Source: a virus
Direction: 5' to 3' (one strand)
Length of the DNA stretch: 41,799 nt
IMG/VR virus record: IMGVR_UViG_3300031566_000123
Below the pieces are notes generated by a model. The model had not been told where the DNA came from. It made no database searches and saw only the letters and a program-made list of their open reading frames with translations. The position numbers and the translations under genes were made by a program. This document shows, in pieces, positions 1-41,799 of the stretch (positions are counted from its first letter, which is position 1; each line of letters starts with the position of its first letter).

Positions 1-127
1 CACACTTAGGCTCATTCCTTGACTATGGGGTGATTATAGGATGGCAAGATAAGCATGGTAATAGCTGCCAGCGCAGGGATGCCACCTACGCAATAATAGA
101 ACCAGCTGGTGGAAAGTTTGCACCTTG
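1..127. repeat. Terminal repeat copy 1, identical to 41673-41799 (contig closes on itself)
   Basis: Read directly: bases 1-127 (cacacttaggctcattcc...gcaccttg) match 41673-41799 base for base. Confidence 0.95.
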
Positions 128-200
128 GGATGCTTGGTGTGAAGAACATGCCTATAAGCAGGTAACCATGAGTGAATTTGAAGGTTGGATGTATTCATGA
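3..200 (+). CDS. 3' part of the junction-spanning ORF (83 aa in total, Cys/His-containing hypothetical); the same gene as 41621-41799
   Basis: The frame opened by the ATG at 41621 continues through the repeat to the TGA at 198-200. That stop overlaps the next ATG (ATGA). The WCEEH motif resembles the ORF at 1254-1655. Confidence 0.5.
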   Translation, partial: HLGSFLDYGVIIGWQDKHGNSCQRRDATYAIIEPAGGKFAPWDAWCEEHAYKQVTMSEFEGWMYS

Positions 201-586
201 GCAGTGTGGTGCTAACCCCAAAAGGTTGCCAAGATATACTCAACCAACTCATTGAGTACGAGGATTTGGACTGGTTGATGCCGCCGATAACCTTGAATGT
301 AAGGGGTATCAAACAAGGTTATACAAAGCTTAACTCACGTAGGATACTCATCCCTCAGTGGGCACTCGCTAATTTATACTGTGGGAAGTGGTACGTGATA
401 CATGAGATAGCGCATGTGGTAACAAGGTTGCAATATGGTATAGGGGTACAAATACATGGGTTAGAGTTTATGAAGGTTGAGAACCGTCTGCTTGGTTTGT
501 ACGGCTTAACCCTTAAGCGTAACAAGGTATATCCAAAAGCCATATACTTCCACGGAGTAGAGGTTTATCACAGAGAAGGTTTATAA
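197..586 (+). CDS. SprT-like zinc metallopeptidase-fold protein (129 aa)
   Basis: HExxH motif (YVIHEIAHVV) is followed by HGLEF, the SprT-like pattern. The ATG at 197 overlaps the upstream stop (ATGA). Confidence 0.55.
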   Translation: MSSVVLTPKGCQDILNQLIEYEDLDWLMPPITLNVRGIKQGYTKLNSRRILIPQWALANLYCGKWYVIHEIAHVVTRLQYGIGVQIHGLEFMKVENRLLGLYGLTLKRNKVYPKAIYFHGVEVYHREGL

Positions 587-592
587 GGAGGT

Positions 593-811
593 ATGATGAA
601 AACCAAATTGGTTATGTCGGAGAATAGGGTGGAGTTGTATGCGAATAGTAGGTACATAGCTTCTGCAACCGGGGAGTCAGAGGTTGTGTGGAATAATGAA
701 CCATTCACTCCATTATACACGGTGCTTATGCGAAGGGATAGCAACCACATCTCACATGCTTGCTTCCATGTGGATGCGGTGGAAGGCTTTGAGGCAGGAG
801 GTAACGAATGA
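593..811 (+). CDS. Hypothetical early protein (72 aa; the start may be the second ATG at 596)
   Basis: AAGGAGGT lies directly upstream of tandem ATGs. Tightly packed in the plus-strand operon. Confidence 0.6.
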   Translation: MMKTKLVMSENRVELYANSRYIASATGESEVVWNNEPFTPLYTVLMRRDSNHISHACFHVDAVEGFEAGGNE

Positions 812-939
812 GCCATAAGCAGGATAGGTTAAGGGCAAAAGCAGGGTTGGTATTTAGGGATGGCAAGTTAGTACCTAAGGATGCAGTAGAACAAGTATGG
901 AATCAAAAGAAAAAGGAGGTGCAAAATGGCAACCTATGA
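808..939 (+). CDS. Small hypothetical protein (43 aa, below the ORF-track cutoff)
   Basis: The ATG at 808 overlaps the upstream TGA (ATGA). The ORF fills an otherwise empty gap. My own translation: MSHKQDRLRAKAGLVFRDGKLVPKDAVEQVWNQKKKEVQNGNL. Confidence 0.35.
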   Translation: MSHKQDRLRAKAGLVFRDGKLVPKDAVEQVWNQKKKEVQNGNL

Positions 940-1261
940 GGAACTGGATAACCAACTACAAGGACGCAACTTTAATAGTCGCAAGGTGGGAAATAATACC
1001 TACCTAATACGCCATGAGAATATAATTGCCTTGCGGTTGCATAACACAGATGTGGTAACAGCCTACCCTGATGGTAGAATGATGTTGAATAGTGGTGGAT
1101 GGATGACGCCAACTACCAAGAACCGTATGAATTCTATCATTTATCCATATTACATTTACCAGCAGGATTATAGCTGGTATATAAGGGATAACAGCGGCGA
1201 GGTATTTCCATACTTTGATGGCATGACATTGCCAGTATATGAGGAGGTGCAGGATGGGTAA
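926..1261 (+). CDS. Hypothetical early protein (111 aa)
   Basis: AAAAGGAGGTGCAAA precedes the ATG at 926. Confidence 0.65.
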   Translation: MATYEELDNQLQGRNFNSRKVGNNTYLIRHENIIALRLHNTDVVTAYPDGRMMLNSGGWMTPTTKNRMNSIIYPYYIYQQDYSWYIRDNSGEVFPYFDGMTLPVYEEVQDG

Positions 1262-1655
1262 CAAAACAGTAAAAATGGATAAATACCCTACATGCGATGT
1301 CCCAGGGTGTAATGAGGAAGCACACTATGATGCCAAAACCTACATGGGTGGCAAGTGGGCGTATTTGTGTGAGGAACATTTCAAAGTATGGGGATATGGG
1401 TTAGGCTTAGGCAAAGGACAGTTGTTGGAGCTGAGGGAGCAGAACCCAGTGATAGAACAAACCACACGCCCTCAATCATGGATTGATACGGAAAAACTAA
1501 TCACTCAAGCTATGGATGGGTTGATTGAATGTCCTAATTGTGGAGAGTCCCTAGAACCTGACGCCGAGTCGTGCAGGTGTGGCTGGCTCAATCCTCTAAT
1601 CACTGGAGGGTTGGTAATTACTGACCCATTATACAAGGTTGGAGGGTTGATTTAA
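1254..1655 (+). CDS. Cys-rich, putative zinc-binding protein (133 aa)
   Basis: GAGGAGGTGCAGG precedes the ATG at 1254. Cys clusters: CDVPGC...CEEH and CPNC...CRC. Confidence 0.65.
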   Translation: MGNKTVKMDKYPTCDVPGCNEEAHYDAKTYMGGKWAYLCEEHFKVWGYGLGLGKGQLLELREQNPVIEQTTRPQSWIDTEKLITQAMDGLIECPNCGESLEPDAESCRCGWLNPLITGGLVITDPLYKVGGLI

Positions 1656-1819
1656 TTAGCATACTGACCTACTGCCATTCTTCCTACTCCTACCTGCTAG
1701 AGTTAACCTCCCTAGTGGGTAGGGGTAAGCAGAACGGCATATAATTAAGTAATGGAGGTTAAGGAATATGAAGTTATAAGGTATAACATAGAGTTAACGG
1801 CAAATAAAGGAGGATTGGT

Positions 1820-2038
1820 ATGAAATGCCCTATGAAGTTTAATAGTGCTACGATGGAAATGGATGAGATGTCGGTATTCCATGGGATTATTGATGATGAG
1901 GTAGAACATTGTGCATGTGAGAGGGAGCGTTGTGCATGGTATATTGCAACAACCCAAGGTTGTGCCGTGCAGCACCTTGCTAGAACTCTCAGTGCTGTGC
2001 AATCCTTAATCAAAATAAATAGTAAGGAGAAATTATAA
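1820..2038 (+). CDS. Hypothetical Cys-containing protein (72 aa)
   Basis: AAAGGAGGATTGGT precedes the ATG. Confidence 0.6.
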   Translation: MKCPMKFNSATMEMDEMSVFHGIIDDEVEHCACERERCAWYIATTQGCAVQHLARTLSAVQSLIKINSKEKL

Positions 2039-2039
2039 T

Positions 2040-2297
2040 ATGGAAAGGTTTAGAGCACTATACACACCAATAACATACTCGGCAAATGGTGATGGCAACC
2101 CATTCCGTAGTAGGAAGGTGCCACCAGACTCAGACCCAGAAACGGTGCTGGTTATAGCAATCCTTAGCCCAAGTGAGGTTGTGTTTATTCATGGGGATGG
2201 TAGATTGGATACTGATACGGTGGAATGTTTCACCCAATGTATTTCTAGTTGGCGAAGCAAATACACCGCAGATTGTGAGGCAGGTAACATAACGTGA
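2040..2297 (+). CDS. Hypothetical protein (85 aa)
   Basis: AAGGAGAAATTATAAT precedes the ATG. Confidence 0.6.
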   Translation: MERFRALYTPITYSANGDGNPFRSRKVPPDSDPETVLVIAILSPSEVVFIHGDGRLDTDTVECFTQCISSWRSKYTADCEAGNIT

Positions 2298-2464
2298 AAC
2301 TCCCAGTAGAATTACAGAGTGTTAGAGGTAAGGTAGAACTGGTAGAAGACGCCGACCATACTGTGTTGCTCTACCTTGATGGCATGTTGATAGCAAGGTT
2401 TTCACAAACGGGGGTAGATGTGCAGAATATGCTGGAGGCAGCAAAAAGGTATAGTAAAAATTAA
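2294..2464 (+). CDS. Small hypothetical protein (56 aa, GTG start, below the ORF-track cutoff)
   Basis: The GTG at 2294 overlaps the upstream TGA (GTGA). The ORF fills the 2298-2470 gap and ends just before the next Shine-Dalgarno site. Confidence 0.4.
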   Translation: MKLPVELQSVRGKVELVEDADHTVLLYLDGMLIARFSQTGVDVQNMLEAAKRYSKN

Positions 2465-2470
2465 GGAGGT

Positions 2471-2800
2471 ATGATGAGAACCATTGAATTGTTTGACCAA
2501 ATAGAGATAGAACATTTCGTTTACCAAGGACACACCCATGCTGAAGCATCCATAGCAAAGTGGCAGGGTATATGTGAGGCGCTGGAGACTATCCTTAGTG
2601 TAGTCAAGCAAAGGTGCGGGCTGTGTGAGGAAAACCGTTCTGTTTTATCCATTAATACTTGTGAAGGTTGTCCACTGTATGACCCTGAACACCCAGATAC
2701 CATATGCTGTAAGGAATATGAAACAGCAAGTGGGAGTTTAGGTTGGGCTAGAGAGAATGCCGAAGCCATGCTTCATATTCTGGAAGAAGTTCAGGAATGA
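2471..2800 (+). CDS. Cys-rich hypothetical protein (109 aa; the start may be the ATG at 2474)
   Basis: Uses the same TAAGGAGGTATGATGA start cassette as the ORF at 593. Several CxxC-like pairs. Confidence 0.6.
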   Translation: MMRTIELFDQIEIEHFVYQGHTHAEASIAKWQGICEALETILSVVKQRCGLCEENRSVLSINTCEGCPLYDPEHPDTICCKEYETASGSLGWARENAEAMLHILEEVQE

Positions 2801-2821
2801 AATTAAAGGAGGAATGGTATA

Positions 2822-3214
2822 ATGTGTTTATGTGAACTAACCACAGACAAACCTTGTAAGCGAGGGTTTAAGATTGTAAGGGTAGATGACATGGGGGAAT
2901 ATTATCCAATGTATAGGAATGCTGACAAAACACTCCCCAAGGGGGTTTGGCTACATGAGGAAGATTACCGTGATGAACTAGGAGGTCTCATATCAGTGGG
3001 AGGTACAACGAAAACATACCAAAAAGGTTTCCATGTCTACCACCACAGAAGGGATGCGGAATATATCAAAGGCTTCGAGGTTAAAGATGAACCTGACCGA
3101 CTTGTAAGGATTGTGCAGGTGCAGGTACATGAACCTGTCGCTGTGGGCTTGCAAAGCGGTTCGATTAGAGTAACCGTGGCAAAACAAATAAAAATTGGCA
3201 AGGAGGTAAACTAA
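2822..3214 (+). CDS. Hypothetical protein, paralog A of the MCL..DKPCKRG family (130 aa)
   Basis: AAAGGAGGAATGGTATA precedes the ATG. Shares N-terminus, GFHVYH and VTVAK(Q/E)IK motifs with 3523-3906. Confidence 0.7.
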   Translation: MCLCELTTDKPCKRGFKIVRVDDMGEYYPMYRNADKTLPKGVWLHEEDYRDELGGLISVGGTTKTYQKGFHVYHHRRDAEYIKGFEVKDEPDRLVRIVQVQVHEPVAVGLQSGSIRVTVAKQIKIGKEVN

Positions 3215-3215
3215 C

Positions 3216-3521
3216 ATGGAATCAAAAGAATTACACAAAGATATGATGGAACAATTTGAAAGGTGCAAACAAAACGCTTCCGATATGGCAGCTAAAATGC
3301 TGAGTGAACCAGATGGCGGACCTTTCTGGGAAGCTCAAAAGAAAAACAAAGATACCATTGCCCTCATCGCAGCCAAGGAGGTGTCTGATTTATCCCGAAC
3401 ATTCATGGAGGAATTACAAATTTATGGTGTAACAATTTTTGGCTTAGGTTATTACGCCAAAGAAGCAGAGATATTGGAAGGGCAGGTGGATGATGTGGTA
3501 AATGGTAGTAAAGAGGTATAA
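3216..3521 (+). CDS. Hypothetical protein (101 aa)
   Basis: AAGGAGGTAAACTAAC precedes the ATG. Confidence 0.6.
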   Translation: MESKELHKDMMEQFERCKQNASDMAAKMLSEPDGGPFWEAQKKNKDTIALIAAKEVSDLSRTFMEELQIYGVTIFGLGYYAKEAEILEGQVDDVVNGSKEV

Positions 3522-3522
3522 T

Positions 3523-3906
3523 ATGTGTCTGCATAGGATAACTGAAGATAAACCGTGTAAGAGGGGGTACAAGGTAGTCCGCAAATTTGGCGGCAATTAC
3601 TTATCACTATTTAAAGGGGATAAGCCACTACTGCTAGGAGAATGGCTGGGCGAAAAGGATTATCGCAGTATGCCAAAGCTAGAAAAGCTTGGGATAGTTG
3701 CCTATGGGGTAGATGATACCTACATTGCAAATACTTATAGCACAGGGTTTCATGTCTATCACCTAAAAAAGGATGCTGTAAGTTATGCAGGGTTCGGTAG
3801 AGTGGTTGTAACCGTCCAAGTGAGGAAACCCACTGCTACTGGGTTTGAGAATAAACGCAAAGTAACCGTGGCCAAGGAGATCAAGCTGTTGAAGGTAGTT
3901 CAATAA
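3523..3906 (+). CDS. Hypothetical protein, paralog B of the MCL..DKPCKRG family (127 aa)
   Basis: AAAGAGGTATAAT precedes the ATG at 3523. Aligns by eye to 2822-3214 along its whole length. Confidence 0.7.
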   Translation: MCLHRITEDKPCKRGYKVVRKFGGNYLSLFKGDKPLLLGEWLGEKDYRSMPKLEKLGIVAYGVDDTYIANTYSTGFHVYHLKKDAVSYAGFGRVVVTVQVRKPTATGFENKRKVTVAKEIKLLKVVQ

Positions 3907-4094
3907 TGGACGACCCCACTCCAGAACAACTAGAAGCAATAAAGGCAGGTGGAGATACTCCAGGTTTCCACTTCACCTGCCCAAACTGCGAACACAAGCA
4001 TACCTTTTATAGTGCAGGGTATGAAGGTTGGGTATGTTTAGACTGCGGGATAGTGTTTCAATGGTATGATACTTTGAGATTGGAGGAGGTATAA
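3906..4094 (+). CDS. Zinc-ribbon-like small protein (62 aa)
   Basis: CPNC...CLDC pairs. TAATG start/stop overlap. Confidence 0.6.
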   Translation: MDDPTPEQLEAIKAGGDTPGFHFTCPNCEHKHTFYSAGYEGWVCLDCGIVFQWYDTLRLEEV

Positions 4095-4156
4095 TAATAA
4101 CAATCATAAGCTTGAGGTTACAACTTATAAGGATTATATTGAAATAAAAGAGGTGA

Positions 4157-4408
4157 ATGATGTTAGAGATAAGAAATGGAGTAAAGGAGAAAATAGTAAA
4201 GATAATAGACAATAGTATAATGGCTAATTTGGTTGATGGTAGGTTTAATCCGTCTCCCTATGCGGATGAGATACTCGCCATTCCCGAACTAGCCATTGTG
4301 GATAGGGAAGCTAAGATGCCGAATTGTCCTAGCTTTATCACTACATACTGGCGAGCTGGTTATTTGCAAGCTCACGAAGATATGAATGGCTGGGTGAAGG
4401 AGGTGTAA
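4157..4408 (+). CDS. Hypothetical protein (83 aa)
   Basis: AAAGAGGTGA precedes tandem ATGs. Confidence 0.55.
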   Translation: MMLEIRNGVKEKIVKIIDNSIMANLVDGRFNPSPYADEILAIPELAIVDREAKMPNCPSFITTYWRAGYLQAHEDMNGWVKEV

Positions 4409-4411
4409 TGT

Positions 4412-4825
4412 TTGCATAACAGTAGTATTAGAAAACAAATCCTCCGAGAGCGGGGGTTAACGGTCACCAAACCTGGTAAGCGCAAGCATCGGCGGTTGGC
4501 TGTTGTTCCTGCAACCTCACTAGATGAGCTTAAAACCCCAACTATGCGGTACCTTGAGCTAAAGTTTTGCCAACCCATAGAGGAATTATTATTATTAGGT
4601 TCACTGGGGTCAACCGCCGAACAATTAGGTATCAACTTCACCACGGTATTTAAGTGGAGGAAGAGGTTAAACCTTAATTATTCACCTACCAACCTGCCTC
4701 AGTGTAAAGGTTGCCCCCGTAGGAACAAACGCTGTAAGTGTGGGAGGTGTATTATCCTCTACGAGATGAAGGAATACGATTTGGCGAAGCTGAAAAAATC
4801 CCAAGTATTAGGTCATGTGGTATGA
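4412..4825 (+). CDS. Putative HTH DNA-binding protein with a Cys-rich C-terminus (137 aa, TTG start)
   Basis: GGAGG lies 8 nt upstream of the TTG at 4412. HTH-like segment STAEQLGINFTTVFKWRKRL, followed by CKGCPRRNKRCKCGRC. Confidence 0.5.
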   Translation: MHNSSIRKQILRERGLTVTKPGKRKHRRLAVVPATSLDELKTPTMRYLELKFCQPIEELLLLGSLGSTAEQLGINFTTVFKWRKRLNLNYSPTNLPQCKGCPRRNKRCKCGRCIILYEMKEYDLAKLKKSQVLGHVV

Positions 4826-5559
4826 AAGCCGATACCCTCAAAGAATTACTAGAATGGACTCCCCCACATCAGGATTACATAATAGACAGAGGGATATTAG
4901 CCCCGCAAACCAAGCTTATTATATTTGGTAGGTTTCAAACTTGGAAAAGCATGATAGCTATGCACACTGGGTTTTGCTTGGCCACAGGGAGACCATGGTT
5001 TGGGTTCAAGACCAAACAATCTGCGGTATATTCGCTGCAAACGGAGATACCAAAACCAGAATTCCAAAAACGCATCCATAAGTATTGCTTAGGTAATCAG
5101 ACATACCCTGATAATATCTACCTCCGCACGGAACATTATATTAAACTGGATGAAGCGTATGGGAATGATGATATAAGCAAAGAGCTAGAGGAAAGCCTGC
5201 CGCAAGTCCTAATCATTGACCCATTATACAAGGTTATGAGAGGCAGGTTGACGGATGACTATGATGCAAGACGGTTGATAGATAGGTTGGATTTACTAAT
5301 AGCCAAGTATAAGGTTGCGATAATACTCGTACACCATGATAGAAAACCTATTGTGGTAGATGGAGCTATACAACAATCCGCCATGGATATGTTTGGTAGT
5401 TCCATATTCATAGATTGGTGTGATAGTAGTATTAGAGTTAACCCACTAAAGGCTGATGGTGAGGTGGTGTTAACATTTGAGAAAGCAAGGAACGCTGAGG
5501 AGGAGTTAAAGCCATTGCAAATTAAGGTCAATAGGAATGATTTAACATTTAGGTATTAG
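4822..5559 (+). CDS. RecA-fold ATPase, RepA/AAA_25-like (candidate replicative helicase or loader), 245 aa
   Basis: P-loop-like GRFQTWKS, Walker B VLIIDPLYKV, and ILVHHDRK typical of RepA-like ATPases. The ATG at 4822 overlaps the upstream TGA. Confidence 0.6.
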   Translation: MKADTLKELLEWTPPHQDYIIDRGILAPQTKLIIFGRFQTWKSMIAMHTGFCLATGRPWFGFKTKQSAVYSLQTEIPKPEFQKRIHKYCLGNQTYPDNIYLRTEHYIKLDEAYGNDDISKELEESLPQVLIIDPLYKVMRGRLTDDYDARRLIDRLDLLIAKYKVAIILVHHDRKPIVVDGAIQQSAMDMFGSSIFIDWCDSSIRVNPLKADGEVVLTFEKARNAEEELKPLQIKVNRNDLTFRY

Positions 5560-5905
5560 GGGGTAACATAAGCATATACCATAATAAGTTAATAGCGTGT
5601 AATTTAATATAGATTACATTACTAAAGATAGAGTGTTACATTAGTTTACATAATTACTGTATATCAGTATAAAATAGTGTAGATACTTATTACTATAATA
5701 TAATGTTAGCTATATTGAATTACACTCTAATTGACATAATGTTGTTGACATAACACTTGCTCTGAAAGGCCCAAATTATGAGCTATAATGACAATAGACT
5801 ATGATAAGCACTAACACGATATTTGACACGACGTAGTGTAGCCATGTGTGTGACTGGCATGGCATACGATGGCGTGATAAGGCATAGATTGACACGATGC
5901 CATAT
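5560..5905. promoter_or_regulatory. AT-rich non-coding region with multiple TTACAT / TTGACA(T/C) boxes (candidate origin or operator field)
   Basis: No ORF with a Shine-Dalgarno site. Visibly AT-rich from 5581 to 5760. Boxes lie near 5610, 5634, 5645 and 5719 (TTACA) and at 5731, 5745, 5823 and 5889 (TTGACA). Confidence 0.5.
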
Positions 5906-5934
5906 TTGACACAAGCCAGTGACTATGATATAAT
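5906..5934 (+). promoter_or_regulatory. Sigma70-type promoter, perfect consensus TTGACA-N17-TATAAT
   Basis: TTGACA at 5906-5911, a 17-nt spacer ending in TGA, TATAAT at 5929-5934. The predicted start near 5941 is about 40 nt upstream of the tRNA-like genes. Confidence 0.75.
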
Positions 5935-5981
5935 TGATACAAATGGACAAATTGGACAGAAGTTTAACAACCGAATAATGC

Positions 5982-6175
5982 TTGCCAGTGGCGGAATAGG
6001 TAGACGCTATGGCCAGGAACTAGAGGTAGGACAGGATAAAAAGTCCCCGTGACACCTGGTTGGGCTAACCACCCGTAAAACATACGGCAACAGACCAATA
6101 CCAGCGTGGTGGCTGTGAGGCAACTGATAAGCGGGTCAGCCTACTCATCTAGGGTGCAAATCCCTAGCTGGCAAT
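5982..6175 (+). ncRNA. tRNA-like gene 1 (about 193 nt) with acceptor, D-arm and T-arm but a roughly 110-nt internal insertion
   Basis: TTGCCAG (5982-5988) pairs with CTGGCAA (6168-6174). UG linker. D-arm GCGGAATAGGTAGACGC resembles type II tRNAs. T-arm CTAGGG-TGCAAAT-CCCTAG (6149-6167). No canonical anticodon arm found by eye. Confidence 0.55.
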
Positions 6176-6307
6176 GCTGGAGATGGCAGAAAGGTAAATG
6201 CTTGCAACGAGGTAGAGCCTCCCAAGTGGAGAGAAGGCCGATACCCACAAGGGGAAGGCGCTGTTGTAAAACTCTATCTACTAGGGTTCGAATCCCTAGC
6301 TCCAGCA
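6176..6307 (+). ncRNA. tRNA-like gene 2 (about 131 nt) with acceptor, D-arm and canonical T-arm but a roughly 50-nt internal insertion
   Basis: GCTGGAG (6176-6182) pairs with CTCCAGC (6300-6306). D-arm GGCA-GAAAGGTAAA-TGCT. T-arm CTAGGG-TTCGAAT-CCCTAG (6281-6299). Starts immediately after gene 1. Confidence 0.55.
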
Positions 6308-6312
6308 AAACA

Positions 6313-6393
6313 CCTAGCGAGGAAGTGATTGCGGATAATTGGTAACAAGCAGTTCTGCGGATACCAGCAGCCTCGCTAGGTCAATGTGTTGAC
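6313..6393 (+). promoter_or_regulatory. Long hairpin plus palindrome upstream of the RHH gene
   Basis: CCTAGCGAGG (6313-6322) is the exact reverse complement of CCTCGCTAGG (6371-6380). Its loop holds two TGCGGATA copies (6330-6337, 6356-6363). Palindrome GTCAA-TGTG-TTGAC lies at 6380-6393. Confidence 0.45.
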
Positions 6394-6416
6394 TACCCGA
6401 AAGGAGTAATTGTACC

Positions 6417-6614
6417 ATGCGTAGACATTTTATTGTGGAGTTGGACGACGCTGAGTTTGTGAGGTTGAAGGTGGCCGTTGTCATGGAGCAAACCACTATT
6501 AAATCCTGGCTCAGGTCGGTTATACTTAGTAATATAGATAATAAGGAGGATTATAATGATTTAGAATATGTAGTACAGACAAATGAAGGTACGCAAATAA
6601 TAAGACCAAATTAA
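6417..6614 (+). CDS. Ribbon-helix-helix (CopG/Arc-like) DNA-binding protein (65 aa)
   Basis: AAAGGAG precedes the ATG. The N-terminal RHFIVELDDAEFVRLKVAVVMEQTTIKSWLRSVIL fits a strand-helix-helix pattern. Confidence 0.5.
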   Translation: MRRHFIVELDDAEFVRLKVAVVMEQTTIKSWLRSVILSNIDNKEDYNDLEYVVQTNEGTQIIRPN

Positions 6615-6626
6615 AAAGGAGTAATA

Positions 6627-7274
6627 ATGTCAGAACAACCAGGTTTAGTATCATTTAGGGGACTGGTGGATGGGTTTAGACAAACCCCGCTGCAGGAGTT
6701 CAAAGGCATTTTTGAGAGCTTTTCCTCCGAGCTGAATACAAACTTCACACCGCCAGGAACGAATGTCCACCTCAACTTCAAGGAACTGGAGGTCATACGC
6801 TCAACGGAACCATATAACTTCCCAATATGCCAACTTACAATCCCATTGAACAAATCCAAGTCCAGCCAGTGGGGGATACTTGGTATCTCCGCAGCAAAGT
6901 TTATGGCTGAGGATGAGGACATAAGCAGCTTGCAAGGTAAGCGCCTACACATGACCCAGATTAGCCATAATATGTGGAACCGCAAAGAAGGCAAAGAAGT
7001 GCCAAGGGATTGCTGGGAAGTTATCGGTGTAGAGGGTATTGAGTCTGCGAGTGGTGCGGCAAAAGGTTCCGCCAGCCAGAGAGCGTTGGAATTGTTGGAT
7101 GGTAAAACCGAAGCTGCGTGGAACCAAGCAGCGTTCCAAGACCCGGTGATTAAGGCGGATGGTGGGTTGATAACCAACATTCTTAGCAAAGCATTTATAC
7201 CTACTATGATAGCCGCTGGCAAGGTAACCAAAGACGAGAACGAAGTCTACCATGTAGTGGTAAAGGAGAGCTAG
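6627..7274 (+). CDS. Hypothetical protein in the recombination module (215 aa)
   Basis: AAAAAGGAGTAATA precedes the ATG. The antisense 206-aa ORF has no Shine-Dalgarno site and is treated as a shadow ORF. Confidence 0.6.
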   Translation: MSEQPGLVSFRGLVDGFRQTPLQEFKGIFESFSSELNTNFTPPGTNVHLNFKELEVIRSTEPYNFPICQLTIPLNKSKSSQWGILGISAAKFMAEDEDISSLQGKRLHMTQISHNMWNRKEGKEVPRDCWEVIGVEGIESASGAAKGSASQRALELLDGKTEAAWNQAAFQDPVIKADGGLITNILSKAFIPTMIAAGKVTKDENEVYHVVVKES

Positions 7275-8183
7275 ATGCCCTTGCGGTGGTTTAAGTGTCC
7301 TGATGGAGAACTGGCGGAGGTTGAGGAATGTCTCCAAAAATGCCGTTTAGGTAGGAGATGCCTCACCTTACCTACGCTCAAAGCTGTTTCTAGGGTAAGG
7401 AAATGGTCAGGACGACCTAGTACCACCCAAATGCTTAATGGGACAATGATGGAGTTCCTGAAACTAACCAGGGACTACCATCTTGTCCCTAAGGAACAGG
7501 CATTTGCGTTGTTAGGTACCCAGCACCATAAGCATTTGGAACAGGCTGGTAAGGAATTAGGTCTACCCACAGAGATTGTCCTTGACTCGGAGACAGGTCA
7601 GAATGTAGTTGACTTGTTGGAGCCATGTGAGGGTAAGTTTGGCTATTCCCTCACGGATTACAAAACTTGGGGTAGTTTCAGGGTAGTGAGAGCTATTGGC
7701 ATTGTAGACCACAAAATCCCAGACCCAAGTGGTGAGAGGTATAAGCGTGGTCCAAAGACTGGCCAACTGAAACAGGTCTCGGAGTTCAGTATTGATGCAA
7801 GTACGGTGGACATGTGGGATGTTGAACTCCAACTTAATCATTACAGGGTACAGTTGGAGCAAGCTGGTGTGGTTATACAGGAAATGCAAATTCAGATTAC
7901 TGTTAGAGATGGCGGACTGAGGTGTGCTAGAGACCGTGGAATCATGGAAAAAATATACCTGCTACCTGTAAGAAAGCTGGATGATAGGGATGTATGGAAG
8001 TATTTTGGTAATAAGGAAGCAGCATTACACCTAGCACTTTCTAGCTATGAGAAGGACAAAGGCTATTTGCCATTACCGTGTTCGGAGAGGGAAAGTTGGG
8101 ATAGTCGTAGGTGTAATGGGTTTTGTCCAGTGGCTAAATACTGTCCTCAAGGCAAAATGGTATTAGCTGGAGGTATGCTGTGA
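7275..8183 (+). CDS. PD-(D/E)XK nuclease, Cas4/RecB-like, with a probable Fe-S Cys cluster (302 aa)
   Basis: VVDLLEP...LTDYKTW (D...DxK) and QLNHYRVQL (QxxxY) motifs. N-terminal Cys residues plus C-terminal C-x11-C-x3-C-x5-C. Confidence 0.7.
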   Translation: MPLRWFKCPDGELAEVEECLQKCRLGRRCLTLPTLKAVSRVRKWSGRPSTTQMLNGTMMEFLKLTRDYHLVPKEQAFALLGTQHHKHLEQAGKELGLPTEIVLDSETGQNVVDLLEPCEGKFGYSLTDYKTWGSFRVVRAIGIVDHKIPDPSGERYKRGPKTGQLKQVSEFSIDASTVDMWDVELQLNHYRVQLEQAGVVIQEMQIQITVRDGGLRCARDRGIMEKIYLLPVRKLDDRDVWKYFGNKEAALHLALSSYEKDKGYLPLPCSERESWDSRRCNGFCPVAKYCPQGKMVLAGGML

Positions 8184-8959
8184 TTGTCGGGATTTGGGGG
8201 AATGACAAGTCAGGCAAAACCTCATTAGCATTAACATTCCCAAAACCGCTAACCCATTTTGAGTTTGATTTAGGTGGGTTTGATAGGGCCAAGTGGAGGT
8301 TTGCTAATGATATGGGTGGTATCACACGCAAAACCTATATCATGCCATTTCAGGTTCAGATGGATGGTGTGAGTTTCAAGCAAAGTAAGATGGTGGTTGG
8401 TATGAGGGAACTCTATTACCAATTCCTCTCAGACTATATTGGATTTATAAACGACCCAAAACAGGGTAGTGGTGTCATTGACACTGCTACCTTGCTATGG
8501 GAAATTACATACTTGGCTTACCTACAGGAGAAACAAGAGAACCAATTGGATACTAATGGTAACCTATTACCTGGTGAGGGTAGGCTAAGGGAGAGATTGT
8601 TGCCTATTGAGTATAAGGAACCAAATATCCGTATGCGGGGGATTTTGTACCAAGCAAAAGCTGCTGGTAAGAACCTTATACTCACACACCATAGTAGGGA
8701 TGTGTATAAAGGAATGATTAATTCTAAAACTGGTGCTGTGGAGGAGGTAAAAACTGGTGATAAAGAACGGTCTGGGTTTAATTCACTTGGTGATAGCACG
8801 GATTTGATGCTACATACTTACTTAAATAGTAGTGGGTTTAATTGCAAAGTTTGTGAGGAATCGGCGCCAAGAGCGTTGGTAGGTATATCACTTGAGGTAC
8901 CAACTTACCAGATGTTGGTTGAATTGATGGAGTCTATGCAAGCAGGAGTAAGTGGATGA
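8180..8959 (+). CDS. AAA/RecA-like ATPase, Sak4/AAA_24-like (259 aa, GTG start)
   Basis: Walker A GNDKSGKTS near the N-terminus and Walker B-like GVIDTATLLWE. GGAGG lies 6 nt before the GTG, which overlaps the upstream TGA. Confidence 0.6.
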   Translation: MIVGIWGNDKSGKTSLALTFPKPLTHFEFDLGGFDRAKWRFANDMGGITRKTYIMPFQVQMDGVSFKQSKMVVGMRELYYQFLSDYIGFINDPKQGSGVIDTATLLWEITYLAYLQEKQENQLDTNGNLLPGEGRLRERLLPIEYKEPNIRMRGILYQAKAAGKNLILTHHSRDVYKGMINSKTGAVEEVKTGDKERSGFNSLGDSTDLMLHTYLNSSGFNCKVCEESAPRALVGISLEVPTYQMLVELMESMQAGVSG

Positions 8960-9294
8960 GTTATGATATTGGGGATTATACTACATTACCCATAGATGCT
9001 ATGCCTCCAGCTGTGCGTGGTAGGCAGGACAGCAAATGGTTATCATTCCTACCACAGCTGACTGAGGATACGGCGATTGTCATACGGTGCATGGATAAGG
9101 AGCGGATGAACCAAATTAGGTCAAACATACAAGGTTCGTTTAGACAAGCTAGGAAAGTAAAGCATGGGATGAATTTTAATCTGCGGACTAGAGGATTACA
9201 AGAAGGTGCGTATTGGAATTTATATGTTTGGAAGGAGGAAGCAGCAATACACCTTACATATCAAACAGATGATAAAGGAATGATTATACGGTGA
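8956..9294 (+). CDS. Hypothetical protein (112 aa)
   Basis: ATGA start/stop overlap; in the operon. Confidence 0.55.
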   Translation: MSYDIGDYTTLPIDAMPPAVRGRQDSKWLSFLPQLTEDTAIVIRCMDKERMNQIRSNIQGSFRQARKVKHGMNFNLRTRGLQEGAYWNLYVWKEEAAIHLTYQTDDKGMIIR

Positions 9295-9995
9295 TATTGG
9301 TTGACACATTTGAACCAACCAACATTGAGGAGCTAGTGCAACAATCTGTTCCAACATTCAGAGATTCCCTCAATGCTAAAGGGTTACCAGATTATACTTG
9401 GGTTGCAGTGGACGCACATTCCATTGGTTTATCCCGCAAGCAAGCTGGGGAACTACTGAGTTCTTTGGACGATGCTGAGGAGCAACTGTCCAGGGACATG
9501 GTTGGTGTGGATGAAATGACCTTGCTGGTGGAAAATATTTTTGGTCCAGTGGATGGAGACAAGTGCCAAATCTATGCACCAAGCAAGGATGAGAGATTCC
9601 TCATCCCACGCCGCAAGTATCATACCTCATATTGCAGGGTATATGCTTGGTTTAGCAGGTTGGATAAATGTGGCATCACAGTGGTACAGACTTTTAATTG
9701 GGAAGCTACGGCAAAGGTGTTGGTTGCGTTATACCAAAACTCACAGAATATGAAGCATACCACATTAAACCGCTACATCAAAAAGAAGATTACACCGAAA
9801 AAGCTGGATTCGCAGGTCAAAACCTTAATGGGTATTAGTGGTGCCAACCTCGGTGAGGTCAAAGCTACGGCGCTGGTGGATGAATTTGGTACAGTGTGGA
9901 ACATCCTCCATACGCCGATTGAGGAGTTAATTAGAGTGGATGGGATTGGCACATATACCATTAGGGAACTGTTCAAAGCTATTGGAAAGGAGTAA
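9291..9995 (+). CDS. XPF/Mus81/Hef-like (ERCC4-type) structure-specific nuclease with a C-terminal (HhH)2 (234 aa, GTG start)
   Basis: ILVDTFEP, then PDYTW...GLSRKQAGELLSSL resembling GDY...ERKxxxDL. C-terminal tandem helix-hairpin-helix (GISGANLGEVKA... VDGIGTYTIRELF). Confidence 0.5.
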   Translation: MILVDTFEPTNIEELVQQSVPTFRDSLNAKGLPDYTWVAVDAHSIGLSRKQAGELLSSLDDAEEQLSRDMVGVDEMTLLVENIFGPVDGDKCQIYAPSKDERFLIPRRKYHTSYCRVYAWFSRLDKCGITVVQTFNWEATAKVLVALYQNSQNMKHTTLNRYIKKKITPKKLDSQVKTLMGISGANLGEVKATALVDEFGTVWNILHTPIEELIRVDGIGTYTIRELFKAIGKE

Positions 9996-9996
9996 C

Positions 9997-10323
9997 ATGG
10001 AAAAGGTAAACGGGGTAGATACCATAAGTGATAATATAATACTTGAGCCACCAGAGGAAATTAAACTAAGTTTTGATACCATGAAAAAGGCACAGAGGTT
10101 GCAAGATTTACTGCTCCCAAGGTGGGCTGCGTTTGTACCGTATTGTGCAAAGTGTAAGGTGCCGCTGATTTGGATTTTAGGTGATGAAAGAATGTTGTTT
10201 GAATGTCCGAGTTGTGCGGTGGTTTGGGTGAAGGATAGTAACTGGAACGAAAACTTAGGTAAGGCATTGGGCAAGAGTAAGGAGAAAAATGGAGTTCGCA
10301 GCAAAGTTTCCAAAGACGGATGA
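9997..10323 (+). CDS. Zinc-ribbon protein (108 aa)
   Basis: GGAAAGGAGTAAC precedes the ATG at 9997. CAKC...CPSC pairs. Confidence 0.6.
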   Translation: MEKVNGVDTISDNIILEPPEEIKLSFDTMKKAQRLQDLLLPRWAAFVPYCAKCKVPLIWILGDERMLFECPSCAVVWVKDSNWNENLGKALGKSKEKNGVRSKVSKDG

Positions 10324-11089
10324 AGGTTGGATAGACTTCCCCAGTGATGTTGGGTATAGGAAAAGCATATTCCCTGAGGACATCGCACACCCAGCTAGAG
10401 CTAACCTACACATGGTAGAAGCTATTGTGGAGTATGTATCCCAGCCAGAGGAGACAGTTATGGATATCATGGCTGGTGCTGGTAGTATTGCTATTGCTGC
10501 GGTGATGGGTAGAAAGGTAGTCTGTATAGAAATTGAGAAAATATACCAAGATACGCTTGCTGTGGTTAAAAACCATTTAAGTGGGGAGGTTCAGGAAAAC
10601 CTAACTTTGCTGTTCGGCGATTGCAGGGACTTTTTGCCGTTCCCAGTAAACCATATCATATTCAGTCCACCTTATGCACGGATATTGAAAACCAAGCAGG
10701 GTGCAAAGCAGGATAGTACCAAGCAACTGGCAGGGGTTAGCAAACATTCGGAGTTTGGGAGTTGGAGTCCAGAGTATTCTACCAACCCACGGAATGTTGG
10801 TAACCTAAACAAGTTTTTGTATAACCAAACTATGGAGAGGATATACAAACTTTGTTATGATAGTTTGTTTTCGGGTGGTACAATGACGGTGATATTGAAG
10901 GATTATATTCATAAGGGTAAGCGGGTGTATTTGTCCGATTGGTTAACACGGACTTGTATCAAAATGGGATTTGAGATTACTGGTTGGCATAAGCGCAAGG
11001 CATTGGGTACTGGGTTTTTGAAGCTATGGCGGAGTAGAGGGTGCGCTACTGTATCGGATGAAGATATTATTATCTTTAATAAGGAGTAA
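10289..11089 (+). CDS. DNA methyltransferase (amino-MTase, SPPY type; N4-C or N6-A), 266 aa
   Basis: Motif I VMDIMAGAGSIAIAA and motif IV IIFSPPYA. TAAGGAGAAAA precedes the ATG. Confidence 0.85.
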   Translation: MEFAAKFPKTDEGWIDFPSDVGYRKSIFPEDIAHPARANLHMVEAIVEYVSQPEETVMDIMAGAGSIAIAAVMGRKVVCIEIEKIYQDTLAVVKNHLSGEVQENLTLLFGDCRDFLPFPVNHIIFSPPYARILKTKQGAKQDSTKQLAGVSKHSEFGSWSPEYSTNPRNVGNLNKFLYNQTMERIYKLCYDSLFSGGTMTVILKDYIHKGKRVYLSDWLTRTCIKMGFEITGWHKRKALGTGFLKLWRSRGCATVSDEDIIIFNKE

Positions 11090-11093
11090 ATGT

Positions 11094-11531
11094 ATGAAGG
11101 AAAGCTACGCTGCTGGGATTATAGATGGTGAGGGTTCCATCGGAGTCTCCAGAAAGTCTAAAATAAATGGTTCCTACTACAACTACTTATTGGTGGTACA
11201 AGTAACCATGAGAAGCCCTGCTATACCTGGATGGTTAGCAACAAACTTTGGTGGTCATGTAGGAAGATATGAGCAAAGTAAGAGAGCTTTTGGTAAAGGA
11301 TACATGAGTAAATGGGCAATCTTTGGTGATGAAGCAAAAGGATTCATTGAGCAAATACTTCCCTACCTTATTGAAAAGAAGAACCAAGCAGAACTAGCAT
11401 TACAATTCCCTATGGGTAAACGGGGATATAGAGCCAGTTTATCCGCAGAAGCAAAGGAGGAACAGTATGAAATCTATATGCTTATGCAGGAATTAAACTC
11501 CAAAAAAATTACAATAATTGAGGTGTTATAA
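11094..11531 (+). mobile_element. Free-standing single-motif LAGLIDADG homing endonuclease (145 aa)
   Basis: YAAGIIDGEGSIGV LAGLIDADG motif at the N-terminus and PYLIEKKNQAELA typical of the family. AAGGAG precedes the ATG at 11094. Confidence 0.8.
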
Positions 11532-11776
11532 TGAACAAGGAATTGGAAACACTTAAGGCTAATGGTATTTATGGTACGGTCAAACCAATCACCCTGCCCA
11601 CTGTGGATGGTGCTGGTGAGGTACACTTTGATGACTATAACCTCATGTTCCAAAGCAGGTTTGGCCATACCAAAGTTTGTTTGAATGGTTTGGAGGAGAT
11701 ATTCTATGGCAAACAATCCACCTACATCATAGAGGAGAAAAAAGGCTGGCTGGTGTTCATTGAGGATAAAAGTTAA
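11531..11776 (+). CDS. Hypothetical protein (81 aa)
   Basis: TAATG start/stop overlap; in the operon. Confidence 0.55.
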   Translation: MNKELETLKANGIYGTVKPITLPTVDGAGEVHFDDYNLMFQSRFGHTKVCLNGLEEIFYGKQSTYIIEEKKGWLVFIEDKS

Positions 11777-11788
11777 GGAGGTATAGAA

Positions 11789-12244
11789 ATGCAAAAATTG
11801 GATACTTTCCAACTCAAGGTTAATTATAACCCAGAGGTGTTGGAGGTGGTAGGTCCAGAAGGTGGTGAAGGTGTAACAGATGGCAAGATAGGTAATACCA
11901 CAGTACCTGTCAGCATGTGGGCATTTTCACCAAAAGGTGTTCCAGGAACGCTGTTTATATTAGGTAATGTACCAGGAGTTACTGGAGTATTAGGAAGTGG
12001 ATTCCTAGCACATATACACTTTAAGGTAGTGGAAGGTTCTAGTGGGACAACATACATTACCTTCAGCGATGGACATTTGTGGGATAACGGCAATCCACCA
12101 AGTGAAATTGATGTGGAAGAATGGATAGGAGACAATGTGTTTATAATGAGCGCCCAAATAATTACTATGGAGATTAGTACACCTATTGAGGTACAACAGG
12201 GAGAGGAATTTGCCGCTGATGTGGTAATTACTGAGAGTAAATAG
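11789..12244 (+). CDS. Cohesin-domain-like protein, apparently an off-register repeat fragment (151 aa)
   Basis: FQLKVNYNPEVLEVV...GVLGSGFLAHIHFKVVEGSSGTTYITF resembles the middle and C-terminal strands of a cohesin domain. The tail ISTPIEVQQGEEFAADVVI resembles the start of a second domain. Strong Shine-Dalgarno site. Confidence 0.45.
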   Translation: MQKLDTFQLKVNYNPEVLEVVGPEGGEGVTDGKIGNTTVPVSMWAFSPKGVPGTLFILGNVPGVTGVLGSGFLAHIHFKVVEGSSGTTYITFSDGHLWDNGNPPSEIDVEEWIGDNVFIMSAQIITMEISTPIEVQQGEEFAADVVITESK

Positions 12245-13902
12245 TGTATTCCGCCTATGACCCACAACTAGGTTTCTACTACTACGGTGAGGAGGAACCT
12301 AGAAGTGGGATGTACCGTGAATATATTGGCTGCCATCCTAAACTTATCACAGTAGATACCGAGACTATATCACTCAAGGAAAGGGTTGTCATTGGGGTTG
12401 GCATCGCTGTCAATCCTCGTATATCATTTTATTTTCCACTGTTCCCAGAACCATGTTCCATGGTACCATGGGAACTATTGCGTAATCCCTATGTTACAAA
12501 GATATTCCACAATGCGCCGTTTGATTTGGTTTGTATGCAGGAATGGAATATGGATAATACTAATATCCTGGATACTAATATCATCGCACACCTGTTGAAT
12601 GTGAAGCCATCCAGGTTGATTGATGTGGTTTCCGCTATGGCAGCAGAGGGAGGTAGGCTCCCAGAAGTGCACCAAATTTCGGAGTATATTGGTAAAGAAA
12701 CTAAACGGACTACGCTGGATGTTCCTACCGAAGTGATGGCTAAAAAATGTTGCCAGGATGCTATCGCTACCTACCAAGTGTATGAGCATTTTTCACCTAG
12801 GGTGGATATGGAGTATCTCAAGGTGGAGATGGAAGTAATATCTATATTAACGGAGATGTCGTTTCGTGGGATTAAGTTGGACCAGGAGGCTAGGGGTGAG
12901 CTGGAGAGTAGTTTGGAACAGGAGGTGGAGTATTATCTTACCATGGCTGAAGGTGAAGGGTTTAGTCCAAGCTCGCCGCAGCAGGTTGGGTATGTATTAG
13001 CAAAGCGTGGTGCTTATTCGGTATTCAAACGGCTGCCGTGGACAAACAGCAGGCGGACGCAGTTAAGTACCAATGTTGAGGTATTAAATAAGATGGACGA
13101 CCCAATGGCAGCGTTGGTGTTGGATTATCGTGGTAGGTCTAAGTTGTTGAATACCTATATCAAGCCATGGAAGGGTGAAAAGCGTGCTTATACTAGGTTT
13201 CATCTGGATGGTATCACTGGTAGGCCAAGTTCCACAGAGAGGAATATGCAGAACATACCAAAAGGAGCGCCTAGAGGTATATTTATTCCTGAAAATACCA
13301 TGTTTACAGATGTTGACTTCCAACAAATTGAGCTGCGGGTGTTAGCAGAAATATCTGGTGATAGGGAGATGCAAACTATTCTCAACGACCCTAAGGGTGA
13401 TATACACCAAGCAACTGCGGATTTTTTGAATATACCTAGATACCCTTCAAAGTCGGTAAATTTTGCCATGATATACGGCGCTACGGATGAGACCATCATG
13501 GAGACGGCGAAAATTAGGAGTCTGGATAGAGCTAGGAGATTGAAGGAAGCATGGTTTGACCGCTACCGTGAGGCTGGAGATTGGATACAATTACAACAAA
13601 GACATGGGTTGGAAGACCCATATGTAACCACGCTGTATGGTAGAAAGATTATGCTACCAACATTGGATGAGGAGAGTGAAGGTGCAATACAGCGTAAAGC
13701 GGTGAACTATCCTATCCAAGCTAGTGCTGCGGAGATTGTAAAGCGTGGTATGATTAAGTGCAAGGATTTGCTCATGTTGCTGCAAATCCATGACGAGATT
13801 TTGATTGATGGGTTTGTGCCAAAAGAGCGGTTTGAGGTATTGGAACATATCTCACCTCTATGGACACCAGTTAGTGTTAAATACTTGCAGAGGTGGGAGT
13901 GA
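12244..13902 (+). CDS. Family A DNA polymerase with 3'-5' exonuclease domain (552 aa; the GTG start is uncertain)
   Basis: Exo I ITVDTETISL and Exo II FHNAPFDL. Pol motif A DVDFQQIELRVLA, motif B KSVNFAMIYG, motif C LQIHDEILI. Confidence 0.93.
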   Translation: MYSAYDPQLGFYYYGEEEPRSGMYREYIGCHPKLITVDTETISLKERVVIGVGIAVNPRISFYFPLFPEPCSMVPWELLRNPYVTKIFHNAPFDLVCMQEWNMDNTNILDTNIIAHLLNVKPSRLIDVVSAMAAEGGRLPEVHQISEYIGKETKRTTLDVPTEVMAKKCCQDAIATYQVYEHFSPRVDMEYLKVEMEVISILTEMSFRGIKLDQEARGELESSLEQEVEYYLTMAEGEGFSPSSPQQVGYVLAKRGAYSVFKRLPWTNSRRTQLSTNVEVLNKMDDPMAALVLDYRGRSKLLNTYIKPWKGEKRAYTRFHLDGITGRPSSTERNMQNIPKGAPRGIFIPENTMFTDVDFQQIELRVLAEISGDREMQTILNDPKGDIHQATADFLNIPRYPSKSVNFAMIYGATDETIMETAKIRSLDRARRLKEAWFDRYREAGDWIQLQQRHGLEDPYVTTLYGRKIMLPTLDEESEGAIQRKAVNYPIQASAAEIVKRGMIKCKDLLMLLQIHDEILIDGFVPKERFEVLEHISPLWTPVSVKYLQRWE

Positions 13903-13914
13903 GGAGCTTGGCAA

Positions 13915-15582
13915 CTAGGCAGGTTGCCGTTGCGCCACCAAGCTCAGCTCATTCCTGTATTGTGCTTTATCCCTTAGCACGGTCCAGAATTCATTGCGGT
14001 ATTGGATACCTTCATCCATGTATTGTTTTGCGAGGGTCGTTTGGTTAATACTCTCATTCAAGTAAGTCTCCGCTTGACGGATTTCAGCATCGTTGAGGTT
14101 CATTCTAGCATTTGCTTCGTTGATAAATGCGGAGGCGGATGACAGGTACGCACTTGCCTCGGTCAGCTTCCCTGTTCTCCGACTTTCGGATAGAGATGCT
14201 AAGGTCATTTGGATTTGAGCGTAATTGCCATAGATTTCCGCAACACTAGCACCGACATTTACCTTGTTTATGTAATCATCCCCGCTGGTTAGGTAATCAT
14301 CAGCAGCGGCGCGGAAGGTTACTTCATCTGTCCATAGGTCCGCAAGTTCACCGAGGGAGGTTTCCATAGCGGTGATTTGGGTTGGTACCTTATCCAACAC
14401 AGTTTTAATATCCGTGTTGGAGATTGCTACTAGGATGGTACCAGCGGATTCAAGGGAGGTTTTGGCATCATTCTCCAACTCCACAGCTCTGGTCATTAGT
14501 GCGTATGCGGATGCACCTGTTAAGACAAGTTCATCTAGGAAGCTGGGAAAACTGCCATCGGTGTCGGAGGTAGGTGCTGTATGGGAACATTGGTAGTAGA
14601 GGATGATATGCTTGTTCTCCACCATTTGTTCGGGTGCAATGAATAGTAAATCACCCCAAATGGAGAATGGAATAAGTTCCATCACAGCGGCGGTTTTCAA
14701 TGGGTACTCTACACGCAGAACTCGGATTAGGTTGGTAAGGGAACTGATGTCCACTATTCCTGTGTCCTTGGAGTAGTCAATGCGGTAGTAGGTTCCAAGG
14801 TACATATTGCCACCATCTATTGTGGTAATTTTACCATTCATGTAGTCCATGGTATAGTCGGTGTCTCTGGTGTAAGTTGGTGCGTCGCCAGTTCCACGGA
14901 AGTAGATTTCGTGGATGTTTGCAAAGTAGAGGGTATCGGTGCTGGTGCTGTGGAACTTCACACGGACTTTGGTTATGTCTACTGCGGTGAAGGTCTTGGT
15001 CAACCACACACAGCCTGAGCACACACCCTCTGCGGTATAACACCCTGAAAATACTCCTTCATAGATATTATGCCATGCGGAGGTGTGGTAAATATCAATG
15101 CTTATTTGGTCAACCTTACATACCTCATCAATCTCCACACCACTAACATAGATAATTATTGCATTAGCTTCCATTTCAGCGATGGTGAATTCCAAGTAAC
15201 TACCCCAATCATTGATAGGAACGGCGCACATTGCAGCGCTGGTTACTAGGATACTACCATCATAAGCATATTCTGGCGTGGTCCAAGCAGCATCAGGGTC
15301 ATTGTACCCAGTTGGGTGTACCCACTGTGCAATGTTTTTCACCGTCTCACTACCATATTTGATAGGTTTGTTATTTAGGGTGAGGTAGGTACCATGTACC
15401 AACGGCGTAATGTTTTCGTCGGTAACATTAGGTGTGAATGTTACCTCCTCAATTTTCTCATCAGGGAGAAACCTACTAAGGTCGGCAGTAGCTTTGGTTA
15501 CAGCCCGGGATAATTCATCATCATCCCAATCCGCATCAGCAAGTTCTATTTTGAGGTTTGCTTTCATATCGGTCAGGTTCAT
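13915..15582 (-). CDS. Virion structural protein (555 aa); N-terminus resembles gp6-like head-tail connector segments, C-terminus is coiled-coil
   Basis: GGAGGTTAAAG precedes the ATG at 15582. Last gene of the late operon. N-terminal KANLKIELADADWDDDELSRAVTKATADL pattern. Confidence 0.45.
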   Translation of the reverse strand: MNLTDMKANLKIELADADWDDDELSRAVTKATADLSRFLPDEKIEEVTFTPNVTDENITPLVHGTYLTLNNKPIKYGSETVKNIAQWVHPTGYNDPDAAWTTPEYAYDGSILVTSAAMCAVPINDWGSYLEFTIAEMEANAIIIYVSGVEIDEVCKVDQISIDIYHTSAWHNIYEGVFSGCYTAEGVCSGCVWLTKTFTAVDITKVRVKFHSTSTDTLYFANIHEIYFRGTGDAPTYTRDTDYTMDYMNGKITTIDGGNMYLGTYYRIDYSKDTGIVDISSLTNLIRVLRVEYPLKTAAVMELIPFSIWGDLLFIAPEQMVENKHIILYYQCSHTAPTSDTDGSFPSFLDELVLTGASAYALMTRAVELENDAKTSLESAGTILVAISNTDIKTVLDKVPTQITAMETSLGELADLWTDEVTFRAAADDYLTSGDDYINKVNVGASVAEIYGNYAQIQMTLASLSESRRTGKLTEASAYLSSASAFINEANARMNLNDAEIRQAETYLNESINQTTLAKQYMDEGIQYRNEFWTVLRDKAQYRNELSLVAQRQPA

Positions 15583-15754
15583 CTTTAACCTCCAGTAGTT
15601 TTAGGTAGTTGAGGATGCCAACCCGCTCATGGATAGCTTGGGTGATTGTAGCTTCCTGTTGACGAAGTTTGTTGAGTTGTTTACCAAGGTTATCCAAATC
15701 TTGGGTTACTTTCTCCTTCTCCTCTGGTATTTTTATAGTCACCACACTTAACAT
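15536..15754 (-). CDS. Small coiled-coil protein (72 aa)
   Basis: AAGGAGAGTAAAAA precedes the ATG at 15754. The 3' end overlaps the next gene by 47 nt. Confidence 0.5.
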   Translation of the reverse strand: MLSVVTIKIPEEKEKVTQDLDNLGKQLNKLRQQEATITQAIHERVGILNYLKLLEVKDEPDRYESKPQNRTC

Positions 15755-15766
15755 TTTTTACTCTCC

Positions 15767-16957
15767 TTATGCTGCCGTGTACCCGACATATATTGGTATG
15801 TATCCTACTGTATCGCCTATTTTGACCTTAATGGCTCCAGTTGGGTTACCAGTAACCCCAGTGGCTAGGTCTGCTATGTTGCCACCATCATCGCATAGTT
15901 TGGCAAAAGCACCCCAGGCTACATTACCTTCATGGGTGTCAACCTGAAGCATGTAAGGGCCATTGGTCACGGTGCCATGCAGGTAATTTCTACCACGGAC
16001 TACGGTTGCATTGGTAATGGTTCTGGTAGACCCACTAGCACTTTCTAGTTCCACGGATATACCACGCAGCGTGGTTACATTACCACCAGCAGCACCTTTC
16101 AAATCGCAGTTTATTCCAAGACCTTGTAATGAACCTGCACCATAGCTCTCCTGAATTCTCGGAGAAATCTGTGCACCGAATATGTCACCTGTGGTGGTAG
16201 CGGCTTGGGATGGTTTTAGTTGCAGAGCCATGGTGTCACCTGAGATTTGGGTGTAATCCCTGGAGTTGATGCGGAGTTGTTTGTCATCATCTAAAGTATC
16301 CATTACTAGGTGGCTACCAGATGCTTGGATTTTAAAATCTCCACGGTTGAAAAGTATGTAGTTGTCACCGGAAAACCATTTAAGGTCTAAGGACTTGGTA
16401 GCATCGCCAAAGTGGATTGCTCCAGTATCATCAGTAGCTGGTATTGCCACAAATTGGTCACCATCCCAATAGAATGTTAGGTCCGACCCATCGCCGAATA
16501 TGAGGACATCATTGTCACCGAGGTAGAGATCTATGTCATCTAATTGTACCTTGGCGGCACCTCTGTCTAATAGGACGAATTTTGCATCGGAGAACCATTT
16601 GAGGTCCACGGATTTGGATGCGCTGCCGAAGTAGATGCCACCAGTGTCATCGGTAGCGGGAAGTATTTCTAGTTTAGCCTCATCCCAGTAAGCTAACAGG
16701 TCGGAGGCATCTCCGAATTCCAGATGGACGTCATCATCCAGTTTCAGCGCTGGGGTTGCTGGTACCCACCTCATATCATCTCCCTCAACATCACTGTATA
16801 GGATGAATCCTTGACCAGTACCATCTACACCGATTGTGTAGCTTGCGGTGGAAGCTACTGCATGGTCTAAGTCATCATCATCCACGGTTTCCAGTTTTAG
16901 GTTCATCTTCGCTGCTAGGATATCATCCCCAGTAGTTACATCAGTTCCAGTTGGCAT
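15767..16957 (-). CDS. Virion protein with two internal repeats of about 68 aa (396 aa), likely fibre or spike-associated
   Basis: AAGGAGGTGAAAT precedes the ATG. Repeated unit FGD.SDL..YWD....I.PATDDTG.I.FG...KS.DLKWFS. Confidence 0.5.
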   Translation of the reverse strand: MPTGTDVTTGDDILAAKMNLKLETVDDDDLDHAVASTASYTIGVDGTGQGFILYSDVEGDDMRWVPATPALKLDDDVHLEFGDASDLLAYWDEAKLEILPATDDTGGIYFGSASKSVDLKWFSDAKFVLLDRGAAKVQLDDIDLYLGDNDVLIFGDGSDLTFYWDGDQFVAIPATDDTGAIHFGDATKSLDLKWFSGDNYILFNRGDFKIQASGSHLVMDTLDDDKQLRINSRDYTQISGDTMALQLKPSQAATTTGDIFGAQISPRIQESYGAGSLQGLGINCDLKGAAGGNVTTLRGISVELESASGSTRTITNATVVRGRNYLHGTVTNGPYMLQVDTHEGNVAWGAFAKLCDDGGNIADLATGVTGNPTGAIKVKIGDTVGYIPIYVGYTAA

Positions 16958-16968
16958 ATTTCACCTCC

Positions 16969-17268
16969 TTATCTATATTGACATTGACCATATTTGTGGA
17001 TACCATATCCACCAATTATGGTGCAATAGACACATTGTCCGTATTTACTACCAGTTAGGCTTGGTATGAACACTACATCACCTAAGTGGGTTGTTGTTAC
17101 TCCAGTACCGCCATATTTGCCACAGGTAATGCCTGTACCAAGTAACCCTTTGAGCATTTGTGCGGTTATAAGACCTGGTGGGATATGTATTTGGCGGCGT
17201 TGCAGGTCTAGGTATTGCCACTCCCGCCAGTTGTCTATATCCCTTGGTCTGCCAGTTTTGCCTCTCAT
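16969..17268 (-). CDS. Hypothetical late protein (99 aa)
   Basis: TAATG overlap with the upstream gene. Confidence 0.45.
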   Translation of the reverse strand: MRGKTGRPRDIDNWREWQYLDLQRRQIHIPPGLITAQMLKGLLGTGITCGKYGGTGVTTTHLGDVVFIPSLTGSKYGQCVYCTIIGGYGIHKYGQCQYR

Positions 17269-19298
17269 TACTTTCCTTTACACTCGGGAGCATTTTTCAG
17301 GGAGAGTATCCATCTACTTTCAAAACACACATACAAATCCTTCCCCTCACATTTGTAGCTACCTTCAATACATGTTCCAGTTTGGCATTGTGGAGCATTT
17401 TTGAGTGCTAACCTCCATCTACCTTCAAAGCAGACAAATAGGTCGGTGCCAAAGCAAGTGTATTGTCCTTCCAAGCATATTGGTGGAACTGGTGGAACTG
17501 GTGGTACGATTGGTCCGCCTAATGGTATGTAGGTAATATCGGGTAGTATAAATTCCGAAGTCACTTCACCGAGTCCGATGGTGAGGGTATATGCACCAGG
17601 CATCCAGCGGTGGACTAAGCTAGTAACCCTGGTGATTGCTTCGGTAGGATATACCTCAGCTCCTGTATTAAATGTATCATCAGCGGAGTAGCCCCAACCG
17701 CATGAGTTATGTGCTTTTGCTCGGAAGTGGTAGATAGTATCACCTACTAAACCAGTGAGCGGGTGGGTAAATTCCTCCTCGCCGTAGGTATTGGATTCGG
17801 TCCATGAGTCTCCATAGCTGTCGGTTAATCCCCAGTCAAAACCTCGCTCATCAATGTCTCTGGTGCTGGTGGTAACTTCTCCTAATAAGGTGACAACATG
17901 GGTATCCACACCAGATGAATCGGCGGTTACTATGGGGATTTTTATTGGTATGGTTTCATCAGAGCCATACCCAGTTCCAACAGCGTTGGTAGCAAATGCT
18001 CGGTAGTGATATTCCTTTGAGGCATCTAGTTCGGTGAGGATTGAGCTAAATGCCTGTCCTGTGGTTTTCTCATAGGTGATGGTAGTATTACCATACCCAG
18101 TAGTCAAACCCCATTCAAACCCACAATCACAGGTTGAGCCGCCGTCATCATCCAAGGTGCCTCTGAGGATTGCTGCGGTGCAACTCATGTCTAATGGGGT
18201 GTTGGTGGTCACGGTTGGCATAGTGTTTGGAATTAAACCAACTTTTACATGCCTATCAAATGCTACTACAACCTTGCTCCCAACAGGACACCCCTTTGAA
18301 AAAATAGTACCAGTTGCCACAGCTTCTTCATCACCAAGGGTTATTGTGGAGCCTGAGTAGGAACAATAGCGGGACTTGAGGTTTCCTCCACACTGATAAA
18401 TACAAGCAAAGTAGTTACCCGGTAGACTGCAAGCATTGTAAGGAGATATTGTGGCACCTGGCATTGTTACATAGGTAGTGGTACCTTCGGTCACTGTATC
18501 CCCGTCAATACCAAGAATTGCAACTATACCCCTTGATGCGCCCACCATTGCTATAACTTGGGTACTATTAAGTGTATCATTGCGTAAAGGAAAACCTCCT
18601 TCAAAGCTGGTAAGTGTGTTCATAGCACCAGATGTAATAAGGTCGGTATGGACGCTGACAACCACTGCTTTCAGGACAAGGTAATACATAGTGACAAAGG
18701 TAACTAACACTTTCCCTGTTACTGGTCCATCAAGGCCAGAGGATAGCGAGACACAATAAGGACGTTGCACATTATACTCACCGCTGATGTTAACCGAGTT
18801 ACCTGCTGTTACCACATTCCCATCCCTTGCACAAACGGTGCACCCTGTGGTACTGGCAGCAACTATTGTATTTGGACCATTTGCGCAGCAGGATATATGG
18901 TCTGGTTGGTTTGTGCCAGAGATTAGGGTTGGTGAGCCAATGGATATTGATGTACCATCTACGGCTAATATCCGTGCGTAGAGTCCAGAAACCCCACCAG
19001 ACCCAGTATATGCCGCCCTATAAACTATTCCTACCGCATCATTTGCTAACTTACAGATGTCATAACAAGGTGCACTCCAGCTACCAACGTTTAACTTGGT
19101 GCAGAAGGTAATTATATTACCATCAAAGGTTACCACAGAGTTAGAGATTGAACCAACTCTAATCTTACCTATAAGATCCGAGCCAACTTGTTCCTCCCAG
19201 CCAACAGCAAATGTGGTATCGGTTACCTCACAAACCCTACGGCTACCCTTGGCAACACTAGCAAACTCATAAGGATCCCCCCAAGTAATATCAGGCAT
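17268..19298 (-). CDS. Tail spike or receptor-binding-like protein (676 aa) with two FN3-like modules and a tandem Cys-rich C-terminal repeat
   Basis: GAGGTAAAA precedes the ATG at 19298 (the track start at 19349 overlaps the previous gene). GFEWGLTTGYG / GFDWGLTDSYG modules. Tandem repeats C.EG.Y.C.G.DL.VCFE.RW.L.LKNAP.C. Confidence 0.55.
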   Translation of the reverse strand: MPDITWGDPYEFASVAKGSRRVCEVTDTTFAVGWEEQVGSDLIGKIRVGSISNSVVTFDGNIITFCTKLNVGSWSAPCYDICKLANDAVGIVYRAAYTGSGGVSGLYARILAVDGTSISIGSPTLISGTNQPDHISCCANGPNTIVAASTTGCTVCARDGNVVTAGNSVNISGEYNVQRPYCVSLSSGLDGPVTGKVLVTFVTMYYLVLKAVVVSVHTDLITSGAMNTLTSFEGGFPLRNDTLNSTQVIAMVGASRGIVAILGIDGDTVTEGTTTYVTMPGATISPYNACSLPGNYFACIYQCGGNLKSRYCSYSGSTITLGDEEAVATGTIFSKGCPVGSKVVVAFDRHVKVGLIPNTMPTVTTNTPLDMSCTAAILRGTLDDDGGSTCDCGFEWGLTTGYGNTTITYEKTTGQAFSSILTELDASKEYHYRAFATNAVGTGYGSDETIPIKIPIVTADSSGVDTHVVTLLGEVTTSTRDIDERGFDWGLTDSYGDSWTESNTYGEEEFTHPLTGLVGDTIYHFRAKAHNSCGWGYSADDTFNTGAEVYPTEAITRVTSLVHRWMPGAYTLTIGLGEVTSEFILPDITYIPLGGPIVPPVPPVPPICLEGQYTCFGTDLFVCFEGRWRLALKNAPQCQTGTCIEGSYKCEGKDLYVCFESRWILSLKNAPECKGK

Positions 19299-19300
19299 TT

Positions 19301-20326
19301 TTACCTCGCATCGTAAACCCTCACACGGTCGTATAATTCCACGCGGCAATCGTGTGGTAATATCATTTTTCCAGCTAATTGTTCCGCCATTATGCGGGTC
19401 ATTATAGCGGAGGCGCGGTTACCAGCATCAGTTTCGTCGGAAATATCCATCGCTATGTGGTGTTTGGTAACTAGGTGGTAGCTTTTAATAGCAGTATCGG
19501 AGGTAGCTTCTGCGGTGATTAGGTTGGTCCACATAACATCCTCGCCAGGGTTAGCATATACCACAATTCGGTTTGGGATATCCACATTCCATTTCTCCAC
19601 ATATTCATGGAAGTAGTGGGCTTTGTTGGAGTAGTAGGTTTCATTAACCGAGTCTGAGGTTTGTGGGTAGATAATTTTGAATTCTAAGTTTGGTTCTGGT
19701 CGTAGATAGCATTTGGTCATTGCTATTAACCTGTATAGTACTTCTGCTGGGTTCTCAAACGGTGTCTGGTTAACCCAAATTGCAGGTTTGAAATCATCTA
19801 TAATACCATCATCTTGACTACCTAGGGAGTCTAAATCAAAGTATTCGGTGTTGAAGGTTATGGAGCGCAGTATTGCTTTGATGGTGTCATAGATGGTATA
19901 GTCCTCATCATATTGGTCGGTGAACCATGGTGGCTCTCCTATGGTTACTGTGTCCTGTTCTTGCAATGCAGCCCACATACCTTCGCAGTTGAGGATAGTA
20001 AACAACCCCCCTTCTCTGGAAACACGGTGTTGTGATTTCACCCACAATCTAGGTGTATCCTCATATTCATAACTGGAACCATTGGTATAATTCCCATACC
20101 CAATTTGTATCCAATACCCTCTCACATCATCTATGCCGAGGTCATCATCGGTTAGGATAATAGTAGCCCAATCGTTGTAGGGTTCTTCATGGTGTTCCAC
20201 TTGTCGCAGCCGTGAGGTATAGTTTTTGTGGGATTTGCCATTAGCGCTGGTTAGGTATATGCGTATGTACGGGGTATTTGACACCGCCTTTTGAGCATTT
20301 TCCAAAGCAGAGCTGATGGACCTCAT
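19301..20326 (-). CDS. Virion or tail structural protein (341 aa)
   Basis: Position in the late operon; function not recognised. Confidence 0.5.
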   Translation of the reverse strand: MRSISSALENAQKAVSNTPYIRIYLTSANGKSHKNYTSRLRQVEHHEEPYNDWATIILTDDDLGIDDVRGYWIQIGYGNYTNGSSYEYEDTPRLWVKSQHRVSREGGLFTILNCEGMWAALQEQDTVTIGEPPWFTDQYDEDYTIYDTIKAILRSITFNTEYFDLDSLGSQDDGIIDDFKPAIWVNQTPFENPAEVLYRLIAMTKCYLRPEPNLEFKIIYPQTSDSVNETYYSNKAHYFHEYVEKWNVDIPNRIVVYANPGEDVMWTNLITAEATSDTAIKSYHLVTKHHIAMDISDETDAGNRASAIMTRIMAEQLAGKMILPHDCRVELYDRVRVYDAR

Positions 20327-20328
20327 AC

Positions 20329-20532
20329 CTAGCCTCGGATTTGGCGTTCTCCTTCTACGCTGCCTATACCTTTACCAGTAGCTTTCCTTGCCATGGAATA
20401 GCAAACCGCAACAGCTTGTTTCTGGTCCATTCCAGGATGCTCGCTCATGGTTTGCTCAATGCAGGAACTTACTGCGGTTTTTATATCCTCTTGTGAGGAA
20501 GTTATTGTTAAATTTTCTACTGCGGTTGGCAT
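20329..20532 (-). CDS. Hypothetical late protein (67 aa)
   Basis: GGAGGTTAAT precedes the ATG at 20532, just after the upstream TAA. Confidence 0.5.
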   Translation of the reverse strand: MPTAVENLTITSSQEDIKTAVSSCIEQTMSEHPGMDQKQAVAVCYSMARKATGKGIGSVEGERQIRG

Positions 20533-20533
20533 A

Positions 20534-20836
20534 TTAACCTCCACTCCCAAAATAAATTACTTCCAAATCTGCGGTGCCATCATCATCAATGCAGCGGAAG
20601 TTTGTTAAGGATTCAGACCCCCAAACCTCATAAAACAGGTTTACCAATAGCTTGATACCTTTGGTAGATGTTGGTGTGGTGCCATCAATACAAACTCGTA
20701 CTCCTGCTGTGGTTGGTTGTATTAAGGCATAAATCACATTGGGTTTGGTTGGTGGTATATTAGCTGCGGTGAAACCTACTGATTCACTTACACCATCAAT
20801 AGTTTCCCGTCCAACTACATTATAAATCATTATCAC
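20534..20836 (-). CDS. Hypothetical late protein (100 aa)
   Basis: GTAGGAGGTGATA precedes the ATG. Confidence 0.55.
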   Translation of the reverse strand: MIMIYNVVGRETIDGVSESVGFTAANIPPTKPNVIYALIQPTTAGVRVCIDGTTPTSTKGIKLLVNLFYEVWGSESLTNFRCIDDDGTADLEVIYFGSGG

Positions 20837-20839
20837 CTC

Positions 20840-21046
20840 CTACTGTTTCATTTCGTCGCCGATGTGGTCAAGCTGCTTGGCTAGGTAGGATTTACAAACG
20901 GCGGAGATATTACTCCACAAAAGCTCTATGCAGCCATTTTCCTCAACTCGGATTATGGTAATAAACCCATCATCATTGAATTTACCACCCATTTCAAAGA
21001 AGTTGTTATTTTCCCACTCAAGTCTTATGATTAGTTTGCTAGCCAT
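20840..21046 (-). CDS. Hypothetical late protein (68 aa)
   Basis: GCAGGAGGTGTAG precedes the ATG. Confidence 0.55.
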   Translation of the reverse strand: MASKLIIRLEWENNNFFEMGGKFNDDGFITIIRVEENGCIELLWSNISAVCKSYLAKQLDHIGDEMKQ

Positions 21047-21065
21047 CTACACCTCCTGCAGAATT

Positions 21066-21089
21066 GGGAGTGATTTGAGGCTCACTCCC
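21066..21089 (-). other. 8-bp GC-rich hairpin between late genes (possible RNA processing or stability element; no U-tract)
   Basis: GGGAGTGA (21066-21073) pairs with TCACTCCC (21082-21089) around an 8-nt loop. It lies between the stop at 21099 and the next Shine-Dalgarno site. Confidence 0.3.
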
Positions 21090-21098
21090 AAAAGCCTT

Positions 21099-21935
21099 TT
21101 AGGGACATATTTGGAGCATGAGGAACGGAGCACCTTGTCCACCACCAACAGCATGGCATAGACCGAATCCTGCGTGCTGCTGGAATTCAAGTATAGCACT
21201 GCTATCATCATGGTTATCAACTTCCCCGGTGGATTCAAAAACAACCTGATGCTTATGAGCAGCCTCACAAGGTCCGCTACTGGAAGGTCCCAGCCAGCAA
21301 GGTCCCCAGGTCTGGAGCCAGAACCAATAGTTAGCTGTTACCTTAGCATGAGCCACTCCAACTACAGGTTCCTCAGTAGCCGTGTTATACTCACAACCCA
21401 AAGCCCAATGCGCCATGCACTCAGCGTGGTCAACATCTCCAGCAGCAAGGGCGACGGGAATTTCATCCTGCAAGGTTAGTGTCATCTCGCTAGCACCAGT
21501 TGTTACGGTACTCTCCAAAATCCTACACACAAAGGCATCGTCATCATGGTTGAAGACCACAACAAACCCACCAGCAAAATAGTTGACAGCGAAGGCTCCG
21601 TTATCGTCCTGTCCATCAGTGGACTGGACATTAATGACAAGGGTTTTGTCACCTACACTAGCGGCAGCAGCTACGGTGGTGTATGCTACATCCTGTCCAT
21701 AACCATTTTTAATGCCATAGTCGGTTTTGGATATACCAACACTGGATGCTTTAGCATAGTAAAATACCCTTTCACCGTCTATTATCTTGGTCCCAACAGG
21801 GTATCTCTGCACAGCATCCGTGTCCCGTATATCAGGGATACTTAGGTTGCCCCAACCTTCCTGCCCACCTTTCCAAGCTGGCATGACCATAGTCCGCCCA
21901 TCCGCAACTCTTAAATCATGATTAACTTTTCCCAT
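21099..21935 (-). CDS. Virion protein directly downstream of the capsid gene (278 aa; possible decoration or auxiliary capsid protein)
   Basis: GGGAGGAAAAGTA precedes the ATG. Assignment rests on position only. Confidence 0.4.
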   Translation of the reverse strand: MGKVNHDLRVADGRTMVMPAWKGGQEGWGNLSIPDIRDTDAVQRYPVGTKIIDGERVFYYAKASSVGISKTDYGIKNGYGQDVAYTTVAAAASVGDKTLVINVQSTDGQDDNGAFAVNYFAGGFVVVFNHDDDAFVCRILESTVTTGASEMTLTLQDEIPVALAAGDVDHAECMAHWALGCEYNTATEEPVVGVAHAKVTANYWFWLQTWGPCWLGPSSSGPCEAAHKHQVVFESTGEVDNHDDSSAILEFQQHAGFGLCHAVGGGQGAPFLMLQICP

Positions 21936-21967
21936 TACTTTTCCTCCCTTTTAATTTACTTCGTTCC

Positions 21968-22981
21968 CTATACAGTTACCGCTGCATCGGTGACATCCGC
22001 TATTCGGGCTAGACATTTGGAACTACCAAGCATCAAGCAACAGTAGGCTACCAGCCTCAAACCTGCAGCATCGTAATCCTCCAGTTTGTCAAAACGGTCA
22101 AACTTGAAGAATTCACCAACTTCACGGGTGTTGCCAAAACCTAAGCATAACCCAGGTTGTCCAGCAATCACATCCCCAAATTTGATGCCAAATATGGAAT
22201 ACTGGTTGACACCTGAGGTTCTCTTTGCTCGCTTGGAAGTGGTTGTCAGTCCAGTGGTTGATTGTTCAGCGACCAGGTAGTCACTGCGGATAATCGGTAC
22301 ACCGTCAAAGTAGGTTACACGCTGGCCGAGTTCGTTCTTACCCCAAACCACGGAACCCATGCCAACCCAGCTAGCAATCCCAGCTTCTTGCAGGGATGCA
22401 TCTATCCTACGAGCAAGGACATGAGGCATGAGTAGGATATCACAACCATACTTCATGGCGTCCATCATTTTTCGCAGGTTGTAGAGACTCAGCGGACCGG
22501 CTCCCTCATCAATGTTGAGGTCACCTGTGGCATTTTGGACTATTGCATGGAGACCATCCCATTCCAGAGCATCGCCATTGGTTTTGTCCCCATATACATT
22601 GTAATCCTCAACGGTTCGCAGGTTACCTTTTTTCATCTCCATGAGGAGAATTGCTTCATAGTTGTTGATGGTGCCATAAACCTCGGCGATGTAGTTGTTG
22701 AGTACCCGCTGCATGTAAACCTGTTTCAAAGTCTCCTCTTGCTGGTCATACTCTACATTAGATTTCCAAGCAAGTTGGGTACCGGTGGTAGTCAGCTCCC
22801 CACTTGGCAGTGTTTTTTCACGGTTCCATTTGATAGACTCACCCTTAACTTGGACTGCGGGTAAGCGTTCCAATAGCCCACCAACTTCCATAGTTTCCTC
22901 AATTATACCACTTACAAGGACCGACTCGGTAAGTTTTTGGGCTTCGGCTAAGCTATTCCAGTGTCCAATAACATCAGACAT
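21968..22981 (-). CDS. Major capsid protein (HK97-fold type inferred), 337 aa
   Basis: Lies immediately after the scaffold-like gene in the order portal, giant gene, scaffold, capsid. Size and strong Shine-Dalgarno site (TAAGGAGGAATAAATA) fit. Confidence 0.65.
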   Translation of the reverse strand: MSDVIGHWNSLAEAQKLTESVLVSGIIEETMEVGGLLERLPAVQVKGESIKWNREKTLPSGELTTTGTQLAWKSNVEYDQQEETLKQVYMQRVLNNYIAEVYGTINNYEAILLMEMKKGNLRTVEDYNVYGDKTNGDALEWDGLHAIVQNATGDLNIDEGAGPLSLYNLRKMMDAMKYGCDILLMPHVLARRIDASLQEAGIASWVGMGSVVWGKNELGQRVTYFDGVPIIRSDYLVAEQSTTGLTTTSKRAKRTSGVNQYSIFGIKFGDVIAGQPGLCLGFGNTREVGEFFKFDRFDKLEDYDAAGLRLVAYCCLMLGSSKCLARIADVTDAAVTV

Positions 22982-22998
22982 TATTTATTCCTCCTTAA

Positions 22999-23556
22999 TT
23001 AAACTTGGTGAAACTTTTCCTTGTAAGCAGCAAGTTGCATCGCAGCTTTTTCCACTGCGGATTTTGGTTCAGGCGTTCCAGTTCCGCCACCAGCAACATC
23101 TACGGTTGCAGGTTTGGTTGCTTTGCTACCCACAATTTTAAGGGCTTCTTCCAAACTCTCAAGTTGCTCCTTGGTTTTATCCTGTAGTATTTCCAAGCTA
23201 ACCCCATGTACGGCAATTATGTTAGCTTTTTTCAGGTCAAGCACCGCTGCGTTCAGGGTGCTTACTGACTCCTCAGCGGTAGTCAGCTTTGTTTGGAGCT
23301 CATCCACTTGGGTTTTGGTAGCTGTTCCCATTTTGAATCGTTCCTCAAGCTGCGACTTGGCAGCCTGCGCCTCCACGAGTGCGGTGTGAGCTTCGTCCTT
23401 AGCTGTGGTTAGTTCGCCCACTTGGGTTTGGAGAGTTGCTAATTGTTCCTTGTGCTCTGCCGCATCCTTTTCAGCACCAGATTTCACAGCCATTAGGTCG
23501 GATTCTGGAACGGCTTTAACGGTTGTCCCATCTGGCAAGGTTAAATCATAAGCCAT
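22999..23556 (-). CDS. Scaffolding protein (185 aa, Ala/Glu/Lys-rich coiled coil)
   Basis: Composition and heptad-like sequence. Sits directly upstream of the capsid gene. GGAGGTGACAC precedes the ATG. Confidence 0.6.
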   Translation of the reverse strand: MAYDLTLPDGTTVKAVPESDLMAVKSGAEKDAAEHKEQLATLQTQVGELTTAKDEAHTALVEAQAAKSQLEERFKMGTATKTQVDELQTKLTTAEESVSTLNAAVLDLKKANIIAVHGVSLEILQDKTKEQLESLEEALKIVGSKATKPATVDVAGGGTGTPEPKSAVEKAAMQLAAYKEKFHQV

Positions 23557-23573
23557 GTGTCACCTCCATGTAT

Positions 23574-23602
23574 AGATTAACATAATACTTTGAACTTGTC
23601 AA
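23574..23602 (-). promoter_or_regulatory. Internal late promoter TTGACA-N17-(TGT)TAATCT ahead of the scaffold and capsid genes
   Basis: Minus strand: TTGACA at 23602-23597 (contains the TGA stop of the 1898-aa gene), 17-nt spacer ending in TGT, TAATCT at 23579-23574. Confidence 0.45.
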
Positions 23603-26600
23603 GTAGCACGGCCAGCAGATGTCAAATTATCGTATATTAGCTGCGCTTCTGGCGTAAGTAAAGTGCTGGTCACATTCCAGTATAGCAGTTGCGCATCTAG
23701 TGTAGGGAGTGTCATACGGAGCTTTTTTCTGGCATTGGTTGTCATAGTGCGGTATTGGGAGATAAGTTTCAATCCGTTTGGTCTGGTTATCTCCTGTATC
23801 TCCGCTGCTCTGGTTGGGTCAATGTCTTGGATTGCGTAGTATTCATCAATGAGGTCTTGCTCCTCTGGGGTGAACATCTCTTTTTTAATCACATCGGAGA
23901 CATTCCAATACGGTACTAAGTAATTTTCCACTGCCTCTCGGTAGAGGGTTCTACCAGGAGTCTCATTGTGGCGGAGATAGGTATGCCAATCGGATTTAAG
24001 TTCTGGTGGGAGCATTTTCTCAATCGCATCCTGGGTTGCGAAGAATGTTCCCCAGTCTAGGTACGGGGTGTTTGTTACAGGGTCTATTTTCTCCTTCACG
24101 GTGAGCTGGAACCATTCGTTTAGCATTTCGTCAAATGCACCCATGTTGAGATTGATACCTTTCTCCGCATAGTAGAGCGCTCGTTCCTCAGCGGTGAGTG
24201 GTATCCAACTGAATTTATTTTTAGTTACTGGGTTTGCTTCCCATTCTCCAGTTGTGTGGTTGAATGTATCACCATGTTCCTCATGTATGTAGTCTGCGTT
24301 ATCCTTGCTTATGCCACGCATTTTATCCACATATTCGGCTTTACTTATCCATCCACCTTCACCTCTGAACGCCTGTCCTTCTATGCGGAGCATTTCTATA
24401 TTATTAGCCTCACGGTGTCGCCTAACCATGCCCCAGAATTCTGATTGGATGAGGTTATCCTCAATCTCGCTGGATGGGCGCAAGGATGCGGTGACTCTAG
24501 GTTTAATCCACCGCATGTATTCCTCCGCTTCTTGGATTTGCATTATGTCTAATTGGGATAAGCCAGGACAAACATCACCGACGGTATAACCGTGCATCCT
24601 GAGCCATTTTTGGGTTTTAACATTCACTCCAGTAATTTCCTCAATATACTCCCCCCACCATTCATAGGCTCGGATGCGGTCCTCATGTCGCATACGGAAT
24701 ACGCCAGCATGGGACATCCATGGTGACATAAGGGATACACGACCAACAGCATTATCCCAAAGTCCTTGCTCTTCTGCGGTAAGGGTTTCATTGCGCTCCA
24801 TTTTCTCCCAGATGGACACACCAGTAATCCCCCGCTGGATTTGGTCTGTGGTAGCTTTATCAGACACTTCGGTCATACGCATGTAATCCTGAAAATAATC
24901 AGGGAATAACACACCATAGAGTTTCTTGGCAACATCGGATTCGGGGTGAGCTGCTATAAATAAATCCAGCGGAGTTTTAACAATGGTCGGTAAAATTTGT
25001 CCAGTTTGTGGCTTTCTGCCGCCGTAGGATGTTAGGAGTAATTCCCAAAATACATTCGGAAAGAACCCCCACCGTTTAACATAATCCATGGTTTCTACAA
25101 ACTCGGGAAACATTTGGTCATAGTATTCTGGGTAGTCTCTGCGGACTAGGCTGGACATACCACCTTTATACACCGTGCCTCTGGTAAAGTTTACATCCAG
25201 CGAGGTACCAGGTATGTGGACATAACCAAAATCGGAATTATCCATAAACTTACCCCATGTATTCATGATTAGTGGATGGGTTGCAAAGTTTCTTGGTAGC
25301 CAGAACCATCGTTGGGATTCGTAGGTCCAGTAAGGAAATATATGTGTCATAAATTTATCTAGGATGTTGAGATTGGTATAGTCGGTAAATTCTTGGTGGT
25401 AGGAGAGCATAGTCTTATCCATTGCTTCTTGTTTTATCCGCCACCATTCATCAGTACCTTCTCTAGCAAGTTGTCCTTTAACTGGTTGGTAGATGTCCAG
25501 TTTGCGGAGATTGTCAGCTACCTCATCACAGTAACCTTGTATGTGCATTGCAGCTTCCTTATTCACGGAATGGTTAATACGGATTGATTCCAAATCTCTG
25601 GATAGGTTATCCATTTCGGCGTATTTGCGGGTAAGGATATCATGGACAGCAGGGTCAGAGCGTACTCCATATATTAGTTTGTCATATACCTCTCCAATGG
25701 CATCATCGGTGAATCCTAGTGCTTGACGGGTAGTTCCAGCAGCGGAAGCCATTTCAATAGATTGTCTCCTAACCAATGCTACAAAATACTCCTTACGCAT
25801 CAAGGATGCGGAGTTCATCATAGCATAGGATATTTGGTCACCTGTGGAGTGGAATAGTTTAGCAATATCAGCGGGGGTTAGTGCTCTCCCAGTTGCGTCA
25901 ATTTTTGCAGTACGGACTGATACTCCCATCACCCTGCCCAGCCCTCTAGCCGCAGAGATTTGGTCAGCAAGGAGTTCAGCGTCTATGGTGAAATGCTTTT
26001 CCCAAATTTCGGTAAGTTCTTTAATCCATTCAGGAGAGTTTGGTCTAACCTTGCGAGCTATGAGTTCCTCGGATTTTTTCATAGCAACTTTGCGGGTGTC
26101 TTGGATTTTGAGTACCCGTGCAACCGCAACATCCATGCAATTATCTAATTGTTCCACTTCAGTTTTGGTCAACAGGTCGCCAAGGTTAGCTTTGATATGG
26201 TCGGAAAGTCTTTTGGATTGTTTTTCACACTGGTTGAGGAATGGCATGATATTGGAGTACGCCTCCGCCCATGCGGTTTCCCTTGCAGCTGCGGTTGGTA
26301 ATGTAGATATTCGGTGTTGTGCACCTGTGAATAGGGAGGAGATAGTTTCAGGAGATTCCATGGATATATCTTGGAGAGCATGTGCATAACCCATAATCTG
26401 TTCTTTGGTTTCTATTTTGTTGGTGGAGGCTAGTAGGTCATCTACCAAATGCTGTAATCTGTCAGCTTTTATTCTCGGTGCATTGATAAGCCTATCTGCT
26501 AGGATATCTTGGGATTTAACCATGAAAGCAGGTAGGTCATCCCAAAGCTCACCCGTATAGGCGCCTTTGAGGAACACATCCCAAACCTCGGTTAGTTCCC

Positions 26601-29295
26601 CATATTTCATCACCGCTTTATTAACCTGGCCCATTTTTATGTTCCTTGCGGTGAACGCAGAAGGTACACTTTGGACTGCGGATGGTCCAACTAGGGAGGC
26701 ATCATGTACCATCTGGTGAATTCCTTTACCAATATCATCACCAATACCAATCGTGGGAGTAAACTTTGGAATGGATTTCTCAATGCCAACCATTGTTTTT
26801 GGAGCAAGGTCAGTGAGGTTATCCTGCCACACGGTTATACAATACCCATTTCGCTGGATGCCACCAGAAAGCTGGGAAGCATTTATTGGGAACAGCGCAG
26901 CATTGTGCACCTTGTTTCCGATTTTTGGTATCCACCCACCTGTTAGTGCTTTTTCCACCATTTCTACGCCGAATTCCCTCTCTGTTGTGGTAAGTGCTAC
27001 GGCGTGGGTCATTTCACCAATGCCTACTGGTTGTAAAGTTCCTCCAACCAATGCTTTACCAATATCACGGTAACCATACCTTGTAATGTTCAATGAACGG
27101 GCTAGTTCTGGGTCAACTCCGGACAACCCAATGAACATTACGTTAGCTCTAGCAGGAGTCACTCTACCATATACACCGCCACCACGACCACAGTAGGTAC
27201 GCAACACCTCTTCTACGTAGTTGTACGGGAAGTAGTTCCCAGTTAATAGGAATGCCCTAGCAAAAGGCATAACAAGGTGTTTTTCTATCCCCTCCTGCCA
27301 AATTCTACGGTAGATAGGTTCAATGGTATTTACCATTCCTGCCATAAATCCATGTCGCTGCTGCCACAACCACCATTTTTCATATCCCTCAGATAGGATA
27401 ATCTCCCTGCCATGTGCTTTCAAGGTTTGCAGGGATTCTAGTGGAGCTAGTTTTGCCATCTTTATACCTTCTGCAACGGTACGGTCATAGGTTGAGGTTA
27501 TCAAACCTTTAGCAATTTTCATATTGGTTTCATCATCTGCTATGTTAAATACATTCCTACAGAGGTCTTGCGCAGCAGCATCTAGGTTGCGTGAAATTCT
27601 TCCTGGTGCTGGAGACATTGAACCTGGTGTAATGGTACTAGCAACGATACTCTCCAAGTCCTGTATCATACCAGGAGTAATATCACTAGGGTCAAAGGTT
27701 TTCCCAAATGCTCTTCCCCATTCAATGAACTCGGTGTGGGTTAGCTGTTTACGAGCAATATAGGCTCTACCCAGCATTGCAGTTTCGTCCACCGCTGCTG
27801 GGTTGTCAACCGCATACCTAATGGCTTTTAGGTTAGCTTCCACAAAATCATCTGCTGGTATGTTTTCCAAAGCTTTGCCAGCAATCCTTTCTTGTGGCAT
27901 TTTAACCATGTCGGTTATTTGCCTACCAAAATAATCCGCTTTTTGTCCAGTGGTTTTGGGTATTCGCATAAGGAGTTTGGTTTTGACAAACCCAAATGGT
28001 GCTTCACAAAAACGGATGAACCCTCGTTCAAAGGCTCCAGATGCACCAAATATCCTGCCTAGGACTGGAATCCCCCTAGTAGCTTTTGCTCCCTGCATCA
28101 ACCAACCAAACCCAAGTACATTCACAGGGTCGGTGAATATCTCCAACCCCATCTTCGCCCATTCATTGCTTTCAAGGTCTTCCCATGCTTTTCCCATAGC
28201 AGTCCAATGGTTCATACCAGCTTCACGGTTTTTGTTGTAATCATTTCGCAATAAATCACCAGTCATATCTACTGCTTCCCTCAAAAGTTCTATCTCGTTA
28301 TCAGGATAAAACTGTGCAAACATGGAGTGTTGGAAATAGAATGGAAAACCATACATATGGTCTGCGGTAAATTGTGCTATCCACCCAGCTCTAGGTTGGT
28401 CCCAGTAGGTTTGGTATAGTTGTAATACATCCATCGCTGCGAGTGCTGGTTGGGAAGCAACAAATTTGAGTTTCCCCCAAAAGGTTCGCTCTGGGAGTTC
28501 TACCTCTCCACCAGCCTTATATTCCGCAATTTGTTGTCTACCAAGTTCAAATTCCTCAATCAAGGTTCCAAATTTACTATTAGCCGCTTCCGCTGCTGCT
28601 GCAAGTTCCTCATCCGTGTAACCTTCATCTTTTAGGTAATTAAGTAACTCTGGACCACCCAAACCTGGTGGTAACTCTGGCGGTGGCATGATTTGTCTCA
28701 ACCATTTGGACATTTCATCCACGGTTGTTAGATGCACGCCTTTGAAGGTTGGCTTGGTTGGTGCTGGAGTGGTTACAAACCATTTTGCCAATTCCGCCGC
28801 ATAGGCTTCATCGGTGGGAGCTACCTCACCAACTCCTAGAATAGTATTTACATAGTTTCTGGCTTTGGCAAGGTCCTCAGGTGAGCTATTAGGTTCTGGT
28901 GGATGTTGACGGATGTAATCCTCATAACTATTGATATTGGCAGCTTTGAGGTCCATGGGTGAGGCGGAGTATAGGTAGCCAAACCACACATTGCGGGTAT
29001 AATCTGATAATTGGATATCATACTCAGCTTTTGCTTTGGTAATATCCTCCACACGCCTAGTTGCTGGAGATGGAACCTGTAGTGGTAATTTTTCAACCTG
29101 AACCTGTGGAGCAAACGCCGTTAGTATATCCTGGCATAGACCATAAGATACCCCATATTTTAGCAAACTACTCCATGCCTTTTCCCATGTGGAAAGTGGT
29201 TCACCAAGGTCCTGTAGCTTCGCCTCACTCTCCCTGAGCAGTTTTTCAATGGAGGTTATTTCATCCTGCCATTTGGTTAACTCATTCCCGTTCAT
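23599..29295 (-). CDS. Giant 1898-aa protein of unknown function (candidate internal virion or ejection protein)
   Basis: Uninterrupted ORF. GGAGGTATGTAAT precedes the ATG. Lies between the portal and scaffold genes. I recognised no catalytic motif. Confidence 0.85.
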   Translation of the reverse strand: MNGNELTKWQDEITSIEKLLRESEAKLQDLGEPLSTWEKAWSSLLKYGVSYGLCQDILTAFAPQVQVEKLPLQVPSPATRRVEDITKAKAEYDIQLSDYTRNVWFGYLYSASPMDLKAANINSYEDYIRQHPPEPNSSPEDLAKARNYVNTILGVGEVAPTDEAYAAELAKWFVTTPAPTKPTFKGVHLTTVDEMSKWLRQIMPPPELPPGLGGPELLNYLKDEGYTDEELAAAAEAANSKFGTLIEEFELGRQQIAEYKAGGEVELPERTFWGKLKFVASQPALAAMDVLQLYQTYWDQPRAGWIAQFTADHMYGFPFYFQHSMFAQFYPDNEIELLREAVDMTGDLLRNDYNKNREAGMNHWTAMGKAWEDLESNEWAKMGLEIFTDPVNVLGFGWLMQGAKATRGIPVLGRIFGASGAFERGFIRFCEAPFGFVKTKLLMRIPKTTGQKADYFGRQITDMVKMPQERIAGKALENIPADDFVEANLKAIRYAVDNPAAVDETAMLGRAYIARKQLTHTEFIEWGRAFGKTFDPSDITPGMIQDLESIVASTITPGSMSPAPGRISRNLDAAAQDLCRNVFNIADDETNMKIAKGLITSTYDRTVAEGIKMAKLAPLESLQTLKAHGREIILSEGYEKWWLWQQRHGFMAGMVNTIEPIYRRIWQEGIEKHLVMPFARAFLLTGNYFPYNYVEEVLRTYCGRGGGVYGRVTPARANVMFIGLSGVDPELARSLNITRYGYRDIGKALVGGTLQPVGIGEMTHAVALTTTEREFGVEMVEKALTGGWIPKIGNKVHNAALFPINASQLSGGIQRNGYCITVWQDNLTDLAPKTMVGIEKSIPKFTPTIGIGDDIGKGIHQMVHDASLVGPSAVQSVPSAFTARNIKMGQVNKAVMKYGELTEVWDVFLKGAYTGELWDDLPAFMVKSQDILADRLINAPRIKADRLQHLVDDLLASTNKIETKEQIMGYAHALQDISMESPETISSLFTGAQHRISTLPTAAARETAWAEAYSNIMPFLNQCEKQSKRLSDHIKANLGDLLTKTEVEQLDNCMDVAVARVLKIQDTRKVAMKKSEELIARKVRPNSPEWIKELTEIWEKHFTIDAELLADQISAARGLGRVMGVSVRTAKIDATGRALTPADIAKLFHSTGDQISYAMMNSASLMRKEYFVALVRRQSIEMASAAGTTRQALGFTDDAIGEVYDKLIYGVRSDPAVHDILTRKYAEMDNLSRDLESIRINHSVNKEAAMHIQGYCDEVADNLRKLDIYQPVKGQLAREGTDEWWRIKQEAMDKTMLSYHQEFTDYTNLNILDKFMTHIFPYWTYESQRWFWLPRNFATHPLIMNTWGKFMDNSDFGYVHIPGTSLDVNFTRGTVYKGGMSSLVRRDYPEYYDQMFPEFVETMDYVKRWGFFPNVFWELLLTSYGGRKPQTGQILPTIVKTPLDLFIAAHPESDVAKKLYGVLFPDYFQDYMRMTEVSDKATTDQIQRGITGVSIWEKMERNETLTAEEQGLWDNAVGRVSLMSPWMSHAGVFRMRHEDRIRAYEWWGEYIEEITGVNVKTQKWLRMHGYTVGDVCPGLSQLDIMQIQEAEEYMRWIKPRVTASLRPSSEIEDNLIQSEFWGMVRRHREANNIEMLRIEGQAFRGEGGWISKAEYVDKMRGISKDNADYIHEEHGDTFNHTTGEWEANPVTKNKFSWIPLTAEERALYYAEKGINLNMGAFDEMLNEWFQLTVKEKIDPVTNTPYLDWGTFFATQDAIEKMLPPELKSDWHTYLRHNETPGRTLYREAVENYLVPYWNVSDVIKKEMFTPEEQDLIDEYYAIQDIDPTRAAEIQEITRPNGLKLISQYRTMTTNARKKLRMTLPTLDAQLLYWNVTSTLLTPEAQLIYDNLTSAGRAT

Positions 29296-29296
29296 A

Positions 29297-30973
29297 TTAC
29301 ATACCTCCTAGTTCTGGTGAAGGTGGTAACACTTCCTCGCTTGGTAACGCACCTCGTGGGGTACCAATTGGTCGTCCTGGTGAAGGTGCGGCTTCTGGTG
29401 AAGGCTGTGGTGTTATGGATGCTTCCAACATATCAGCAGCTTTGGTAAATAATGCTGCGGCTTGGTCGTCCTTAGCATCCTTGTATATCCTCGCCTGTTC
29501 TCGGTAGGTTTGTATCATAGCTAAGGTCTGGGCAATAGGATTGGTCAGCGCATCATCCTTAGCTGCAATAGCTTGTTCCCTCACAGGGTCAACAACTTCG
29601 GGGAATATAAGGTCACAAGTTGTGTTGAACCCAAGTTTGAAGGTTGGGTTTAGCATCCGAGCTATGGTAGCTCGTTGTACCAAACTCCCAGGGATGTTGA
29701 TATTAAAGTCTATGGTGAATTCGGTGAATTCTGGGAGTTTTTTGGGTGGCTTAAAGCCATAGGTATTCAACTTGCGCTCACGGAGTTCCACTAACCAGTA
29801 GTTATCCACATCTGCTAATACTCCTTTAATGGCATCGGCGTATGGGGTTAGTGTACCAAGTGCGGCAGAGGCTATCTGGGATACCATATACCCCGCCATT
29901 TCTTGCTGGATGTTACCATATAACACCCACGGAAAGGTGCAGCGTTGGATGCGGTTACCATAATCAAATAGTATGGTTCGCAGTTCTACTGGGATTGCTG
30001 GCATTGGTACGGTTTCAACACTATCCTCTGGTGTGCCTCGGAAAATCGCACCACGCTTAAATATGGTTTGTGGATTGAGTATACCTTTTGTGCTGCGGGA
30101 ACGCTCAAACCACCTTGGATTAGCCGTGTCTCGGACTAACTGTTGGATGTAGGTTAGCATTTTGTTGTGGTTGTTGAACTCCTCCGCACCCACAGCCACA
30201 ATACTCTCTCCGAAGTTTTTTTGCCAATCTTTGGAGGTTTGCTTAATAGCACCCATATCTGGTAGACCAGCAACAGGTGAGGTAAAAATCGGTATGCGGT
30301 CGGATTTCTGCTCCGTAATACTTAATGTGGTGAGAGGTTTCACCAACACATTCCCCATAACAATAGCATTAACCACTTCGCCGCTGGTACTGTAGGTCCA
30401 GTAGTTGTAGACCTTAACATCAGCGTTGAATGGTCGTGGTAGTACCCAGTTATTCCTTCTCGCTTTGCGGTTTGCTGCCGTTGGTGTGAGGGTGTAGATA
30501 TGAGCGCAGGATTCCAAACCATCGGAGCTAAAACTTGGATACACATTGGCTGGGTTCCAAACCTCCGCAATTAGTGTATCATCTGTAACCCAAGCAAATA
30601 CGGAATACCACCCTGTTGCAAGCACTAACCCAATCATTTCTCGGAGCCAGGACTGTCTACCAAGTCTGCGGTGCTGTTGTTCCAACCTGCCCCATTGGGT
30701 GGAGATATATTGTTCCAGGTATGAGGTGGAAGCAACTTCTTCTTGGCTTAAACCTTCAGTAGGTATTTTATGGGTCATGGTACTTGCAGTTAGCATGTTT
30801 AGTGCAAGGTTGTATGCGGTTCTCGGGTCACTGGATATTACCGATTCCATGTCCTCTTGGTGAAGGTTGTTAGTGAGTAATAGAAGGTCATACCAATCTT
30901 GGAATTGCTTTGCTCTGGTTGACCAGTTGGTTTTTAACTCATTACACACCTTCACAATGTCATTTGCTTTCAT
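29297..30973 (-). CDS. Portal protein (558 aa)
   Basis: Size and position shortly downstream of the large terminase. GGAGGTGATTT precedes the ATG. Confidence 0.7.
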   Translation of the reverse strand: MKANDIVKVCNELKTNWSTRAKQFQDWYDLLLLTNNLHQEDMESVISSDPRTAYNLALNMLTASTMTHKIPTEGLSQEEVASTSYLEQYISTQWGRLEQQHRRLGRQSWLREMIGLVLATGWYSVFAWVTDDTLIAEVWNPANVYPSFSSDGLESCAHIYTLTPTAANRKARRNNWVLPRPFNADVKVYNYWTYSTSGEVVNAIVMGNVLVKPLTTLSITEQKSDRIPIFTSPVAGLPDMGAIKQTSKDWQKNFGESIVAVGAEEFNNHNKMLTYIQQLVRDTANPRWFERSRSTKGILNPQTIFKRGAIFRGTPEDSVETVPMPAIPVELRTILFDYGNRIQRCTFPWVLYGNIQQEMAGYMVSQIASAALGTLTPYADAIKGVLADVDNYWLVELRERKLNTYGFKPPKKLPEFTEFTIDFNINIPGSLVQRATIARMLNPTFKLGFNTTCDLIFPEVVDPVREQAIAAKDDALTNPIAQTLAMIQTYREQARIYKDAKDDQAAALFTKAADMLEASITPQPSPEAAPSPGRPIGTPRGALPSEEVLPPSPELGGM

Positions 30974-30976
30974 AAA

Positions 30977-31189
30977 TCACCTCCAAAGTAGTTTAATTAG
31001 GTAGATAATACCAACCCATGTAGCCACGCCAAACGCTCTACCTACAAGGTAGTAGTGGAATTCCTCTATCATTGGGTTGTGATAGTCTATTGGCATCGGG
31101 AACCTGCTGTGCCAAGGACAGATAACCTCGCACCAACCAATGACAAAGGCGTGCCACTCATCCCAGTTATTCATAAATTCCCATTTCAT
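30977..31189 (-). CDS. Small Trp-rich protein with a hydrophobic C-terminus (70 aa)
   Basis: GGAGGTGGCAAACC precedes the ATG. Confidence 0.5.
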   Translation of the reverse strand: MKWEFMNNWDEWHAFVIGWCEVICPWHSRFPMPIDYHNPMIEEFHYYLVGRAFGVATWVGIIYLIKLLWR

Positions 31190-31302
31190 GGTTTGCCACC
31201 TCCAATTTTACACTTGTGGTTGGTTATCTCCGCACCACTAGCATGGAGGCATTTGTAACATAGGTAAAGTGCTTCACCAGTAACTAACCTCATTTTATTC
31301 AC
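31186..31302 (-). CDS. Mini-protein (35-38 aa) with CxxC...HxC
   Basis: GAGAGG lies 6 nt before the GTG at 31302 (alternative ATG at 31293). The stop overlaps the next ATG (ATGA). Below the ORF-track cutoff. Confidence 0.35.
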   Translation of the reverse strand: MNKMRLVTGEALYLCYKCLHASGAEITNHKCKIGGGKP

Positions 31303-31340
31303 ATAAGTCCTCTCTCCGCAGTTGCTACATATTCCTATTG

Positions 31341-32870
31341 TTACCATTTGAAGCCTGATGTTCCGACAAATCCTCGTTCTACTGGTCTAGTATCCCTACA
31401 AACACAAGCTATTGCCACAGCATCGTGGATGTCATCCGCACCGAGTGAAACTACCTTATCACCAACTTGGCGGATATTCCTACATTCGGATACGAATTGG
31501 ATATCATGTACCACCATCTTGTGCAGTAATCGGGAGAGGGTGTTTAGCATGAACGGTTTGGTTTTTGGTGTGGTTAACCAACCTAACTCGGAACTTTCTC
31601 TCTCGGAAATCACATCACGGCGGTAATAGTTATTACCCCAATCCCTAAGCAGGGGTGCTAGTGCTAACCCATGTGCATTCGCTTCCCAGGTTATCAATGC
31701 ATCATTGTAGTACCTTGCAAGCTCCCTTGCTTTATCAGCGGTTACTTCGGGTGTCCATAAACCCGCTGCTCTAGCACAGTATTTAGGAACCTCACCAGAA
31801 AAACACATTACTAAAATTGCAGATTGGGTAATTTTAGCCTGTCCTGGGTCAATGGATATTATGTACCATTCCCTTTCCTCTGGTGGATACCAAATCTCCG
31901 CACTAAGTTGGTGGATGGTTGCTGGATAGCAATCCTTTGCTAGTTCATCCATCACGGTAGGGTCATAAAACATATCACCAGCGGAAAGGAAGCAGGATAC
32001 ATCATCTTCGGGGTATTCTTGGGTAAATAGTTTCCTCAACTCACCCGTTCTGCGTAGACTCTCCATTTCTTTAATTTTGTACCTACGCCAGCGGATTTGG
32101 TCAAATGAGAGATTGTGGTTGGTTACCAACTTCTCCTCATCAGAAGACAGTATTGGAATGTTTAATTCCTCGGTACATTTGGAATGGTTAATGGGCATGG
32201 TGTAGTCTGGGTGCATAAACCATGAATAAAAATGCGGCGTAAAGGTGGACTTACCTTCTTTAGCAAGCTGGTACATATCACAGAAATCATTGTCCTCACC
32301 GTTTGGTGTGGAAAATATGTCCACCGTACCATTTATTGGAACACGCTGGAGTGCTGGTACTAATATACGGTCGGTGGCACTTGGTTCCCAGAAAGCAAAT
32401 TCATCGCAGAGGAGGTGGTGGATAATCTCCCCTCTACCTGCAACATAACTCCGAGCGGAACTAATATACATGGAGCTGTGTATGGATGGAAAGGTTTTCT
32501 CATAGGAACTATTGTGGTGCATCTTTGGAAAACCTGGTATTTTGATAGAGCTTAGGACATTGTAGAAAAATTGCACCTTGTCCAGCAGGCGTTGGGTTAT
32601 GAATTCCTCAAAAGCGATGAGAATGGTGTTCGTACCAGGCGTGGTTATGGTTTCAACAAACCTTTTCACCAAGCGTTCACTGGAAAATCCAACTTGTGCT
32701 GGCTTTACCCAAATATCCCTCCCAGTTTCGGTTTGCTGAACATCCTGTTGTATTGGGTTTAGTATGAATGGTACTCGGTTGGAGTTTTTGTCCTCAATAA
32801 CCAACAGGGTTTCAATAAACTTCCGCTTGTCCCTCAGGAGTTCGGCAAATGTTTCAAGTTGGGTAGGCAT
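31341..32870 (-). CDS. terL: Terminase large subunit (509 aa)
   Basis: VKPAQVGFSS (RQxGxS-type P-loop region), Walker B LLCDEFAFW, nuclease-domain ISIDPG. AGGAGATAATTCCA precedes the ATG. Confidence 0.88.
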   Translation of the reverse strand: MPTQLETFAELLRDKRKFIETLLVIEDKNSNRVPFILNPIQQDVQQTETGRDIWVKPAQVGFSSERLVKRFVETITTPGTNTILIAFEEFITQRLLDKVQFFYNVLSSIKIPGFPKMHHNSSYEKTFPSIHSSMYISSARSYVAGRGEIIHHLLCDEFAFWEPSATDRILVPALQRVPINGTVDIFSTPNGEDNDFCDMYQLAKEGKSTFTPHFYSWFMHPDYTMPINHSKCTEELNIPILSSDEEKLVTNHNLSFDQIRWRRYKIKEMESLRRTGELRKLFTQEYPEDDVSCFLSAGDMFYDPTVMDELAKDCYPATIHQLSAEIWYPPEEREWYIISIDPGQAKITQSAILVMCFSGEVPKYCARAAGLWTPEVTADKARELARYYNDALITWEANAHGLALAPLLRDWGNNYYRRDVISERESSELGWLTTPKTKPFMLNTLSRLLHKMVVHDIQFVSECRNIRQVGDKVVSLGADDIHDAVAIACVCRDTRPVERGFVGTSGFKW

Positions 32871-32875
32871 TGGAA

Positions 32876-33076
32876 TTATCTCCTACGCCGTCCTGCAGCA
32901 GCCATCTTCTGGAACTTGGATTTACCATATTTTTTGCGCCCTATCCATGCTGCTAACGCTTTCGGACTGCGGACTTTGCGAGATTTACCAGCTTTGGTTG
33001 TACCCTTTTTTGCTCTGAGTTTTCTGGTTAGTCTGGTAAATCTACCACCACCTCCAACTCTCATGCTTTTTGCCAT
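32876..33076 (-). CDS. Hyper-basic small protein (66 aa, very rich in Lys and Arg)
   Basis: GGAAGGAGGAAATA precedes the ATG. Sequence MAKSMRVGGGGRFTRLTRKLRAKKG...AAGRRRR. Confidence 0.65.
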   Translation of the reverse strand: MAKSMRVGGGGRFTRLTRKLRAKKGTTKAGKSRKVRSPKALAAWIGRKKYGKSKFQKMAAAGRRRR

Positions 33077-33225
33077 TATTTCCTCCTTCCAGTACCTTTG
33101 CCTCTGCCGCTACCTCTACCGTACCCTACGCCGCCTTTGGTACATGCACTTGTGTTGCGGTTTCTACGACCACCACTTGGTGTGCCTTTGCCTTTCCCTG
33201 CACCTCGTTTTGCTCCGTATGCCAT
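33076..33225 (-). CDS. Gly/Arg/Lys-rich mini-protein (49 aa, RGG-like), below the ORF-track cutoff
   Basis: AAAGGAGACAACAC precedes the ATG at 33225. TAATG overlap with the next gene. My translation: MAYGAKRGAGKGKGTPSGGRRNRNTSACTKGGVGYGRGSGRGKGTGRRK. Confidence 0.55.
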   Translation of the reverse strand: MAYGAKRGAGKGKGTPSGGRRNRNTSACTKGGVGYGRGSGRGKGTGRRK

Positions 33226-33237
33226 GTGTTGTCTCCT

Positions 33238-33789
33238 TTAACCTGTTATCATTCCAAAAGAATGGGCAAAGCCTGCTGGTGGTGTATAGTCAACCTCAAC
33301 ATAGACTTGGGTGCAATGAGAATAACAACTGATTGGTGGTCTACCGCCAGCAAGATAGCCTACTTCCAAGTATAACAAAACTTGCAAGGAATCAATATCA
33401 TCCCAAGTCCAAGCCACCTCACTATTAGGATTATCTGCCCAAGTTTCAGATTTCGTAACATAAGATTCGCTGCTAATGTCCATTTCGCTTGAATAATAAG
33501 GGGTGGAGTCGGAGTATACTCCAACTTTTACATAGCAGTCTTTTAGTGCAAGGTTAGTAACCCTTACTACGGCATAGACTTTTACACTGTTTATAGTCCC
33601 AGATTCCGTTGTATGATTAGGAAGCCCGAAACGTCCCTCTACGTCATCTTGTGACCCAGCGTGCAAATAGGTGGAGTCCTCATCCGAACTTTCTTCATCT
33701 ATGTCCTCATGTGCGCTTTCCCCTGTGTTGGGATATAAAAGAAAGGCGGAGAATTCTGTTGAGTTTGGTCTTAAAATTAGTGCGCTCAT
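33238..33789 (-). CDS. Hypothetical late protein with an acidic N-terminal tract (183 aa)
   Basis: The ATG at 33789 overlaps the upstream TGA (ATGA). Acidic tract HEDIDEESSDED. Confidence 0.55.
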   Translation of the reverse strand: MSALILRPNSTEFSAFLLYPNTGESAHEDIDEESSDEDSTYLHAGSQDDVEGRFGLPNHTTESGTINSVKVYAVVRVTNLALKDCYVKVGVYSDSTPYYSSEMDISSESYVTKSETWADNPNSEVAWTWDDIDSLQVLLYLEVGYLAGGRPPISCYSHCTQVYVEVDYTPPAGFAHSFGMITG

Positions 33790-34541
33790 TTCCACACCTG
33801 CCAAGTCATCGGGTTATAGGGAGTATAAACGCCATTATCTGTTAGGACTGGTTGAACCAATGTGTTAAATTGGGGAGGAGCACCTTCGGTAAGGTCTACA
33901 TAAACCCAGTCAAACTTCCCGTGCTTTTTAATCTCCTCAAAGGCATCACCGTGAATTATCTGGATAGGAGTATCAAAGTAACCAGTAATCTGTTCACCCA
34001 GTAAATGGATAACCCTATCATCTATCTCACAAACCACGACATCTTTTGCCTTGCCTAAATGATTTAGATATAGCAGGATTAAACCCAACCCAAGCCCGCC
34101 GATAAAAACTCTTGCGTTATCAGGACATTCTTGAGCAGAGGTAAGCATAGAAAAATGCTCTTCGATACTGGTATTCATAACTGCGGGTAACTTACTGTCT
34201 ATTATCAGTTCCCTGCCGTCATGGGTACCCTTGAGTTCTACCCCGTTATACTTTTTCTGTTCTCCCAACATAGCAAGGTCTTGCCTATCTCTATACACAG
34301 CAAACTCTGAAATCGCATCTTCGGCTTCTACCAAGCAGTATTTATTACTTTTAACCCAGAAGCTAGCCAGTGTAAAACCTAGCTTCTCCAGGGTTGCTAC
34401 TAGCTTATTTAGCAGTGGCGTATGCTCTTCAGATATGCCCTTATACCACCCACCAGCGTGTAGCTGTGTATGAGCTTTCCTGTAAGCGTCAACAGCCTTC
34501 CTACCAGCCAATACCTTATGTTTATCAATCAAACTAGACAT
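33786..34541 (-). CDS. Class I SAM-dependent (Rossmann) transferase, spermidine-synthase-like (251 aa)
   Basis: VFIGGLGLG (motif I), VVVCEID (acidic end of strand 2), IIHGDAF, WVYVDL. The preceding LIIDSKLPAVMNTSIEEHFSML resembles the LxLDGxxQ...DExxYHEML segment of spermidine synthases. Confidence 0.55.
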   Translation of the reverse strand: MSSLIDKHKVLAGRKAVDAYRKAHTQLHAGGWYKGISEEHTPLLNKLVATLEKLGFTLASFWVKSNKYCLVEAEDAISEFAVYRDRQDLAMLGEQKKYNGVELKGTHDGRELIIDSKLPAVMNTSIEEHFSMLTSAQECPDNARVFIGGLGLGLILLYLNHLGKAKDVVVCEIDDRVIHLLGEQITGYFDTPIQIIHGDAFEEIKKHGKFDWVYVDLTEGAPPQFNTLVQPVLTDNGVYTPYNPMTWQVWK

Positions 34542-34550
34542 GTTACTCCT

Positions 34551-35060
34551 CTATGTCTTCGTTACCTTCAAGCTAATCAGCACCCTCTCACAGGTGGTGA
34601 TTGAATCCACATTGAACCTCAGCGTATCTCCCGCAGCAATCGCCGTTGTCCAACTGGTCAATGTCGTATCCTGTGCCTTTATCGCACTGGAAAGTGTAGG
34701 CGGAGTTGAGGAGGTTATACTGTTAGCATCCTCTGGAGGATAATCCGCATAAGCCTGTTTCCAAATATCCACCACGATGCTTCCTGATTGGTCTGCTAAG
34801 GTAGTAACCGCTGTTATGGTGCAGGCGAAGGGTATCTCTAAATCACCCTTGATGCCTGTGGTGATGACTGAGCCACCGCCGTCTATAATGAACTCAATCC
34901 CTGCTAAATTAGTATGGTGAACGGTTTTGCTTGCAGCATGGTCATACGCCCAATTAGATGAAATTGGAGCAGTGGTTTCCCCATTCACTGGGGTATCATC
35001 TATATCCGCCTTCAAGCAAACATTATCCCGATAAGCAATGAGTTTCCATGTTATAGCCAT
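34551..35060 (-). CDS. Fibre-like protein sharing the MAITWK.IAY.D N-terminus (169 aa)
   Basis: Its N-terminus is nearly identical to that of 35242-35889. TAATG overlap upstream. Confidence 0.5.
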   Translation of the reverse strand: MAITWKLIAYRDNVCLKADIDDTPVNGETTAPISSNWAYDHAASKTVHHTNLAGIEFIIDGGGSVITTGIKGDLEIPFACTITAVTTLADQSGSIVVDIWKQAYADYPPEDANSITSSTPPTLSSAIKAQDTTLTSWTTAIAAGDTLRFNVDSITTCERVLISLKVTKT

Positions 35061-35233
35061 TATTCTTGTCCTGTTGCCTTTCGCATATTCACTAACAAGG
35101 AGCGTTTGATGTTATCCAACACCATATATGTTTCAGTTACATCCAAAGCTTCTTTTTCAATAACCACAATCAATTCATTGTGCAACCGCCCCATCCTGTC
35201 CCACTGCCTTCCCTCTTTAGTGGTTTCAGCCAT
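35060..35233 (-). CDS. Hypothetical small protein (57 aa)
   Basis: The ATG at 35233 lies 9 nt after the upstream stop, preceded by GGTGGAG. Confidence 0.45.
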   Translation of the reverse strand: MAETTKEGRQWDRMGRLHNELIVVIEKEALDVTETYMVLDNIKRSLLVNMRKATGQE

Positions 35234-35241
35234 AGCTCCAC

Positions 35242-35889
35242 CTATACCGTTGCCGTGCAAACATGTAAGGTTAGTTCAGCGGTAGCCCAACAAAGCTGTC
35301 CAAGTGCCACATTCGCAGCAGGTAGCGCAGCCTCATTAGCTACGGTCATGACCACAAGGTCAGTGGCTTCTTGTAGGTCAAAGTCCACAGCTGCATCAGG
35401 AACCCCAATATCATCAAGAGCCATAGAAGCAGCTACCTCAGCTGGAGTTCTGCCCTCAAGACCAAGAGTTGTAAACCTTGCCAGTTCTGTATCTGCGGGT
35501 TGATTAGTAGTGCCATCAACCGTAACTAGATGGTTGTCTGTAATCGCATGGTTGATAGCATGAATGTGGTCAGCCCTAGCAAAAGTATGAGCTACACCCA
35601 CACCAGCAGCCACTACTGCGGATATCTCAGCACCAGCAGCAGAGTCCAATGGGTCGCTTCCATCCTGCGGGTCATGTGAATCCTTGTGCGCCGCTGGAGC
35701 TGCTGGAGCTGCCCACTTTATCCCCGTAGCCTCACCAGAGTCGGCGGTCAATACATGGTCATTACTCCCAATGCTCAGGATTAGTGGCGTATCGTCTGCC
35801 GATGCGGAGATTAGGTCTCCCTTTGCAGCCATAAAGGCTTCGGTAATTACATCATCCTCGTAAGCTATCTTCTTCCAAGTTATAGCCAT
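35242..35889 (-). CDS. Tail fibre or collar-like protein (215 aa)
   Basis: KGDLISASADDTPLILSIGSNDHVLTADSGEATGIKWA matches a motif I associate with phage fibre N-termini. GAAGGAGGCTAAAAT precedes the ATG. Confidence 0.5.
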   Translation of the reverse strand: MAITWKKIAYEDDVITEAFMAAKGDLISASADDTPLILSIGSNDHVLTADSGEATGIKWAAPAAPAAHKDSHDPQDGSDPLDSAAGAEISAVVAAGVGVAHTFARADHIHAINHAITDNHLVTVDGTTNQPADTELARFTTLGLEGRTPAEVAASMALDDIGVPDAAVDFDLQEATDLVVMTVANEAALPAANVALGQLCWATAELTLHVCTATV

Positions 35890-35902
35890 ATTTTAGCCTC
35901 CT

Positions 35903-36058
35903 TCATTTAGTTTCCATTATTGTTATTATACCTTTCTCATGGTCAACAAGTACCTGCGGTTTGTCCAAAATCACTGTTACAGGTGGAGATTTGCCCTTAG
36001 CTGGGTCACCTCCAATATAAACAGTAGACATGGTTTTCAACCATATTGTTATTTGCAT
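35903..36058 (-). CDS. Small hypothetical protein (51 aa), below the ORF-track cutoff
   Basis: TAAGGAGGGCTT precedes the ATG at 36058. Fills the 35890-36067 gap. Confidence 0.5.
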   Translation of the reverse strand: MQITIWLKTMSTVYIGGDPAKGKSPPVTVILDKPQVLVDHEKGIITIMETK

Positions 36059-36067
36059 AAGCCCTCC

Positions 36068-36535
36068 TTACTCGGTTGCCACATACACATGGTCATCATC
36101 CGAGTCATAAAATACGGTTCCCTCTGCACCTGATGATGATGGTTTTGGGGTTAACTTCAACTCACCATCTGCCAACCTGCCCTCGGTTGTCAGGATTTCC
36201 CCTAGTGTATCCAAAACCTGTATGGTTTTACCATCAGTATGGAGCGAATGGTCAGCACCTAATGACATATCTTGTGGGATTAACTTGCGGGCAGTACCAC
36301 CACTTGGAGTTAGGTAGAGGTTCACCGCCTCAGTGGTTGTATTGGTATTGACAAGGATAATAGCTAGAACACTCACTGTTGCACCTGCAGTGTATAAGTC
36401 CCCAATGCTGGATGGTAGTTGTCCATCAGCTAATTGGGTTACCGTAGTACCAACGATGCCATGGAGCGTATAGTCTACCTTACTGGCAGTAGTTGTATCA
36501 CCCTGTATTTTATCTCCATTATCTAATGCAATCAT
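36068..36535 (-). CDS. Hypothetical virion protein (155 aa)
   Basis: GGAGGATAAC precedes the ATG. Confidence 0.55.
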   Translation of the reverse strand: MIALDNGDKIQGDTTTASKVDYTLHGIVGTTVTQLADGQLPSSIGDLYTAGATVSVLAIILVNTNTTTEAVNLYLTPSGGTARKLIPQDMSLGADHSLHTDGKTIQVLDTLGEILTTEGRLADGELKLTPKPSSSGAEGTVFYDSDDDHVYVATE

Positions 36536-36536
36536 G

Positions 36537-36872
36537 TTATCCTCCTACCACCAAAGCCCACCTTAGCGCCTCAGCATCGGTATATGCACCGCCACCAATG
36601 TTATCATCCACATATTTCTTGGTGGCAGGTTCATAATCGGCATCAGGAGTGAACGCACCAACATTTTCCCTGTATAGGTAGCGGGCATCACCTCTAGTAT
36701 TAGTGTGATATTGAGAATGGTCATCATCTGCTAACCCAGCTAGTTCACCATGGTCTACTGCTTTTACTTTCCACATACCTGTGGCATCATCCCAATAGAG
36801 GAAATAATTATCGGTAGGAGTAGGTACATGGACATCCTGCAACATATTTAGCTTGGTTGGTACCTTTATCAT
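36537..36872 (-). CDS. Fibre-associated protein (111 aa) with an HGELAGL..DDHSQYH motif
   Basis: I associate this motif with phage fibre proteins. ATGA overlap upstream. Confidence 0.45.
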   Translation of the reverse strand: MIKVPTKLNMLQDVHVPTPTDNYFLYWDDATGMWKVKAVDHGELAGLADDDHSQYHTNTRGDARYLYRENVGAFTPDADYEPATKKYVDDNIGGGAYTDAEALRWALVVGG

Positions 36873-37162
36873 ACCTTGGTATACCTCCCACTGTAACCAA
36901 TCGGATGTGCTTCACCACCTACATTCTTAACTCGTATCCTGTCAGTGTAGGTGATGTCAAACCCAAATCGGGCATAGATACCAGCATCAGTAGCGGAATC
37001 AAAATCTACCTCATTGGTGCCGTCGTAAAATTGGATTTCTATATCATCCTCGTAGTAGATGTTACTTACCACAGCTTCCTTACCCTCAGCAGGTCTAATA
37101 TCCAGATAAGCATTATTTTCTATGGATTGGTTATCTGAAAACACATCTCCAACATTTGGCAT
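36869..37162 (-). CDS. Hypothetical late protein (97 aa)
   Basis: TAATG overlap; AGGAGGTAAGC upstream. Confidence 0.5.
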   Translation of the reverse strand: MPNVGDVFSDNQSIENNAYLDIRPAEGKEAVVSNIYYEDDIEIQFYDGTNEVDFDSATDAGIYARFGFDITYTDRIRVKNVGGEAHPIGYSGRYTKV

Positions 37163-37449
37163 TAGTTCTGCTTACCTCCTGATTGGAATTTCGCCTGCAT
37201 CATTCGGCGTAGGTTCTCCTCAGCATCCTCACCGTGTAGATGGAACTTGTCCATACCAAACCTAATCATTTTGTCTAGGAAATTATCCAACAATCTACCA
37301 AAATCCATTTCGCTGATTGGGATGCCAAAAACCATCATACCAGATTCGGCGGTTGTCCACGAACCTAGGTTTTCCATGAAATTATCAACATCTACCTCAT
37401 TACCACCAACCAGCACTATCATAAATTTACTTTCCCTTGTTTCGGACAT
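37162..37449 (-). CDS. Hypothetical late protein (95 aa)
   Basis: In the operon; ATG at 37449. Confidence 0.5.
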   Translation of the reverse strand: MSETRESKFMIVLVGGNEVDVDNFMENLGSWTTAESGMMVFGIPISEMDFGRLLDNFLDKMIRFGMDKFHLHGEDAEENLRRMMQAKFQSGGKQN

Positions 37450-37600
37450 CGTTCACTACCTTTGGTATTACATACCCACCTAACCCTGCCACCGCTGCAA
37501 TTATGATGTATAGGAGTTTGGAGTCTGGCTGGGTGCATAGGATACCAATACCTAATAGCGTTAGACATACGATGGATACTACTATTGGAACTACCTTCAT
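37427..37600 (-). CDS. Two-TM small membrane protein, holin-like (57 aa), below the ORF-track cutoff
   Basis: AGGAGGCAAT precedes the ATG at 37600. Two hydrophobic stretches (VVPIVVSIVCLTLLGIGIL and LLYIIIAAVAGLGGYVI) and a basic tail. Confidence 0.5.
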   Translation of the reverse strand: MKVVPIVVSIVCLTLLGIGILCTQPDSKLLYIIIAAVAGLGGYVIPKVVNDVRNKGK

Positions 37601-37738
37601 ATTGCCTCCTTGCTGGCTATCACGCCCAACCTCTTGGTAATCTTCTTTTATACCTCATCCCCCGCCTACCAACTCTCATAACCTGCGCTTTCATGAGGTT
37701 ATGCCTACCCGCAGCACGCTGTCTGAGAGTTGCTCTCC

Positions 37739-37951
37739 TCACTTTTTACCTTCATGCTGTTTTACTAGCATATCCATTATACCTTCCAACTTTGCTACGT
37801 GGCGGGAAATGCCGTCTACCTTTGCAACCAACCCATCGTTAATAGTTTCATCCAGGTGTTGGACTTTTTGACTAACTTTACCATATACATAAACCCAGGT
37901 TATAATGTTTATTAGGACAAATACCCCAGCTCCGATTACATATTCCGACAC
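37739..37951 (-). CDS. Single-TM membrane protein with a coiled-coil tail (70 aa, GTG start)
   Basis: GGAGGTATTTA precedes the GTG. N-terminal segment VIGAGVFVLINIITWVYVY. Confidence 0.5.
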   Translation of the reverse strand: MSEYVIGAGVFVLINIITWVYVYGKVSQKVQHLDETINDGLVAKVDGISRHVAKLEGIMDMLVKQHEGKK

Positions 37952-38460
37952 TAAATACCTCCTCTGGTTATAATCATCTCCTCTTTCTCACGGCGGATTT
38001 CAAATACCATTTTGGTGAAATCAAACCCCGTTTGTGTTGCTTCTCCTACCAACTGCTGGATAATAGCATATTGTTGAGGAGTGTAGAAGGAACGGATTTT
38101 GAGTAGGTATTGGTTTTCCCTATCTGTTAATTTCTCAGGTTGTTGGACGCTTTTGGAGAGGACTTGGAAGTCCTTTTCCAACGCTAACCGAAAATTTCGG
38201 CTGAATTCAATGTTGAGGTACTCCGCACCGACATTTTTCTTGAGTTGCATGAGACCTGTGGTATCTAGGATGGCAAAGTCCTCATCCTCCTCACGCCACC
38301 TTTTGACGGTTCTTTCGGATATGCCAGCAAGGTTGATGGCTTCTCGGAGTGTAAAACCCACCGCACGGTAGCTTAGGTAGTTAGACTTCCTTGTGTTGTC
38401 TGGGTAGTAAGGAAGCATCCCTTCAACCGTCTGCGCCGTTTGTGGAACTAAATCATTCAT
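37951..38460 (-). CDS. HTH DNA-binding protein, first gene of the late operon (169 aa; possible small terminase or late regulator)
   Basis: YRAVGFTLREAINLAGISERTVKRWRE is an HTH-like segment. The ATG at 38460 lies 8 nt after the -10 box, so the mRNA looks leaderless. Confidence 0.5.
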   Translation of the reverse strand: MNDLVPQTAQTVEGMLPYYPDNTRKSNYLSYRAVGFTLREAINLAGISERTVKRWREEDEDFAILDTTGLMQLKKNVGAEYLNIEFSRNFRLALEKDFQVLSKSVQQPEKLTDRENQYLLKIRSFYTPQQYAIIQQLVGEATQTGFDFTKMVFEIRREKEEMIITRGGI

Positions 38461-38467
38461 TACAACC

Positions 38468-38496
38468 ACTATAACATACTCAGTATATTATGTCAA
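38468..38496 (-). promoter_or_regulatory. Leftward late-operon promoter TTGACA-N17-(TGT)TATAGT
   Basis: Minus strand: TTGACA at 38496-38491, a 17-nt spacer, TATAGT at 38473-38468, then 7 nt, then the ATG at 38460. Confidence 0.7.
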
Positions 38497-38677
38497 GTAT
38501 TTGTCAAGGGATTGCTATGTTTTGTCAAATTTGTTGTACGCTCATAAGTCACGCCATTCGTGCAAATTTCGTCGCTACGGCGTGTTTGACAGTGTAGCCA
38601 GTGTTTTGCTAGTCTATGGCATTTTTAGCCGCCAATTTGACGCTCAGGGCGAGTATTATGTCAAATGTTATGTCGTG

Positions 38678-38706
38678 TTGACATGTATTACATTATATGT
38701 TATACT
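38678..38706 (+). promoter_or_regulatory. Rightward promoter TTGACA-N17-(TGT)TATACT
   Basis: TTGACA at 38678-38683, a 17-nt spacer, TATACT at 38701-38706, then 7 nt, then the ATG at 38714. Confidence 0.7.
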
Positions 38707-38713
38707 TAATTAC

Positions 38714-38887
38714 ATGATAATTGAAGAGGAGAAATGCCAGGTGGGTGGAGAGTGGATAAGGATTATAGAGGAGATGCTTGAAAATCTAAAAAACCGCAGG
38801 GATGTTATAGAGGGTGGTATTATAAAATTGGAAAAAAGGTTAACTGAGGACAAAATCAAATATGCTAAGTTAAGGAGGGAGGGATAA
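38714..38887 (+). CDS. Small coiled-coil protein (57 aa), apparently leaderless
   Basis: The ATG sits at the predicted transcription start and has no Shine-Dalgarno site. The longer track ORF (from 38501) would run through the promoter region. Confidence 0.5.
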   Translation: MIIEEEKCQVGGEWIRIIEEMLENLKNRRDVIEGGIIKLEKRLTEDKIKYAKLRREG

Positions 38888-38890
38888 TAC

Positions 38891-39343
38891 ATGGATGTAT
38901 GGATGACTTGGTGCAAGCGCAAAGCGAGTTGTAGGTACTGTGAACAACCTATATCCAAAGCGACGCCAATGGTTGTGGGTAAAATCTGGCGGAAGGGTGA
39001 TAATTCCTCCCGCAAGTTTAATATTAAGTTATACTGGCACCCTGAATGTTGGGTGAAGAACGGATTGGATTACCTCCGCATGCACCCTTATTCACACGGC
39101 AAACATGCTACCAAGCGGCTGGGATTGTTACCAGAGGAACTTGTGGAAAGGAACAAGCTCCTGCGCCGCTATGGGAGTGCAAAGTCACGGTTGGGTAAAC
39201 TCACCAACTCATCCGGTGATGTATTGCGGGTTATTAGACTGGAAACTAGGATGAAAAGCATCATGGCGGAAATCTCGCAGTTAGGAGGTATACCAAAAGG
39301 ATGGAAAAATGTATCCACCACTGGGTCCGAGACCCTGATGTAG
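38891..39343 (+). CDS. Cys/His-rich, putative zinc-binding protein (150 aa)
   Basis: AAGGAGGGAGGGATAATAC precedes the ATG. CRYCEQ...HPEC. Confidence 0.6.
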   Translation: MDVWMTWCKRKASCRYCEQPISKATPMVVGKIWRKGDNSSRKFNIKLYWHPECWVKNGLDYLRMHPYSHGKHATKRLGLLPEELVERNKLLRRYGSAKSRLGKLTNSSGDVLRVIRLETRMKSIMAEISQLGGIPKGWKNVSTTGSETLM

Positions 39344-39480
39344 TAAAACCTAACTACGCATTATTTAGGTGTGTGAAGTGTAAGGAGACTCGGTGGTTTA
39401 TTGTAGACTATGCTGCTGCGGTGTGGGCAACCTATCGCCATGGTAGGGCGGAACACCGCTCGGAGGAGTCTACGGAATAA
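39301..39480 (+). CDS. Zinc-ribbon-like mini-protein (59 aa), below the ORF-track cutoff
   Basis: AGGAGG lies 12 nt upstream of the ATG at 39301. CIHH...CVKC. Overlaps the upstream gene by 43 nt in another frame. Confidence 0.4.
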   Translation: MEKCIHHWVRDPDVVKPNYALFRCVKCKETRWFIVDYAAAVWATYRHGRAEHRSEESTE

Positions 39481-39970
39481 CTATAAAGGATGTCAATGCC
39501 GACAGGGAGACTAACAGCTAACGGCACTATAATGTAAACTTGGGGGTTCACCGAGCCAAGTAAAACAACGAGTGAATAACCTAACGGCGGAGGTGGGGCG
39601 GGTAATACATAATTCGGAGCGAATGAATGAAGGTTGACAGATTGGTGGTTTGGATAATTTGCGCTTGAGGAGGTAACAATCAAGCCTATACTCATAATAC
39701 TCGTACCCGTGGTATGCCAAAACCTTACAATTCGTATGGTTGTTAGCTCCTGCCACGCCCTAGCCGTGTTATACAATTACTAAACGGGATGCTTACTGCT
39801 GGTATATTAACTTGACATAACGCTCGTATTGTAAGCGTGTTTAAGGCATGTAAAACGGGGCGCATGTAGTGTAGTAGATTGTGTTTTTACGAAGGACATT
39901 ATGTCAAGTTGTATTGATGCTAACGAGGTTGCATATTAGTAGTATGACTGCCCCAAGTGAGGTAAAAGAA
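39481..39970. other. About 490 nt non-coding region with GC-rich patches and two copies of the TTGACATAA motif
   Basis: No ORF with a Shine-Dalgarno site on either strand. Bounded on the right by the bidirectional terminator. Confidence 0.5.
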
Positions 39971-40001
39971 GAGGGCGTACTTGCAACATTAGTACGCCCT
40001 C
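39971..40001. terminator. Bidirectional intrinsic terminator
   Basis: GAGGGCGTAC (39971-39980) pairs with GTACGCCCTC (39992-40001) around an 11-nt loop. It is flanked by AAAAGAA upstream and AATCTTTGTT downstream. It sits 12 nt beyond the stop of the minus gene 40014-40544. Confidence 0.75.
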
Positions 40002-40013
40002 AATCTTTGTTAG

Positions 40014-40544
40014 CTATGCTATCCCGGCATTTGCATTCACTAGGCCCTCAGCAATCGCTCTGTCACGGCATTTGCACTTGACACGCCACTGCGAACTATT
40101 GGCATTCTTTTCGCCCGTGTGACTATCGAACTCAGCCAATTCCTCAGCATTAGCGAATTTGTCAAACACTTCTGATAATGCCATGCCAGTCATTTCCTTT
40201 GTTGTTTTGAACTCAATAGTAGCCACTTTCGCTATGCCTTTGCCAAGCAGTTTGAAGTCAACGCCGTCTTCAGTATCGCCTATGTGTTTGCACGTGAAAC
40301 CTTCAAGGTCTAGCTCATGTAACTGGGGCAGTAAGTTAACGAGCAGTGGCTTTACAAGCTCCAAAACATCAGAAGTGAGTTGTGTAATTTTGGCTTGCCT
40401 TTCAACGGCGATGATTTTAGCTAACTCAATCTTTTTGGCTTTAATTGTGTCACCTATTATCAATAGGCTGTCAACATCATCGCCGCCCTGGCTGAGTTGT
40501 TGACGTAGTTCAATGATTTGTCCTTCAAGTTCTTTCGCTGTCAT
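40014..40544 (-). CDS. Stand-alone minus-strand gene (176 aa, N-terminal coiled coil), unknown function
   Basis: It has its own promoter (40630-40601), a Shine-Dalgarno site (AGAGGGGGTAAA) and a terminator. It is embedded among plus-strand genes. Confidence 0.65.
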   Translation of the reverse strand: MTAKELEGQIIELRQQLSQGGDDVDSLLIIGDTIKAKKIELAKIIAVERQAKITQLTSDVLELVKPLLVNLLPQLHELDLEGFTCKHIGDTEDGVDFKLLGKGIAKVATIEFKTTKEMTGMALSEVFDKFANAEELAEFDSHTGEKNANSSQWRVKCKCRDRAIAEGLVNANAGIA

Positions 40545-40600
40545 TTTACCCCCTCTATTTAATTTTTAAAGTGCGCTGTTGCCACGAACTCTATGTAGTA

Positions 40601-40630
40601 AGTGTAGCATAGGGTAGAAACTTGTGTCAA
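40601..40630 (-). promoter_or_regulatory. Promoter TTGACA-N18-(TGC)TACACT for gene 40014-40544
   Basis: Minus strand: TTGACA at 40630-40625, an 18-nt spacer, TACACT at 40606-40601. Confidence 0.55.
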
Positions 40631-40764
40631 GTAGCAAAGTGACATAACACTCCAAAATTCGGCATCGGCGCAATTATACTGCTACTAAGCAACCTGCTTA
40701 TTGAAGGTAAGTGGGCCATTGGGTGCCTTTTGAAGCTAGAGCTAAAGGCACGGCGAATGGGAGT

Positions 40765-40802
40765 ATTATGTCAACTTCTTATGTCAAGTTGGATTATGTC
40801 AA
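40765..40802. promoter_or_regulatory. Three tandem (A/C)TTATGTCAA boxes between divergent promoters (candidate operators)
   Basis: Copies at 40765-40774, 40778-40787 and 40793-40802. None has a usable -10 box at 17-18 nt on the strand where it reads TTGACA. Confidence 0.5.
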
Positions 40803-40808
40803 GTAGGC

Positions 40809-40838
40809 TTGACAGCGTCAAACACTCTGTGTTATACT
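40809..40838 (+). promoter_or_regulatory. Early rightward promoter TTGACA-N18-(TGT)TATACT
   Basis: TTGACA at 40809-40814 and TATACT at 40833-40838, preceded by TGT. The predicted +1 at 40845 coincides with an ATG. Confidence 0.65.
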
Positions 40839-40844
40839 AGGTAT

Positions 40845-40925
40845 ATGTCAAACATAGAGCGCAAGGTTCTGCAACCTGAGGAGGACAATAGAGATGAAGG
40901 AATGAATATATTGTTAGAGGGTTAA
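40845..40925 (+). CDS. Possible leaderless mini-ORF (26 aa)
   Basis: The ATG sits exactly at the predicted +1 of the 40809 promoter, as at the two other leaderless starts. My translation: MSNIERKVLQPEEDNRDEGMNILLEG. Confidence 0.3.
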   Translation: MSNIERKVLQPEEDNRDEGMNILLEG

Positions 40926-41009
40926 CCTCCTCCCCTAGCCCATGAGTGGTGGTTTGTGGGTTAGGCTGAGCAGGGTAGCCCAAATCTGACACAGGGAGGT
41001 TTAGAAGGA

Positions 41010-41192
41010 ATGGCAAAAATAGGGAACGAAACAAAGTTAGTCCTGAAGTTAGTTAGGGAGAGGATGGGTAGTCAGAGGGAACACCACAAGCACTTTATTT
41101 ATGGTAAAGATTGGTATGATGGCTACGAGAAGTGTTACTGGGAGTGGTGTCGTACCACAGATAGCGTGGTTGAAGAGCTGGAAATAAAATAA
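41010..41192 (+). CDS. Hypothetical early protein (60 aa)
   Basis: GGGAGGTTTAGAAGGA precedes the ATG. Confidence 0.55.
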   Translation: MAKIGNETKLVLKLVRERMGSQREHHKHFIYGKDWYDGYEKCYWEWCRTTDSVVEELEIK

Positions 41193-41207
41193 GGAGGGTT
41201 AAAAAGA

Positions 41208-41384
41208 ATGGCATTTACCGAACAGGATAAACAAGCTATGGATGACGCAGCGGTTGAGGCGGAGAATGACCTCGTTGAGTATGATGAGGAAGCAATAGAG
41301 CTAATTGCAGGGTGGATGAAGAAGTGGTATATGAAGGCAGGGTACAAAAGGTTAGGTAGGATACTCATTCAATCAGCAAAGTAA
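41208..41384 (+). CDS. Acidic small early protein (58 aa), below the ORF-track cutoff
   Basis: AAGGAGGG lies 9 nt before the ATG at 41208. Fills the 41193-41384 gap. Confidence 0.5.
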   Translation: MAFTEQDKQAMDDAAVEAENDLVEYDEEAIELIAGWMKKWYMKAGYKRLGRILIQSAK

Positions 41385-41408
41385 ATGGTGAATAGGAGGA
41401 ATGGTACA

Positions 41409-41624
41409 ATGACAAGTCATGAGGCAAGGTACCTCATGCGCAAGCTATCTCCTGTGCAGTTGGAGAAGCTGCGGGATGAGGTCAAACAGGGTGCATCACT
41501 AGCGCAGTTTTTGGACAGAGGTTATAAGGCTAGTCTAGCAGGGTTTGTGGTGGATTTTATTGACGGCAAGAACCCAAAAGAGGTTGAGAAGCGGTATCCT
41601 CGCAGGGAGAGGATGTATTCATGA
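41409..41624 (+). CDS. Hypothetical early protein (71 aa; alternative start at 41385)
   Basis: AGGAGG lies 9 nt before the ATG at 41409. Confidence 0.55.
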   Translation: MTSHEARYLMRKLSPVQLEKLRDEVKQGASLAQFLDRGYKASLAGFVVDFIDGKNPKEVEKRYPRRERMYS

Positions 41625-41799
41625 GAAGGTCAAAGCGTATTGGCTCAGTGGTACCATGTGAAGGCATTGACCCACACTTAGGCTCATTCCTTGACTATGG
41701 GGTGATTATAGGATGGCAAGATAAGCATGGTAATAGCTGCCAGCGCAGGGATGCCACCTACGCAATAATAGAACCAGCTGGTGGAAAGTTTGCACCTTG
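41621..41799 (+). CDS. 5' part of the junction-spanning ORF (continues through the repeat to the TGA at 198-200)
   Basis: The ATG at 41621 overlaps the upstream TGA (ATGA). The ORF is open to the window end, and the last 127 nt equal 1-127. Confidence 0.5.
   Translation, partial: MRRSKRIGSVVPCEGIDPHLGSFLDYGVIIGWQDKHGNSCQRRDATYAIIEPAGGKFAP

Follow-up and report, generated by a model that had tools for sequence, protein, structure and literature searches.

Bacteriophage T4 encodes two RNAs, species 1 (rnaC, 139 nt) and species 2 (rnaD, 119 nt), that lie within its tRNA cluster on the tRNA strand, are longer than a tRNA, have no anticodon function, and are annotated as "small, stable RNA". Neither RNA has a known function, and neither is known to belong to a hypervariable family. 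Here, we analyze two tRNA-like RNA genes in a 41,799-nt (41.8-kb) stretch of viral DNA, IMG/VR record IMGVR_UViG_3300031566_000123, which we refer to as the window; all coordinates are window positions. The two genes are members of one large, cross-phylum, apparently undescribed phage RNA family, which resembles the T4 RNAs in being phage-encoded, in its location in tRNA clusters on the tRNA strand, in exceeding the length of a tRNA, and in having no anticodon function. The family also bears on the 50-year-old question of what purpose species 1 and 2 serve. At its end, T4 rnaC likewise has a canonical T-arm (CCGGG-UUCGAAU-CCCGG), which adjoins a short terminal helix. Unlike the family, however, it has no Leu-type D-arm, its terminal helix is weak, and its T-stem is 5 bp. 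When T4 was searched with R1, a covariance model derived from copies of the element in other phages, rnaC scored 8.9 bits (E = 0.5, filters off) and rnaD gave no match; we found no sequence or profile similarity between the T4 RNAs and the family.

Bacterial type-II tRNA-Leu (RF00005) shares with the family the 7-bp acceptor, U8, G9, the D-arm GCGGAAU(U/A)GGUAGACGC, a T-arm that abuts the acceptor, the conserved bases of the elbow, and a position within tRNA arrays. The family differs from tRNA-Leu in having no anticodon stem-loop, a 6-bp T-stem, G55, a variable discriminator, and a total length of 66 to 355 nt. A single family member reached the Rfam tRNA threshold, and ARAGORN recognized none of 81 members, with or without introns. 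Genes 1 and 2 both possess the acceptor and abutting T-arm of a canonical tRNA, but both lack its anticodon arm (a 5-bp stem with a 7-nt loop of U33, anticodon, and purine 37), fall below the Rfam tRNA gathering score, and exceed its length of about 70 to 95 nt.

Three other systems resemble the family in part. Like family members, tmRNA has an acceptor and T-arm at the ends of the molecule and a big non-tRNA body in place of the anticodon arm, and it does not decode alone. It lacks a D-stem, and it bears an identity pair for alanine as well as a reading frame for a tag, together with pseudoknots, whereas the family has a D-stem and inserts that can be as short as ~20 nt, and an ARAGORN tmRNA search was negative. 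In YrlA, a bacterial Y RNA, the Ro-binding stem takes the place of the anticodon arm and carries the RNA termini, and a loop closes the "acceptor". YrlA is non-decoding and imitates a tRNA in its acceptor, T, and D portions, without an anticodon arm, and some copies are phage-borne (Chen et al. 2014, PMC4201824). Family RNAs, in contrast, end at the acceptor; Rfam gave no match in the window, and the scanned window open reading frames (ORFs) include no Ro-like family. The C4 RNAs of P1 and P7 and the CI immunity RNA of P4 are RNase P-processed phage antisense RNAs. The likeness here is to small phage RNAs cut from an operon leader via an acceptor-like helix, with variable loops that give lineage specificity; however, the C4 and CI RNAs are not cloverleaf homologues, and family inserts have no excess complementarity to leaders or genome. 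The Rfam C4 model (RF01695) had no match in the window.

The two tRNA-like genes and their surroundings

An earlier, sequence-only reading of this DNA had proposed two abutting tRNA-like genes behind a consensus promoter, and the helices, linker, D-arms, T-arms, and insert hairpins that it listed are all present (Table 1). The promoter, complete in both hexamers, carries the TG as well. Both 7-bp acceptors are fully paired, and acceptor helices are supported by covariation in the family; the CTAGGG/CCCTAG T-stem is common to the two genes, with the differing T-loops that had been reported for them. The claim that a 2-nt linker and a D-arm follow each acceptor stood for gene 1, whose D-arm is Leu-type, and had to be refined for gene 2, which has one extra base in the linker. 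An ordinary tRNA in another register, which could have explained the locus, was sought with ARAGORN and Rfam, and none was found: ARAGORN reported no tRNA or tmRNA in the window, and in Rfam 15 nothing reached the gathering score, with the matches at E ≤ 10 amounting to noise. In the window and ten other loci, Rfam searches at gathering and relaxed E-value thresholds detected only real tRNAs and ROOL RNAs nearby.

Table 1. Coordinates of the features at the locus
Feature	Position	Strand	Sequence or support
Sigma-70 promoter	5906-5934	+	12/12 consensus matches; -35 TTGACA 5906-5911, 17-nt spacer, TG 5926-5927, -10 TATAAT 5929-5934
Leader motif just 5' of gene 1	5964-5977	+	TTAACAACCGAATA
tRNA-like RNA gene 1 (194 nt including discriminator)	5982-6175	+	Covariance model R1, fold, family covariation
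Gene 1 acceptor	5982-5988/6168-6174		TTGCCAG/CTGGCAA, 7/7 paired
Gene 1 U8 G9	5989-5990		
Gene 1 D-arm, Leu-type	5991-6007		GCGGAATAGGTAGACGC
Gene 1 insert in place of anticodon and variable arms	6008-6148	+	
Gene 1 T-arm	6149-6167		CTAGGG-TGCAAAT-CCCTAG; 6-bp stem, UGCAAAU loop
Gene 1 discriminator	6175		T
tRNA-like RNA gene 2 (132 nt including discriminator)	6176-6307	+	R1, fold, shared acceptor
Gene 2 acceptor	6176-6182/6300-6306		GCTGGAG/CTCCAGC, 7/7 paired
Gene 2 additional A	6183		
Gene 2 U8 G9	6184-6185		
Gene 2 D-stem	6186-6188/6199-6201		GCA/UGC
Gene 2 insert	6202-6280	+	
Gene 2 T-arm	6281-6299		CTAGGG-TTCGAAT-CCCTAG; 6-bp stem, canonical UUCGAAU loop
Gene 2 discriminator	6307		A
Long hairpin between gene 2 and first ORF	6313-6380	+	10-bp closing stem CCTAGCGAGG/CCTCGCTAGG; fold z = -2.7
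Motif, ribosome-binding site (RBS), and start codon	6393-6419	+	CUACCCGAAAGG 6393-6404, AAAGGAG 6400-6406, ATG 6417-6419

Gene 1 matches the family signature exactly (U8 G9, then the D-arm GCGGAAUAGGUAGACGC) and scored 61 bits against R1 (E = 1.3e-13 in the 41.8-kb window). Its homologue at L008:6586-6841 shows a compensatory acceptor. A core of the gene 1 insert at approximately 6049 to 6107, which includes the GGG-CUAACCA-CCC hairpin at 6062 to 6074, is common to L281, an element with a different acceptor (92% identity, 37 nt); otherwise, the insert is a singleton among the 130 insert clusters of the family.

Gene 2 is more divergent from the signature, reading A-UG-GCAGAAAGGUAAAUGC, with its D-arm region at 6185 to 6202. 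Its acceptor is identical to that of two clear family members, L270 and L298, relative to which it has the single additional A6183 before the conserved U8 G9; the D-stem is therefore GCA/UGC, which is compensatory with respect to the consensus GCG/CGC. Gene 2 scored 31 bits against R1 (E = 6.8e-6 in the same window). Real phage tRNA-Leu genes score 35 to 39 bits with this model, in the same range as gene 2, and its membership in the family therefore rests on the extra features that it shares. A third R1 match in the window, at 37848 to 37957 on the minus strand (18.9 bits), falls within an ORF and lacks a T-arm, and we therefore regard it as a false positive. In both genes, unconstrained minimum free energy folding reproduces all three helices (acceptor, D, and T), in agreement with the proposed structures. 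The thermodynamic z-scores are weak taken alone (-1.2 and -1.5), and it is the comparison provided by the R1 scores, not fold energy alone, that marks both genes as more than chance.

The gene 1 discriminator directly abuts the first base of gene 2, with no spacer. Upstream, the TTAA[AC]AA core of the leader motif occurs within 40 nt of 24 of 83 elements in the sediment/groundwater clade. We rejected this motif as a phage-specific or general phage promoter because the window contains a single exact copy. Downstream, the 3' half of the long hairpin is kept in L006 with a T-to-C change, and related sediment phages have analogous long hairpins, GCCAGCUAC...UAGCUGGC, 3' of the element. A conserved motif directly follows 26 elements, and this hairpin could be delimited in 14 of them; in several, it is followed by a GGUGGGG hairpin and then an RBS. 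The companion motif reads GCCAGCUAC...CUACUAGCUGGC. In the window, the CUACCCGAAAGG motif overlaps the RBS of a 65-amino-acid ORF, the first gene of an operon that also encodes exonuclease-like, AAA_24, methyltransferase, and DNA polymerase genes. Among the scanned window ORFs, searches of Pfam, PHROGs, and NCBIfam identified no RNA-handling enzyme, no match to the Ro/Rsr or RtcB families, and no partner protein co-occurring with the element.

The locus shows no sequence variation across 14 identical contigs. GenBank phages yielded no DNA match to it or to 25 kb of the genome, and single-protein scans of viral contigs yielded no match. Most relatives identified through a neighboring 215-amino-acid protein do not carry the element at this position; among them, only L008 and L009 have a copy, located elsewhere within the replication module.

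Distribution and structure of the family

Exact scans for the gene 1 T-arm identified at least 120 loci in viral contigs and at least 119 in contigs from metagenomes, as well as 44 loci in representative genomes, approximately 20 of which are family members (in bacterial or CPR genomes). At almost every T-arm locus, the same D-arm is present 60 to 330 nt upstream, flanked by the complementary acceptor strand. The hosts range from Lactobacillus to candidate-phyla-radiation bacteria; no family copy was found in E. coli genomes. Several phages have two or three copies, some of them in tandem. Cultured Lactobacillus plantarum phages with family members include Sha1, phiJL-1, ATCC 8014-B2, and LP65.

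We detected 61 distinct acceptor pairs in the family. When elements were anchored on the D-arm and T-arm alone, and the 7 nt before "TG" were compared with the 7 nt after the T-arm, complementarity in register averaged 6.4 of 7 Watson-Crick pairs, versus 1.4 to 2.9 after shifts of 1 to 3 nt. Across 95 sequences, 98.9% of pair cells were paired, and double (compensatory) changes occurred at 14 of the 16 pairs; none of 500 shuffles reached the observed values, and slid controls were only 37 to 49% paired. The sixth (outer) T-stem pair also covaries, being CG in 53 of these sequences, GC in 38, and AU in 2. The acceptor, D, and T pairings are thus conserved in relatives, with compensatory changes in all three helices, and this evidence of selection bears out the earlier proposal that both loci are real tRNA-like RNA genes.

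The tRNA parts kept in the family, which build the coaxial acceptor/T helix and the elbow between D-loop and T-loop, are the 7-bp acceptor, U8, G9, A14, A15, G18, G19, A21, U48, U54, C56, and A58. Lengthened to 6 bp, the T-stem gives a 13-bp acceptor/T stack, and position 55 is usually G; because most members were fetched with an exact UGCAAAU T-arm as the search pattern, both G55 and the 7/6 layout are over-represented in these data. The 6+7-bp stack and G55, both noted in the sequence-only reading, are traits of the sampled family members and not peculiarities of this locus. The canonical UUCGAAU T-loop of gene 2 occurs in a minority of other members of this UGCAAAU-biased sample, including L029, L050, and L196. 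The discriminator is A in 93 members, T in 32, G in 30, and C in 21. It is A in approximately half of unique members and in all copies from L. plantarum phages, whereas 53 of the 77 metagenome-clade members have another base (G, C, or T). As had been reported for both genes, CCA is not encoded, which holds throughout the family; with a variable discriminator and no encoded CCA, nothing marks a defined 3' end. A few copies are truncated, such as L096 and L123, which have no D-arm.

The insert between the D-arm and T-arm is hypervariable, forming 130 unrelated clusters among 177 sequences. The earlier statement that an anticodon arm is missing holds well beyond this locus: no stem is conserved after the D-arm in the family, and a search for an "anticodon-stem-like" helix closing the insert gave only marginal enrichment (5.2 versus 4.7 bp). 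We also considered whether the inserts carry antisense sequences. No insert complementarity of 12 nt or more to the phage genome was found, and complementarity to the downstream leader (200 nt) was 6.44, compared to 6.54 in the cross-locus control. The data thus do not support an antisense cargo.

Family members occur in varied genomic settings. In Lactobacillus phages Satyr and LP65, the element lies within tRNA arrays, on the tRNA strand, and is unannotated as RNA, and in L065 and L017 it adjoins a ROOL RNA and tRNAs, which are frequent neighbors of family members. In temperate L. plantarum phages, it heads the late operon, with the RinA/DUF1492 activator on one side and HNH/terS on the other. 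Promoter-like sites were detected within 80 nt upstream of 11 of 160 elements (7 of 800 control positions), and terminator-like sites within 120 nt downstream of 25 of 160 (15 of 800 controls). The element is annotated in none of 31 GenBank phage records; such loci are currently blank or misannotated as ORFs, for example LP65 orf80.

The family appears to be a new noncoding RNA family. We found no model for it in Rfam 15, and a literature search that extended to the signature sequences themselves turned up no account of it. Among 10,006 viral candidate RNAs catalogued in 2023, tRNA-like candidates are mentioned in general terms, and the family may be included there unnamed (PMC10690425). If it is undescribed, as our searches suggest, the family is among the more abundant unannotated structured phage RNAs, with hundreds of copies. 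Near-nucleotide conservation of a shell across phyla is rarely combined with a phage-specific interior, and this pattern points either to a partner universal among hosts, one that recognizes the tRNA elbow, or to an arms race at the molecular level.

Possible functions of the family

We consider it probable that the family consists of RNA genes derived from a type-II leucine-like tRNA, whose products act in trans as stable, non-decoding tRNA mimics. An insert without fixed length, sequence, or fold stands in place of the anticodon and variable arms; therefore, codon reading is impossible. Of two options offered by the sequence-only reading, a tRNA-mimic decoy and a processing signal for the downstream operon, we favor a trans-acting mimic because members occur in tRNA arrays and because certain copies possess a promoter and terminator of their own. 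The best reading of the sequences is that family loci yield a discrete, stable RNA matured by tRNA-processing enzymes. In the window, the layout suggests that the promoter would drive one transcript comprising a leader of approximately 40 nt, genes 1 and 2, the hairpin, and the replication-module mRNA. Each unit would fold as the L-shaped top half of a tRNA, with the helices supported by covariation and the three-dimensional shape predicted from conserved tertiary-contact bases. Host RNase P would cleave on the 5' side of each acceptor, and RNase Z or exonucleases, together with the CCA-adding enzyme, would complete the 3' ends. Since gene 2 starts right after the gene 1 discriminator, the RNase P cut would also yield the 3' end of gene 1. 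The products would be stable, non-decoding mimics that show a lineage-specific domain at the position of the anticodon arm.

The role that we prefer for such mimics is speculative: they may be decoys or sponges that engage a host factor recognizing the tRNA body, or natural tRNA scaffolds that stabilize a fast-evolving cargo RNA. Septu/PtuAB and retron-Eco7 are nucleases that attack the variable arms of type-II tRNAs. One tentative extension is that phages across many bacterial phyla use a natural tRNA scaffold, a tRNA top half that would be competent for processing and resistant to nucleases, to display a fast-diversifying RNA domain as an anti-defense decoy or sponge in an arms race with the host. 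Its targets might conceivably be found among immune factors of the host that bind tRNA bodies or cleave them, Septu/PtuAB and retron-Eco7 being examples. A similarly doubtful suggestion is that the 13-bp stack and G55 prevent the mimic from engaging EF-Tu or the ribosome. If the scaffold-decoy proposal is true, the family represents a new RNA-based class of phage counter-defense. Because cultured L. plantarum phages carry the element, the question is directly testable.

A different role, which we judge unlikely, is that of a processing or punctuation element acting in cis, which would recruit RNase P and RNase Z to trim the operon leader or to separate mRNAs, in the way that tRNAs separate mRNAs in mitochondrial transcripts. 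There is a similarly low chance that, as this explanation also entails, the message is left with a protective 5' hairpin and the excised RNA is itself functionless. The position in the operon leader and the further conserved hairpins, in the window and in sediment phages, fit a cis-acting role equally well. The window units sit between a strong promoter and the first RBS and are followed by the hairpin with the 10-bp closing stem; the GCCAGCUAC...UAGCUGGC hairpin and late-operon positions described above are of the same kind, and an insert that is free to vary is expected if the shell alone matters. However, many copies lie within tRNA arrays or stand alone with their own promoter and terminator, serving no gene. 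RNase P needs only the acceptor/T minihelix, which leaves a near-invariant D-arm, G55, and a 6-bp T-stem across phyla unexplained, and the stacking of two or three different units is likewise unexplained.

It is quite improbable that the RNAs are aminoacylated mimics, to which CCA is added and which LeuRS charges, so that they act as amino acid donors, as a LeuRS sink, or through tmRNA-like ribosome entry. LeuRS does not read the anticodon, and Larkin and colleagues reportedly found in 2002 that E. coli LeuRS charges a minimal tRNA-Leu without anticodon and variable arms. The D-arm of the family is almost identical to that of bacterial tRNA-Leu, the bases of the tertiary core are conserved, and the L. 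plantarum phage copies uniformly have discriminator A. Against charging, only about half of unique members have that A, gene 1 has T, most metagenome-clade members have another base, and CCA is unencoded. Furthermore, the 13-bp acceptor/T stack and G55 differ from every elongator tRNA, and tmRNA-like entry is opposed by the lack of a tag-like ORF and by the negative ARAGORN tmRNA search.

The sequence-only reading had described both genes as split by an insertion, possibly a new small tRNA intron or ribozyme class. On the intron explanation, self-splicing or removal by an enzyme would give a working tRNA. We consider this very unlikely, despite the tRNA-like outer shell and the fact that some inserts reach 200 to 260 nt, the size of small group I introns. 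An intron could not be accommodated in members of 76 to 84 nt, and beside the insert no exon sequence of an anticodon arm is conserved, even among copies with identical shells; the description "split" is not supported. With introns allowed at default stringency, ARAGORN found nothing in the window and nothing in the 81 members, and Rfam gave no group I or small-ribozyme match in the window and ten other loci. Under relaxed settings, ARAGORN can be made to read gene 2 as a tRNA-Thr(GGU) interrupted by a 47-nt intron, but that solution has A33 and a non-canonical intron site, and the seven matches obtained under these settings have seven different anticodons.

Finally, decaying tRNA-Leu pseudogenes, chance resemblance, or a DNA-level att or recombination site with tRNA fragments can be largely discounted: phage attP sites often carry tRNA 3' halves and a few truncated copies exist, but the two halves invariably occur together in register, all three helices carry compensatory changes, the element is found in strictly virulent phages such as LP65 and Satyr, and a near-invariant shell around a scrambled interior is the opposite of neutral decay.

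The tRNA-like locus and its relatives in other phages

The window is a phage genome of ~42 kb that encodes a family-A DNA polymerase, a major head protein, a terminase, and tail proteins. Every feature that the sequence-only reading had described at 5982-6307 reads exactly as stated, and the perfect consensus promoter reported with them is also present (see table). Genes 1 and 2 are separated by a single discriminator base, T6175, and nothing else. Free-energy folding, which had been proposed as a check, recovered the three helices of the shell (acceptor, D, and T) in both genes, with unimpressive z-scores. ARAGORN detected neither a tRNA nor a tmRNA in the window, and a search of the window against Rfam 15 gave no match.

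Table. Coordinates of features in the window and in other phages
Feature	Location	Description
Gene 1	window 5982-6175 (+)	acceptor TTGCCAG/CTGGCAA, then UG, D-arm GCGGAATAGGTAGACGC, ~140 nt other sequence, T-arm CTAGGG-TGCAAAT-CCCTAG
Gene 2	window 6176-6307 (+)	acceptor GCTGGAG/CTCCAGC, D-arm region GGCAGAAAGGTAAATGCT, ~80 nt other sequence, T-arm CTAGGG-TTCGAAT-CCCTAG
Promoter	window 5906-5934	12/12 match, extended -10 TG
TTGACAY boxes	window 5731-5912 (+)	five within ~180 nt, upstream of tRNA-like genes
TTGACAY boxes	window 40624-40851 (-)	five within ~230 nt, near other end of genome
65-aa ORF	window 6417-6614 (+)	MRRHFIVELDDAEFVRLKVAV..., first after RNA genes
1898-aa ORF	window 23599-29295 (-)	structural region
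558-aa ORF	window 29297-30973 (-)	adjoins 1898-aa ORF
Second motif, window analogue	window 6313-6380 and 6393-6404	
Second motif, examples	L100:1881-1987(-), L287:1910-1985(-), L302:428-499(-), L238:875-964, L268:623-728, others	
D-loop insertions	L079:2079-2297, L031:12212-12458(-)	family members with additional insertion
LP65 element	L340:2820-3036	217 nt; AY682195 ~53.7-54.0 kb
ROOL RNA (RF03087)	L065:6358-6930, L017:2067-2606(-)	139 and 123 bits
Other type-II tRNA-like genes	L278:638-759, L194:12277-12459	122 and 183 nt

The window contains 25 TTGACAY boxes (14.8 expected), and the two clusters of five could be stacked promoters or repeated operator sites. By eye, the 65-aa ORF resembles a ribbon-helix-helix regulator; no Pfam, PHROGs, or NCBIfam model matched it. 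The 1898-aa and 558-aa ORFs have no PHROGs or NCBIfam match.

Direct DNA searches of GenBank phages, with the locus and with 25 kb of the genome, gave no match. The identical locus is present in 14 metagenomic contigs. We reached more distant phages via a 215-aa protein encoded near the locus. In most of these phages the interval from the AAA_25 gene to the gene for that protein holds no element, but one contig, L008, carries a clear homologue of gene 1 elsewhere in its replication module. The D-arm and T-arm of this homologue are identical to those of gene 1, its acceptor (TTGCTGG/CCAGCA) shows compensatory change relative to TTGCCAG/CTGGCAA of gene 1, and its insert is ~210 nt rather than ~140 nt, a comparison that provided a signature sequence for searching. 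We located the 17-nt T-arm TAGGGTGCAAATCCCTA in at least 120 IMG/VR contigs and at 44 loci among 185,579 representative genomes; a 21-nt version whose outer pair is C-G was present in at least 119 metagenome contigs. Among the matches listed, nearly all loci have UG GCGGAAUAGGUAGAC 60-330 nt upstream of the T-arm.

A covariance model built from the shell alone (R1) recovers ~100 full-length members per collection. According to genome records, the hosts include Lactobacillaceae, Clostridia, Paenibacillus, Acidobacteria, Zixibacteria, and several Patescibacteria; no copy was found in the E. coli genomes searched. The finding generalizes to a large, cross-phylum, and apparently undescribed family of phage noncoding RNAs. 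We found no description of it in the literature, and it may be present but unnamed among the viral candidate RNAs of a bulk catalogue (PMC10690425). One copy, in "Hujiaoplasma phage zrk29-2" (OP650937.1, 37992-38115), reported from a deep-sea Tenericutes isolate, is 98% identical to the type found in L. plantarum prophages, which could mean that the element moved horizontally or that the phage was assigned to the wrong host.

Applied to the window, R1 gives 61 bits (E = 1.3e-13) for gene 1 and 31 bits (E = 6.8e-6) for gene 2; a third match, inside an ORF, is a false positive. Genuine tRNA-Leu genes score 35-39 bits, and the score of gene 2 alone is on par with these. Gene 2 differs from the unambiguous members L270 and L298 by one additional A ahead of U8 G9, a compensatory D-stem pair (A-U replacing G-C), and a canonical T-loop, UUCGAAU, which is also found in other members such as L029, L050, and L196. 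Its membership is supported by a 6-bp T-stem, the lack of an anticodon arm, and exactly the acceptor of L270 and L298, and we treat gene 2 as a divergent paralogue.

A conserved shell around a variable interior

For a pairing test without selection for pairing, we anchored the sequences on the D-arm motif and T-arm alone. The heptamers preceding UG and following the T-arm share a mean of 6.4 of 7 Watson-Crick pairs, which drops to 1.4-2.9 when the register is slid by 1-3 nt, and 108 distinct elements have 61 different acceptor pairs. The check for covariation in related phages was likewise positive: in a 95-sequence model alignment, 98.9% of pair cells are paired and 14 of 16 pairs show compensatory double changes, whereas none of 500 shuffles attained the observed values and slid controls were 37-49% paired. 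Copies not used as seeds also have covarying T-stems (UGAGG/CCUCA and UGAGA/UCUCA). Because the sixth T-stem pair covaries (CG in 53 sequences, GC in 38, and AU in 2), the 7+6 stack of 13 bp, already remarked on in the sequence-only reading, is a selected trait of the family. The conserved bases outside the helices (U8, G9, A14, A15, G18, G19, A21, U48, which precedes the T-stem, U54, C56, and A58) are those that build the tRNA core and elbow. The family has RNA-level helices and conserved elbow bases, and it has no anticodon arm.

Members range from 66 to 355 nt (median 126 nt), and what lies between the D-arm and U48 cannot be aligned. All-against-all BLAST of 177 unique sequences gave 130 clusters, and Lactiplantibacillus phages of one host with a 100% identical shell (GTGCTTG/CAAGCAC) contain at least ten unrelated inserts. 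The gene-1 insert is a singleton in this clustering; a metagenomic fragment (L281) with a different acceptor and no gene 2 matches 37 nt of it at 92% identity, and this stretch contains the GGG-CUAACCA-CCC hairpin. Several inserts hold T-arm-like hairpins, and enrichment of a helix that closes the insert is only marginal. In two members the D-loop itself holds a further structured insertion of 50-110 nt, bordered by repeated AAUAG; that of L031 contains two T-arm-like hairpins. We found no complementarity of 12 nt or more between inserts and the phage genome, and complementarity to their own downstream leaders was not above the cross-locus control.

Genomic placement

The elements have gene-like placement and gene-like signals. 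In the virulent cultured Lactobacillus phages Satyr and LP65 they lie within tRNA arrays, on the tRNA strand; the Satyr element has no annotation, and the LP65 element, flanked by two tRNA-Arg genes, is overlapped by an annotated protein gene, orf80. (The LP65 record, AY682195, annotates the array tRNAs on the strand opposite to ARAGORN's.) In the temperate L. plantarum phages Sha1 and H1-Guo, the element lies between the late activator (RinA/DUF1492) and HNH/terS. In the Lactobacillus phage/prophage contigs L065 and L017 it follows ROOL RNA and real tRNAs, with which it forms a cluster. Several phages have more than one copy (two or three), and some of these copies are arranged in tandem, as genes 1 and 2 are. 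Of 160 elements, 11 have a strong promoter-like site in the 80 nt upstream (7 of 800 control positions) and 25 are followed by a terminator-like site (15 of 800 controls). One element (L139) lies 5 nt downstream of a perfect promoter and 28 nt upstream of a terminator.

A second motif could be delimited directly downstream of 14 of the 26 elements with a conserved downstream motif, mostly from a sediment/groundwater clade. It consists of an 8-bp stem, GCCAGCUA/UAGCUGGC, with a few compensatory changes, around a variable interior of 30-160 nt that often begins CCC-GAAA-GGG; in several cases a GGUGGGG...CCCCACC hairpin and then an RBS follow. Like the tRNA-like family, it has a conserved shell and a variable inside. 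It has no match in Rfam.

Possible roles and known systems

Among the explanations offered in the sequence-only reading, we favor a tRNA mimic. The RNA would fold into a tRNA-like L shape and be cleaved on its 5' side by RNase P; in the window, the cut ahead of gene 2 would also make the 3' end of gene 1. The 3' end would be trimmed by RNase Z or exonucleases, with CCA perhaps added, and the product would persist as a stable RNA unable to decode. The discriminator base is variable and CCA is not encoded in the family, which speaks against leucylation as a trait of the whole family. Both the 13-bp stack and G55 deviate from elongator tRNAs. Going by what is established for tRNA-Sec and EF-Tu, these two features might, speculatively, keep the RNA out of translation. 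The shell is invariant, the acceptor is specific to the host group, and the interior is scrambled, a pattern that suggests one of two roles: a decoy or sponge that occupies some factor recognizing the body of a tRNA, or a natural tRNA scaffold on which fast-evolving cargo is carried. There is precedent for an arms race centered on the tRNA body, since Septu and retron-Eco7 cleave type-II tRNA-Tyr in its variable loop and phages answer with their own tRNA-Tyr (PMC13096335). The function of the family is addressable in cultured Lactobacillus phages.

The main rival to the mimic is a processing signal that acts purely in cis: both in the window and in sediment-clade relatives, the element heads an operon leader with further conserved hairpins. 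We reject the reading of split, intron-containing tRNAs, given that ARAGORN, run with introns allowed, detected no gene at default stringency either in the window or among 81 members and, at a relaxed threshold, gave seven matches with seven different anticodons (for gene 2, a forced solution with A33 and an off-site 47-nt "intron"), that members of 76-84 nt have no space for an intron, that no anticodon-arm exon-like sequence is conserved next to identical shells, and that Rfam group I intron and small-ribozyme models gave no match in the window or at ten other loci.

The evident ancestor of these RNAs is tRNA-Leu, whose defining anticodon arm the family lacks. In functional terms the closest analogues are rnaC and rnaD, two stable RNAs with no known function that are encoded in the tRNA cluster of T4. 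In rnaC a canonical T-arm adjoins a weak terminal helix, and R1 detected no homology to either RNA. The resemblance of tmRNA, YrlA, and the RNase P-processed C4 and CI RNAs to the family is one of concept and does not extend to architecture. Oversized interiors also occur in two other phage type-II tRNA-like genes: the 122-nt gene has a Ser/Tyr-type D-arm, and the 183-nt gene appears to keep an anticodon arm (loop GUUAUGA), followed by ~115 nt at the position of the variable arm.

Follow-up and report, generated by a model that had tools for sequence, protein, structure and literature searches.

Introduction

The aminopropyltransferase motif GGGDGG contains an Asp that binds the amino group of dcSAM and excludes SAM (PMC3725402). 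The substitution D103I in a plant spermidine synthase (SPDS) abolishes aminopropyl transfer and confers methyl transfer from SAM (PMC3725402). Plant putrescine N-methyltransferase (PMT), which uses SAM for N-methylation, has its evolutionary origin in spermidine synthase. Phage-encoded spermidine synthases exist, and the characterised viral enzymes adjoin AdoMetDC (PMC9992855). The flagellin lysine N-methylase FliB has a CX4CX3CC Fe-S motif (PMC8598068).

DNA-condensing basic proteins are encoded by several viruses, including Microviridae (protein J), adenovirus (VII and mu) and baculovirus (P6.9). Protein J, like one of the proteins described below, is Gly/Arg/Lys-rich. To our knowledge, tailed phages are generally thought to use polyamines and metal ions, not dedicated condensing proteins. 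In tailed-phage genomes, the slot upstream of the large terminase gene (terL) usually holds the small terminase gene. P6.9 has been described as protamine-like (PMC12159748).

Here, we analyzed the genes that directly precede terL in a 41,799-nt stretch of viral DNA (IMG/VR record IMGVR_UViG_3300031566_000123; hereafter the window). A sequence-only reading had proposed that a polyamine-type enzyme and two polycationic peptides encoded there form one charge-neutralisation module for head filling. On balance, we lean towards a different explanation as a whole, in which the interval is the junction of two independent units in one long late operon. Unit A (~35002-33238) would be an accessory structural cassette encoding a 169-aa, a 251-aa and a 183-aa protein and moving between phages by recombination, while Unit B (33225-32876) would comprise two separate phage-specific families of polycationic mini-proteins (49 and 66 aa).

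Locus organization and a recombination boundary

Four ORFs preceding terL were confirmed, all on the minus strand (Table 1), and the Shine-Dalgarno sites and start/stop coupling attributed to them are all present in the sequence. The enzyme ATG is preceded at 6 nt by GAGGAG, AGGAG lies 7 nt upstream of the ATG of the 49-aa gene, and AGGAGA lies 8 nt upstream of that of terL; for the 66-aa gene, GGAGGA falls within the 3' end of the 49-aa gene, with a stop/start overlap (TAATG). An alternative upstream TTG start would lengthen the 183-aa protein to 188 aa. The window's terL is 55-70% identical to terL of four related phages (L019, L020, L021 and L102), and the 169-aa structural-like protein encoded directly upstream of the enzyme has 91% identity in contig L005 and 69% in L020.

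Table 1 Features of the window, in coordinate order.
Feature	Position	Strand	Basis or remark
N6/N4 DNA methylase, replication module	10289-11089		Separate gene from the 251-aa enzyme
Terminase large subunit (terL), 509 aa	31341-32870	-	phrog_2 7.9e-14
66-aa Lys/Arg-rich mini-protein	32876-33076	-	Large conserved phage family
49-aa Gly/Arg/Lys-rich mini-protein	33076-33225	-	Conserved phage family
Recombination boundary, end of DNA common to other phage contigs	33237..33238	.	blastn
183-aa gene	33238-33789	-	ATG overlaps TGA of enzyme gene (ATGA)
183-aa beta-sandwich protein, CBM-like or galactose-binding-like jelly roll (predicted)	33238..33789	-	AlphaFold pLDDT 92.9; Foldseek
251-aa enzyme gene	33786-34541	-	ORF confirmed
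Spermidine-synthase-fold SAM-binding transferase domain, aa ~86-251 (predicted)	33786..34286	-	PF01564, PDB profile, Foldseek
D216 codon, aligned with first (catalytic) Asp of DSSDP	33894..33896	-	Nearly invariant in 16-homologue alignment
Gly-rich cofactor loop G148-G149-L150-G151-L152-G153	34083..34100	-	Alignments to 2b2c, 2e5w, 2o05
N-terminal helical adaptor domain, aa 1 to ~80	34302..34541	-	Motif GRKAVDAYRxAH...HTPLL
169-aa virion-structural-like protein, gene directly upstream of enzyme	34551..35060	-	phrog_35197 7.6e-39; phrog_10330 'virion structural protein' 4.9e-21
172-aa helix-turn-helix protein, head of late operon	37951-38469		Conventional small-terminase candidate

The interval is divided by a sharp boundary. 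In blastn comparisons, L005 matched the window at 96.5% identity over 35002..33238, a block that takes in most of the 169-aa gene (from 35002 onwards), and L023 matched at 99.4% over 34467..33238. Neither match extends further, and the 183-aa stop codon marks the exact end of the shared DNA. Past this point, as judged from the translations, the siphovirus-like L005 continues with head-tail and tail-type genes and one for a tape-measure-sized 852-aa protein; its copy of the cassette has head-closure-type genes on one side and tail-type genes on the other, and neither basic ORFs nor terL occur nearby. Conversely, the four terL relatives are without the enzyme and the 183-aa gene. Among all fetched loci, the enzyme was found together with homologues of the 49-aa or 66-aa protein only in copies of the same phage, and in no other locus together with terL; the 49-aa and 66-aa families likewise did not occur together outside these copies. 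Searches of GenBank phages by blastn and tblastn with the region, the enzyme, the 183-aa protein, one adaptor-only protein and both mini-protein types returned no match, and all relatives found come from uncultured metagenomes.

The four genes are two unrelated things side by side, not one module. The boundary, the lack of co-occurrence elsewhere and the terL relatives without the enzyme all contradict the proposed single module. Conservation of synteny with terL, by which that proposal could be judged, holds on one side of the boundary, where the 66-aa family is enriched beside terL, and fails on the other, the enzyme and the 183-aa gene being absent from the terL relatives. The locus thus illustrates the limits of adjacency as evidence: a polyamine-like enzyme and polycationic peptides were joined beside terL by recombination only.

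Two families of polycationic mini-proteins

The 49-aa protein (14 K+R, 0 D+E, 16 Gly) and the 66-aa protein (25 K+R, 0 D+E) each have a calculated pI of 12, and neither matched a family in Pfam, PHROG or NCBIfam. Both had been picked out from the window as genes, and conservation bears this out. The 49-aa family aligns in register along the motif YGxKxGxGKGxGxPxGGRRNxNTxxCxxGGPGYGKGxGRGKGxGR, in which the Gly positions are invariant and N22, N24 and C28 nearly so. A search at E<=1e-3 recovered 37 representative proteins, with a best E of 5.9e-8, and 17 of 21 pattern matches in IMG/VR encode members (E 1e-13 to 1e-20). The ORF was called by gene callers in the source assemblies. Other contigs carrying the window's ORF are 100% identical to it, so that no substitution pattern is readable; the reading frame, which codon usage could not confirm, is confirmed by the conservation of the family. 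In several contigs, putative terL and portal-sized genes precede the family gene by a few genes.

The 66-aa family shares the motif MAKSxRLGxGGRFxxLxxxL...PxALAAWIGRKKYGKKxFQKMAAAGRRR, to which the window copy adds a lineage-specific basic insert. Members are mostly 50-75 aa long, with 227 homologues at E<=0.1 and at least 443 confirmed loci in IMG/VR, and one copy is carried by an Armatimonadota genome, within an integrated element. A terL start follows the family gene at <=700 nt in 17 of 62 non-redundant loci, or 17 of 42 (~40%) when limited to those whose contig reaches far enough downstream; in 3 further loci, terL immediately precedes the family gene; ~60% of the loci are not beside a recognised terL. 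Elsewhere, the family gene was found between terL and the gene of a portal-sized protein in L108, behind the genes of a P22-type portal and an SU10-type major capsid protein in L104, behind that of a distal tail protein in L105 and, in the relative L102, 4 kb before terL. Relatives of the window phage carry a different, equally basic ORF of 61-69 aa that is coupled to terL or ends <=15 nt from its start; the ORF of L019 gave a Fusello_VP2 match of 0.0019, below cut-off.

Overall, members of both families turn up repeatedly in gene clusters for packaging and head morphogenesis, those of the 66-aa family often just upstream of terL. Given this strong enrichment, a packaging or DNA-related role of the 66-aa family is still reasonable, and for both mini-proteins DNA binding or a part in packaging is plausible. 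Unit B proteins would associate with nucleic acid and help to package or condense the genome. They share with protein J, adenovirus VII/mu and P6.9 their tiny size, a pI of ~12, the absence of acidic residues and an encoding together with structural or packaging genes. No sequence relationship to those proteins was found, and both families have fixed motifs instead of simple Arg runs.

A role outside the capsid has to be weighed against this. The 66-aa protein, possibly along with the 49-aa protein, may be an unpackaged regulator or terminase accessory, i.e., a minimal factor for DNA recognition or terminase loading, or an RNA-binding protein that couples translation, and not a capsid counter-ion. 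We regard this as possible, if doubtful. The 66-aa family conserves F13, L16, L20, I45 and Y50, as is typical of a folded mini-domain, and this retention of hydrophobic and aromatic residues points to a compact fold, not to a protamine-like random polycation; the gene also often fills the small-terminase slot. However, the 172-aa helix-turn-helix protein is a more conventional candidate for that slot's usual occupant, and family members are also found after terL, capsid genes and tail genes. Identity with the small terminase itself was rejected: although often encoded directly upstream of terL as small terminase subunits are, the 66-aa protein is far smaller than these (~90-200 aa), varies in position, and had no match to terminase families in Pfam, PHROG or NCBIfam, while the helix-turn-helix protein is a separate candidate.

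Returning to packaging, a bolder form of this role would be that many tailed phages make, along with their packaging and head proteins, polycationic mini-proteins that bind the genome and are co-packaged with it as protein counter-ions, in a protamine- or protein-J-like manner unrecognised in Caudoviricetes. This we consider unlikely on the present indications; if the mini-proteins do bind and travel with DNA, the view of charge neutralisation in tailed-phage heads would change. In any case, these are two widespread, phage-specific and unnamed families, whose genes are small enough to be easily missed in annotation.

An adaptor fused to a transferase, and its beta-sandwich partner

On the other side of the boundary, the 251-aa enzyme is a fusion of two domains, an N-terminal helical adaptor (modelled helices 7-30, 40-53 and 58-77) and the transferase domain. 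Stand-alone adaptors were found in 51 distinct proteins, mostly of 67-127 aa, with some of up to 167 aa bearing Cys-rich extensions, and most adaptor proteins are without any enzyme. Across the loci fetched (78 with the adaptor domain, 69 with the 183-aa domain), the gene following the adaptor gene was of the 183-aa type, overlapping or abutting it, in nearly every locus with enough contig. The same coupled partner accompanies the full-length enzymes of L001, L002, L004, L025, L029, L031 and L033.

The 183-aa protein, for which 62 homologues were found, had been noted for an acidic tract; it is better described as a predicted CBM-like beta-sandwich and the conserved partner of the enzyme. Its best Foldseek matches were CBM16, CBM4, CBM22, Cry11 toxin chains and ephrin-receptor ligand-binding domains (E ~1e-4, TM 0.4-0.5), the CBM matches alone (CBM16, CBM4, CBM22 and CBM61) spanning E 1e-4 to 1e-3. 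At the sequence level, the family profile had no match in PDB and the protein none in Pfam; PHROGs and NCBIfam provided no usable name either, a marginal match being phrog_2448, of unknown function (4e-4). The protein is CBM-like by its model and a candidate for glycan binding. Elsewhere, the domain forms the N-terminus of proteins of 170-1112 aa (588 aa in L001, 1112 aa in L002), whose long forms often run on into fn3 or repeat-rich fibre-like regions.

These patterns suggest a Unit A core made of a translationally coupled pair, a helical adaptor followed by a protein starting with a CBM-like beta-sandwich, with a spermidine-synthase-fold SAM-binding transferase inserted into the adaptor protein in this lineage. 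From the adaptor fusion and the gene coupling, we infer that the enzyme would act while virions are assembled, either on the beta-sandwich fibre or adhesin protein or jointly with it, and that it would make no polyamine. A conserved acceptor Lys was sought across the 183-aa family and none was found, only R7 being conserved (97%). Because of this, and because most adaptors come without the enzyme, modification of the partner would be optional at best, and the adaptor may be a mere chaperone or structural subunit.

Fold, cofactor and candidate substrates of the enzyme

In the AlphaFold model (pLDDT 89.8), the transferase domain consists of four beta strands (at 96-123) followed by a shortened beta-alpha Rossmann core, and the C-terminal part of the aminopropyltransferase fold is absent. 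Its best ten PDB sequence matches were all spermidine or thermospermine synthases, a 16-sequence family profile matched spermidine synthases from P. horikoshii, K. lactis and human (1.7e-7 to 1.3e-6), and aminopropyltransferases took 33 of the 37 top PDB ranks in Foldseek, at a TM of ~0.42. In the viral structure library BFVD, the matches were to generic methyltransferases only. Against Pfam PF01564, the enzyme scored 22.6 bits (E=8.8e-5), 0.3 bits short of the cut-off of 22.9; a precomputed match to this family exists for 2 of 16 homologues, and the NCBIfam speE and PRK models gave 14-18 bits against cut-offs of 250-472. The resemblance to spermidine synthases, in both profiles and modelled fold, is therefore real but modest, and the earlier placement of the enzyme nearer to aminopropyltransferases than to DNA or rRNA methyltransferases stands on sequence profiles and fold ranks alike.

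The enzyme has the N-terminal beta strands and Rossmann domain of spermidine and spermine synthases (PF01564; human SRM 2o05, P. horikoshii 2e5w, T. maritima 1inl), together with their Gly-rich loop, acidic residue ending beta2 (cEID), GD motif and Asp after beta4. It differs from them in lacking the GGGDGG Asp (replaced by Leu) and the C-terminal third of the fold, in not conserving the second Asp of DSSDP, and in an added helical N-domain of ~80 residues. It also has no AdoMetDC partner among the ORFs scanned, unlike the characterised viral enzymes (PMC9992855). Specifically, L152 aligns with the GGGDGG Asp, and G149, L150, G151 and L152 are invariant among the 16 homologues. D216 aligns with the first Asp of 'DSSDP' or 'DSTDP' in alignments to PDB aminopropyltransferases, and the second acidic position (E219) varies between E, D, R, S, G and T across the family. 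The conserved set thus comprises the ribose-binding E172, the GD motif and D216; the chain ends ~35 residues past D216, so that the C-terminus forming the putrescine pocket is missing, and no equivalent of AtSPDS1 E236 could be aligned. No AdoMetDC gene (speD) was detected by Pfam among the window ORFs of at least 90 aa that were scanned.

When the enzyme is compared with spermidine synthase and methyltransferase profiles, then, the aminopropyltransferase likeness holds, and of the catalytic Asp pair the first is kept and the second is not conserved. The invariant Leu at the dcSAM position, the unconserved second Asp, the absent C-terminus and the lack of an AdoMetDC among the scanned ORFs argue against the polyamine-type activity first suggested for it. 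Judging by these residues, the enzyme is probably a SAM-using transferase and not a polyamine synthase: having an invariant Leu in place of the dcSAM Asp and retaining the Glu that binds ribose, the GD motif and the first of the catalytic Asp residues, it would use SAM to alkylate, most likely methylate, a nucleophile such as an amine.

Two other substrates can be proposed for such an activity. One is nucleic acid, i.e., DNA methylation against restriction, or RNA methylation, with the place in the structural operon incidental. The enzyme has a class I Rossmann fold and the hallmarks of class I SAM methyltransferases, all SAM motifs being intact (GGLGLG loop; cEID, with E172 >=90% conserved; GD; D216). 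Hundreds of methyltransferase structures match at E<1e-3, Trm5b, TrmR and an rRNA m4(2)C synthase are among its fold matches, and there are weak PHROG 'methyltransferase' matches. In addition, Rossmann-domain relatives with a Zn-ribbon N-terminus occur among small early-type genes, with no beta-sandwich partner and with no conserved neighbours found, which indicates that the catalytic domain is not intrinsically tied to the 183-aa protein. Against this, aminopropyltransferases clearly outranked such enzymes in every search, no DNA methylase family of Pfam, NCBIfam or PHROGs matched, a target-recognition domain is lacking, an N6/N4 DNA methylase is already encoded in the replication module of the phage, and a fusion to an adaptor that accompanies a fibre-type protein would be hard to explain. 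We consider a nucleic-acid substrate quite unlikely.

The other is a small amine (putrescine, another polyamine or a host envelope glycan amine) that the enzyme would, by analogy with PMT, N-methylate or otherwise alkylate, the adaptor serving co-expression or localisation only; we judge this improbable to about the same degree. As in plant PMT, the cofactor-loop Asp is replaced by a hydrophobic residue, Ile in PMT and Leu here (PMC3725402), i.e., the change that turns SPDS into PMT; the first catalytic Asp is retained, and the partner resembles a carbohydrate-binding module. But conservation does not extend to the second Asp, the residue that binds putrescine at its distal amine; the early end of the chain also removes the AtSPDS1 Y270 region, no E236 equivalent could be aligned, and there are no other polyamine genes. 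Nor is a specific relationship to PMT detectable: the enzyme is much shorter, is fused to a phage adaptor, and does not conserve putrescine-binding residues.

The single head-filling module, in which the enzyme would make or modify polyamines or peptides and neutralise DNA charge with both peptides, can draw on the aminopropyltransferase matches, the tightly coupled single operon, the extreme basicity of the peptides with the 66-aa family enriched beside terL, and the existence of phage spermidine synthases (PMC9992855), but is very improbable and largely refuted by synteny, since a recombination boundary lies between the genes of the enzyme and the 183-aa protein and those of the peptides, the enzyme is never with either peptide family or terL in other fetched loci, its conserved partner is the CBM-like protein, the dcSAM Asp is an invariant Leu with the second Asp unconserved and the substrate-pocket region absent, and no AdoMetDC was found among the scanned ORFs.

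Possibly exchangeable modules on the adaptor

The enzyme has a new architecture, a spermidine-synthase-fold transferase without the dcSAM determinant, fused to the adaptor of a CBM-like fibre protein. With it, the phage might tune a receptor-binding or decoration protein of its own after translation. FliB offers a functional analogy only, as a dedicated enzyme encoded beside an exposed filament or fibre protein that it modifies; unlike FliB, the window enzyme is of the Rossmann fold and has no Cys cluster.

Other adaptor proteins carry different additions. In P0024, the adaptor is fused to a different domain of ~250 aa (hmmsearch 2e-59), again with a 183-aa-type partner; an LplA-like assignment of this domain was rejected, its sole PDB matches, to lipoate-protein ligases, falling short of significance (E=0.34-0.42). 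NCBIfam gave no FliB-type match to the Cys-rich variants of the adaptor protein. The adaptor might recruit interchangeable amine-modifying modules (the transferase, a Cys-cluster and possibly an LplA-like domain) that modify the CBM-like receptor-binding protein post-translationally. The Cys-cluster variant is represented by P0025 (CX2CX2CC, PF03692), whose cluster resembles the FliB CX4CX3CC Fe-S motif (PMC8598068), a motif-level lead and not homology.

Two unrelated gene sets meet upstream of terL

The window is a ~42-kb phage genome, and the largest contig encoding its proteins measures 41,813 bp. Between ~14 and 38 kb of the window, genes lie on the minus strand, where a strong promoter-like site (TTGACA-17-TATAGT, 11/12 matches) is followed by no terminator-like site on that strand before one weak match within terL. 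The four-gene interval preceding terL therefore lies inside a single long late operon. The four open reading frames (ORFs) claimed in a sequence-only reading were all found in the sequence, as were their Shine-Dalgarno sites and stop/start overlaps. In transcription order, a 169-aa ORF leads to the 251-aa enzyme, the 183-aa protein, the 49-aa and 66-aa mini-proteins, and terL, after which come two small ORFs, a portal-sized 558-aa gene, a 1898-aa gene and the major head protein gene (phrog_212).

The same reading had suggested a polyamine-based charge-neutralisation module made up of these genes, which the distribution of shared DNA does not support. By blastn, a 13.7-kb IMG/VR contig (L005) is 96.5% identical to window positions 35002..33238 and a second contig (L023) is 99.4% identical to 34467..33238, and both identities end at the 183-aa gene's stop codon. 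Read from its translations, L005 appears to be a distinct siphovirus-type phage, in which a gene for a 383-aa capsid-sized protein and head-closure-type genes are followed by the cassette and then by tail-type genes, one product of 852 aa having the size of a tape-measure protein; basic mini-ORFs and terL are absent near the cassette. Related contigs whose terL is 55–70% identical (L019, L020, L021 and L102) lack the enzyme and the 183-aa gene, and L020 carries unrelated 478-aa and 242-aa genes at their position. The four genes thus do not form a single module.

A cohesin-domain protein from the plus-strand, replication-side block of the window has two homologues (48–53% identity) within the structural module of the unrelated L005, so the two phages may have a decoration module of Ig-like or cohesin-like type in common. 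A fibre-like 215-aa protein with weak tail-fibre PHROG matches has a 472-aa counterpart in L005 in which the module is duplicated; conserved segments include HKDxHDPxDGSDPLD and HxHAINHxITDNHLVT. The 1898-aa protein, immediately after the portal-sized gene and without Pfam or PHROG matches, is kept in L019, L020 and L021 (27–38% identity) and may be a very large internal, ejection or tail protein. The late operon opens with a gene for a 172-aa protein that has a clear helix-turn-helix (…FTLREAINLAGISERTVKRWREED…), and its homologues open the late genes of L019, L020 and L102 too (42–58% identity). This motif and conserved position make it a candidate for a conventional small terminase, though terL lies 5 kb further downstream; Pfam and PDB searches gave no significant match for it.

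Features of the window and of related loci
Sequence	Feature	Position	Strand	Remark
Window	N6/N4-type DNA methylase	10289-11089	+	PF01555, 2.6e-11; adjoins DNA polymerase gene
Window	Cohesin-domain protein	11789-12244	+	PF00963, 2.1e-7
Window	Family A DNA polymerase	12244-13902		
Window	1898-aa protein	23599-29295	-	
Window	53-aa Cys-rich ORF	31186-31347	-	Zinc-ribbon-like CSNCGERTY...CYKC; between terL and portal-sized gene, overlaps terL end
Window	terL, 509 aa	31341-32870	-	phrog_2, 7.9e-14
Window	66-aa mini-protein	32876-33076	-	
Window	49-aa mini-protein	33076-33225	-	
Window	183-aa protein	33238-33789	-	
Window	251-aa enzyme	33786-34541	-	
Window	169-aa ORF	34551-35060	-	
Window	215-aa fibre-like protein	35242-35889	-	
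Window	40-aa polycationic ORF	37620-37742	-	Near late-operon start
Window	172-aa helix-turn-helix protein	37951-38469	-	
Window	Promoter-like site	38496-38468	-	
L004	529-aa 183-aa-type protein	192-1781		
L005	Cohesin homologues	2207-2635, 7917-8378		
L005	472-aa fibre-like protein	3477-4895		
L019	Basic ORF	4966-5151		Directly before terL
L020	Basic ORF	5791-5985		Directly before terL
L021	Basic ORF	9-218		Directly before terL
L056	Zn-ribbon sister protein	2134-3495		
L108	terL with intein	2606-4999		
L112	74-aa member of 49-aa family	2-226		
L112	Acb2/Tad1-type hairpin-domain gene	377-697		
L194	Adaptor fusion protein P0024	301-1314		

The enzyme has a spermidine-synthase fold and most likely uses SAM

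The proposed resemblance of the 251-aa enzyme to spermidine synthases was borne out at the level of sequence and fold. Its top Pfam match is PF01564 (E=8.8e-5, 0.3 bits under the gathering score), and the best ten phmmer matches in the PDB are spermidine or thermospermine synthases. A family profile built from 16 full-length metagenomic homologues (40–68% identity) matched the P. horikoshii, K. lactis and human enzymes in the PDB at 1.7e-7 to 1.3e-6, with the match to spermidine synthases spanning residues ~86–246. The AlphaFold model (pLDDT 89.8) comprises N-terminal helices to residue ~92, four beta strands (96–123) and a Rossmann core. When this model was searched against the PDB with Foldseek, aminopropyltransferases took 33 of the 37 top ranks, at modest scores (E ~1e-6, TM ~0.42) and with Trm5b and TrmR scattered among them.

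The resemblance did not, however, extend to all aminopropyltransferase hallmarks. All alignments placed the GGGDGG Asp opposite L152 of the enzyme's GGLGLG, and this Leu is invariant across the family. The Asp forms a salt bridge with the amino group of decarboxylated SAM (dcSAM) and is believed to repel the carboxylate of SAM; its change to Ile in Datura spermidine synthase abolished spermidine synthesis and conferred putrescine N-methyltransferase activity, and in the T. maritima enzyme the equivalent substitution lowered kcat ~2000-fold (PMC3725402). Conservation in the enzyme family extends to the ribose-binding Glu (cEID), the GD motif and D216, which is the first DSSDP Asp, but not to the second DSSDP Asp. 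The C-terminus lies only ~35 residues past D216, and spermidine synthases run ~85 residues further, through a part that includes putrescine-contacting positions. Functional viral spermidine synthases described so far adjoin a gene for AdoMetDC (PMC9992855); no AdoMetDC was found among the window ORFs scanned. We infer that the enzyme most likely combines an aminopropyltransferase fold with SAM as its cofactor, a switch that would parallel the transition from spermidine synthase to putrescine N-methyltransferase. It would work more like the latter than the former while belonging to neither family, and is a new architectural variant in the spermidine-synthase-fold branch of class I SAM-dependent transferases.

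An adaptor gene is paired with a CBM-like protein gene

Searching the enzyme family alignment against IMG/VR and JGI metagenome contigs returned three kinds of matches: full-length proteins, proteins matching residues ~105–240 only, and many matching residues ~4–90 only. The last class consists of 51 distinct helical proteins, mostly of 67–127 aa, some reaching 167 aa with Cys-rich extensions, that share the motif GRKAVDAYRxAH...HTPLL and a terminal Trp-x-stop. Across all fetched loci, this N-domain, or adaptor, was found in 78 and a homologue of the 183-aa protein in 69, and nearly every locus with enough contig had a 183-aa-type gene directly after the adaptor gene. The two genes overlap or abut, at junctions such as AAATGGCGATAA or ATGTGGCACTAATGG, indicating translational coupling. 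The full-length enzyme is likewise followed by a 183-aa-type gene (L001, L002, L004, L025, L029, L031 and L033), and the partner there ranges from ~170 to 1112 aa, with the 183-aa domain at or near the N-terminus and fn3-like and repetitive fibre-like regions beyond it. The model of the 183-aa protein itself (pLDDT 92.9) is a beta-sandwich whose top PDB fold matches (E ~1e-4) are the carbohydrate-binding modules (CBMs) CBM16, CBM4 and CBM22, Cry11 toxin chains and ephrin-receptor ligand-binding domains.

The adaptor also occurs fused to a different domain of ~250 aa, in the metagenomic protein P0024; the sole PDB sequence matches of this domain, near a KKIxG motif, are to lipoate-protein ligase A and non-significant (E=0.34), and a 183-aa-type gene again comes next (2e-59). 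Given this pairing across loci with varied additions, the stable unit is an adaptor gene followed by a CBM-like protein gene, in which enzyme-like inserts are optional. The adaptor would bind the beta-sandwich protein, and an inserted transferase would act on, or together with, that protein; a conserved lysine was looked for in the 183-aa family and none was found. Among the Cys-rich adaptor variants, which had no NCBIfam match, P0025 carries a CX2CX2CC cluster (precomputed PF03692) resembling the Fe-S motif of the flagellin lysine methylase FliB at the motif level only (PMC8598068). One 529-aa protein (L004) joins a 183-aa-type N-terminus to a Vint (Hint-like) domain.

In the Rossmann-only relatives, a Zn-ribbon N-terminus replaces the adaptor, and neighbours are small same-strand genes, with neither a beta-sandwich partner nor any other conserved neighbour in their loci. 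Genes of this GGLGLG sister family (CxKCxxxW...CPxCNS; L046, L056, L057, L058, L062, L068, L070, L074, L093 and L100) sit amid small early-type genes on large contigs of up to 90 kb. Read by eye, the L056 protein has a ~230-aa C-terminal extension resembling a second methyltransferase-like domain.

The basic mini-proteins belong to two independent families

Both mini-proteins are extremely basic (calculated pI 12, no acidic residues), and both are products of real, conserved genes. The 66-aa protein has 227 homologues at E<=0.1, mostly of 50–75 aa, with the pattern MAKSxRLGxGGRFxxLxxxL...PxALAAWIGRKKYGKKxFQKMAAAGRRR, and its relatives are encoded in at least 443 IMG/VR loci; the family has no name in Pfam, PHROG or NCBIfam. 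Its conserved hydrophobic positions point to a small folded domain and not to a protamine-like coil. In 17 of 62 non-redundant IMG/VR loci (17/42 when counting only loci with 2.2 kb or more of DNA downstream), a recognisable terL begins no more than 700 nt downstream, and terL lies just upstream in 3 further loci. Elsewhere, the gene follows a P22-type portal and SU10-type major capsid protein (L104) or a distal tail protein (L105), separates terL from a portal-sized protein (L108), heads the late operon 4 kb before terL (L102) and occurs within an element integrated into an Armatimonadota genome (L103). The adjoining terL of L108 holds an intein with a LAGLIDADG endonuclease.

For the 49-aa protein, low-complexity in appearance, a full-library search returned 37 representative proteins (best E=5.9e-8) that align in register, with invariant Gly positions and near-invariant Asn22, Asn24 and Cys28. 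A back-translated DNA pattern matched 21 IMG/VR loci, 17 of which encode family members of 43–91 aa (E 1e-13 to 1e-20). None of these carries a 66-aa-family gene, and the two families are independent of one another. In several, the gene lies a few genes past putative terL and portal-sized genes.

In L019, L020 and L021, the slot preceding terL is filled by ORFs of 61–69 aa that are as basic as the 66-aa protein (21–26 K+R, no acidic residues), to which BLAST detected no similarity. Those of L019 and L021 are stop/start-coupled to terL, and that of L020 stops 15 nt ahead. Two of the three share the motif KWIAxAIKRPGAL...GRxGKQARLAxTLR, and the L019 ORF has a sub-threshold match (0.0019) to the fusellovirus VP2 DNA-binding capsid protein family. 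This clade thus seems to keep a small polycation beside terL even when its sequence is replaced by another. Together with family-wide proximity to terL, this is the best evidence for a role of the mini-proteins in packaging or DNA handling; this part of the earlier interpretation remains plausible and is somewhat strengthened, while the single module is not upheld. Protein J, adenovirus mu/VII and baculovirus P6.9, which condense viral DNA, resemble the mini-proteins in size and charge only, and literature searches for protamine-like or DNA-condensing proteins of phages listed none from tailed phages. Neither family had a match in 50,697 GenBank phage records. The outcome is chiefly clarifying, but it brings to light an unusual cassette joining adaptor, enzyme and fibre, as well as two phage mini-protein families that are sizeable yet unnamed, all open to testing.

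Two further small genes were noted. A third polycationic mini-ORF of the window (40 aa, 14 K+R, no acidic residues) is kept in L019, L020 and L102 at 59–72% identity. In L112, the gene for a 74-aa member of the 49-aa family immediately precedes one encoding an Acb2/Tad1-type hairpin domain, of the anti-CBASS/anti-Thoeris sponge family.
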